38,862 bases of DNA from Candidatus Limadaptatus stercorigallinarum (GCA_018714975.1 DVMN01000059.1:1-38862); one strand, 5' to 3'. Positions 1 to 38,862 are shown, counted from the first letter of the stretch. The notes: generated by a model from the letters alone, not told the origin. Numbers and translations: made by a program.

Positions 1-59
1 TGCCGCCGCACGCAGGTGCGCGGCAAGTGCGCGGCAGGAGAAAAACAGCGTTCAAACGC

Positions 60-214
60 TTGACTTGACGGTGTATTTTATATAAAATGTTTACGTTCCT
101 GAGACAGCAAGCGGCGAAAGCCTCAATGCAATGCTTGCCGAGGAGTGTATAGTACCGGTGTTGGTATTCGTCATTCTGTGTCTCGGGATGACGAATTATT
201 TTTATAAGGAGGTA
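60..214 (+). promoter_or_regulatory. Candidate sigma-A promoter (TTGACT 60-65, 17-nt spacer, TAAAAT 83-88) plus a ~125-nt 5' UTR of rplJ, in the position of the ribosomal protein L10 leader
   Basis: Hexamers read directly from the sequence. A long untranslated leader precedes rplJ. The L10-leader assignment rests on position only; no structure was verified. Confidence 0.35.
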
Positions 215-217
215 ATG

Positions 218-721
218 ATGGCATCCAAGGAAGTTCTTGAACTGAAACAACAACAGGTTGAAGAGATTAAGGCGAAGATTTCCTCGGCAAAGTCCCTCGT
301 CATCATCGACTATATGGGGCTCAACGTCGCGGAAGACACCGCTTTCAGAAAGGAACTCAGAAATGCGGGCGTCGACTATCAGGTGCTCAAAAACCGTCTT
401 GTCAAGCGCGCATTCGACGATCTCGGATACACCCAGTTCGACGAAGCTCTGAACGGACCCACCGCCGTCGCGTTCTCCGACAAGGACGCGGTCGCACCGG
501 CGAAAATCATCGTTGACAGCATCAAAAAGCTCAACAAGATGAAAGCCAAATGCGGTATGGTGGAAGGCGAGTTTATGGACGAGAGCGGCATCAAGATGAT
601 TGCTTCCATTCCGTCCAAAGAGATTCTCATCGCGAAGATGCTCGGCAGTATGCAGTCGCCCATCACGGGTCTGGCGGTCTGCCTGAACAAGATAGCGGAA
701 AAGATGGAGCAACAGGCGTAA
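218..721 (+). CDS. rplJ: 50S ribosomal protein L10
   Basis: Translation [21 protein letters not shown]...[35 protein letters not shown] is a typical L10. AAGGAGG at 206-212 lies 5 nt before ATG 218 (ATG 215 is an alternative start). rplL follows immediately. Confidence 0.93.
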
Positions 722-783
722 CATTCACTCTCGCCGCACAGAGGCGGCGCACAAAACAAAATAAAATTACGGAGAATATCAAA

Positions 784-1158
784 ATGGCAGATTTGCAGAA
801 ACTTATGGAAGAAATCAAGAGCATGACCGTTCTCGAACTTTCCAAGTTCGTCAAAGAGCTTGAAGAGGAGTTCGGCGTCAGCGCGGCGGCTCCCGTCGCA
901 GTCGTGGCAGGCGGTGCGGCAGAGGCTGCTCCCGCAGAAGAAGAGAAGACCGAATTCGACGTCATCCTGAAAGAAGTCGGCCCCAACAAAGTCCAGGTCA
1001 TCAAAGTCGTCAAGGACGCGACCGGTCTTGGTCTTGTCGAGGCGAAGGGCGTTGTCGACGGCGCGCCCAAGGCTGTCAAGGAAGGCATTCCGAAGGATGC
1101 TGCGGAAGCACTCGTCGCCAAGTTCAAGGAAGTCGGAGCGACCGCGGAGATTAAGTAA
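784..1158 (+). CDS. rplL: 50S ribosomal protein L7/L12
   Basis: [37 protein letters not shown]...Ala/Glu hinge...[33 protein letters not shown] is a classic L7/L12. GGAG at 771-774. Confidence 0.95.
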
Positions 1159-1208
1159 TCGCCGCATAACGGACCGCATTTGCGTATGCGGATAACCGGA
1201 CTTTACGG

Positions 1209-1246
1209 GCGCGGAAGCGGCACTGTGATGTTGTTTCCGCGCTTTT
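1209..1246 (+). terminator. Candidate intrinsic terminator after rplL
   Basis: GCGCGGAA (1209-1216) pairs with TTCCGCGC (1235-1242), followed by TTTT. The 18-nt loop is large, so this is only moderately convincing. Confidence 0.4.
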
Positions 1247-1317
1247 GAGCATTCACCACCGTTTTCGGATTGCGGCGGGGGATTACCACGGACAAAAGCC
1301 AACAAAGGGAAAGGATT

Positions 1318-2367
1318 ATGAAACACAAATCAGGGGCGAATTATGCCAAGATTGCGGTAATCGCAGTCGCTCTTGCCGTAGCCGCAACCTGTACCGTGTC
1401 GGGTACGCTCGCGGCGTTCAGCGCGACGTATACCTGGAACTCGGATTCCGCTTCCGCGGGCGACATAGGATTCAGGGATACGGTTTATTCTTTCGGACTC
1501 TTCAACAACTCTTTCATTGTCCCGGGCGACAGCGGTTCGGCGACACTCACGGGCGCGGACTTCGGCGGCCACGCCGTCGAATGGACGTTTGAATCGCACA
1601 ACGAGAACGCTATGCCCGTAGTGTTCTATTCGCTGGACGAGGAGGGCAACCCCGACTTTTCTTCGTTTTATTCGGAATACGATTTCACGGATTTGGCGGG
1701 ATTTTATGCGCTCTGCGAGGACGGGACGGCAGTCCCCGTTTCCGAGGTCTCCGTCGACCCCGCCGCAATCGCGCAGGGGCTCGGCATAGGGAAGACGGTA
1801 TGCTGGGCGTGGTTCGACACTTTCTATACCGACCAAACGTGCGAAACGGAAGCGAGCGGCTCCGAAGTGGACGCTTACGAGGAATACTGCCGCAACATCT
1901 GTACACAGGCATATGCATTTGACGCCGGTATCGGTGATATTCTTGGTAATGTAAGCGCGCACGCATTCGTAACCGGCGTTGCGGAAGATGCGCTGACCGT
2001 GTGTTCGTTTGACCTGGGCTCAGAGAAGCAGGTAGTCGACGGTTTGCTGACTATGGGCGGTGTGACCGTTTATGTAGAAAGATACGGGATGTTTACGTCG
2101 CCGTCCGCGTCTGTCGACCTTACCGGCGACAGCGCGGTATGGGTGCTTTTCCCCGCAGTTATGTCCGACGACGCGGACGCCGCGCTTTCGGAAGCGGGAA
2201 TAAGATATGAGAAAGGCGGACTGTATTCTCTCGGCGCCGATGTCACGGCCGCAATCGAGGCAGTCCCCGACGCGGGAGGAAATAGAATTCTTTACAAAAT
2301 CTTCCCGTCGGAGGCGGGCGAGCGGGCGCAGATTTCGGTCACGATAAGCGCGACGGTCACGGTGTGA
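1318..2367 (+). CDS. Secreted TasA/camelysin-like protein with a SipW-cognate-type signal peptide
   Basis: The N-terminus MKHKSGANYAKIAVIAVALAVAATCTVSGTLAAFSA carries the G-T-x-A-x-F signature of SipW-dependent signal peptides, followed by an IVPGDSGS motif as in TasA-family proteins. AAAGGGAAAGGA precedes ATG 1318. The next gene is SipW-like. Confidence 0.6.
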   Translation: MKHKSGANYAKIAVIAVALAVAATCTVSGTLAAFSATYTWNSDSASAGDIGFRDTVYSFGLFNNSFIVPGDSGSATLTGADFGGHAVEWTFESHNENAMPVVFYSLDEEGNPDFSSFYSEYDFTDLAGFYALCEDGTAVPVSEVSVDPAAIAQGLGIGKTVCWAWFDTFYTDQTCETEASGSEVDAYEEYCRNICTQAYAFDAGIGDILGNVSAHAFVTGVAEDALTVCSFDLGSEKQVVDGLLTMGGVTVYVERYGMFTSPSASVDLTGDSAVWVLFPAVMSDDADAALSEAGIRYEKGGLYSLGADVTAAIEAVPDAGGNRILYKIFPSEAGERAQISVTISATVTV

Positions 2368-2912
2368 CGCGACCGATGCGTGCGAGGGCAGCGATGAGTG
2401 CCGCCGCACGTTCGGCGGCGAAGTTATTGTTTTCGCTGGCGGTTGCATTGGGCGTAAGCGTGGCGGTGCTTTGTCTTGCCGTGCTCTCGTGCACCGCGGC
2501 GGAAGGCTATCCCAATCTGTTCGGCGACGGTTTTGTGCTGAATTGCGGAGGATATTGCCCGGAACTTCCGGAGGGCGACCTCGTTTTCTTCACGGAATGC
2601 GACCCGACGGAACTTGCCGAGGGAGATTTCGTCGTGTGGCGCAATTCCGCGGGTATGCGTGTCGGACGCGTGTATTCGACGTCCGAGAGTTACGTCACCG
2701 TACGCGGCGATGGATATGTCACGGCGCTGCCGCTTTCCGTCGTGCTGGGAAAGGCGACTCGGCATAACCCCGGTTTCGGAGTTTTTCTCTCCGCCGTTTC
2801 TGAGAATTCGGAGTTCGGGACGGCGACGGGCATAGCGATTGCGCTCATCGCGCTCATATCTCTGATTTCGGACCTGACAAGGCGAGCGGGCTCCGCTTTG
2901 GCGGAAATCTGA
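2364..2912 (+). CDS. SipW/archaeal-type signal peptidase I-like membrane protein with its catalytic Ser and His apparently substituted
   Basis: GTG 2364 overlaps the upstream stop (GTGA); ATG 2376 is an alternative start. There is an N-terminal TM and a C-terminal TM (GIAIALIALISLI), as in SipW. By-eye alignment with SipW: FG..F....CGGYCPELPEGDLVFF versus SGSMEPEFNTGSLILV, EGDFVVW...RVGRVY versus KGDVITF...VTHRIV, and RGDG versus KGDN. Confidence 0.5.
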   Translation: MTRPMRARAAMSAAARSAAKLLFSLAVALGVSVAVLCLAVLSCTAAEGYPNLFGDGFVLNCGGYCPELPEGDLVFFTECDPTELAEGDFVVWRNSAGMRVGRVYSTSESYVTVRGDGYVTALPLSVVLGKATRHNPGFGVFLSAVSENSEFGTATGIAIALIALISLISDLTRRAGSALAEI

Positions 2913-2923
2913 ACGGGAAAGAC

Positions 2924-2949
2924 AAAACGCGCGGTGATACGCGCGTTTT
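2924..2949. terminator. Bidirectional intrinsic terminator between convergent genes
   Basis: AAAACGCGCG (2924-2933), loop GTGATA, CGCGCGTTTT (2940-2949). The A-tract and T-tract flank the stem symmetrically. Confidence 0.65.
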
Positions 2950-3000
2950 CTTCGGGGCGAATTCGGGAATGACGCGATTGCCCGAAAGCAAACCGCGCGG

Positions 3001-3507
3001 TCAGCCTTCGGCGCGGTTTTCTCCGTCGTTTTGCGTCGGAGAAAAGGATGAGAGGGCGGAAAACCATTCCTTTTTGTCGAAACGCGGGTTTGCGGGGCTT
3101 GTCGAGGGGAGCACGCGGCAAATCGGGGCAAGGTCGGGAAATGTGCCGAGCAATATTCCGAGCGCGCGTTTGCCGTTGACGAACACGCGGCGTATTCCGT
3201 GTGTGCGCACGAATGCGTCCACGTCCGCCACGACGTAGTCGCGTATGCTTTGGTCGCTCGACCCCACAATCTCGCACTCCGTCACCACGTCCCAGAGCGC
3301 TATGCCGTGCGCGGCGAGGAAACTTTTCTTTTCGTCGTTGGTCGACGGCGTTTTTTCGCCGAAGTATTCCGCAAGCGTGCGCCAGAACCTGTTCTGAGGA
3401 TGTCCGTAATAAAAATCCGTTTCCCGCGATTTGACGCTTGGGAAACTGCCCAGAATAAGGGTGTGGCATTCGCCTTCGCAGAAGGGGCCGAAACCTGTCG
3501 CTCTCAT
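3001..3507 (-). CDS. Uracil-DNA glycosylase superfamily protein (hypoxanthine/deoxyinosine-DNA glycosylase-like)
   Basis: GFGPFCEGECHTLILGSFPSVKSRETDFYYGHPQNRFW...LPSTSPANP matches the GSFPS/HPxNxFW/PSxSxAN pattern of this small UDG family. Confidence 0.7.
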   Translation of the reverse strand: MRATGFGPFCEGECHTLILGSFPSVKSRETDFYYGHPQNRFWRTLAEYFGEKTPSTNDEKKSFLAAHGIALWDVVTECEIVGSSDQSIRDYVVADVDAFVRTHGIRRVFVNGKRALGILLGTFPDLAPICRVLPSTSPANPRFDKKEWFSALSSFSPTQNDGENRAEG

Positions 3508-3647
3508 GCCGCAATGTTAACAAGGCGCGCAGAGATTGTCAACCGTACCGAAATATGCGCGTTTGAGTTGTGTGCAAAGGATAATGGTGGTATTATATTT
3601 ATAATTTTGTTCCGCAGGCGTGCCGCCGTTGGACGGCAGGAGGAAAT

Positions 3648-5081
3648 ATGACGAAATTCGCGAAGAAATTCTCGCAATTTGCCTACACGGATTTTTATCT
3701 TTTCGCATTTGCGGCAATAGTCACGATAGCCTGGACCGTGGAAAGCGCGGAGTTCGGGTTTGTTGCGCTGGTGCTTCTCACCTGCATTGCGCTCGTGACC
3801 CTGAACGATATCCTGCCGCTCACCGCTCCGTTGTTTTATGCAATGTGTATGATTTTCACGGACAAGGTGGAAGATTTCATCTTTATGTGGCCGACTTTCA
3901 TTCCGCTGGGCATAGCTCTCGCGATATTCGTGGTGCGCAACAGGGCGCGCATACGTTTAGGAAAGATGTTCGTGCCGCAGCTTCTCGTATCTGCCGCGCT
4001 GCTGCTGGGCGGCGTCGGGGTGTGTACGGCGGAGGAATACTTGCGTGCGCTGCCCAACACGCTCTTTCTCGGCATAGGTGTGCTTGCGATATATATGCTG
4101 ATTTACCAGTTCGCGGGACGCGACGACAGGCGCGACGTCGGGCTGTATTTTTCCAAAATGCTGATGTGGCTGGGGTTCGCCGTGCTGGCGGAGACAGCCG
4201 TATGGTACATCCGCGCGGACCTCGCTCCGTCGGAGTGGGGGACGGTGGCGCGCGATTTCGGCTGGGGCATAGAAAACAACGCCGCGACCATACTCAGCCT
4301 GACGGCGCCGATGTGTTTCTATCTCGCGTCGCGCTATCGGAACGGCGGGATATACGCACTCTGCGGCGTGGCGCAGTATGTCGGAATAGTGCTGACTTAT
4401 TCCCGCGGCGGAATACTGATGGCTGCCGTGACGGGACCCGTATGCGCCGTGTGCACGCTTGTCAAAGCCGTGGACAAGAAACGTATGGGCATTGCCTATG
4501 CGGTCATAATCGCGGCTGCGGCGGTCGTGTGCGGCGTGCTCTTCGACGAAATCGCCGCGGCGATAGACAGCCTGTTCGACCAGGGGTTCGGAGTGTCCAG
4601 TCGCGACCTCCTCTATGCGGAAGCGTGGCGGCTCTTTGCGGGCCATCCCTTCCTCGGCGTCGGGCTGGGATATGTCGGGGAGAATTTCAGCATCAACACG
4701 ATGCAGTTTTATTGGTTCCATTCCACGCTGTTTCAGGTGCTCGCCAATATGGGGGTGGTCGGGCTTGCCGCATACGCCGTGTATTACGTCGCGCGCTTCA
4801 GGATTGTGTGCGCAAAGCTCCGCAACCCGTTCAACCTTTTCGTCCTCGTGGCGTGGCTGGGTTTCGAAGGATATTCGATGATGGACACGGGCACGTTTGT
4901 GCCTTTCCCGACTATGGCGCTGGTGCTCGTGATGACCGCAATGCTCGAAATCACCGGTTCGCGTCCTCAGTTCACGGGCGAACCCGACGCATACAACCGC
5001 ACCTTCGCGCGCGGCGGAGTGTGCGCGGAGGCGCGCAGATACGACTCTTTCACGCCCGCATACATCCGTGCGGCGGCGTGA
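3648..5081 (+). CDS. O-antigen ligase (Wzy_C)-like polytopic membrane protein
   Basis: At least 10 hydrophobic segments. The central YSRGGILMAAV motif and large loop are typical of the O-antigen ligase/Wzy_C family. AGGAGG at 3638-3643 lies upstream of ATG 3648. Confidence 0.6.
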   Translation: MTKFAKKFSQFAYTDFYLFAFAAIVTIAWTVESAEFGFVALVLLTCIALVTLNDILPLTAPLFYAMCMIFTDKVEDFIFMWPTFIPLGIALAIFVVRNRARIRLGKMFVPQLLVSAALLLGGVGVCTAEEYLRALPNTLFLGIGVLAIYMLIYQFAGRDDRRDVGLYFSKMLMWLGFAVLAETAVWYIRADLAPSEWGTVARDFGWGIENNAATILSLTAPMCFYLASRYRNGGIYALCGVAQYVGIVLTYSRGGILMAAVTGPVCAVCTLVKAVDKKRMGIAYAVIIAAAAVVCGVLFDEIAAAIDSLFDQGFGVSSRDLLYAEAWRLFAGHPFLGVGLGYVGENFSINTMQFYWFHSTLFQVLANMGVVGLAAYAVYYVARFRIVCAKLRNPFNLFVLVAWLGFEGYSMMDTGTFVPFPTMALVLVMTAMLEITGSRPQFTGEPDAYNRTFARGGVCAEARRYDSFTPAYIRAAA

Positions 5082-5111
5082 TGCGGCGGAACGGAAATGC
5101 GCCAAAATAAC

Positions 5112-5140
5112 AAAAAACGCCGTTTATACGGCGTTTTTTT
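5112..5140. terminator. Bidirectional intrinsic terminator
   Basis: AAAAAACGCCG (5112-5122), loop TTTATA, CGGCGTTTTTT (5129-5139). It lies between convergent genes. Confidence 0.8.
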
Positions 5141-5155
5141 AATGTTTAATCGTCA

Positions 5156-5470
5156 TCATTTGCCGGTTGAAATTATGCGGGATTTGCATTTTGCGGCAAA
5201 AGGCGCGTCTTTGACGGTGATTTTGTCCGCGGTACATACGCCGCCCGAGTTCAGGGCGCATTCGGCGGAACATTGCACTATGCTGTCGTTTTTTGCGCCG
5301 TGGAATTCTTCGCCCGCTTCCACGTCCGCAAAAGACTGTGCGAGCGCGCCGCCTTCGCGCTTTATGCGGCTGAGACATTTCGCGCTGTCGCCGACGGAGA
5401 TTATCCCCGCAAGACATCTGCATTTGAGATTATGTTCGCAGTTGGACGTTTCGCAAATTATTTCTTTCAT
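5156..5470 (-). CDS. DUF1540 domain-containing protein (two Cys-rich repeats)
   Basis: Two copies of the C-x-x-x-x-C-x-...-C-x-A-x-x-I-x-V pattern: ICETSNCEHNLKCRCLAGIISV and VQCSAECALNSGGVCTADKITV. Confidence 0.65.
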   Translation of the reverse strand: MKEIICETSNCEHNLKCRCLAGIISVGDSAKCLSRIKREGGALAQSFADVEAGEEFHGAKNDSIVQCSAECALNSGGVCTADKITVKDAPFAAKCKSRIISTGK

Positions 5471-5611
5471 AGTTACCTCCTAGGATAGTTTTGCCAAAAA
5501 AATTCTTTTTACACGTCCGCGCGTCAAGTCGGGAAAATCCTCGTTTTTTGCGGGGAAGGGAAAGATTTTGCGGTTTGCGGCGGCGGAAGCGGTTTATGTG
5601 CGCCGTGCGTA

Positions 5612-5640
5612 TTGTCAGTTCGCGCGCCGTGTGTTATAAT
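5612..5640 (+). promoter_or_regulatory. Sigma-A-type promoter of the rplI operon
   Basis: TTGTCA (5612-5617), 17-nt spacer, TGTTATAAT (extended -10, TATAAT 5635-5640). AAAGGAG at 5647-5653 precedes ATG 5660. Confidence 0.6.
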
Positions 5641-5659
5641 CCGTGAAAAGGAGAACATT

Positions 5660-6106
5660 ATGAAAGTCATTCTCAATCAGGATGTGAAAGGCACGGGCAA
5701 AAAGGGCGAGATTGTCGAGGTCAACGACGGATACGCCCGCAATTTCCTGCTCAAAAAGGGGCTTGCCACCGAGGGCACGACGCAGAATCTGTACGTCGCC
5801 GAACAGCGCAGGAAAGCGCACGAGGCAAAAGTCGCCGCCGAGCGCGCCGAAGCTCTCGAAACGGTGAAGAAGCTCAAAGACACGGTCGTCGTCGTAAAAA
5901 TGCGCGGCGGTGACAACGGCGGGAAGATGTTCGGCTCCGTCACGGGCGAGAACATCTCGGCTGCGCTTGCGGAGCTCGGCTTCGACATCGACAAGAAAAA
6001 GATAGAAATCAAGGACACCATCCGCGACTTCGGCGAGGCGGAAGTGCTTGTGCGCGTCTATCCCGAAATCTCCGCTCACGTCAAAATCCGCGTGGAACGC
6101 GCCTGA
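5660..6106 (+). CDS. rplI: 50S ribosomal protein L9
   Basis: [36 protein letters not shown] is the canonical L9 N-terminus, and the 148-aa length fits. Confidence 0.93.
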
Positions 6107-6810
6107 TGGAATACGAAGTCACGCTTGACGCGGCGGGGCATTCCGTTTTGCAGGATACGGAAGGCTACCGTTTTTCGCAGGACTCAGTCATCTGCGCCAA
6201 TCTGCTTTCCGCGGGCAGCCGCGACAGGCTGCTCGACCTCGGCTGCGGCGGCGGGATAATGTGCGTGCTCGCTCTGCTCAAAAAGGGCGTGAAAGAGGCG
6301 GTCGGCGTCGAAATCGACGCGCGTGCGGCGGAACTTGCCGCAAAGAATGCCGCCCGCAACGGGCTTGACGGGCGTATGCGCGTCCTGTGCCGCGACGTTC
6401 GCGGGGCGTGGGAAGAGCTCGGAAGGGAAAGTTTCGACAAAGTCGTGTGCAATCCGCCCTATTTCGATTTCGCCGACGGCACGGACGGAGGAAAGACGGC
6501 GGGCGCGAAGAGGGAAGGCGAGGCGACTCTCGACGATTTCATCCGCGCGGGAGCGGAATGCCTGCGTTTCGGAGGCGACTTCACGCTGGTTATGCGCGCG
6601 GACAGACTGTGCGACGCGGTGACGTCGTTCAGAGCATACGGGCTGGAACCGAAAAAGACGACTTTCGTGTTTCCTCGCGTCGGGGCAGGCGCAAACGCGT
6701 TTGTTATGACCGCACGCAAAGGCGGAAAGACGGGGATGACCGCGGACGCCCTTTACGTTCTGGACGCCGACGGCGCGCGGACGCGTGAGATAGAGGAGCT
6801 TTACTGCTGA
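6106..6810 (+). CDS. SAM-dependent N6-adenine methyltransferase, TrmN6/YfiC/YabB-like
   Basis: LLDLGCGGGIM (SAM motif I) and VVCNPPYF (NPPY motif IV). ATG overlaps the rplI stop (TGATG). The position upstream of rsmI matches yabB-yabC synteny in Firmicutes. Confidence 0.7.
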   Translation: MEYEVTLDAAGHSVLQDTEGYRFSQDSVICANLLSAGSRDRLLDLGCGGGIMCVLALLKKGVKEAVGVEIDARAAELAAKNAARNGLDGRMRVLCRDVRGAWEELGRESFDKVVCNPPYFDFADGTDGGKTAGAKREGEATLDDFIRAGAECLRFGGDFTLVMRADRLCDAVTSFRAYGLEPKKTTFVFPRVGAGANAFVMTARKGGKTGMTADALYVLDADGARTREIEELYC

Positions 6811-7607
6811 TGGCAAAACTTTACATCGTGGGCACGCCGATAGGCAATATGGGTGACCTGACCCGCCGCGCGGAGGAGACTCTGCGCGCCGCGGACGTCA
6901 TTGCCTGCGAAGATACGCGGCACAGCAGACCGTTGCTTGCGCATATAGGCGCGAAAGGACAGCTTGTGTCATATCACAAGTTTAACGAAGCGGAATGCGC
7001 GCTTAAACTTGCGGAATTTGTCGAAAACGGCAAAAACGTCGCGCTCATTACGGACGCGGGTATGCCTTCCGTGTCCGACCCCGGCGCGGAAGTCGTCGCA
7101 CTTTGCAGAAAGCGCGGGGTCAGTGTCGAAAGCGTTCCGGGACCGAGCGCCGCGACCACCGCCGTTGCGCTCGTCGGGCTGAAAAGCAGTGGGTTCGTTT
7201 TTCTCGGATTTTTGCCCGAAAAGGCGTCGGCGCGCAGGCTCGCGGTCGAACGTGCGGCGCGGGCGGGACTGCCTCTCGTCATATATGCCGCGCCTCACGA
7301 CGTGAAAAAGACGGCGGCGGAGCTCGGCGGCATACTCGGCGACCGCAAGGTTTACGCTGTGCGCGAGATGACCAAACTTCACGAGTGCGTGACGGAGAGC
7401 ACCCTGCTTTCCTTCGAGTGCGAGGAGAGAGGGGAAATCGTGCTTGTCGTGGAAGCGGGAGAGGAAGAAAACCCGATGCTCGCGCTTTCTCCCGAGGAGC
7501 ATCTTGCAGCATATCTCGACGGCGGGATGGACAAGAAGGAAGCCGTAAAGAGGGTCGCCGCGGAACGCGGGGTCCCGAAGAACGAGATTTACAGACTCAC
7601 GCTTTGA
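6810..7607 (+). CDS. rsmI: 16S rRNA (cytidine1402-2'-O)-methyltransferase
   Basis: MAKLYIVGTPIGNMGDLTRRAEETLRAADVIACEDTRHS is the hallmark RsmI N-terminus. The start overlaps the upstream stop. Confidence 0.88.
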   Translation: MAKLYIVGTPIGNMGDLTRRAEETLRAADVIACEDTRHSRPLLAHIGAKGQLVSYHKFNEAECALKLAEFVENGKNVALITDAGMPSVSDPGAEVVALCRKRGVSVESVPGPSAATTAVALVGLKSSGFVFLGFLPEKASARRLAVERAARAGLPLVIYAAPHDVKKTAAELGGILGDRKVYAVREMTKLHECVTESTLLSFECEERGEIVLVVEAGEEENPMLALSPEEHLAAYLDGGMDKKEAVKRVAAERGVPKNEIYRLTL

Positions 7608-7610
7608 GTT

Positions 7611-7637
7611 GCGCGCCGACTGCGGCGCGTTTTTGTT
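7611..7637 (+). terminator. Intrinsic terminator after rsmI
   Basis: CGCGCCG (7612-7618), loop ACTG, CGGCGCG (7623-7629), then TTTTTGTTTG. Confidence 0.75.
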
Positions 7638-7786
7638 TGAGTTTTTCTTTTAATGCCGCGCAGGAGAAGGCGTCCGCTTCGGTGAGGGTGGGTTTTCGGC
7701 ACGCTTCGGCAGCTTTCGACCGTATGCAGGAGAAGAAGCCGTTTTTCGCGGAGGGCGGAGTGTTAGCGTTGAATGCGGAGGTGGCT

Positions 7787-8929
7787 ATGCTCGGCGGAAA
7801 AACGGAAGCGCCGCGGCTCAATACGACCGTGGACGGAACGGAGATATACACAGGCAGAGGTTATGTCGGCGAACTGCCGGAGGCGGTGGCGGAATTTCTG
7901 GAAAGCGGGCGCATTCTGCTTGTGACGGACGCGGACGCGGGGAAAACGGCGGAAGAAATAAGCAAGGCGCTGAAAGGTTTCGGGTTCAGGGTGACGGAGC
8001 GGAGTGCGCGTGACGGCGGGGACGCGGACGAATGCTGCCGGCTTGTGCTCGGAGCGGGGGCTGCCGAGGCGGCGGAAGCGGCGAAAGCGGCGGCAAAAAA
8101 GCTGGACGCGGAATGCGTGCTTTTCCCGACCGTACCTTGCGAGGACGGACTTCTGAAAGGCGGCGGGGTGCGCGCGGTGTTCTTTGACGGGGAAGTGCTT
8201 GACAGATGTCCCAAGGAATGCGAGGCGGCGGGAGCGGGGTTGCTTTACGCTCTGCCCGTGCGCAGGTTCGAGGACTGTTATGCGCGCAAGATAACGGCGC
8301 GGGTCGTTACCGAAAGAAAACAGACGGAAACCGTGTGCGGGGACAGGACGGAGCTTGCGGTGCGCGTGCTGGAAAGCGGCGCGGAGTACGGCGACGGATA
8401 TGCCTGCGACAGAATGGCGGAACTGCTCGCGGGGATTGCGGAGAAAAAGGGGAAGACGCCGCGGCGGCGCGGAGAGTACGTCTTTCTGTCCGCGTGTGCG
8501 CTTGCCGTGTTCTATACGTCCTTTCTTTCGTCGCCGGCGATAGACACTCTCGTGCCCGCCGACCACGACGCGGCGCTGGACGAGATTGCGCGCCTTACCG
8601 GCAGGGAGCGCGTCAATCTTATGCAGGCGTTTGACTTTTTCGACACGGACGTTTATTTTAGAATTAATTATATTCTCGGCGAATACAGGATGGACCTGCT
8701 TGCCGAGCTGTCCGTGCAGGATATGCGCGCCGCCGAAAGGCGTTGGCGGCGCATTTACGACGACGCGGGCTATTGGCTCAAAAGCGCGGTGACCGCGCGC
8801 GACGTGCTGGATGCGATGTCCCTTGCGGGAGAGCTTTCGGGCGGTCTGCTCGGCTATGCCGCCGCGACGGGGTTTCTGTCCGTGATGACTGCCGGGACGG
8901 AGAGGGAAGAGGGCAGAAAGAGCGCCTGA
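7787..8929 (+). CDS. Hypothetical protein with a degenerate Fe-ADH/glycerol-phosphate-dehydrogenase (DHQS-like) fold
   Basis: The ORF frame is open from 7103, but the first 500 nt overlap rsmI. GGAGGT at 7777-7782 precedes ATG 7787 (ATG 7724 is an alternative start). ILLVTDADAGKTAEEISKALKGFGFRV...LVLGAGAAEAAEAAKAAAKKLDAECVLFPTVP follows the Rossmann/GGGxxxDxxK/PT layout of Fe-ADH-like enzymes. The glycine motif is degenerate and the protein contains only one His. Confidence 0.45.
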   Translation: MLGGKTEAPRLNTTVDGTEIYTGRGYVGELPEAVAEFLESGRILLVTDADAGKTAEEISKALKGFGFRVTERSARDGGDADECCRLVLGAGAAEAAEAAKAAAKKLDAECVLFPTVPCEDGLLKGGGVRAVFFDGEVLDRCPKECEAAGAGLLYALPVRRFEDCYARKITARVVTERKQTETVCGDRTELAVRVLESGAEYGDGYACDRMAELLAGIAEKKGKTPRRRGEYVFLSACALAVFYTSFLSSPAIDTLVPADHDAALDEIARLTGRERVNLMQAFDFFDTDVYFRINYILGEYRMDLLAELSVQDMRAAERRWRRIYDDAGYWLKSAVTARDVLDAMSLAGELSGGLLGYAAATGFLSVMTAGTEREEGRKSA

Positions 8930-8957
8930 CGGGCGCACCGCTCACAAAGGAAGGAAT

Positions 8958-9746
8958 ATGGCGAAAAACATCAGGGAAGTCGAACTGTTTCTGTTCGACC
9001 TCGACGGCACCGTTTACATCGGCGACAACGAAATAGAAGGTTCGTTTGCCGCAGTCAACCGCTTGCGCGAAATGGGCAAGCGCATCTGCTTTTTCACCAA
9101 CAACAGTTCCAGAATGCATACGGACTACATCGCGCGCCTGAACAATCTCGGTCTGCGCGTGTATTCCGACGAGATTTACACCAGCGGACAGGTCACCTGC
9201 GAATATCTTCTCGACAATTACCGCGGCAAAAAAGTTTATCTGCTCGGCAACGACCGTCTGCGCTCCGAATTTGAGATGTACGGCATCGAGCTCGTCGAGG
9301 ACGACCCCGACCTTGCCGTCATAGGTTTCGACACTTCTCTCACTTATGACAAACTTTACAAATTCTGCCGTTTCGTGAACGACGGACTGCCGTTTATTGC
9401 GACGCACCCCGACAATTTCTGCCCCGCGGAAGGATGCCCGATGCCCGACGTCGGGGCGATGCTTTCCGCGATAAAACTCACCGTCGGGAGGGACCCCGAC
9501 CTGGTGATGGGCAAGCCGCACCGTACGGCGGGGCAGAGGATAGCGCTGAAATACAACCTGCCGCCGCGCAAGATAGCGATGGTCGGCGACAGGCTTTACA
9601 CGGACATCGCTTTCGGCAAGAACTGCGGTTTCGTGTCCGTGCTGGTGTTGTCGGGCGAAACCACGGCGGAGGCGGCGGCGAAGTCGAAGGTGAAGCCGGA
9701 CTATATCCTGAGTGCGGTGAGAGAGATACCCGATATGCTCGTGTGA
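8958..9746 (+). CDS. HAD-IIA (NagD/AraL-like) sugar-phosphate phosphatase
   Basis: FLFDLDGTVYIGDNEIEGS (DxDGT motif I), FFTNNSS (motif II) and MVGDRLYTDIAFG (motif IV). AAGGAAGGAA precedes the ATG. Confidence 0.8.
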   Translation: MAKNIREVELFLFDLDGTVYIGDNEIEGSFAAVNRLREMGKRICFFTNNSSRMHTDYIARLNNLGLRVYSDEIYTSGQVTCEYLLDNYRGKKVYLLGNDRLRSEFEMYGIELVEDDPDLAVIGFDTSLTYDKLYKFCRFVNDGLPFIATHPDNFCPAEGCPMPDVGAMLSAIKLTVGRDPDLVMGKPHRTAGQRIALKYNLPPRKIAMVGDRLYTDIAFGKNCGFVSVLVLSGETTAEAAAKSKVKPDYILSAVREIPDMLV

Positions 9747-9756
9747 GCATATGTAT

Positions 9757-9778
9757 ATGCGCAGAAATGCGCATTTTA
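9757..9778 (+). terminator. Intrinsic terminator after the HAD gene
   Basis: ATGCGCA (9757-9763), GAAA tetraloop, TGCGCAT (9768-9774), running into TTTT. Confidence 0.55.
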
Positions 9779-9804
9779 TCATACGTTTTTGCGTGTATGA
9801 ATTC

Positions 9805-9918
9805 GCATATGTGCAAATTCGGCGGCGGCTATGTGCGCAAAGGTGCATATGCGCCCGCGGGGCGCGCGTCCTTTTTGCGGGCAGAAGCGCCAAGGACGGA
9901 AAATCTGCGCATATGCGC
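9805..9918 (+). promoter_or_regulatory. Array of GCATATG(C/T)GC palindromic boxes upstream of the symporter gene (candidate operator sites)
   Basis: GCATATGTGC at 9805-9814 and GCATATGCGC at 9845-9854. A perfect 12-nt palindrome, GCGCATATGCGC, sits at 9907-9918, 4 nt upstream of the SD AAGGAG (9923-9928). Confidence 0.35.
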
Positions 9919-9935
9919 TTGCAAGGAGATATAAG

Positions 9936-11555
9936 ATGCCCTCATTGATTTCCGCGGCGGGAGGCGAAGTCTGGCCGCAATGGCTGATTTTCGGAGTGTA
10001 TATGGCGGTCATTCTCGCCGTTGCGCTCATCACGCGCCGCAAGAGTACGAGCGTGGAAGGTTTTATGTTCGCCAACAAGGGAGTGGGCGGCTGGCTGTCC
10101 GCATTCGCTTACGGCGCGACGTACTTTTCCGCCGTGGTTTTCGTCGGATACGCGGGCAAATTCGGCTGGAATTTCGGGCTTTCCGCGGTCTGGATAGGCA
10201 TCGGGAATATGATTATCGGCACGCTTGCCGCGTGGCTGGTGCTGGCAAACAGGACCAAGGTCATGACCGCGAAACTCGGCGCTCGCACAATGCCGGAATT
10301 TTTCGAGAAAAGGTATGAGAGCAAGTATATAAAACTCTTTGCCGCCCTTACGATATTCGTGTTTTTGCTGCCTTATTCCGCGTCGGTCTATCAGGGGATG
10401 GGCTATATATTCGAGGCGGCGCTCGGCATCGACTCTATGTGGTGCATTCTGATACTCGCGGCGCTGACGGCGGCGTATCTCTTCCTCGGCGGCTATTTAG
10501 CCACCACAATCACGGACTTCATCCAGGGGCTTATAATGATTGTCGGCATTGTCGTCACGGTGTTTATGCTGCTCGACCTGCCGCAGATGAATTGGGGAGA
10601 GGGGCTCGGCGCGCTGTTTGCGGACCCCGACCTCACTCTCATTCCCAACCCCGTCACCCCCGAAGGCGGCACATTCCTCGACAATCAGCTGTTCAACATA
10701 ATCATACTCGTGTGCCTGACGTCTTTCGGTATGTGGGGTATGCCGCAGTCCATACACAAGTTTTATGCCATAAAGGACAAAGCCGCCATACGCAAAGGGG
10801 CGGTCATTTCCACGGTTTTTTCCGCGATAGTCGGCTGCGGAGCGTACTTTATGGGAAGTATGATTACGCGTTTCGTCAGCGAAGTGCCGGACGGCAACTT
10901 CGACAGGCTCGTGCCCACGATGCTGGTGGAAAATCTGCCTTCCGCATTGCTGGGGCTCATTATAGTGCTGCTGTTTTCCGCGTCTATGTCCACGCTTGCC
11001 GCGCTGTCGTTGTCTTCCAGCTCCACCGTGACCGTGGACTTTTATAAGGGCTACGTCAGAAAAACCGCTCCCGAAAGCAATCTCAACATACTGATACGCG
11101 TGCTGTGTCTGGTGTTCGTGGCGGTGTCCGCCGTGCTCGCCATAGTGGAGATAGACGCCATAGTCAGTATGATGAGCCTGAGCTGGGGCGCGATAGCGGG
11201 CTGCTTTATGGGGCCTTACGTTTACGGGCTGTACAGCAAAAAGGCGAACAAAGCGGGCGCGTACGCTTCCATAATCTTCTCGCTCCTGCTCACTTTCGCG
11301 CTCATCGTCGGGCTCGGCTATTTCTCGCTGCGCTCGGACGGGCTGGACCCCGCATTCGGAGAAGCGTTCAAGGCGGGCATAGGTCAGTCGCCTTTCATAG
11401 GCGTGGTGACGATGGCGGCGAGTATGATAGTGACACCCGTCGCGAGCCTGATATTCTCGCGCAAATGCGCGGTCAGCCGCGAACTTCTGGACTCGATTTT
11501 CCCCGCCGCGCTGCCGAAGCATCTCGTATACTCCCGCGCCGCGAAACAGGATTGA
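9936..11555 (+). CDS. Sodium:solute symporter (SSS) family transporter
   Basis: About 13 TM segments. The N-terminal region ...ITRRKSTSVEGFMFANKGVGGWLSAFAYGATYFSAVVFVGYAGKFGW is typical of PutP/PanF-type SSS proteins. AAGGAG lies 7 nt before ATG 9936. Confidence 0.8.
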   Translation: MPSLISAAGGEVWPQWLIFGVYMAVILAVALITRRKSTSVEGFMFANKGVGGWLSAFAYGATYFSAVVFVGYAGKFGWNFGLSAVWIGIGNMIIGTLAAWLVLANRTKVMTAKLGARTMPEFFEKRYESKYIKLFAALTIFVFLLPYSASVYQGMGYIFEAALGIDSMWCILILAALTAAYLFLGGYLATTITDFIQGLIMIVGIVVTVFMLLDLPQMNWGEGLGALFADPDLTLIPNPVTPEGGTFLDNQLFNIIILVCLTSFGMWGMPQSIHKFYAIKDKAAIRKGAVISTVFSAIVGCGAYFMGSMITRFVSEVPDGNFDRLVPTMLVENLPSALLGLIIVLLFSASMSTLAALSLSSSSTVTVDFYKGYVRKTAPESNLNILIRVLCLVFVAVSAVLAIVEIDAIVSMMSLSWGAIAGCFMGPYVYGLYSKKANKAGAYASIIFSLLLTFALIVGLGYFSLRSDGLDPAFGEAFKAGIGQSPFIGVVTMAASMIVTPVASLIFSRKCAVSRELLDSIFPAALPKHLVYSRAAKQD

Positions 11556-11575
11556 ACGTGCGCGCATATAACGCG

Positions 11576-11601
11576 AAAGGCGAGGCAGGTGCCTCGCCTT
11601 T
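11576..11601. terminator. Bidirectional intrinsic terminator between convergent genes
   Basis: AAAGGCGAGGC (11576-11586), loop AGGT, GCCTCGCCTTT (11591-11601). Confidence 0.7.
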
Positions 11602-11658
11602 CTGCGTAAGGGGGGAGATTATTTCATCATAAGTGATGTCGTAAATCGGTTGCGGCGG

Positions 11659-12309
11659 TCACTTCTCTTCGAGCACGAGGACGTCGAGAGGGTTGATGTC
11701 CGTGCCGTCCTTGCTCATCTCGAAGTGGAGATGGTTGCCCGCAAGGCTTTCCGAGCCGCGGGAAGCGGACATCGTGCCGAGAAGCTGACCTTTTTCCACG
11801 GTGTCGCCCTTGGCGACTTCTATGTTCTCGTCGAGAGAGTAGTAGCGGGTCTGATAGCCGTCTTCGTGGTCGATGACGACGTAATTGCCTTCAAGCACGT
11901 CCGTGCCGACTTCCGAAACCGTGCCCGCTTCCGCCGCAAAGACGGAGAGGTCGTCACCCGTAAAGTCCACGCCGAGGTGCACTTCGTACTGTCCGAGGGT
12001 GTCGTTCCACACAAGGACGGTGTCGCTGTATTCGAGAGATACCGTGCCGTTGACGGGGGACTCGAAGGAGAGGGTGGGCTCTTCGGGTTCGTCGGGCTTT
12101 TCGTCGGGGTCGTCGGGTTCGTCGGGCGTACCGGGGTCGTCGGGTTCGGGCTGAACGACTGCGGAACCGGGGTCGGAACCGAAATCACCGCTGGCTGCAA
12201 GCGCAATGACGGTTGCCACCGACGCTATGCAGAGCACGATGAGAAGATAGAAAGCGTTTCTCTTCATAAATTCGCCGATTTTTTTTGCGGCAACTGAAAT
12301 TTTGCTCAT
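11659..12309 (-). CDS. Membrane-anchored M23 (LytM-domain) metallopeptidase with SpoIIQ-like architecture
   Basis: N-terminal TM (FYLLIVLCIASVATVIALA), a Pro/Asp/Glu linker, then HLGVDF (HxxxD), GNYVVIDHEDGYQTRYYSL and NHLHFE (HxH). GGAGGT lies 6 nt before the ATG. Confidence 0.8.
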   Translation of the reverse strand: MSKISVAAKKIGEFMKRNAFYLLIVLCIASVATVIALAASGDFGSDPGSAVVQPEPDDPGTPDEPDDPDEKPDEPEEPTLSFESPVNGTVSLEYSDTVLVWNDTLGQYEVHLGVDFTGDDLSVFAAEAGTVSEVGTDVLEGNYVVIDHEDGYQTRYYSLDENIEVAKGDTVEKGQLLGTMSASRGSESLAGNHLHFEMSKDGTDINPLDVLVLEEK

Positions 12310-12417
12310 AGCATTACCTCCGTTTGGCGTGATTATCGACTGCGCGGGGAGGATTTATACATATCGGACAAAAAATTTTTTTTGTGTTCTTATCCAGCGG
12401 CAAGTGGGTTTTGCATA

Positions 12418-12447
12418 TTGACGACGCGCGCGTGTGCGACTTATAAT
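12418..12447 (+). promoter_or_regulatory. Sigma-A-type promoter placed for a leaderless or near-leaderless transcript of the five-gene operon
   Basis: TTGACG (12418-12423), 18-nt spacer, TATAAT (12442-12447). The first in-frame ATG (12454) begins 7 nt after the -10 box, and no SD lies between them. Confidence 0.5.
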
Positions 12448-12453
12448 AAAGCC

Positions 12454-13995
12454 ATGGTAAAGGAGAATGCGTCGTTTTACGATTATATGCGCACCTACCG
12501 CCCGAAGGACGGCAAGGCTGCGGCATTTATAAGAGGCAGCAGACGCATGACTTTCGGCAGGCTTTTCCGCGAGGTCGAACGCGTTGCGGGCGGGCTTGCG
12601 GCGCTCGGCATAGGCAGAGGCGACGTGGTTATGCTCGCGCTGCCCACGATAGAGCAGGGCATAGTGGCTTTTTATGCGGTTTCGCGTATCGGGGCGGTCG
12701 CGTCAATGATACATCCGCTGATGGCGAGGGGGGAATTCGACAGAGCGGTCGCAGAACAGCGGCCGAAAGCGGTTTTTCTTTCCGACATCAATTTCAGAAG
12801 ACTGGGCAAAGGGCTGAAAGGCGTGAAGAGGATTGTGTGTCCTTACGCCGCTTACGGCTATATCGGGCTTCCGCGTCCCGCGAAGTTCACGCCCTACGAA
12901 GGCGACGGGTCCGAGCCCGCGGTGTATATGCGTTCGGGCGGCACGTCGGGCGAGCCTAAGACGGTGGTGCTGTCCGCCGCGGCGGCAAACGCTCTTACGG
13001 GCAATCTGTTCACGACGCTTGCGGGCGACACTTTCGACGAACGCGACAGAATGCTCACCGCGCTGCCTATGTTCCACGGTTTCGGGCTGCTGGTCGGGCT
13101 GCACACGGTGATGTGCGTTTCCGCGGCGCCCGTGCTTATGCCCGTATTCCGCGCGGACAAGGCGGTGCGCGCCATAGCGAAGCACGGCGTCACGCTTATG
13201 ATAGCCGTGCCGGGTATGATAAACAAACTGCTCGCGCAGGAAGAATTCCGCGGCGCGAACGTGCGCACTCTGCGCCACGTCTACGTCGGCGGCGACACCG
13301 TCGACGCGGAGCTCGAAAAGCGTTTCGACGAGCGTATGAGGGAGGCGGGTACGGAGTGCGTGCTTTCACCCGGATACGGGCTCACCGAAACGGGGAGCGT
13401 GTGCGTGCTTTCTCCCGAAAAGGCGGGCGGCGCTGCGCTGGGGAAACCGCTTGCGAATATGCGCTGCCGCATAGTCGGCGAGGACGGAAAAGACGTCGCG
13501 AAGGGCGAAACGGGCGAACTGCTGCTGACGGGCAACCAGCTTATGCTGGGTTACCTCGACGACGAGGAGGGGACGCGCGCCGTGTATGCCCGCGAGGACG
13601 GCACGGACTGGCTGAAAACGGGGGATATGTTCAAGGAACTTCCCGACGGCTCGCTGTTCTTTATGGGGCGGAAAAAAAGGCTCATCAAGATATCGGGCGT
13701 CAACGTGTTCCCCGCGGAAATCGAGCGGGCGGCGGTGGAACTGCCTTTCGTCGGACCTTGCGCCGCGATAGAGGTCAGGGAGAACAACAAGCCGTTTATC
13801 GCGCTGTTTGTGACGGGTAAACTGTCCGATGAGCAAATAAAGACTGTGAAGAAACATATCGTGGACCAACTTTCCAAGTGGCACGAACCGAAATACGTTT
13901 TGTGCGTGGACGCGCTTCCGCGCACGCAGATAGGAAAAACGGACTATGTGAGGTTGAGCGATGAATTTGAACAAAATCGCAAAAAAAGTTCATAA
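12454..13995 (+). CDS. AMP-forming acyl-CoA synthetase / fatty-acid ligase family protein
   Basis: YMRSGGTSGEPKTVVLS (AMP-binding P-loop-like motif), GYGLTETG, WLKTGD, GRKKRLIKISGVNVFPAEIE and a C-terminal GKTDY lysine. Confidence 0.85.
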   Translation: MVKENASFYDYMRTYRPKDGKAAAFIRGSRRMTFGRLFREVERVAGGLAALGIGRGDVVMLALPTIEQGIVAFYAVSRIGAVASMIHPLMARGEFDRAVAEQRPKAVFLSDINFRRLGKGLKGVKRIVCPYAAYGYIGLPRPAKFTPYEGDGSEPAVYMRSGGTSGEPKTVVLSAAAANALTGNLFTTLAGDTFDERDRMLTALPMFHGFGLLVGLHTVMCVSAAPVLMPVFRADKAVRAIAKHGVTLMIAVPGMINKLLAQEEFRGANVRTLRHVYVGGDTVDAELEKRFDERMREAGTECVLSPGYGLTETGSVCVLSPEKAGGAALGKPLANMRCRIVGEDGKDVAKGETGELLLTGNQLMLGYLDDEEGTRAVYAREDGTDWLKTGDMFKELPDGSLFFMGRKKRLIKISGVNVFPAEIERAAVELPFVGPCAAIEVRENNKPFIALFVTGKLSDEQIKTVKKHIVDQLSKWHEPKYVLCVDALPRTQIGKTDYVRLSDEFEQNRKKSS

Positions 13996-15697
13996 GATAG
14001 CCCCCTCCGTAAAGGTGGAGGAGTACCGCGGCTGCGTGAGGCTGACAGGGGAGCTCGACAGCTGGGACGCGATATACCGCTGCGGCGTCGCCGCGGTGAG
14101 CAAGAAGTTCCTCGGAGTGCTGAACGACATCCGTCTGAAAGGCTTCCGCGAGGAGATGAAGGTGCCTTCGCTGCGCGACGGAGCGCTTGAAGGCAGGACC
14201 CCCGACGTGATGATTATAGGCGGCGGAATAATGGGCTGTTCGCTTGCGCGCGAGCTTTCCAGACTGGACATCGACGTGCTGATGGTGGACAAAGCCAACG
14301 ACGTCGCGACGGGTGCGTCGTCCAGAAACGACGGCTGCATACACCCCGGCATAGACCTGCACAAGGGACAGCTCAAACTGCATTACGTCCTGCGCGGCAA
14401 CGCGATGTACTCCAAGCTGTGCGAGGAGCTGGGGTGCGACTTCGAACGCTGGGCGCAGACGTTTATGTTCAGCACGAAGTGGGAGAGATACATAATCGCG
14501 CCGCTTATGCTGCTCAAAGGCAAGCTGCTCGGCGTGCCCGATATGAGTTTCAAGTCGCCCGCGGAGATGAAAAAAATCGAACCTCATCCGCCGAAGTGGC
14601 TGACGGGGGCGGTGTATATGGCGTCCGCAGGCGTGGTGTCGCCTTACAAGGTCACAATCGCGCTGGCGGAGAATGCGGCGGAAAACGGCGCGCAGATTTC
14701 GCTCAATACCGTGGTCGAGGGGATGGATGTCAGGGACGGCGTCGTCACCGCCGTGCACACCAACCGCGGCACGGTGCGTCCGAAGATAGTCGTCAACGCG
14801 GCGGGCGCGTACAGCGACGTAATCGCGGAGATGGCGGGGGACAGGACTTTCACCATTCACCCGCGCAAGGGCACGGACCTCATTCTCGACAAGAAGAAGG
14901 CGTACTACGCCGTGTCGTCCTTTGCGCGCAGTTATTTCGCGCCGCTGCCCAAAGAGGCGCAGGAGCAGACGCACGCGGCGGTGGGTCACACCAAAGGCGG
15001 CGGCGTAATGCGCACCGTGGACGGCAACATTCTCGTCGGACCCAACGCGGTGGAGCAGCCGTACCGCGAGGACACTTCCACCAATCTGGACGACGTAATG
15101 GCGATAATCAGGAAGCAGAAGGTCGCGGCGGACGAGCTTTCCACCGCCGACATCATCACTTATTTCGCGGGAGTGCGCGCGGCGACGTACGAAGAGGATT
15201 TCGTTGTGCGCAAGGGCATTTTCACAAAGAACGTCATCGAAACCGCGGGCATACAGTCGCCGGGCATAACGGCGGCTCCCGCGATTGCGTGCGACGTGCG
15301 TGCGTGGGTCAAGGAAATGCTGGGCGCGAAGGACAGGAAGGATTTCAATCCCGTGCGCAAGCACACGCCCAAACTTGCCGACCTTACGGAAGCGGAGCGC
15401 GAGGAGTTCGTGAAGCGCAATCCCGCTTACGGCGAAATCGTATGCAGATGTGAAGAAGTGAGCAAAGGAGAAATCGTCGACGCGCTGGAATCCCCCCTCA
15501 AAGTCTGCACCGTGGACGGCATTAAGCGCCGTGTGCGCCCGGGTATGGGCAGATGTCAGGGCGGGTTCTGTTCGCCTCTCGTCATCAAAATCATCGCCGA
15601 GCACGAGGGCATAGCGCCCGAAGACGTGCTCAAAGGGGACGAGGGCAGCGTGATACTTTACGGAGATACGAAGAAAGCGGCGGAGGGCAAGGAATGA
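13961..15697 (+). CDS. FAD-dependent glycerol-3-phosphate dehydrogenase-like oxidoreductase (GlpA-like) with an N-terminal BON-like segment and a C-terminal BFD-type [2Fe-2S] module
   Basis: VMIIGGGIMGCSLARELS...ATGASSRNDGCIHPG (DAO-type FAD fold) and CRCEEVSKGEIV...GMGRCQGGFC (BFD-like). N-terminal VKVEEYRGCVRLTGELDSWD...GVLNDIRLK is BON-like. Overlaps the upstream gene by 35 nt. ATG 14156 is an alternative start that would remove the BON-like part. Confidence 0.75.
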   Translation: MNLNKIAKKVHKIAPSVKVEEYRGCVRLTGELDSWDAIYRCGVAAVSKKFLGVLNDIRLKGFREEMKVPSLRDGALEGRTPDVMIIGGGIMGCSLARELSRLDIDVLMVDKANDVATGASSRNDGCIHPGIDLHKGQLKLHYVLRGNAMYSKLCEELGCDFERWAQTFMFSTKWERYIIAPLMLLKGKLLGVPDMSFKSPAEMKKIEPHPPKWLTGAVYMASAGVVSPYKVTIALAENAAENGAQISLNTVVEGMDVRDGVVTAVHTNRGTVRPKIVVNAAGAYSDVIAEMAGDRTFTIHPRKGTDLILDKKKAYYAVSSFARSYFAPLPKEAQEQTHAAVGHTKGGGVMRTVDGNILVGPNAVEQPYREDTSTNLDDVMAIIRKQKVAADELSTADIITYFAGVRAATYEEDFVVRKGIFTKNVIETAGIQSPGITAAPAIACDVRAWVKEMLGAKDRKDFNPVRKHTPKLADLTEAEREEFVKRNPAYGEIVCRCEEVSKGEIVDALESPLKVCTVDGIKRRVRPGMGRCQGGFCSPLVIKIIAEHEGIAPEDVLKGDEGSVILYGDTKKAAEGKE

Positions 15698-16941
15698 AGA
15701 ATTACGACGTTGTGGTCATAGGCGGCGGTCCTGCGGGGCTTGCCGCGGCGGAGAGCGCGTGCAAGGCGGGCGCGAAAACCGCGGTTCTCGAAAGGGAAGC
15801 GAGGCTGGGCGGCATACTCAAACAGTGCGTGCACGACGGTTTCGGACTGATACGCTTCGGCGAGAAACTTGCAGGACCGGAGTATGCGGAAAGGTATATA
15901 GATTTCGTGAAAGCCCTTCCCATCGACGCGTATACGCTCACTTTCGTGACGAAACTCGAAAAGAAGGCGGACGGCTTTGCCATCACCTGCGTGAGCCGCG
16001 AAGGTATGCTGGATTTCACCGCAAAGGCAATAGTCCTCGCCACGGGCTGCCGCGAAAGGACGGCGAAACAGGTGCTCATCCAGGGCACCCGTCCCGCGGG
16101 CGTTTTCACGGCGGGCACGGCGCAGAATTTCGTCAACCTGATGGGCAAAATGCCCGCGAAAAAGTGCGTCATACTCGGCAGCGGCGACATAGGGCTCATT
16201 ATGGCGCGTCGCCTTACGCTGGAAGGCGCGGAGGTCGAGGGCGTGTACGAAGTCAAGCCCGAACCCAGCGGACTGACCAGAAACATACATCAGTGCCTGC
16301 ACGACTTTGACATCCCCCTCCACCTTTCGCACACCGTCACCCGCGTGTTCGGCGCGGACAGGCTGACTGCCGTCGAAGTCGCAAAGGTGGATGACAAGAT
16401 GAAACCCGTCAAGGGCACGGAGAGGATAATCGAGTGCGATGCGCTCATCCTTTCCGTCGGACTCATCCCCGAAAACGAGCTTGCCGAAAGCCTCGGCGTG
16501 AAGATAAATCCCTTCACGAAAGGTCCCGACTGCGACCAGACGTATATGAGTTCCGTGGACGGAGTGTTCTCCGCGGGCAACGCGCTCAACGTGTTCGACC
16601 TTGTGGACTACGTTTCGGAATGCGCCGCGGACGCGGGCGCGAATGCGGCGAAATTCTTGCCGTCTTCCTCTTGCGTCAGGCTGGAAAGAGGGCAGGGACT
16701 GCTCTCGTATGTGCCTCACCGCATAGACCTCGGCAAGCCGCAGGACAAGGTTGTGTTCTTCTTCCGTTCCGCGAAGGATATGGACCGCGGCACTCTGCGC
16801 ATTCTCGCGGACGGCAAAGAAGTTTACAAGAAGAAGTTCTCCTTCCTGCGTCCGCCCGAAATGCAGAGAGTGGAGATAGATTTCTCCGCATTCGGACTGA
16901 ACGCGAAGAGCAAACTCACCGTCGAATTGGAGGAAAACTGA
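15694..16941 (+). CDS. NAD(P)/FAD-dependent oxidoreductase (second subunit of the clostridial-type GlpA-like set)
   Basis: MKNYDVVVIGGGPAGLAAAESA (GxGxxG), a second dinucleotide fold CVILGSGDIGLIMA, and ATGA start/stop overlap with the upstream gene. Confidence 0.8.
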   Translation: MKNYDVVVIGGGPAGLAAAESACKAGAKTAVLEREARLGGILKQCVHDGFGLIRFGEKLAGPEYAERYIDFVKALPIDAYTLTFVTKLEKKADGFAITCVSREGMLDFTAKAIVLATGCRERTAKQVLIQGTRPAGVFTAGTAQNFVNLMGKMPAKKCVILGSGDIGLIMARRLTLEGAEVEGVYEVKPEPSGLTRNIHQCLHDFDIPLHLSHTVTRVFGADRLTAVEVAKVDDKMKPVKGTERIIECDALILSVGLIPENELAESLGVKINPFTKGPDCDQTYMSSVDGVFSAGNALNVFDLVDYVSECAADAGANAAKFLPSSSCVRLERGQGLLSYVPHRIDLGKPQDKVVFFFRSAKDMDRGTLRILADGKEVYKKKFSFLRPPEMQRVEIDFSAFGLNAKSKLTVELEEN

Positions 16942-17276
16942 TGGAACTGGTATGTATCGTATGTCCGAAAGGATGCAGAATGACAGTCGAAAACGGCGTC
17001 GTGACGGGCAACACCTGTAAAAAGGGAGAGGCGTTCGCAAAAGCGGAAGCGACCTGCCCGATGCGTACGGTGTGCAGCACAGTCGCCACCGCTTTCGCCG
17101 GTATGCCCGTGCTGCCCGTGCGCACGGACGGCGAAATCCCGAAGAGCAAGATAGGGGAACTGATGCAACTGATAAACGGCATCAGAGTCACGGAAAAATT
17201 GCACCGCGGCGACGTCGTCGCGGCTTCCGTGGTGGGGACGGACGTCAACCTCATCGCCACGGCAACCATATATTGA
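16941..17276 (+). CDS. DUF1667 domain-containing protein (small Cys-rich subunit)
   Basis: MELVCIVCPKGCRMTVENGVVTGNTCKKGEAF is the typical DUF1667 N-terminus. The start shares one base with the upstream TGA. Confidence 0.8.
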   Translation: MELVCIVCPKGCRMTVENGVVTGNTCKKGEAFAKAEATCPMRTVCSTVATAFAGMPVLPVRTDGEIPKSKIGELMQLINGIRVTEKLHRGDVVAASVVGTDVNLIATATIY

Positions 17277-17298
17277 GCGCAAGTTAAAGGAGAAGATT

Positions 17299-19035
17299 AT
17301 GTCTAACAAACCCTACAAAGATTTCGAGCCCAAGTGGATTACCGACCCGCCCGTCGAAAAGAGCTACCGTTCCATTATGAAATGGGGCGACCCCGCGGCT
17401 TACAAACGCCCGAAAGAGGGGCTGTACAAGCTCATCAAACAGACTTTCAACCTCACCGACGACGATTTCAAGGAAATGGTGGACGTCGGCAACGAAGTCG
17501 TGGATTTCAAGGCGCCGTCCCGTCTTACGGACGCACAGCTCGACGAGCTGCGCTCCATAGTGGGCGAGGACAACGTCACCACGGACGAGTTCAAACGCAC
17601 GCAGGTCTGCTACGGCAAGACTATGATTGACATTATGAGGCTGAGGAAGGGCATTGTTGAAAACCTGCCCGACGTCGTCGTCTATCCTTCCACTACGGAG
17701 GATATGGAAAAGCTCATAGCGTTCTCAAAGAAGCACAAAGTGTATCTTTACGTCTATGCGGGCGGCAGCAGCGTCACGCGCGGCACCGAGTGTATGTGCT
17801 CGCCGAATATGATTCTGGACCTCAGAAAGAATTTCAACAAGGTCATAGCTTTCAACGAGGTCAACCAGACCATCACCGTCCAGCCCGGTATCAGCGGACC
17901 CGAACTCGAAAAGATACTCAACAACGCGCCCGAAAACTTCGGCGCGGCGCACCGTCTCACCTGCGGGCATTTCCCGCAGTCGTTCGAGTACAGCTGCGTG
18001 GGCGGCTGGGTGGTCACCCGCGGCAGCGGTCAGAACTCGACCTACTACGGCTGCGCGGCGGACCTGGTGCTTTGCCAGGAATACGTCACCCCGATAGGCA
18101 GGATACGCACCGACTCCGCGCCCAGAAAAGCGACCGGTCCCAACATCGACCAAATTATGATGGGCAGCGAGGGAACATACGGCATTCTGACCGAAGTGAC
18201 GCTTAAAGTGTTCAAAAAGTCCGCTAAACACCGCAAATTCTCGTATATGTTCCCCACTTGGGAGGACGGTATGGCGGCAATGCGCGAGGTGATGCAGGGC
18301 GAATTCGGCTATCCTTCCGTGTTCAGACTCTCCGACGCGGAAGAGACGGATATGATGATGCATATGTACGGCATAGCCGACAGCCCGCTCAACGCTTTGC
18401 TCGCTGCGAAAGGCTTCAAGCCCAGCCAGAGATGTCTGCTGCTCGGCTTTGCGGACGGCGAGGACGGCTTGCAGCGCAACATAGTCAAGAATGTCCGCAA
18501 AATCGCCCACAAGTACAACGCGATGTCCCTTACGGGTTACGTCACCACGTCCTGGGAGCACGGCAGGTTCTCCGACCCCTATATGCGCGACACCATTCAG
18601 GACTACGGCATCATCATCGACACGCTGGAATGCGCGGTCAACTGGGACAATATGGCGCAGGTGCACCGCGACGTGCGCAAGGCTGTCAAGGCGTGGCCCA
18701 ACGCAATCTGCACCACGCACATCTCCCACAGCTATCCGCAGGGCGCCAACCTTTACTTCATTTTCGTCATAAAGACGACCGACCTCGAAGAGTTCAAGCG
18801 CTATCATTCCACAATCCTCGAAGCCATAATGAAATCCGGCGCGGCGCTGTCGCACCATCACGGAATAGGCAAGCTCTTCGCGCCCTTCCTCGAAGGCTCG
18901 ATAGGCACGGAACAGCTCAACGTTTACAAGGCGCTGAAACACTATTTCGACCCCGACGGGCTACTCAATGCGGGCGGCACGCTCGCGCTTGACGGCAAGC
19001 TGAACGTGGAAGGTCAATTCCGTTCCGACAAGTAA
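17299..19035 (+). CDS. FAD-linked (PCMH-type) oxidase resembling alkyldihydroxyacetonephosphate synthase (AGPS)
   Basis: AAAGGAG precedes ATG 17299. FAD-binding segment VVYPSTTEDMEKLIAFSKKHKVYLYVYAGGSSVTRG, an N-terminal extension with IMKWGD, and SHHHGIGK (HHH codons 18853-18861) as in the AGPS His-His-His loop rather than the EHGxG of GlcD/D-LDH. Confidence 0.65.
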   Translation: MSNKPYKDFEPKWITDPPVEKSYRSIMKWGDPAAYKRPKEGLYKLIKQTFNLTDDDFKEMVDVGNEVVDFKAPSRLTDAQLDELRSIVGEDNVTTDEFKRTQVCYGKTMIDIMRLRKGIVENLPDVVVYPSTTEDMEKLIAFSKKHKVYLYVYAGGSSVTRGTECMCSPNMILDLRKNFNKVIAFNEVNQTITVQPGISGPELEKILNNAPENFGAAHRLTCGHFPQSFEYSCVGGWVVTRGSGQNSTYYGCAADLVLCQEYVTPIGRIRTDSAPRKATGPNIDQIMMGSEGTYGILTEVTLKVFKKSAKHRKFSYMFPTWEDGMAAMREVMQGEFGYPSVFRLSDAEETDMMMHMYGIADSPLNALLAAKGFKPSQRCLLLGFADGEDGLQRNIVKNVRKIAHKYNAMSLTGYVTTSWEHGRFSDPYMRDTIQDYGIIIDTLECAVNWDNMAQVHRDVRKAVKAWPNAICTTHISHSYPQGANLYFIFVIKTTDLEEFKRYHSTILEAIMKSGAALSHHHGIGKLFAPFLEGSIGTEQLNVYKALKHYFDPDGLLNAGGTLALDGKLNVEGQFRSDK

Positions 19036-19055
19036 TCACGCCTTACGAAAGGCAG

Positions 19056-19086
19056 AAGGACGCGGTGCGCCGCGTCCTTTTCTTTT
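19056..19086 (+). terminator. Intrinsic terminator closing the five-gene operon
   Basis: AAGGACGCGG (19056-19065), loop TGCG, CCGCGTCCTT (19070-19079), then TTCTTTT. Confidence 0.8.
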
Positions 19087-19210
19087 GCGGGCGGAAGCGT
19101 TTCCGCCTCCCGGTTGCGCGCGGTTTTCGGCGGCTTCCGCAAATCCGTGCGGCGGAGGGCGGAAATTGCGGGAAAGGTACGCGCGCGGGAATTGCGGCAT
19201 ATAATTCAGT

Positions 19211-20659
19211 ATGCCTGAACTCGACGGGGAAAGAGTGCATTTCATAGGTGCGGGCGGCGCGAGTATGAGCGCGCTTGCCGAATACTGCCTGCTTTCGGGC
19301 GCGGAGGTGACGGGCAGCGACAGAACCTTCGGCGAGAATATGGAAAAACTTGCGGCGCTCGGCGCAGAGGTTTATACGGGAGCGCGCAGGGACATAATCG
19401 CGAGGGCGGGCGTCGTCGTTTATTCTTCCGCGGTGCCCGAAAGCGATACGGAACTGTCCGCCGCGCGCGCTATGGGAAAGCGCGTGACGGAGCGCCACGA
19501 GTTTCTGGCGGAAATCGCGTCGGGGTTTTCCGTCGTCGCAGCGGTGAGCGGCACGCACGGGAAAACCACGGTGACGGCGATGACGGCGCATACTCTCAAA
19601 GCGCTCGGCATACCTTTCGTCGCGCATATAGGCGGCGAACCCGTGGGAATGGGCAATCTGACCGTGCTGCGCGAAAAGGACGGAAGTCTGCCGCGCGGCA
19701 TATTTCTGACGGAAGCGTGCGAATTCGGACGTCATTTACTTGCGCTTGCACCCTCCGTCGCCGTCGTCACTAATATGGAATGCGACCATCCCGACTGTTA
19801 TTCCTCCTCCCGCGAAGTCCACGACGTTTTTGCGAAATTTGTCGAAAAGTGTCCTCTCACGATAGTCCGTGCCGAGGACGCTTTCATATGTTCGGGTGCG
19901 CATACGGTCATACGGGAAACCTGCGGCACACCGTGCGGCGAACTCTACGGCGGAAAAAGCACGGCGCACGGCGGCTGTACGGGCGGAAACGCGGGGGAGA
20001 AAGAGTGTTCCCGTATGCCCGTATGCACATATACGCTTTCGAGAGTTCTCGAATGGGAGAGCGGGCAGACGGACGCACTCTCCGACGGCACGCATACGGC
20101 GGGATTTACTCTGCCGTTTGCGGGCGCGCATTATGCGGCGGACGCGGCGTTCGCAGTTGCGCTTGCCGTCGCGCTCGGAGCGGACTTCGGAAAAGCGTGC
20201 GGAGCGCTGTCATCTTTTGGCGGGGTGAAGAGAAGATACGAAAGAGCGGGGACGCTGCACGGAGCGGAAGTGATTTTCGACTATGCCCACCATCCGACAG
20301 AGCTCAGGTGCGCCCTGCGCACGGCGGACGCGGGCGGCAGGACGCTTGCGGTTTTTCAGCCGCATACATATTCCCGCACGGCAAGTTATATGGCGGATTT
20401 CGTCGAGGTGCTCGGCAGCAGAAAAGAGGTGGTGCTGCTGCCCACATACGCGGCGCGGGAGCGCGGGACGCAGGGCGCGTCAAGCGCGGATTTGGCGGCC
20501 GCGATTTCGGAAAAATATCCGGAATGCAAAGTTTATCTCGCCGTTTCGCACGATGACGCGTGGAATTATGTCGAAAACAACGCTTCGCGCTTTGACAAAA
20601 TCCTTATGCTCGGAGCAGGCGATATATACGACCTCAGAAAGCGTCTGCACAGGGAGTAG
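19211..20659 (+). CDS. murC: UDP-N-acetylmuramate--L-alanine ligase
   Basis: HFIGAGGASMSALAEY...GSD..., AAVSGTHGKTTVTAMTAH (P-loop), DYAHHPTE, FQPHTYSRT. Carries a ~60-aa Gly/Cys-rich insertion (RETCGTPCGELYGG...ECSRMPVC). No obvious SD; TATAAT at 19200-19205 lies just upstream. Confidence 0.88.
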   Translation: MPELDGERVHFIGAGGASMSALAEYCLLSGAEVTGSDRTFGENMEKLAALGAEVYTGARRDIIARAGVVVYSSAVPESDTELSAARAMGKRVTERHEFLAEIASGFSVVAAVSGTHGKTTVTAMTAHTLKALGIPFVAHIGGEPVGMGNLTVLREKDGSLPRGIFLTEACEFGRHLLALAPSVAVVTNMECDHPDCYSSSREVHDVFAKFVEKCPLTIVRAEDAFICSGAHTVIRETCGTPCGELYGGKSTAHGGCTGGNAGEKECSRMPVCTYTLSRVLEWESGQTDALSDGTHTAGFTLPFAGAHYAADAAFAVALAVALGADFGKACGALSSFGGVKRRYERAGTLHGAEVIFDYAHHPTELRCALRTADAGGRTLAVFQPHTYSRTASYMADFVEVLGSRKEVVLLPTYAARERGTQGASSADLAAAISEKYPECKVYLAVSHDDAWNYVENNASRFDKILMLGAGDIYDLRKRLHRE

Positions 20660-20708
20660 GGACGGCAAGGGACGGAAAGCCCGCCCGCGAACGCCGCGCC
20701 GCCGCCCG

Positions 20709-21086
20709 TCAGATGATGTCGGCGGCGTTGAAGTCGAGGATGTTGCGGATGTTTTTCGCCATTGTGAGCAGGGACTGACATTTGCTCAATGCGTTCATAT
20801 CGTCGCCGCATTCCAGCGAGCCTTCCGTTTCCGCAAGCGCGACGGAAAACGCGCGCATATCGGGGGACCAGGTGTAAAGCTCCATCCCCGCGCGCTTGTC
20901 TTCCCACCACGCGGTCAGTTCCTTGACCTCGTCCAAAGCGTTGTCGTCGGGGCTTTTGATTGCGGTTTCCAAGGCGCACAGCCGCGCTTCGAGTTCGTCG
21001 AATGTTTTGTTCGCCGCCACGGATTCCAGCACTCCGGCTACAATGATGACGGCGAGTATCACGACGGCGATGACGAGTCTTTTCAC
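20709..21086 (-). CDS. DUF4363 family protein
   Basis: A single N-terminal TM, then LEARLCALETAIKS...ELTAWWEDKRAGMELYTWSPDMRAFSVALAETEG, typical of DUF4363. GTG start with GAGGAGG 7 nt upstream. GTGA overlap with the DUF421 gene, its usual partner. Confidence 0.65.
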   Translation of the reverse strand: MKRLVIAVVILAVIIVAGVLESVAANKTFDELEARLCALETAIKSPDDNALDEVKELTAWWEDKRAGMELYTWSPDMRAFSVALAETEGSLECGDDMNALSKCQSLLTMAKNIRNILDFNAADII

Positions 21087-21796
21087 TTGTTTTCCTCCTC
21101 ACGCGGGAACGCCACCGTCATACTGTCGCCGACGTAGGGCTGCACGAAGACTTCGTTGCCCGTGACGAGCAGCAGCAGCACGTCGGACTGTTTCATCCCC
21201 AGGGTGTCGAGGAGTTTCAGCACGCGTTCCTTGCCGACGTCCGGCAGTCCTTTCATATTCGCACCCATAAAATTGCCTTCCATCACGATGGTGACGGGCA
21301 TATCGGCAGGCTCTGTTTTCAACGACACGTCGGACGGGGTGAGCGGTTTGAACTGAGATTTGGGCAGCACGGTCATACTGCCGTTGGTTTCGATGATGGC
21401 ATACTCCACCTCGCCGGGATTGAAATAGCCGCTGCTGCGCAGGGATTCCAGCATATCGTCTATGTTCATATTGAGCTCTTTGAGCACGTCGGGGAGCAGA
21501 TTGCCTTTTTCGATGACCACTATGGGTTTGCCGTTGAGCAGTTTGCGGAAGCGCAGGCTGCCCGACGCGAGTTTCGTGATTATGATGTGCACGACAAAGA
21601 GGGTGAAGACGGGAATGATGCCGTAGATTATGGGTATGGTGGGGTCGCTCATCGGGATGCAGGCGAGCTCGCTCGCGACGAGGGTTATGGCGAGTTCGAA
21701 GGGCTGCAATTCGCCCAGCTGCCGCTTGCCCATAAGGCGCATCGCAATGAGCAGAAAGAAATAGATGACTATACAGCGCACAAAGAGGTTCAGCAT
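21083..21796 (-). CDS. DUF421 (YetF-like) membrane protein
   Basis: IVIYFFLLIAMRLMGKRQLGELQPFELAITLVASELA is the conserved DUF421 N-terminus, followed by a C-terminal soluble domain. Confidence 0.8.
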   Translation of the reverse strand: MLNLFVRCIVIYFFLLIAMRLMGKRQLGELQPFELAITLVASELACIPMSDPTIPIIYGIIPVFTLFVVHIIITKLASGSLRFRKLLNGKPIVVIEKGNLLPDVLKELNMNIDDMLESLRSSGYFNPGEVEYAIIETNGSMTVLPKSQFKPLTPSDVSLKTEPADMPVTIVMEGNFMGANMKGLPDVGKERVLKLLDTLGMKQSDVLLLLVTGNEVFVQPYVGDSMTVAFPREEENK

Positions 21797-21824
21797 AGGG
21801 CTATTTTGCCGCTATGCCGTGCTT

Positions 21825-23336
21825 TTATGCGCGCGTCCGTGCCCTCTGCCTGCGCGGGAGCACCATAGAAAGGAACGCTCTCACGTCCACTATCCCGAAC
21901 ACGGTCACGAACACCGCGAAGAATGCGAACATAACGGCTGCGATGAGGATGATGGTCACCGTATTGCCCAGATACGGCGAGAGCAGATTGGTGAGGAAAA
22001 GCCCCAGCACCGCAAGCGGAACGGAGAAAGAGCACACTCCGAATATTTTCCCCAGTCCCTGCGGTCTGCCCAGCCTGCGTATGAGGAAGACGGAGTTCAC
22101 CGCCGCTGTGACGGCAAATCCCACGCCGCTCGCGACCGCCGCGGCGTAAATGCCTATCACCTGCGGCAGGAAGAAAATGCAGGGCAGGGAGCAGACGAGC
22201 CCGCAGATGTAGCCCGCGAAAGAGTATTTTTCCATTCCGAGAGAGTTCAGCACGGGCGTGGTGATGTTTCCGAGCGCGAGTGGGAAAATTATGACCGCGG
22301 CGTAGGAAACCAGCTTGCCCGCTTCCTCGTCGCCGAAGAAGAATTTGCCCAATTCTCTGCCGAGGGGGACGTACGCCGCGAAGAATGCCGACGCGACGAT
22401 TGCCGCAAACAGCAGCGCGGTGCGCAGTTTTGCGCGGATTTCGGCGTAATCGCCCTTGGACGCGAGTTCGGCAAGGTCCGGGATAAGCACGACGGAGAGC
22501 GCAGAGATTATTGTCACGGGCGCCATTATGAGAGGTAGCGCCATACCTGCCACCCTGCCGTACTGCGCCGTGGCGACCGCGACGGACATCCCGCCCGCAA
22601 CCAGTTGTCTGGGGATGACCAGCGCCGAAAGAGAGGCGGAAAGGGAAGTGAGTATGCGCACCGCGGAAAGGGGCAGGGTCGATGTGACGAGTTCTTTTGT
22701 CCCCTGCGGTTTCGCGAAGCGTCCGCCCGCCTTGAAAAAGATGATGAAGAGCACCAGCACGGACACGGCGTCGGAGAGCACCAGCGCGAGCGCAACGCCC
22801 GCCGCTCCCGTAAGCGTAGCGAAAAATCCGCCCGCGAACAGCATCGCGAAGCCGATTTTCAACACTTCGTCCACGAGTTCGAGGGAGGAGAAAGTCAGAA
22901 AGTTCTTGCGTCCCCAGAACCAGCTCCGCAGGGGCGCATACAGCGACGACGTGACGAGCGCGGGAAGCATAATGAGGAATATGGGCACACAGCGTTCGTC
23001 CGCAAACAGCCCGCCGAGGTGGTCCGAGAGCGCAAGGAAAAGCACGCATATGGCGACGGACGAGCCTAGTCCTATGAGCAGAGAAGCGGTGGTGAGCGCG
23101 TTCTGCCTTTTCGTGTCGCCGCGCGCCGCGCATTCCGCCACTTTGCGGGAGAGCACCGTGGGCGCGCCCGCCGTAAAGGAAAAGAGGAGCAGCAGGACGC
23201 TGAACGCAATCTGATAGACGCCGACCGCTTCCGCTCCGAGAGTGCGGGACATCCAGATTTTGAAGAGGAAAGACAGCAGCCTTGTCACCACCGCAAATCC
23301 CGTAACTATCGAAAAAGATTTTACCGTTCCGTTCAA
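21825..23336 (-). CDS. MOP-superfamily flippase (MurJ/SpoVB-like polysaccharide biosynthesis protein)
   Basis: About 14 TM segments. The N-terminus VKSFSIVTGFAVVTRLLSFLFKIWMSRTLGAEAVGVYQIAFSV matches the SpoVB/MurJ-like pattern. I prefer TTG 23336 as the start (GAGG 7 nt upstream). The ORF-track ATG 23426 would overlap the upstream terminator. Confidence 0.7.
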   Translation of the reverse strand: MNGTVKSFSIVTGFAVVTRLLSFLFKIWMSRTLGAEAVGVYQIAFSVLLLLFSFTAGAPTVLSRKVAECAARGDTKRQNALTTASLLIGLGSSVAICVLFLALSDHLGGLFADERCVPIFLIMLPALVTSSLYAPLRSWFWGRKNFLTFSSLELVDEVLKIGFAMLFAGGFFATLTGAAGVALALVLSDAVSVLVLFIIFFKAGGRFAKPQGTKELVTSTLPLSAVRILTSLSASLSALVIPRQLVAGGMSVAVATAQYGRVAGMALPLIMAPVTIISALSVVLIPDLAELASKGDYAEIRAKLRTALLFAAIVASAFFAAYVPLGRELGKFFFGDEEAGKLVSYAAVIIFPLALGNITTPVLNSLGMEKYSFAGYICGLVCSLPCIFFLPQVIGIYAAAVASGVGFAVTAAVNSVFLIRRLGRPQGLGKIFGVCSFSVPLAVLGLFLTNLLSPYLGNTVTIILIAAVMFAFFAVFVTVFGIVDVRAFLSMVLPRRQRARTRA

Positions 23337-23420
23337 TTTGTCGCCTCGAAGGAAAATATATGCCGCGGCGGCGGAATAAATTCGCGCGCCGAAGCGACTG
23401 TCGCGGCGGATTCGGCGGCA

Positions 23421-23451
23421 AAACAAAACCCCTGCCGCGGGGGCAGGGGTT
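23421..23451 (-). terminator. Intrinsic terminator of the giant surface-protein gene
   Basis: On the minus strand: AACCCCTGCC, loop CCCGC, GGCAGGGGTT, then TTTGTTTTG (plus-strand stem arms 23427-23436 and 23442-23451). Confidence 0.75.
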
Positions 23452-23468
23452 CGTTTTAACGGTCACGG

Positions 23469-26400
23469 TCATTCGTTGAAGTTGTCGTAATCGTTCTTCT
23501 TCTTGTTGACGTTGGACGCGGACACGTTGTCCGTGGGTTCGTCCGTGGTCTTCTTGGTGAACTTCTTCTTGTACTTCCTCACATAGAACACCACCACGAC
23601 CGCTATAATGGCAAGTCCGATGACTATGGTCGGAATCATCCACCACAGGTTGTCGAGGTTGAAGGTGGCGGAAGGCACGTCGGTGTTGTCGTCGTCGCCG
23701 TCCGTCGCTCCCTGTTCGCCCTCTTCGGGGATGGTGTAGTTGAGATAGGTGCCGTAGCCCTCTTCGCCTTCGCCGGGCATCGCTTCGACCGCTTCGTTGT
23801 AGTCGTTCACGTCGCCGATGACTTCGATGGTGACCGCGTCGAAGAACGCATAGCCGCTGACGAGTTTGCTTTCGTCGTCCGCGTCATAAATGCCGAGTCC
23901 GAGGCGCACCGACACGTCCGTCACGTCCGTGGAGGGAGCGAGGATATAGAAAGTGTATTCGCTCCAACCGTCGCCCGTGTTGATGTTCTCGAAACGCAGA
24001 GGTTCGGCGTCGTCGCTGTCGGAAGAGCCGAGATATATCTCGATGTAGGCGCCGCGGTCGTCCGCCGCCGTGAACACGTTGTCGTCGCCGACGTGACCTA
24101 TGCCGTAAGTGAACACGCGGACGCTTATCTTGTAGGCGACTTCCGCGGTCAGGGTATATCCGTCGGAGCCGTAGCGGTACGCGCTGTCCAGCATATTGTT
24201 GATGACGAGCACGTTGTCGCCGTCGACGAAACCTTCGGGGAAGACGTCGAGCGGGAGCATCCTGTCGGCTATCGCCCGCGCGAGTTTGGCTTCCTTTATC
24301 GCGTTGGTTGCGGCGAGGATATTCGCTTCGGAGTCGTCGCCGCCGAAGTTGTCGCGGATATATTCGTCGATTTCGGCGTCTGTCGCCGTGAAGTCGTCCG
24401 CGGTGAGTTCGGGACCGAGGCCGACGATATAGTCGCCGTCGGTGGAGAAGTCGCTCGTGTCAAGCACGCCCGCGTTGGTGTTGTCGCGGTCCTGGTCGGT
24501 GCCGACGGAGCTGGTCCAGCCGTTGGGAGAGGTGAGGTCGGTGGTGTCTTCCTCTTCGTCGTCGGTGGAGGTGCTTTCCTCCATCGTGTCGAAGCTGTCG
24601 GTGAAGAAGGAGATTCTCTTCACTTCCTCATACGGTTCGCCGTTGTAGGCGGCGGGGGTGTAGTCTTCGATTTCCTGTTCCGTAAGACCTTCGTGCATCG
24701 TGACGGAGTCGAAGAGGACTATGCCCGTCGAAGTGACCTCATCCTGTCCGGTTATGCCGGAGTTCTGCCCCAGCCACAGACCGAGGCGCAGGGAAACGTC
24801 GGTGAGACCGACCTCGATGTTGAAGGTGTATTTATGCCACTCGCCGTCGCCCGTGAACGCGAAGTAGAGAGTGTCGCCCTCCTCGCCGTCCACGAGGGAG
24901 CCGGACGCTTCGCCTTGCAGGAATATCATTCCCTTCGTGCCGGTCTCCGCTTTCGCCCACACGCTTACGGAGTAGTTGGTGGAGGCGGAAAGAGTGAAGC
25001 TGTCGGAGAGATAGCCCGCCGCAAAGTCCGCGCCGTTTTTGCCTGCAATGGCAAGCAAAGAGGGAGCGCCTTGCGCTTCAACGGGGGAGTTGGCGTAAAT
25101 GTTGTTGAAGAAATCGGTGTAGCTGTCGCCGAAGAGGGCGTCTGTCTGAGGGCTGCCGCCCCAGCTGCCCGCGCCTTTTTCTTCGAGTCTGATGACGCCG
25201 CCGACAAAGTCCGCATTGTCTTTCAGGCTGCTGTTGCTCAGGGTCCAGCTTTCGGGCACGCCTGCGACGTCGCCGCCTTGCAGAGTGCCGTCGCCCGCGG
25301 TTATCGCGTCTTCCATTTCGTCGAAGTCGACGTTGTCGAAAGAGCCGTTGTCAAAGGAGCCGCTCACGGAGGTGGAGAGGTCGGATTTGGCGATATAAGT
25401 GCCCGCCGTCGCGTCCGAGAAGTCGGAGTAGGTGACGTCAATCATACTCATATTCGCAAAGTACGCCGCGCCGCTCGCAAGCGTGGAGGACTCCCATCTC
25501 GTGCCGGAGCCGAGTGCGAATTCCAGCCACACTTTCGTCGTCCCTTCGCCGGAGCCTTTGATGTAGAAGGTGTATTCGGACCAGCCGTTGTAGGTTTCCA
25601 CTTCCGCGGTGTTGACCGCCGTGAAGGAGGAAAGCGTCGTTTCGCCGGACTCGTTTTCTTCGTCCTCGTAGGATTTCAGATACAGATACGCGCCGGAGGT
25701 GTCTTTCACGCCGTCCGTCTTCACCCATACGCTTATGGCGTACGCCCTGTTCGCCTTTATCTCGATGATGTCGGACTTCATCGTGAACGCGGTATCCTGC
25801 GTCGCGCGTATCATAAGCCCGGTGTTTGCGACGGTGTCATAGGGCAGACCGGGGGCGGTAAGACCGCGAGAGGTGAAGTAATCCTCCGCGTCGAGATAGA
25901 CCGTGCCCGCGGTGACCATATCGGGAGTCGCCACGGGGGCGTCGGTGTCGTCGTCCTCCGCAGCTTTATGTTCCCATCCCGAAGGAGTGCCTTCCGTGTC
26001 GCCCGCGAATTCGTCGCTGCTGCCGCTGCCGGTGCGGAAATCGCCGAAAATGGTGCCGTGCGTATTGTCGCCGCCGTCGTCGGTCATAAAGTAGCTGTCG
26101 GAAGAGAGGTCGACGGAAATTGCGGTGTAGTCCGTGCCGCTGACGTCGACGGAATAGCCGCCGTCTTTGCTCACGGCAGTGCCCGCGCCCTCGACGGCTT
26201 CGTCGTACGCACCCTGGTCCGCAAACTCGGTGAGCTTCACGTCATCGAAGAAAGCCCAGCCGGAAGAGAAGGTGCCGTCCGCAGTGTAAGTGGTGCGCGA
26301 AGTGCCCGTCGCGGAAGTGGAAGAGTAATAGGTGTAGGTGGCTTTCGTGTTGTCTTCCGCGTCACCCGTGCCCAGCCACAGCGTCAGATTGTAGGACATA

Positions 26401-27953
26401 TCCTTGTACTGGTTGCCCTTGATGTAGAAGGTGTATCTCGTCCATTCGCCGTTTTCGGGGGCGGTTGCGTCTCCGTCGGGAGTCCCGAAACGGACTATGC
26501 CGTCGTAGAGGTTCTGCGCTATGCCCTCTATGACTATGTCTTCGCCGTCGCCCGAAAGGATGAGGGAAACGCCCGCGCCGTACACGTTGCGGGTGAGCAC
26601 GTCGACGCTCAGGGCATAGTACTTGTTCTTTTCTATGACTATGGAACGGGAGGTCCTGATGCCCTGTGCGGTCATCATCTGCTGGGAGAGCATATACACG
26701 CTGTCGCCCACGCTGCCGCCGTTCATATGTTCGGTGAAGAGGTCAACCGCCCCGATAAGATGTTCGCTCGCGGGAGTGGTCGCGGCGGGCAGATAATAGG
26801 TGCCCGCGTATGAGGTGTAATTGTCCTCGAATTCTGACGCGCTTATCACGCCGTTGAAACGGTAGGACGTGGGAGCGTCGTCGCCCGTCACGAGCGTCCA
26901 GCCGGAGGGCGCGGAAGTGCCGACGGAGGTGGAACCGTAGTCAAACCTGCCGTTGGAAACCCTGAGAGTAAGGGTGCGGACTTCGGTGGCAAGATAGCGC
27001 GCGGAGAGGGATTTCACTTTCGCAAGCGCGTCTTCGTCGTCACCTGCCGCATTGATGTCTGCGGTGTACGCTTCGCGAGCTTCCTCATACAGCGTGGCTT
27101 CTTCCTGCACCGCCTCTGTGTACCGGCTTGCGGCTTCGTCGACCGTCACTTCGTCGGAATTGATTTTTTCCAGCATCACGTTGTCAAAGAAAGCGTAGCC
27201 CGTGGTGAGCCCGTCCTTGTAGTAGGAGCTGTATTTGCCGAGTCCGAGATTGAGGGTGAGAGAGGTGGAGCCCGTCGCCGCGCTCTGGATATAAATGGTG
27301 TACTTCTTCCATTCGCCCTGCGTGTCGATGCCGGAAATCTCGGCGTAACCCGCGGAGGAAACGTATATCCTCGCTCCGGGGACGTTGTCATCGTCGTCCG
27401 TGCCCGCGATGTTGTAGGTGAGCACGTCAACGGTCAGCTTATAGTAAGAGTTCGCGTCCAGGGAGAAGGAAGGAGAAGTGTAGCCGTAGGCGGTGGGACC
27501 GAAATCGTCATCGTCGTTTTCGGCGCTGTCTTCCGTGGGCATATAAATCATCAGCACGTTGTTGACCGCGTCTTCTGCGGAAGAGTAGTGCGTGCTCAAC
27601 CTGTCGTAAAGCGTCTTTCCGCCGTCGTCCGCGCTGCCGTCGTCGTCCCAGAGTTCGCGGTTGGCGGCGTAGAGCGCTTCTTCCAGGCTTATCGCGCCCG
27701 AGGTGACGTCGCCGGGAACGGTGGACGAGGAGTAAATCTTCGCGCCGGACCAGTCGGTGATGGAGCGGGGATAATCACCGCTCGTGCCGATGACTTTGAA
27801 GTCTGAGTTGCCGATGAGCAGACCTTCGGTCGCTTCGATTGCTTCGGAGGTGTCGTCCGAAGACGAGTTGTCGCACGCCGCGAACAGCACCGCGGAGAAT
27901 GCGACCACGACAATCAGAAGCAAAACCAAAATCGAAAGTTTTTTTCTTTTCAT
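23469..27953 (-). CDS. 1494-aa highly acidic cell-surface protein: lipoprotein-type signal, five CBM4/9-like beta-sandwich modules, C-terminal TM anchor and a short basic tail
   Basis: MKRKKLSILVLLLIVVVAFSAVLFAAC (lipobox-like, Cys27). Five modules (about aa 45-262, 330-576, 635-840, 865-1087, 1115-1379) each repeat this pattern: NxxF..W...., Y-x-[LIV]-S-V-x-V, G(E/D/W)W-x-x-Y-T-F-Y-I, L-x-L-G-L-G, then [YW]AFFD-x-V. TM WWMIPTIVIGLAIIAVVVVFYV (aa 1437-1457), then KYKKKFTKK. Confidence 0.8.
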   Translation of the reverse strand: MKRKKLSILVLLLIVVVAFSAVLFAACDNSSSDDTSEAIEATEGLLIGNSDFKVIGTSGDYPRSITDWSGAKIYSSSTVPGDVTSGAISLEEALYAANRELWDDDGSADDGGKTLYDRLSTHYSSAEDAVNNVLMIYMPTEDSAENDDDDFGPTAYGYTSPSFSLDANSYYKLTVDVLTYNIAGTDDDDNVPGARIYVSSAGYAEISGIDTQGEWKKYTIYIQSAATGSTSLTLNLGLGKYSSYYKDGLTTGYAFFDNVMLEKINSDEVTVDEAASRYTEAVQEEATLYEEAREAYTADINAAGDDEDALAKVKSLSARYLATEVRTLTLRVSNGRFDYGSTSVGTSAPSGWTLVTGDDAPTSYRFNGVISASEFEDNYTSYAGTYYLPAATTPASEHLIGAVDLFTEHMNGGSVGDSVYMLSQQMMTAQGIRTSRSIVIEKNKYYALSVDVLTRNVYGAGVSLILSGDGEDIVIEGIAQNLYDGIVRFGTPDGDATAPENGEWTRYTFYIKGNQYKDMSYNLTLWLGTGDAEDNTKATYTYYSSTSATGTSRTTYTADGTFSSGWAFFDDVKLTEFADQGAYDEAVEGAGTAVSKDGGYSVDVSGTDYTAISVDLSSDSYFMTDDGGDNTHGTIFGDFRTGSGSSDEFAGDTEGTPSGWEHKAAEDDDTDAPVATPDMVTAGTVYLDAEDYFTSRGLTAPGLPYDTVANTGLMIRATQDTAFTMKSDIIEIKANRAYAISVWVKTDGVKDTSGAYLYLKSYEDEENESGETTLSSFTAVNTAEVETYNGWSEYTFYIKGSGEGTTKVWLEFALGSGTRWESSTLASGAAYFANMSMIDVTYSDFSDATAGTYIAKSDLSTSVSGSFDNGSFDNVDFDEMEDAITAGDGTLQGGDVAGVPESWTLSNSSLKDNADFVGGVIRLEEKGAGSWGGSPQTDALFGDSYTDFFNNIYANSPVEAQGAPSLLAIAGKNGADFAAGYLSDSFTLSASTNYSVSVWAKAETGTKGMIFLQGEASGSLVDGEEGDTLYFAFTGDGEWHKYTFNIEVGLTDVSLRLGLWLGQNSGITGQDEVTSTGIVLFDSVTMHEGLTEQEIEDYTPAAYNGEPYEEVKRISFFTDSFDTMEESTSTDDEEEDTTDLTSPNGWTSSVGTDQDRDNTNAGVLDTSDFSTDGDYIVGLGPELTADDFTATDAEIDEYIRDNFGGDDSEANILAATNAIKEAKLARAIADRMLPLDVFPEGFVDGDNVLVINNMLDSAYRYGSDGYTLTAEVAYKISVRVFTYGIGHVGDDNVFTAADDRGAYIEIYLGSSDSDDAEPLRFENINTGDGWSEYTFYILAPSTDVTDVSVRLGLGIYDADDESKLVSGYAFFDAVTIEVIGDVNDYNEAVEAMPGEGEEGYGTYLNYTIPEEGEQGATDGDDDNTDVPSATFNLDNLWWMIPTIVIGLAIIAVVVVFYVRKYKKKFTKKTTDEPTDNVSASNVNKKKNDYDNFNE

Positions 27954-28041
27954 AGCGTCCTTTATGTGTAAAGTTGTTGATTGGTTTGCACGCGGCGCGC
28001 GCGTTGCGTGTGCGCCGTTACCTAAAATTATAGGCTTTTGT

Positions 28042-28070
28042 ATTCTAAATCATATCATATCTTTTTGCAA
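28042..28070 (-). promoter_or_regulatory. Candidate sigma-A promoter of the giant surface-protein gene
   Basis: Minus strand: TTGCAA (28070-28065), 17-nt spacer, TAGAAT (28047-28042). This leaves a ~80-nt 5' UTR before AAAGGA and ATG 27953. Confidence 0.45.
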
Positions 28071-28139
28071 ACGATTTGCGGCGGCATTTCATATTTTCAC
28101 GGAAATTATAAAGACTAATGCGGAAAAGGAGAAAATGCG

Positions 28140-28562
28140 ATGTCTTACAGCGTTCTCGTTTCGAAGTCGGGGACGGCGAAATTCGCCGCGGCAAAGCCAC
28201 GGGAAAGGAAAAAGAAAGCGATTTTGCTCGCGGTATGCGGGCTTGCGGTCGGCGCCATCAACGGACTTTTCGGCGCAGGCGGCGGAATGCTCGCGGTGCC
28301 CGTGCTCACCTTTGCGGCGGGACTCGGCGAGAAAAAGGCGCACGCCACCGCGATTGCGGTCATACTGCCATTGTGCCTTGTGAGCACGGTGGTTTACGCG
28401 GTGCGGGGAACTTTCGATTATTCCGTGTTGCCTCCGACGATAGCGGGTGTGCTCATCGGCGGACTGACAGGCGCGGTCGCCCTGAAAAAACTTTCCGCTC
28501 CCGTGCTTAACTTCCTCTTCTACGGGCTTATGGTGTTTGCGGGAGTGAAGATGATGATGTGA
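28140..28562 (+). CDS. Half-size TSUP (TauE/SafE) family membrane protein
   Basis: AILLAVCGLAVGAINGLFGAGGGMLAVPVL..., four predicted TM segments. AAAGGAGA lies 7 nt before ATG 28140. Confidence 0.7.
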   Translation: MSYSVLVSKSGTAKFAAAKPRERKKKAILLAVCGLAVGAINGLFGAGGGMLAVPVLTFAAGLGEKKAHATAIAVILPLCLVSTVVYAVRGTFDYSVLPPTIAGVLIGGLTGAVALKKLSAPVLNFLFYGLMVFAGVKMMM

Positions 28563-28679
28563 CGCGCGCACGGCGGACGTCTGCCGAAAATGCGAAAGGC
28601 GACGTTTAACGTGCAAAACAATAGCTTAAACTGTGCGAATGCGCGAAATTTTAAGGATAAATTAACGGAGAAGATATAG

Positions 28680-29057
28680 ATGCAGTGGCTTTGGTTCGCG
28701 GCGGCGGGAATATGCGGGGGAGTGCTTGCGGGAATGGGAATGGGCGGCGGAACGCTGACCATTCCCATACTCGTGCTTCTGCTTTCCGTCGACCAGCTGA
28801 CGGCGCAGTTTGCCAATCTCATAGCCTTTCTGCCGACGGGCGCGGCGGCGCTCGGAGTGCACCTGAAAAACGGGCTTGTGGAGCGGGCGCCGCTGCCGTG
28901 GGTGCTTCTGCCCGCGCTTGCGGCGACGGCGGCGACATCCTTTTTTGCCGCCGACTCTTCGGAAGTGCTGGGAAAGCTGTACGGCGGTTTTCTCGTGCTC
29001 ATAGCTCTCGGCGGGCTTATCGGCGGCGTGGCGGCGAATTTTTCCGCCCGCAAATGA
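28680..29057 (+). CDS. Half-size TSUP (TauE/SafE) family membrane protein
   Basis: FAAAGICGGVLAGMGMGGGTLTIPILV..., four predicted TM segments. GGAGAAG lies upstream of ATG 28680. Confidence 0.7.
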   Translation: MQWLWFAAAGICGGVLAGMGMGGGTLTIPILVLLLSVDQLTAQFANLIAFLPTGAAALGVHLKNGLVERAPLPWVLLPALAATAATSFFAADSSEVLGKLYGGFLVLIALGGLIGGVAANFSARK

Positions 29058-29131
29058 TTTTTTAGGCCGTGTTTTCCGCATTCCGCGCCGCCTGAACGGG
29101 TCACTCGGGCGCGTGTGCGAAATTTTCGGTA

Positions 29132-29160
29132 TTTACATTGCCTCCAAAGTGTCTTATAAT
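29132..29160 (+). promoter_or_regulatory. Sigma-A-type promoter of the rnf operon
   Basis: TTTACA (29132-29137), 17-nt spacer, TATAAT (29155-29160). Confidence 0.55.
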
Positions 29161-29222
29161 TTATAAGAAAAGCGCGGCTATGCGCTTGTTTGTGCTACGT
29201 TCACACCACAGGAGAGAAAGAC

Positions 29223-30536
29223 TTGACGTTTTTCGGCAAAACCTTCCGCAGGGGAACTCATCCGCCTGCGCGTAAAATCACGGCGGATATGCCCCTCGCC
29301 GAGTTCGATGCCCCCGAAAGGCTTTATTTTGCGTTGGCGCAGCATATAGGCGCGCCTGCGCAGCCTGTCGTTTCGGAGGGCGAACGCGTGCTCGCCGGGC
29401 AGCTCATCGCGGAAGCGGCGGGCTACGTTTCCGCCCGCGTGCATTCTTCGGTGTCCGGTACGGTGGCGGGGATTAAGGAACTGCCCACCGCAACGGGCGG
29501 GAAATGCAGGCATATCGAGATTATCAACGACTTTGCGTACGAGAGCGTTTCCCTTCCCCCTCTCGCCGACCCGTCGGCGGAAGAGATAATCGCGAGGGTC
29601 AGGGAGTGCGGCATAATCGGTATGGGCGGCGCGGGATTCCCCACGCACGTCAAGCTCGTGCCGAAAAACGCCGTCGACACGCTCGTCCTGAACGGCGCGG
29701 AGTGCGAACCGTACATCACCTGCGACTGCCGTCTTATGACGGAGCGCGCGGCGGAAGTCGTGCGCGGTGCGGAGCTGCTTATGACCGCGCTCGGCGCAGG
29801 ACGTACGCTCATCGGAGTGGAGGCGAACAAGAAAGAGGCGTTCGCCGCGCTTTCCGAGGCGTGCGCGGGGAATGCGGCGGTGACGCCCGTGCTTCTTCGC
29901 ACCAAGTATCCGCAGGGCGCGGAGAAACAGCTGGTGTTTGCGCTCACCCGCAGACAGGTGCCGCCGGGAGGACTTCCCGCCGACGTCGGCTGCGTGGTGG
30001 ACAACGTGCACACCGCATACGCCGTCGCGAGAGCGGTGGACAAGGGCGAGCCGCTGTATATGCGTGCCGTGACGGTCAGCGGAGGCGCCGCGGGAGTGCG
30101 CGGCAACTTTATGATGAGGACGGGCATACCGTTTTCCTTTGTGCGGGAAAGGACGCGCGGCGAAACGTCCGACGACGACGTCGCGAAGGTTATAAACGGC
30201 GGACCTATGATGGGCTTCGCACAGGCGGGGCTGGACGCGTGCGTCACGAAAGGGACGTCGTCCGTGCTGTTTATGGACGGCAGGGAAGCCGCTATGCGTG
30301 AGCCGACGCAGTGCATCAACTGCGGCAGGTGCATCAGGCAGTGCCCGATGAAACTTATGCCGCGCGACATAGAAAAAGCGGTGCTGTCGGGCGACTTCGC
30401 AAGGACGGAAGAGCTGTTTGTCGCAAGCTGTATGGAATGCGGGGTGTGCTCGTACGTCTGTCCCGCGAAACGACCTTTGGTGCAGGCGATACGCCTTGCC
30501 AAAAAGACGCTGAAAGAAGGGAGGGCAGGCAAATGA
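29223..30536 (+). CDS. rnfC: Rnf electron-transport complex subunit C
   Basis: FGKTFRRGTHPP (the FKGG(I/V)HP-like N-terminus), GIIGMGGAGFPTHVK, and two 4Fe-4S motifs CINCGRCIRQCP and CMECGVCSYVCP. I prefer TTG 29223 as the start, with AGGAGAG upstream. Confidence 0.9.
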   Translation: MTFFGKTFRRGTHPPARKITADMPLAEFDAPERLYFALAQHIGAPAQPVVSEGERVLAGQLIAEAAGYVSARVHSSVSGTVAGIKELPTATGGKCRHIEIINDFAYESVSLPPLADPSAEEIIARVRECGIIGMGGAGFPTHVKLVPKNAVDTLVLNGAECEPYITCDCRLMTERAAEVVRGAELLMTALGAGRTLIGVEANKKEAFAALSEACAGNAAVTPVLLRTKYPQGAEKQLVFALTRRQVPPGGLPADVGCVVDNVHTAYAVARAVDKGEPLYMRAVTVSGGAAGVRGNFMMRTGIPFSFVRERTRGETSDDDVAKVINGGPMMGFAQAGLDACVTKGTSSVLFMDGREAAMREPTQCINCGRCIRQCPMKLMPRDIEKAVLSGDFARTEELFVASCMECGVCSYVCPAKRPLVQAIRLAKKTLKEGRAGK

Positions 30537-31633
30537 AAAATCTCGTTGTGTCTTCCTCTCCCCACATAACGTCCCCGTCCACGACCCGACGCATAATGGC
30601 GGACGTCATAATTGCGCTGTGCCCCGCGCTCATCGCGATGGTGCTGCTTTACGGGTTTTATCCGCTGTTTCTGACGGTGTTAAGCGTCGGTACGGCGATG
30701 TTCTGCGAATGGGTGTTCAACGTCGTCACAAAAAGGCAGCAGACCGCGGGCGACTTGTCCGCCGTCGTGACGGGCATAATCCTTGCGCTCAATCTGCCTC
30801 CCGTCGTGCCCTTTTACGTCCCGATGGTTGGCGCGGCATTCGCGATAATCATCGTGAAAATGCTCTTCGGCGGAATAGGCAAGAACTTCGCCAATCCCGC
30901 CATCACCGCGCGCATTTTCCTTATGCTCGCGTGGACGGGAGTGATGACGCAGTTCGTCGCGCCCATAGACCTTTCGGACGGAAGCAATCTGTTCTCGTTC
31001 TTTACGCAGGGCGTGAGCATAAATCTCCCCGACGCGATAACCACTTCCACGCCGTTGCAGACGGTCAAGGACGCGGTTGCGGCGGGCACCAACCCCGCGG
31101 AAGGGCTGAGCGCGCTAGATATGTTCCTCGGAAGGATAGGCGGCAGCGCGGGCGAAGTCAGCGCGCTGGCGGTGCTTATCGGCGGGGCGTATCTTGCCGT
31201 CCGCCGCGTGATAGACGTCAAGATACCCGTGATTTACATCGCGTCAACGGCGGTGTTCACGGCGATATTCTTCGCGGACAGCGGATATGTGGGCGAGTAC
31301 GTCTGGACCTATCTGCTCGGCGGCGGTCTGATGTTCGGAGCGTTCTTTATGGCTACGGACTATGCCACGTCGCCCAAGACCCCCGTTGCGGTCGCGGTGT
31401 ACGGCATAGGGCTGGGGCTTCTGACCGTGATAATAAGGAAATTCGGCACGATGAACGAGGGCGTGTCGTTTGCGATACTGCTGATGAACATAGTCACTCC
31501 GCTTTTGGAGAAAATAAAGAGAAAACCTTTCGGCACTCCCGTGAAAGGGATAAAGGAAAGAGCGGACGCTCTCAAAGCGAAATTCTCGAAAAAAGGCGCT
31601 GTCGCCTCGGAAGGAGGTGAGAGCGTTGGCTGA
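30533..31633 (+). CDS. rnfD: Rnf complex subunit D
   Basis: VSSSPHITSPSTTRRIMADVIIALCPAL..., polytopic, with FMATDYATSP near the C-terminus. ATGA overlap with rnfC. Confidence 0.9.
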   Translation: MKNLVVSSSPHITSPSTTRRIMADVIIALCPALIAMVLLYGFYPLFLTVLSVGTAMFCEWVFNVVTKRQQTAGDLSAVVTGIILALNLPPVVPFYVPMVGAAFAIIIVKMLFGGIGKNFANPAITARIFLMLAWTGVMTQFVAPIDLSDGSNLFSFFTQGVSINLPDAITTSTPLQTVKDAVAAGTNPAEGLSALDMFLGRIGGSAGEVSALAVLIGGAYLAVRRVIDVKIPVIYIASTAVFTAIFFADSGYVGEYVWTYLLGGGLMFGAFFMATDYATSPKTPVAVAVYGIGLGLLTVIIRKFGTMNEGVSFAILLMNIVTPLLEKIKRKPFGTPVKGIKERADALKAKFSKKGAVASEGGESVG

Positions 31634-32462
31634 ACGGTCGGATGCGATTTTGAACGCCGCTTCGGGCGCGGAAGAAAAGGATATGACGGCAGCCGCCGCA
31701 AATGCGGAGCGGCGGGCGTCTTTCGACGCGGGGAACGACGGCAATGAGCGGCAGACGTTTTTCGATGTAGAGGACGACAGTAATGGTCGGCAGACGTCTT
31801 CCGGGGCAGAGGACGGCAGCAATGAGCGACAGATGTCTTCCGGTGTAGAGGACGACAGTAATAGTAAAAGAACGAAGTTCTTGACGAAGGATGTCGTGAT
31901 GTGCGTCGTCGTGCTCGCCGCCATCGCGCTGATTGCGGGTGTGCTGCTCGGAGTGATGAACTGGGTGACTTACGTCGACCCGGAGGCGGCGATAATGGAG
32001 CAGATTGCCAAGTATTACGGCGTGGCGGCGGACGACGTGACGAGCGTGCCCGAAAGAGTGGTCGGCGGCGGCAGCAGTTATGTGGACGGCTGTTATGCGG
32101 TGACTGCGGAAGACGGGACGCTGATTTACGTTTATCACGCGGTCGGGAGCGGCGCGAAAGACGGCACTCTCGAACTGCTCGTGCACATAGCCGCAGACGG
32201 CACGATAAAGGAAGTGGAGGAATATTCGCAGTCCGAGACGGCGGGATATTTCGACAGGGTCATTTCCGCCAACCGCGGGAAATATGTCGGCAAAAACGCA
32301 AAGGACGTGGGACAGTTCGACCTCGTCAAGGGCGAAGGGTCGGTCACGGACGACGGCGACATCGACGCCGTATCGCAGGCGACGCTCACTTCGCGCGGCA
32401 TCAACAATGCCGTGAACGCGGCGGTCGCGGCGTTCAACGCGTATGAGGAGGCGGCGGTATGA
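31626..32462 (+). CDS. rnfG: Rnf complex subunit G (FMN-binding) with an unusual ~90-aa acidic repeat-containing N-terminal extension
   Basis: TM VVMCVVVLAAIALIAGVLLGV, then an FMN_bind-type domain ending IDAVSQATLTSRG. TTG 31626 has AAGGAGG 8 nt upstream. Alternative starts are GTG 31617 and ATG 31899 (GAAGGA upstream), the latter giving a conventional-length RnfG. Confidence 0.8.
   Translation: MAERSDAILNAASGAEEKDMTAAAANAERRASFDAGNDGNERQTFFDVEDDSNGRQTSSGAEDGSNERQMSSGVEDDSNSKRTKFLTKDVVMCVVVLAAIALIAGVLLGVMNWVTYVDPEAAIMEQIAKYYGVAADDVTSVPERVVGGGSSYVDGCYAVTAEDGTLIYVYHAVGSGAKDGTLELLVHIAADGTIKEVEEYSQSETAGYFDRVISANRGKYVGKNAKDVGQFDLVKGEGSVTDDGDIDAVSQATLTSRGINNAVNAAVAAFNAYEEAAV
31734..31864 (+). repeat. 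Imperfect 39-nt (13-codon) tandem repeat, about 3.4 copies, in frame with rnfG
   Basis: Units at 31734-31772, 31773-31811 and 31812-31850, plus a partial unit from 31851. They encode NDGNERQTFFDVE / DDSNGRQTSSGAE / DGSNERQMSSGVE / DDSNS.... Roughly three quarters of positions are shared between units by eye. Confidence 0.8.
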
Positions 32463-33319
32463 AAAAGGCTTCCATGACGCGGGAACTCAGGTTCGATTTC
32501 AGGGGAAAGAGCAAGATAGTCGCGAACGGCATCTTTGCCTCCAACCCTGTGTTCCGCCTTGTGCTCGGAATGTGTCCGACGCTCGCCATCTCCACCAGCG
32601 CGTTCAACGGGCTGGGTATGGGGCTTGCCGCAACGATAGTGCTGGTGTGTTCGAACGCGCTGGTATCGCTGCTGCGCAAAGTCATCCCCGACAAAGTGCG
32701 CATTCCCGCTTATGTGCTCATAATAGCGACGTTCGTGACGCTGGTGGAAATGCTGCTCAGAAAGTTTGTGCCCGCGCTGTATGACGCGCTGGGGATATAT
32801 CTGCCGCTGATTGTCGTCAACTGTATCATACTTGCGCGCGCGGAAGCGTTCGCAAGCACAAACAAGGTGGGCGACTCCGTGCTCGACGGACTGGGGATGG
32901 GGCTGGGCTTCACCCTCGCGCTGGTGCTCATCGGCGTGATACGCGAATTCCTCGGGTCTGGCACGTTCTTCGTCGGGTCCTTCGGCGACGCGGAATTCGG
33001 CGTGCATTTCGGCGATTTGTCCGACTATTCGCTGGCGGTCTTCGTGATGCCCGCGGGCGGCTTCCTCACTCTCGGTCTGCTGATGGCGGCGATAAACGCG
33101 CTGTCGGACAGGGCCGCGAAAAAGAGGGAGGAAAAGCACGAAGAGGAAGGCAGAATCATAGACGAACGCGTGCAGGCGCACGTGGAAGCGGAAACCGCGA
33201 AGGCGGAAGCGGAGAGCGCGGAAAATGCGGCGCAGAGCGTTGAGCGTGTCGAAACGGCGGCAGAAACCCCCGTTTCGGGCGGCACGGCGGCGTCCCGTGC
33301 GGAGGAGGGAGAGAGATGA
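32459..33319 (+). CDS. rnfE: Rnf complex subunit E (with a ~70-aa charged C-terminal tail)
   Basis: NGIFASNPVFRLVLGMCPTLAIST...LGIYLPLIVVNCIILARAEAFA. ATGA overlap with rnfG. Confidence 0.9.
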   Translation: MKKASMTRELRFDFRGKSKIVANGIFASNPVFRLVLGMCPTLAISTSAFNGLGMGLAATIVLVCSNALVSLLRKVIPDKVRIPAYVLIIATFVTLVEMLLRKFVPALYDALGIYLPLIVVNCIILARAEAFASTNKVGDSVLDGLGMGLGFTLALVLIGVIREFLGSGTFFVGSFGDAEFGVHFGDLSDYSLAVFVMPAGGFLTLGLLMAAINALSDRAAKKREEKHEEEGRIIDERVQAHVEAETAKAEAESAENAAQSVERVETAAETPVSGGTAASRAEEGER

Positions 33320-33903
33320 CTTACTTCCTGCTGATTATCGGGGCAATGTTCGTCAACAACTTCGTGCTGTGCCAATTCCTGGGCTGCTGTCCCTTCCTCG
33401 GCGTGTCCAAGAAGACGGACACCGCGCTCGGAATGGGGCTTGCGGTCATCTTCGTTATGGGCATTGCGTCCGTGTTCACGTGGCTGGTGCAGAAACTGCT
33501 TGTGGCGGCGGGGATAGACTATTTGCAGACGATTGCGTTCATTCTCGTCATCGCGGCGCTCGTACAGCTGGTGGAAATGGTGCTCAAAAAGTTTATGCCG
33601 TCGCTGTACAGCGCGCTGGGCGTATATCTGCCCCTCATCACAACCAACTGCGCCGTGCTCGGCGTGGCGATACTCAACATTCAGTCCTACGGCATTGCGG
33701 GCGCGGAAAGCCTGCTTCTCTCCTTCCTGAACGGCGTGTTCAGCGGCGTAGGGTTCACGATTGCGATACTGCTGCTTGCGGGCATTCGCGAACGTATGGA
33801 CATCTCGTCCGTGCCCAAACCGTTCAGAGGGTTCCCCATCACGCTCGTCGCGGCTTCCATAATGAGCCTTGCGTTCACGGCGTTTTCGGGAATGATATCG
33901 TGA
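33316..33903 (+). CDS. rnfA: Rnf complex subunit A
   Basis: FVNNFVLCQFLGCCPFLGVSKK...LGVYLPLITTNCAVLGVA. ATGA overlap with rnfE. Confidence 0.92.
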   Translation: MTYFLLIIGAMFVNNFVLCQFLGCCPFLGVSKKTDTALGMGLAVIFVMGIASVFTWLVQKLLVAAGIDYLQTIAFILVIAALVQLVEMVLKKFMPSLYSALGVYLPLITTNCAVLGVAILNIQSYGIAGAESLLLSFLNGVFSGVGFTIAILLLAGIRERMDISSVPKPFRGFPITLVAASIMSLAFTAFSGMIS

Positions 33904-33915
33904 GGAGGTGAGAAG

Positions 33916-34740
33916 ATGACGTTGCTTTCTGTTCTTGCCGCCGTCGACCCGATGACCATACTCTGGTCCGCGCTGGTGCTGCTCGCGCTGGCGGCGGTGT
34001 TCGGCATTCTGCTTGCGGTGCTGGGCAAGAAATTTGCCGTCAAGGAGAACGAAAAGGAGAAAGAGATACGTTCGCACCTTTCGGGAGCGAACTGCGGCGC
34101 GTGCGGGTATGCCGGCTGCGACGCTTTTGCCAAGGCGCTCGCGGAAGGCAAAGCGGACGTGAACTCCTGTTCCGCCACGGCGGCGTCCGAGAAGAAGATT
34201 ATAGGCGAAATCCTCGGCGTGTCCGTGGACGCGGCGGAGACGAAGATTGTCGTCGCCTGCAACGGCGGAAACGCCGCGAAGGACAAGTACGAGTATATGG
34301 GCTACGGGAACTGCCGCAGTATGGAACTTCTGGGCGGCGGCAGAAAGGTGTGCCCGTGGGGATGCCTCGGAATGGGGTCGTGCACGGACGCGTGTCCCGA
34401 ACACGCCATAGACGTCCGCGACGGCGGCTATGCGGAAGTGGACCGCGAGAAGTGCATCGTGTGCGGCAAATGCGTCGCCGCGTGTCCCAAGAAACTGATA
34501 AAACGCGTGCCCGCGGACGCGAAAGTTTACATTGCCTGTTCCAACTGCCTGCGCGGCGGCAAGGAAGTGAAGGCGATGTGCGCCAACGGGTGCCTGGGGT
34601 GCGGGCTGTGCGCAAAGCTGTGTCCCGCGCACGCCATAACGATGACGGACAATCTGCCCGTCATAGACTACTCGAAATGTACGGGGTGCGGACTGTGTGC
34701 GTCCAAGTGCCCCGCCAAGTGCATAAAACACTGCGACTGA
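33916..34740 (+). CDS. rnfB: Rnf complex subunit B (polyferredoxin)
   Basis: N-terminal TM, CGACGYAGCDAFAKAL motif, then several CxxCxxCxxxCP clusters (CIVCGKCVAACP, CLGCGLCAKLCP, CTGCGLCASKCP). GAGGAGG upstream. Confidence 0.9.
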   Translation: MTLLSVLAAVDPMTILWSALVLLALAAVFGILLAVLGKKFAVKENEKEKEIRSHLSGANCGACGYAGCDAFAKALAEGKADVNSCSATAASEKKIIGEILGVSVDAAETKIVVACNGGNAAKDKYEYMGYGNCRSMELLGGGRKVCPWGCLGMGSCTDACPEHAIDVRDGGYAEVDREKCIVCGKCVAACPKKLIKRVPADAKVYIACSNCLRGGKEVKAMCANGCLGCGLCAKLCPAHAITMTDNLPVIDYSKCTGCGLCASKCPAKCIKHCD

Positions 34741-34816
34741 AAAGACAATATCAGCCCGGTCCCGCAGGCGGCGGGACAGAGAGGCGAAACGGCGCTTTGC
34801 GCCGAAAGGAGACCAT

Positions 34817-36331
34817 ATGGAAAAAATCGCTGTCATCGACCTCGGGTCAAACTCCGCAAGACTCGTCCTCGTCAACATTCTGGAAGGCGGCTATTTCGTC
34901 GTGTTCGACGAGCTGAAAGAAACCGTGCGGCTGGGGCAGGATATGGACTGGGACGGCATAATCAAACCCCAGCGCATAGCGCAGACAATCAAGACGCTGA
35001 CTATGTTCAGAAGACTTTGCGACGCAAACCACGTCGACAAGATATTCGCCTACGCCACCGCTGCGGTGCGCCGTGCGAAAAACCAGAAGAGTTTTCTCGA
35101 CGAAGTCGCGATGACGTGCGGGATAAAGATTAAAGTGCTCACCGTGGAGGAGCAGGCTCTGCTCATCTATCAGGGCGTCATAAATTCGATGGATATCCCC
35201 AAAGGGCTGATTATGGAGATGGGCGGCGGCTCCACCAATCTCATCTACTACAACCGCAGGAACCTCATCCATTACGAAACCCTGCCTTTCGGAACGGTCA
35301 CGCTTACGGACCTGTTCAAGAGTTACAGCTCCGAGCCCGAAACGCGCGCGGACAAGATAGAGGCGTTCATAGGAGAGCAGCTCGACAAGATAAGCTGGCT
35401 GGACAGCATAGAGCCCGACACGGCGTTCGTGGGCGTCGGAGGCGCATTCCGCAATCTCGGCAGGATAAGCCGTATGGTGAGGAAATATCCTTTCAATATG
35501 ACGCACGGATACGAAATCCCGATGTCGGAGTTCGACGGGCTTTACGCCACCATCCGCAAGCTGGACCTCGACTCGACGATGAAGATAAAAGGGCTTTCCA
35601 GCGGCAGGGCGGACATCTTCCCCAGTTCTCTCGCGGTCATCAAAGCGGTGCTTTCCCGCTTCGACTTCCCGAAGATAACCGTCAGCGGGTGCGGGCTGAG
35701 AGAGGGCGCGATGTTCCGTTATGCCGTGCCCGGCGTCAACGAACGGCCGCTCACCGACGTGCTCGGACATTCTTTGCATACGCAGATGAAATACTATGAC
35801 GTCAACGTCAATCACGCGGAGCACGTCTACAACCTCTGCATCCAGCTCTTCAAACAGCTCAAAGTCCTGCACAAGATGCCGAGGATGTATGTCCGCGTGC
35901 TCAAAATCGCGGCATTAATGCACGACACGGGGATGAGGATAAAGTATTATCATCACGAGCAGCATTCCTGCTACATCATCCTCAACAGCAACCTTTACGG
36001 CGTGCCGCACAAGGACCTCGTGCTGGCGGCTTTCGTAGCGGCGGGACACAGGAAGAACGAGATTGTAAAAGAAGACCTTATGCGCTACAAGGATATGCTC
36101 ACCGTCGAGGACGTGGACGCAATGCGTAAGCTCAGCGTCATCCTCCGCATAGCGGAGAGTTTCGACCGCAGCCAGAGCGGCGTCATCACGGGCATAACCT
36201 GCGACGTGCTGGGCGACAGCGTCATCATCAAGACGGAAACGGAAGGGGACTGCTCGCTGGAAGTGAAGGACGCACTCTCCGCGGCGCAGGAGTTCAAAGC
36301 CGCGTATGGCAAGAACCTGGAAATTCTGTAA
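34817..36331 (+). CDS. Ppx/GppA-family exopolyphosphatase / guanosine pentaphosphate phosphohydrolase with a C-terminal HD domain
   Basis: IAVIDLGSNSARLVLV (ASKHA phosphate-1 motif), MEMGGGSTNL, GVGGAFRNL, and an HD region LMHDTGM. AAAGGAGA upstream. Confidence 0.85.
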   Translation: MEKIAVIDLGSNSARLVLVNILEGGYFVVFDELKETVRLGQDMDWDGIIKPQRIAQTIKTLTMFRRLCDANHVDKIFAYATAAVRRAKNQKSFLDEVAMTCGIKIKVLTVEEQALLIYQGVINSMDIPKGLIMEMGGGSTNLIYYNRRNLIHYETLPFGTVTLTDLFKSYSSEPETRADKIEAFIGEQLDKISWLDSIEPDTAFVGVGGAFRNLGRISRMVRKYPFNMTHGYEIPMSEFDGLYATIRKLDLDSTMKIKGLSSGRADIFPSSLAVIKAVLSRFDFPKITVSGCGLREGAMFRYAVPGVNERPLTDVLGHSLHTQMKYYDVNVNHAEHVYNLCIQLFKQLKVLHKMPRMYVRVLKIAALMHDTGMRIKYYHHEQHSCYIILNSNLYGVPHKDLVLAAFVAAGHRKNEIVKEDLMRYKDMLTVEDVDAMRKLSVILRIAESFDRSQSGVITGITCDVLGDSVIIKTETEGDCSLEVKDALSAAQEFKAAYGKNLEIL

Positions 36332-36902
36332 ACCCGTCGTTCTCGCCTCGGCGTCGCCGCGCAGACTCGCGTTGCTTTCGGAAGTCGCGGACGACATCAC
36401 CGTGCTGCCCTCCGACGTGGACGAAAGCCGTGTGACGGCGTCTTCGCCGCGCGCGCTGGTCAGGGAGCTGTCGCGGCTGAAAGCACTTTCCGTGGCGGAA
36501 CGGCTGAACGGGGGCGACGTCGTCATAGGCGCGGATACGGTGGTTTATCTCGACAAATTGTACGGTAAACCCCGCGACCGTGCGGATGCGATAAGGATGC
36601 TTTCCGAGCTGAACGGAAAGGAACACTACGTCTTTACGGGCGTTACGGTCGTCGCCGACGGAGGGGTGCGCAAGTTTTCGGTGCGCTCCGCGGTGCGCTT
36701 CCGTTCGCTTGCGAAGGAAGAGATAGAGAGATATGTGGACGAATACCGTCCATACGACAAGGCGGGCGCGTATGCCGTTCAGGAAGGCGTCGTCGTCGGG
36801 TCTTACAAGGGCAGTCTCAGCAATATCATAGGGCTGCCTATGGAAAAACTCGTGAAGGTACTCAAAGAGGTGCAGAGTGGCTCAGATAGAATTATCCGTT
36901 GA
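36306..36902 (+). CDS. maf: Maf-like nucleoside triphosphate pyrophosphatase (septum formation protein Maf)
   Basis: VVLASASPRRLALL..., GADTVVYLD..LYGKP, KAGAYAVQE. Overlaps ppx by 26 nt. Confidence 0.85.
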   Translation: MARTWKFCKPVVLASASPRRLALLSEVADDITVLPSDVDESRVTASSPRALVRELSRLKALSVAERLNGGDVVIGADTVVYLDKLYGKPRDRADAIRMLSELNGKEHYVFTGVTVVADGGVRKFSVRSAVRFRSLAKEEIERYVDEYRPYDKAGAYAVQEGVVVGSYKGSLSNIIGLPMEKLVKVLKEVQSGSDRIIR

Positions 36903-37875
36903 CCTCGGAAGCAAGTTCGTCACCATTTATCAGAAAGGCATAGGGCTGGTGCTGCGCGAACCCGCGATTGCCCTTGCGGAAAAATCCGGCGACAAATACG
37001 TCATCCGCGAGGCGGGTTACCGCGCGGAAAGCATTATGTCCACCTCTCTCGGCGGCGCGAGGGTGATTGCTCCCATACGCGAAGGGCTCATCGTCGACGA
37101 CGAGATGTGCGTGCTTCTGCTGAAACATTTCCTCAAAAAAATACTTCCGTCCGGGCTGTTTCCGCCCCGTGTCGTTGCGATAGTCAGCATAAGCTGCGCT
37201 ATGACGGGCAGCGACCGCAAAGCGGTGGAGAAGTGCTTCCTCAAAGCGGGCGTGAAAGAAGTCACGCTGGTGGAGTCCCCTCTGTCGCTGCTTGCTTACA
37301 CGGGCAGCATAGGCGGGCTTTTCATCGACATCGGCGGCGGCAAGACGGAAGTCGCGTCCGTCACCAACCGCGGCATTGCCTGCGGCGTTGCGGTCAACAT
37401 TGCGGGCGACGCGTTCAACGCCGCGATAATTGACGAGGTGTACACACGTTACGGAGTGAAACTCGGCGACTATACGGTGGAGAAGATAAAGACTTCCGCG
37501 CTGTCGTTCTATCTCAACGACGAGGGCAGTTACGCCGTGTCGGGCGGCGGCAGGGACGGAGCGCCCCGCAGCGTGATGATTACGGCGGCGGATATGCGCG
37601 ACGCGGTGCTTCCGCTCGTCGACGACATCATCGAGGTCGTTATGAACGTGCTCAACCAGACTCCGCCCGAACTTTCCGCCGAAATCCTCCGCAAAGGCAT
37701 TTTCGTCACGGGCGGGTCCAGCCGCATTCCGGGGCTGAAAGAGTATATGGAGCAGGCGTTCGAGCTGCCGCTCACCCCTCTTTACGACGGACCGAACAGC
37801 GTGGCGATAGGCGGCGCGAAATTTTTGGACGACAAGAGGCTGCTCAGCGACCTCCTCGGCGTCAAACTCGACTGA
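36877..37875 (+). CDS. Divergent MreB/Mbl-family actin-like protein
   Basis: SVDLGSKFVTIY, REPAIAL, IREGLIVDDEM, FIDIGGGKTEVA, IAGDAFNAAI, FVTGGSSRIPGL. These are ASKHA/MreB motifs, but the N-terminal phosphate-1 motif deviates from the canonical DLGTANT. GTG start with GAGG 6 nt upstream; 26-nt overlap with maf. Confidence 0.75.
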   Translation: MAQIELSVDLGSKFVTIYQKGIGLVLREPAIALAEKSGDKYVIREAGYRAESIMSTSLGGARVIAPIREGLIVDDEMCVLLLKHFLKKILPSGLFPPRVVAIVSISCAMTGSDRKAVEKCFLKAGVKEVTLVESPLSLLAYTGSIGGLFIDIGGGKTEVASVTNRGIACGVAVNIAGDAFNAAIIDEVYTRYGVKLGDYTVEKIKTSALSFYLNDEGSYAVSGGGRDGAPRSVMITAADMRDAVLPLVDDIIEVVMNVLNQTPPELSAEILRKGIFVTGGSSRIPGLKEYMEQAFELPLTPLYDGPNSVAIGGAKFLDDKRLLSDLLGVKLD

Positions 37876-37912
37876 AGGCACGCTTTGACACGACGGTTTC
37901 AGGTACTTGGTT

Positions 37913-38623
37913 ATGGATAAAACGATAAAATTTGTATCAAAAATGGCTTTTTTGGTCATTTTTATAATTGCCTTGGCTATTATGATTTCGGCCATCGTTC
38001 AGAAAGTGAATGAAAAGCCTGAGCCTGAAATAGATTATGGATGGGTCGATGATAAAAAAGCAGAAGTATATCCTTTTGTAGTGTCTTATTTAAAAAAAAT
38101 GAAGCCACATAATGCGTGGTATATTGATAAGGTTGAAATAGATAGTAGAACTCCCATTTATTTGGATAAGTTGGGCGATTATTGTTTAGTTATTGATGGG
38201 TCTTATCTAATTCCAGACAAAGAATTTCCAGAGTTGTCGTTTATGGGGGAAATAAACTCATTTGTAATGATGCTTCAATATGATGGAGATAATGACAAGT
38301 TGTTTGTGGGAGAGGTTTTACCAACATTGACAGATCATCTGGAGCATAGCGACGATTTTACTGACGAAGAAGCTATCAACATGTATAACCGTGCCGTCAG
38401 GCAGCTGGAAGGCCAAATTCCGCAGAAAAAGTTATATCCGATAGAGAATACTGATGTATATAAAACGAATAGCACAATTGTTAATGGATACTACTATATT
38501 AGAGAATCGGGAGAGAAATATAAAGGAATCATATACGAATATAGTGTAACAATATCATGGAATAAGTACTATGGGCGGTATGATTATCATATAACGACAG
38601 ACTATGGACGAGAGTTGTACTAA
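37913..38623 (+). CDS. Orphan membrane-anchored hypothetical protein (Tyr/Asp/Lys-rich ectodomain)
   Basis: The only long ORF in the low-GC island. N-terminal TM MAFLVIFIIALAIMISAIV. I recognise no family motif. ATG 37913 is used here (TTG 37907 is an alternative start). Its A/T-rich codon usage contrasts with every other gene in the window. Confidence 0.6.
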   Translation: MDKTIKFVSKMAFLVIFIIALAIMISAIVQKVNEKPEPEIDYGWVDDKKAEVYPFVVSYLKKMKPHNAWYIDKVEIDSRTPIYLDKLGDYCLVIDGSYLIPDKEFPELSFMGEINSFVMMLQYDGDNDKLFVGEVLPTLTDHLEHSDDFTDEEAINMYNRAVRQLEGQIPQKKLYPIENTDVYKTNSTIVNGYYYIRESGEKYKGIIYEYSVTISWNKYYGRYDYHITTDYGRELY

Positions 38624-38684
38624 TGTAAGAAAAATGAGTTCGCAAATGTTAGGAGTGCTGGTGAAATGCTTGCGGAACTCGACC

Positions 38685-38712
38685 AAAACAGCTGCAGAAA
38701 GCAGCTGTTTTT
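38685..38712 (+). terminator. Intrinsic terminator downstream of the island ORF
   Basis: AAAACAGCTGC (38685-38695), loop AGAAA, GCAGCTGTTTT (38701-38711), then T. Confidence 0.7.
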
Positions 38713-38862
38713 GCGTGATGTAGCATAAGAAAAGATCTTGTGTGATGTCAAGCAAATAGTATGATAGCGCGAGGATATAATACCCCCGTCAATGTCTGGC
38801 TTCGTCGGGATGAGGGCCGAGGCGGCCTACGGATGAAACGGAGTCGAGCAGGGCGAGGTCGT

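Follow-up and report, generated by a model that had tools for sequence, protein, structure and literature searches.

Which reaction is carried out by an operon that joins an acyl/aryl-CoA ligase and a glycerol-3-phosphate (G3P) dehydrogenase-type complex to a relative of alkyl-dihydroxyacetonephosphate synthase (AGPS) is the question raised by this locus, which lies in a 38,862-nucleotide stretch (the window) of DNA from Candidatus Limadaptatus stercorigallinarum, a gut member of the Clostridia. The original prediction combined oxidation of G3P to dihydroxyacetone phosphate (DHAP), acyl activation and AGPS into the logic of the peroxisomal and myxobacterial ether-lipid route. In our analysis the operon looks more like a system for the oxygen-free processing of glycerol ethers than like animal-type ether-lipid synthesis. 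The reading that we favor, with a probability of roughly 0.4, is the oxygen-independent breakdown or remodeling of alkylglycerol-type ethers by way of a kinase, oxidation to a 1-substituted DHAP and an AGPS-type exchange at C1.

Five tightly packed plus-strand genes, with a near-consensus promoter upstream and a hairpin terminator downstream, occupy positions 12418-19086 (Table 1). Overlaps of 35 nt (ORF1/ORF2), 4 nt (ORF2/ORF3, ATGA) and 1 nt (ORF3/ORF4), the 22 nt spacing that holds the ribosome-binding site of ORF5, both flanking signals and the position of the HHH codons had been described beforehand, and all were recovered when re-derived. The promoter is the top promoter-like site within 11.5-19.8 kb and both of its hexamers are kept in L004, the closest relative, while a simple scanner returns only the inner 5 bp of the terminator stem (19064-19076). 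A detail that had been overlooked is that ORF1 may be leaderless, because its in-frame ATG at 12454 stands 7 nt past the end of the -10 box; the motif AAGGAG at 12460-12465 falls within the gene, and a second possible in-frame ATG lies at 12487. The remaining genes of the window are housekeeping genes.

Table 1. Features of the operon, in window coordinates
Feature	Position	Strand	Basis or remark
Sigma-70-type promoter, TTGACG-18 nt-TATAAT	12418-12447	+	11 of 12 positions matched
ORF1, putative AMP-forming acyl/aryl-CoA ligase, ANL superfamily, 513 aa	12454-13995	+	Pfam AMP-binding
ORF2, predicted FAD dehydrogenase subunit, glycerol-3-phosphate-oxidase type, with BFD-like 2Fe-2S domain	13961-15697	+	Pfam DAO, Fer2_BFD
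ORF3, predicted Pyr_redox_2 flavoprotein, NOX-like trio subunit	15694-16941	+	Pfam Pyr_redox_2
ORF4, small Cys-rich DUF1667 subunit	16941-17276	+	Pfam DUF1667
Ribosome-binding site AAAGGAG	17286-17292	+	Sequence reading; 6 nt 5' of ORF5 ATG
ORF5, predicted AGPS-family flavoenzyme, 578 aa	17299-19035	+	Pfam FAD_binding_4 and FAD-oxidase_C; AGPS match; ATG start
ORF5 R343	18325-18327	+	Conserved residue
ORF5 R430	18586-18588	+	Conserved residue
ORF5 Y486	18754-18756	+	Conserved residue
ORF5 HHH 519-521	18853-18861	+	Conserved residues
Intrinsic terminator	19056-19086	+	10-bp stem 19056-19065/19070-19079, TGCG loop, T-run

Judging from its sequence, catalytic residues and predicted fold, ORF5 belongs to the AGPS family rather than to GlcD or D-lactate dehydrogenase. 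A phmmer search of the PDB matched it to AGPS at 7.8e-67 and 1.4e-60 (229 and 209 bits), against 1.6e-19 or weaker (at most 73 bits) for glycolate oxidase and lactate dehydrogenase entries, which align over the FAD domain only. Assignment to GlcD was rejected (TIGR00387 glcD, 120 bits where 568 are required, with no full-length family-level match). Likewise, the first 37 Foldseek matches to the AF2 model (pLDDT 80.5) are all AGPS, with TM scores of 0.70-0.79 and alignments of up to 550 of the 578 residues that take in the N-terminal region, where AGPS has an extra domain with a gate-keeping helix; the phmmer alignment begins only at residue 80. The AGPS-like assignment made originally, as opposed to a GlcD or lactate dehydrogenase one, is therefore favored by profile and structure comparison alike.

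Characterized AGPS enzymes (EC 2.5.1.26; Dictyostelium, mammals and Myxococcus xanthus MXAN_1676) have the domain pair of ORF5 in common with it, at 30-31% identity, the two AGPS enzymes of solved structure being 34% identical to each other. AGPS proper converts acyl-DHAP and a fatty alcohol, and has a hydrophobic channel of a size to take a C16 chain. Mutagenesis has established the importance of R352, R447 and Y508 in the Dictyostelium enzyme, with R419 and Y578 given for Cavia (PMC3509576). R343, R430 and Y486 of ORF5 correspond to the three Dictyostelium residues and H519-521 to the Cavia HHH loop 615-617; these ORF5 residues are invariant or at least 90% kept among 38 clade members, and the equivalent positions are kept in at least 94% of 114 superfamily sequences. 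Both the HHH signature and the catalytic tyrosine and arginine are thus present and conserved and, as the predicted fold also matches AGPS first, AGPS-type chemistry is likely to have been kept. A crude neighbor-joining tree of the 114 sequences, without support values, places the Dictyostelium and Cavia enzymes in a different major branch from the ORF5 clade and its sister clade, which suggests that ORF5 sits on a deep bacterial branch of its own outside the proven AGPS enzymes. Unlike those of Dictyostelium, mammals and M. xanthus, its hosts are strict anaerobes.

On domain content and gene order, ORF2 to ORF4 can be assigned to a three-subunit G3P-dehydrogenase-type complex, as originally proposed. 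In Thermococcus, Thermotoga and Clostridium perfringens, G3P oxidation has been ascribed to a GlpTk-NOX-DUF1667 gene set (bioRxiv 10.1101/2024.02.29.582781). The trio repeats the order of this set, its DAO-type, Pyr_redox_2 ("NOX") and DUF1667 ("MOX") subunits following one another as in T. kodakarensis (TK1393/NOX/DUF1667), T. maritima and C. perfringens. ORF2 (DAO, 9.3e-57; Fer2_BFD, 1.9e-10) carries Cys495, 497, 532 and 537 in its C-terminal BFD-like 2Fe-2S domain; in NCBIfam it comes closest to type 2 G3P oxidase, with 192 bits where the cut-off is 460, and in the PDB to M. pneumoniae GlpO (4x9m, 6.6e-30). ORF3 matches Pyr_redox_2 at 3.3e-29, and ORF4 matches DUF1667 at 5.6e-26 with Cys5, 8, 12 and 26; a DUF1667 gene is present in 79/79 evaluable related loci. 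Unlike the GlpTk complex, the DAO subunit has an additional N-terminal segment of about 75 aa, found in 63 of 63 aligned module homologues, and the trio is partnered by the AGPS-like gene and, in relatives, a non-GlpK kinase rather than by glpK and glpF, with no GlpK or GlpF gene in the window. Its substrate may differ as well, being a 1-substituted G3P rather than G3P.

An ordinary glycerol or G3P catabolic operon, with ORF5 serving either as redox partner or as a 2-hydroxyacid dehydrogenase that is unrelated to AGPS and only resembles it, would account for the trio, which is the G3P-oxidation gene set of the organisms above, and for the VAO/PCMH fold that ORF5 shares with LctD and GlcD. We consider it highly improbable, however, given that ORF5 matches AGPS far better than lactate dehydrogenase or GlcD, that it has HHH where, according to the original prediction, GlcD-type enzymes have EHG, that the kinase of related modules is not GlpK, and that the partner dehydrogenase can be exchanged for a GlpD-type one, so that ORF5 is not bound to the electron path of the trio.

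These last points emerge from comparison with related genomes, sampled non-randomly by taking the 80 top-scoring matches, from at least 582 in one case and at least 470 in the other. The partnership between trio and AGPS-like gene is obligate, the latter lying directly 3' of the DAO, NOX and DUF1667 genes in all 66 loci that could be evaluated among the 80 best species-level genomes. That part of the proposed five-gene order is real and strongly conserved, but the ligase is not, since it precedes the module in only 9 of 56 evaluable loci (L004-L015 only) and is thus restricted to the lineage of the window. The commonest additional partner is instead an FGGY kinase, inserted in the module in 51 of 69 Bacillota loci and orthologous across phyla (43-47% identity between phyla). 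Neither the GlpK model (148-165 bits, cut-off 590) nor that of XylB fits this kinase, for which xylulokinase and AI-2 kinase are the closest models. The presence of a dedicated kinase implies an unphosphorylated glycerol derivative as the entry substrate. There is no kinase in the module of the window, which appears from these comparisons to be a lineage-specific version that has gained a ligase and lost the kinase.

The dehydrogenase varies too. Bacteroidota and Spirochaetota relatives have a GlpD-type enzyme (DAO and DAO_C), only 22-25% identical to ORF2, in place of the trio in 7 of 8 cases, and a GlpD-type dehydrogenase is found in 17/27 evaluable loci of an environmental clade at 46% identity. 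Non-orthologous displacement has therefore taken place in these groups, and what is conserved is a chemical step, the oxidation of a 2-hydroxyl beside CH2-O-P, rather than one electron-transfer complex. Anaerobes of three phyla carry this pairing of an AGPS-like gene with a dehydrogenase, in most cases joined by a dedicated kinase, and no description of such a module was found in the searchable literature.

ORF1 can be classed only as an ANL-superfamily member from its Pfam matches (AMP-binding, 3.8e-66, and AMP-binding_C) and top PDB matches (4-coumarate-CoA ligase, 1.7e-40; FadD13, 1.2e-33), no NCBIfam equivalog reaching its cut-off. A FadD-type long-chain fatty acyl-CoA synthetase was rejected, as no equivalog or subfamily cut-off was met (top PRK06187, 235 bits against 476).

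The pathway logic of the original prediction fits these comparisons poorly. DHAP is a glycolytic intermediate, so a dedicated supply would be unnecessary; the ligase is missing from 47 of 56 modules; the kinase, not needed de novo, is left unexplained; no GNPAT-like (DHAP acyltransferase) or FAR-like (fatty-acyl reductase) gene occurs in the window or recurs in about 250 related loci from three phyla, whereas the AGPS gene of M. xanthus accompanies GNPAT/FAR-type genes; and the ORF5 clade lies outside the branch with the proven enzymes. The housekeeping character of the rest of the window also speaks against a partial peroxisome- or myxobacterium-like route, in which the trio would make DHAP from G3P, the ligase would make acyl-CoA, GNPAT and FAR would be encoded elsewhere and ORF5 would be a true AGPS. 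Such a route is improbable, even though ORF5 is AGPS-like, 9 related genomes show translational coupling of the ligase to the trio, and acyl-CoA synthetase and HAD functions are also found in M. xanthus ether-lipid operons (PMC13012113). The accompanying caveats, that the pathway was incomplete and that the substrate might be another, were apt.

In the breakdown or remodeling model that we tentatively prefer, the kinase, where present, would phosphorylate a glycerol derivative substituted at sn-1 (a 1-O-alkylglycerol being the most plausible) on its free primary hydroxyl, and the dehydrogenase (here the DAO/BFD-Pyr_redox_2-DUF1667 trio) would oxidize C2 to yield the matching 1-substituted dihydroxyacetone phosphate. 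Enolization at C1 by the AGPS-like enzyme, with formation of a covalent flavin-N5 adduct, would allow the C1-oxygen substituent to leave and water (or a fatty acid) to replace it, giving a fatty alcohol together with DHAP (or acyl-DHAP). Glyceryl ethers would thereby be dismantled or remodeled without oxygen and the glycerol backbone recovered for glycolysis, while the upstream ligase might handle a carboxylic acid that stems from the side chain or is exchanged with it. As the window lacks the kinase, its substrate would need to arrive already phosphorylated. Kinase, dehydrogenase and AGPS-like enzyme would between them lead all the way to DHAP, whereas for biosynthesis the set is incomplete. 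In catabolism, AGPS chemistry would make sense only for an ether or another bond that similarly resists hydrolysis.

Several neighbors hint that the side chain is hydrophobic, or an acid or alcohol: TetR regulators in 24/56 loci, FadR_C-type GntR regulators (54-61 bits) in Spirochaetota-type sister-clade loci, a homologous FadR-like cluster in 30 environmental-clade loci, one FadL/TodX outer-membrane channel, independently recruited ANL ligases, and aldehyde:ferredoxin oxidoreductase with ferredoxin in 6 loci, together with the lack of any recurrent transporter in about 170 loci. However, TetR and FadR-type regulators control lipid biosynthesis too, synthesis is to our knowledge the sole function ever shown for the AGPS family, the reverse or hydrolytic reaction that the model would ask of AGPS goes back to older enzymology, and we know of no FGGY kinase with a lipophilic substrate. 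The window and its closest relatives, with a coupled ligase and no kinase, fit biosynthesis at least as well, and the setting of a Deltaproteobacterial relative (L086), beside two ANL ligases, a HAD and a radical-SAM gene and without a dehydrogenase, likewise counts against breakdown.

That lipid-biosynthetic-looking cluster is better suited to ether-lipid synthesis independent of GNPAT, in which the dehydrogenase would convert 1-acyl-G3P (lysophosphatidate, which PlsY normally makes) to 1-acyl-DHAP and the AGPS-like enzyme would exchange in a fatty alcohol. The resulting 1-alkyl-DHAP would be reduced by an enzyme encoded elsewhere, and the ligase, or the aldehyde:ferredoxin oxidoreductase of some relatives, both of which recur beside the module, would feed fatty-alcohol formation. 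This would explain the constant adjacent G3P-type dehydrogenase and the missing DHAP acyltransferase, and it agrees with the conserved AGPS catalytic set and fold and with a window that has a ligase without a kinase. It nevertheless leaves the conserved orthologous kinase without a role, neither an alkyl-DHAP reductase nor a fatty-acyl reductase is recurrent in the related loci, and one study (PMC9702350) ruled out both DHAP and long-chain alcohols as precursors of plasmalogens in the anaerobes that it examined. We regard this reading as possible but rather unlikely.

It is also conceivable, if rather unlikely, that the module serves catabolism of a non-lipid 1-substituted glycerol or polyol, such as lipoprotein S-glycerylcysteine, 2,3-dihydroxypropanesulfonate, or a tetritol or pentitol, with a kinase, a GlpD-like oxidation and an AGPS-like enzyme that expels or exchanges the group beside the ketone. 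Erythritol catabolism pairs an FGGY kinase (EryA) with a GlpD-like dehydrogenase (EryB), and in both systems a terminal hydroxyl would be phosphorylated before flavin-dependent oxidation of the adjacent secondary alcohol. The nearest models of the kinase, GntR/UTRA-type (HutC-like) regulators in some loci and adjacent cysteine-synthase-fold PLP enzymes in 4 loci point the same way. Conversely, the want of a recurrent transporter would be unusual for a polar substrate, the ligases, aldehyde:ferredoxin oxidoreductase, FadR/TetR and FadL suggest acids, alcohols and hydrophobic molecules, and polyol routes rely on isomerases or aldolases (isomerases in the later steps of erythritol catabolism), whereas the third enzyme here is of the AGPS family.

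Among known ether-lipid systems, PlsA/PlsR and Ger occur in the same types of organism and concern the same class of lipid bond, but they reduce a pre-existing ester within a complete phospholipid, are without homology to any gene of the operon, and are not encoded in the window. Alkylglycerol monooxygenase (AGMO) is, according to reviews, the sole enzyme known to remove the 1-O-alkyl chain from glyceryl ethers (PMC7911779, PMC9192799). If the catabolic reading is true, the module would do the same net job with unrelated sequence, fold and chemistry, AGMO being a membrane di-iron enzyme that requires O2 and tetrahydrobiopterin and acts on the unphosphorylated alkylglycerol.

The 578-aa flavoenzyme encoded by ORF5 was originally predicted from its motifs to resemble alkylglycerone-phosphate synthase (AGPS) and not the glycolate oxidase (GlcD) or lactate dehydrogenase (LDH) families; our homology search, motif comparison and structural modeling all agree with this and rule out a GlcD/LDH identity. 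Against the PDB, phmmer matched ORF5 to Dictyostelium AGPS at 7.8e-67 and guinea-pig AGPS at 1.4e-60, while glycolate oxidase and lactate dehydrogenases scored 1.6e-19 or weaker, over the FAD domain only. Mutagenesis of Dictyostelium AGPS shows that R352, R447, and Y508 matter (PMC3509576). Together with the HHH loop, these residues have counterparts in ORF5 at R343, R430, Y486, and H519-521, and the AGPS catalytic residues are invariant or nearly so among 38 clade members and at least 94% conserved across 114 superfamily sequences. The top 37 PDB structural matches of an AlphaFold model of ORF5 (pLDDT 80.5) were all AGPS (TM 0.70-0.79, up to 550 columns), with D-lactate dehydrogenases ranking behind at a TM of about 0.62. 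Confidence in the model is low at residues 234-242, 276-290, and 520-524, comprising the HHH loop and two loops adjoining the conserved GGW/TRG motifs, which may be mobile active-site loops.

ORF5 is 30-31% identical to both solved AGPS enzymes, which share 34% with each other. A scan of 1.8 billion cluster representatives gave 819 clusters at E <= 1e-30. In a distance-based neighbour-joining tree built from 114 sequences, one branch holds ORF5, its relatives from Clostridia, and an environmental group of 46% identity, a sister clade of 35-43% identity adjoins this branch, and eukaryotic AGPS falls in the large remaining group. Although crude and without support values, the tree does place ORF5 outside the proven AGPS enzymes. 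Proteins of this type are annotated as AGPS by JGI, and bacterial AGPS homologues, which serve as search queries, are mentioned in passing in the literature.

Re-reading the sequence bore out the predicted architecture of the operon, namely five plus-strand ORFs with their junctions, promoter, and terminator (see table). The promoter is the top promoter-like site within 11.5-19.8 kb and is kept in the nearest relative, locus L004. Its -10 box ends only 7 nt 5' of the first in-frame ATG of ORF1 (12454), an arrangement also kept in L004, so the ORF1 mRNA may be leaderless. An AAGGAG motif falls within ORF1 itself.

Coordinates of the operon and of other features in the window
Feature	Position	Strand	Remarks
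Fe-ADH_2-like gene, NagD-type HAD phosphatase, sodium:solute symporter	7604-11555		past the M23 peptidase gene
Promoter TTGACG-18-TATAAT	12418-12447	+	11/12 positions matched
ORF1	12454 (alternatively 12487)-13995	+	ANL-superfamily ligase
AAGGAG motif	12460-12465		
ORF2	13961-15697	+	35-nt overlap with ORF1
ORF2 N-terminal extension	13961-14185		about 75 aa
ORF2 insertion	14945-14974		10 residues (329-338)
ORF3	15694-16941	+	ATGA overlap with ORF2
ORF4	16941-17276	+	1-nt overlap with ORF3
ORF5	17299-19035	+	after 22-nt spacer with AAAGGAG
Terminator	19056-19086	+	10-bp hairpin, then T-run
1494-aa ORF	23469-27953	-	
Rnf gene set	29190-34740		RnfCDGEAB-like

To establish gene context in Bacillota, a scan at one genome per species yielded at least 582 relatives of the AGPS-like gene; the best 80, a sample of best-scoring matches and not a random one, were examined by tblastn and ORF clustering. 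A trio corresponding to ORF2-4 (DAO/BFD, Pyr_redox_2 or "NOX", and DUF1667) immediately precedes the AGPS-like gene on the same strand in all 66 loci with enough upstream sequence. In 51/69 loci an FGGY kinase separates DUF1667 from the AGPS-like gene or lies immediately 3' of the latter, although there is none within the window. The kinase scores below the cut-offs for both GlpK (148-165 bits vs 590) and XylB and has no close solved relative in the PDB, and we therefore reject both identities. The ligase is upstream in 9 of 56 loci, exclusively in the window's own lineage, where it mostly overlaps ORF2 as it does here. TetR and GntR/UTRA regulators occur at 24 and 3 of the 56 loci, respectively, and an aldehyde:ferredoxin oxidoreductase at six loci, in at least two of which a ferredoxin gene separates it from the AGPS-like gene. 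Among the Bacillota loci examined, there is no recurrent transporter, acyltransferase, or acyl reductase; the lack of a conserved transporter weakens the reading, unlikely in our view, that the substrate is a polar 1-substituted glycerol or polyol. Other module neighbors (two-component systems, Fic, CobW) do not indicate a substrate, and those in rabbit-gut MAGs (HAD, phosphoribosyltransferase, TrkAH) are equally uninformative. The clostridial-type operon also appears under Escherichia coli, Corallococcus, Hallerella, Lentisphaeria, Anaeroplasmataceae, and Acholeplasmatales labels (L071, L073, L074, L078, L013, and L020), probably through binning or labeling errors.

The same three-gene set as ORF2-4 has been described as the "GlpTk" G3P dehydrogenase complex in Thermococcus, Thermotoga, and C. 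perfringens (preprint, bioRxiv 10.1101/2024.02.29.582781). The nearest solved relative of ORF2 is Mycoplasma pneumoniae G3P oxidase, and none was found in the PDB for the DUF1667 protein. The N-terminal extension of ORF2 is present in 63/63 aligned module homologues, poorly conserved and with no Pfam match, and its 10-residue insertion is specific to the window's lineage. ORF1 is an ANL-superfamily ligase. It falls below the cut-offs of all NCBIfam models, and among solved structures 4-coumarate-CoA ligase and FadD13 come closest to it, so its proposed role in fatty-acid activation is an assumption. The original prediction combined this activation with G3P-to-DHAP supply and AGPS in a de novo ether-lipid route. 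We now consider that route improbable, as the ligase is confined to the window's lineage, no DHAP supply is needed, and neither a DHAP acyltransferase (GNPAT) nor a fatty-acyl reductase (FAR) was seen in the window or the sampled loci.

Beyond Bacillota the partners change. In the sister clade (Bacteroidota, Spirochaetota, and others), for which only eight contexts were available, a GlpD-type dehydrogenase (DAO + DAO_C) lies directly 5' of the AGPS-like gene in seven. With ORF2 this enzyme shares just 22-25% identity. The Bacteroidota loci have the kinase 3' of the AGPS-like gene, and its 43-47% identity to the Bacillota kinases compares with only 47-51% among the latter. Spirochaetota-type loci carry a GntR regulator with a FadR_C-type domain and, in one case, a FadL/TodX outer-membrane channel; a candidate second FadL-like protein, at L084, proved not to be homologous to that of L088. 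Among 80 best-scoring metagenome loci of the 46%-identity environmental clade, we found GlpD-type genes at 36, FadR-like regulators at 30, and the kinase at 25, and where at least 2.5 kb was available on both sides a dehydrogenase, kinase, or both were present in 20/27. Locus L145 (5515-13141) could be an intermediate of the two module types: its one AGPS-like gene is preceded by a FadR-like regulator and a GlpD-type gene and followed by the trio. Environmental cluster c5/c6 has no Pfam match. The Ga0272440 metagenome loci (L127-L129, L138, L140, L143, L144, L146, L150) have AGPS-like genes flanked by a PNP_UDP_1 phosphorylase and conserved ORFs of ~490 and ~550 aa without Pfam matches, and no recognizable dehydrogenase or kinase. 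At Deltaproteobacterial locus L086 (1-8382), neither a dehydrogenase nor a kinase adjoins the AGPS-like gene, whose product shares 43% identity with ORF5. Its neighbors are a radical-SAM gene, two ANL ligases, and a HAD hydrolase, and this context looks more biosynthetic.

Two unrelated dehydrogenase families catalyzing the same reaction are each joined to an AGPS-like gene and accompanied across phyla by an orthologous kinase, which is the signature of a pathway and not of one protein complex. In our model, the kinase would phosphorylate a terminal hydroxyl, the dehydrogenase would oxidize the adjoining secondary alcohol to a ketone, and AGPS-type chemistry would then act at the carbon on the ketone's other side. 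That chemistry proceeds by enolization and a flavin-N5 adduct, after which the C1-oxygen substituent leaves and a new nucleophile comes in (PMC3509576). A dedicated kinase and dehydrogenase would be needed only for a substrate other than plain glycerol or G3P, and AGPS chemistry only where the C1 substituent resists simple hydrolysis. That the operon serves plain glycerol with a redox accessory is very improbable, being contradicted by both the AGPS signature and the dehydrogenase swap.

The three steps end at DHAP and would therefore be complete as a catabolic route, while as biosynthesis they would still miss a reductase and a fatty-alcohol source. The accessory genes point to carboxylic acids, aldehydes, and hydrophobic ligands. 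Given the dehydrogenase swap, the shared kinase, the end at DHAP, and these accessory genes, we favor the breakdown or remodeling of 1-O-alkylglycerol-type ethers, with a probability of about 0.4. On this reading, FGGY kinases would have to accept substrates of the 1-O-alkylglycerol type, AGPS may take water as its acceptor, and ether hydrolysis is probably mildly favorable. Somewhat more tentatively, at least three phyla (Bacillota, Bacteroidota, and Spirochaetota) may have an oxygen- and pterin-free pathway in which an alkylglycerol kinase and a 1-alkyl-G3P dehydrogenase are followed by an AGPS-type flavin "etherase", cleaving saturated glyceryl ethers to DHAP and fatty alcohol.

Alternatively, lysophosphatidate might be oxidized to acyl-DHAP and enter the canonical AGPS reaction, giving ether-lipid synthesis independent of GNPAT. 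This would account for the obligatory dehydrogenase and suit the window, where the ligase is present and the kinase absent. However, it leaves the kinase without a role, and older labeling work (PMC9702350) had, for the anaerobes it covered, ruled out both DHAP and long-chain alcohols as precursors of plasmalogens, making it unlikely. If correct, it would represent a DHAP-acyltransferase-independent route in gut Clostridia, with a bearing on bacterial-lipid signaling and lipid-biomarker interpretation. Either way, the automatic names "alkyldihydroxyacetonephosphate synthase" and "FAD-binding oxidoreductase" mask a conserved, unexplained pathway.

Ether lipids are plentiful in animal tissue, diet, anaerobic bacteria, and sediments. 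Non-isoprenoid alkyl glycerol ethers, being specific and stable through diagenesis, serve as environmental biomarkers (PMC5552659). According to reviews, the sole known enzyme cleaving the alkylglycerol ether bond is the O2-dependent alkylglycerol monooxygenase, AGMO (PMC7911779, PMC9192799). The module, also found in many metagenome contigs, offers a concrete, testable candidate for ether-lipid turnover in anaerobic communities. If ether cleavage by the module were confirmed, AGMO would have its first enzymatic alternative, one that dispenses with oxygen and pterin and runs AGPS chemistry in the degradative direction. In the literature outside subscription journals, we found no paper tying bacterial AGPS homologues to G3P-type dehydrogenases or an FGGY kinase, and no description of anaerobic alkylglycerol cleavage or bacterial alkylglycerol catabolism. 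The three module enzymes look soluble, and cultured carriers include Extibacter muris, Emergencia timonensis, Brassicibacter mesophilus, and Caloranaerobacter ferrireducens.

The operon is flanked by unrelated genes, a minus-strand M23 peptidase upstream and a MurC-like ligase downstream; across the window there are no lipid genes outside it, the remainder being housekeeping (ribosomal proteins, Rnf operon, Ppx, Maf, MreB). Past the M23 gene lies a divergent Fe-ADH_2-like gene (glycerol or G1P dehydrogenase fold; a weak match here, 48.6 bits for its L018 homologue), which recurs in related loci L005, L007, L009, L014, and L018. Of its neighbors, the symporter is found again in L004, L005, L007, and L015 and the NagD-type HAD in L007, L014, and L018. 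Relatives share partial combinations of these genes, which may have a functional tie to the module. The 1494-aa ORF shows no family signal beyond a weak CBM_4_9 match and probably encodes a large surface protein. The complete Rnf set identifies the organism as an anaerobe that depends on ferredoxin. The nearest genome, that of the chicken-gut Clostridia member Candidatus Limadaptatus stercoravium, encodes an ORF5 homologue of 91% identity.
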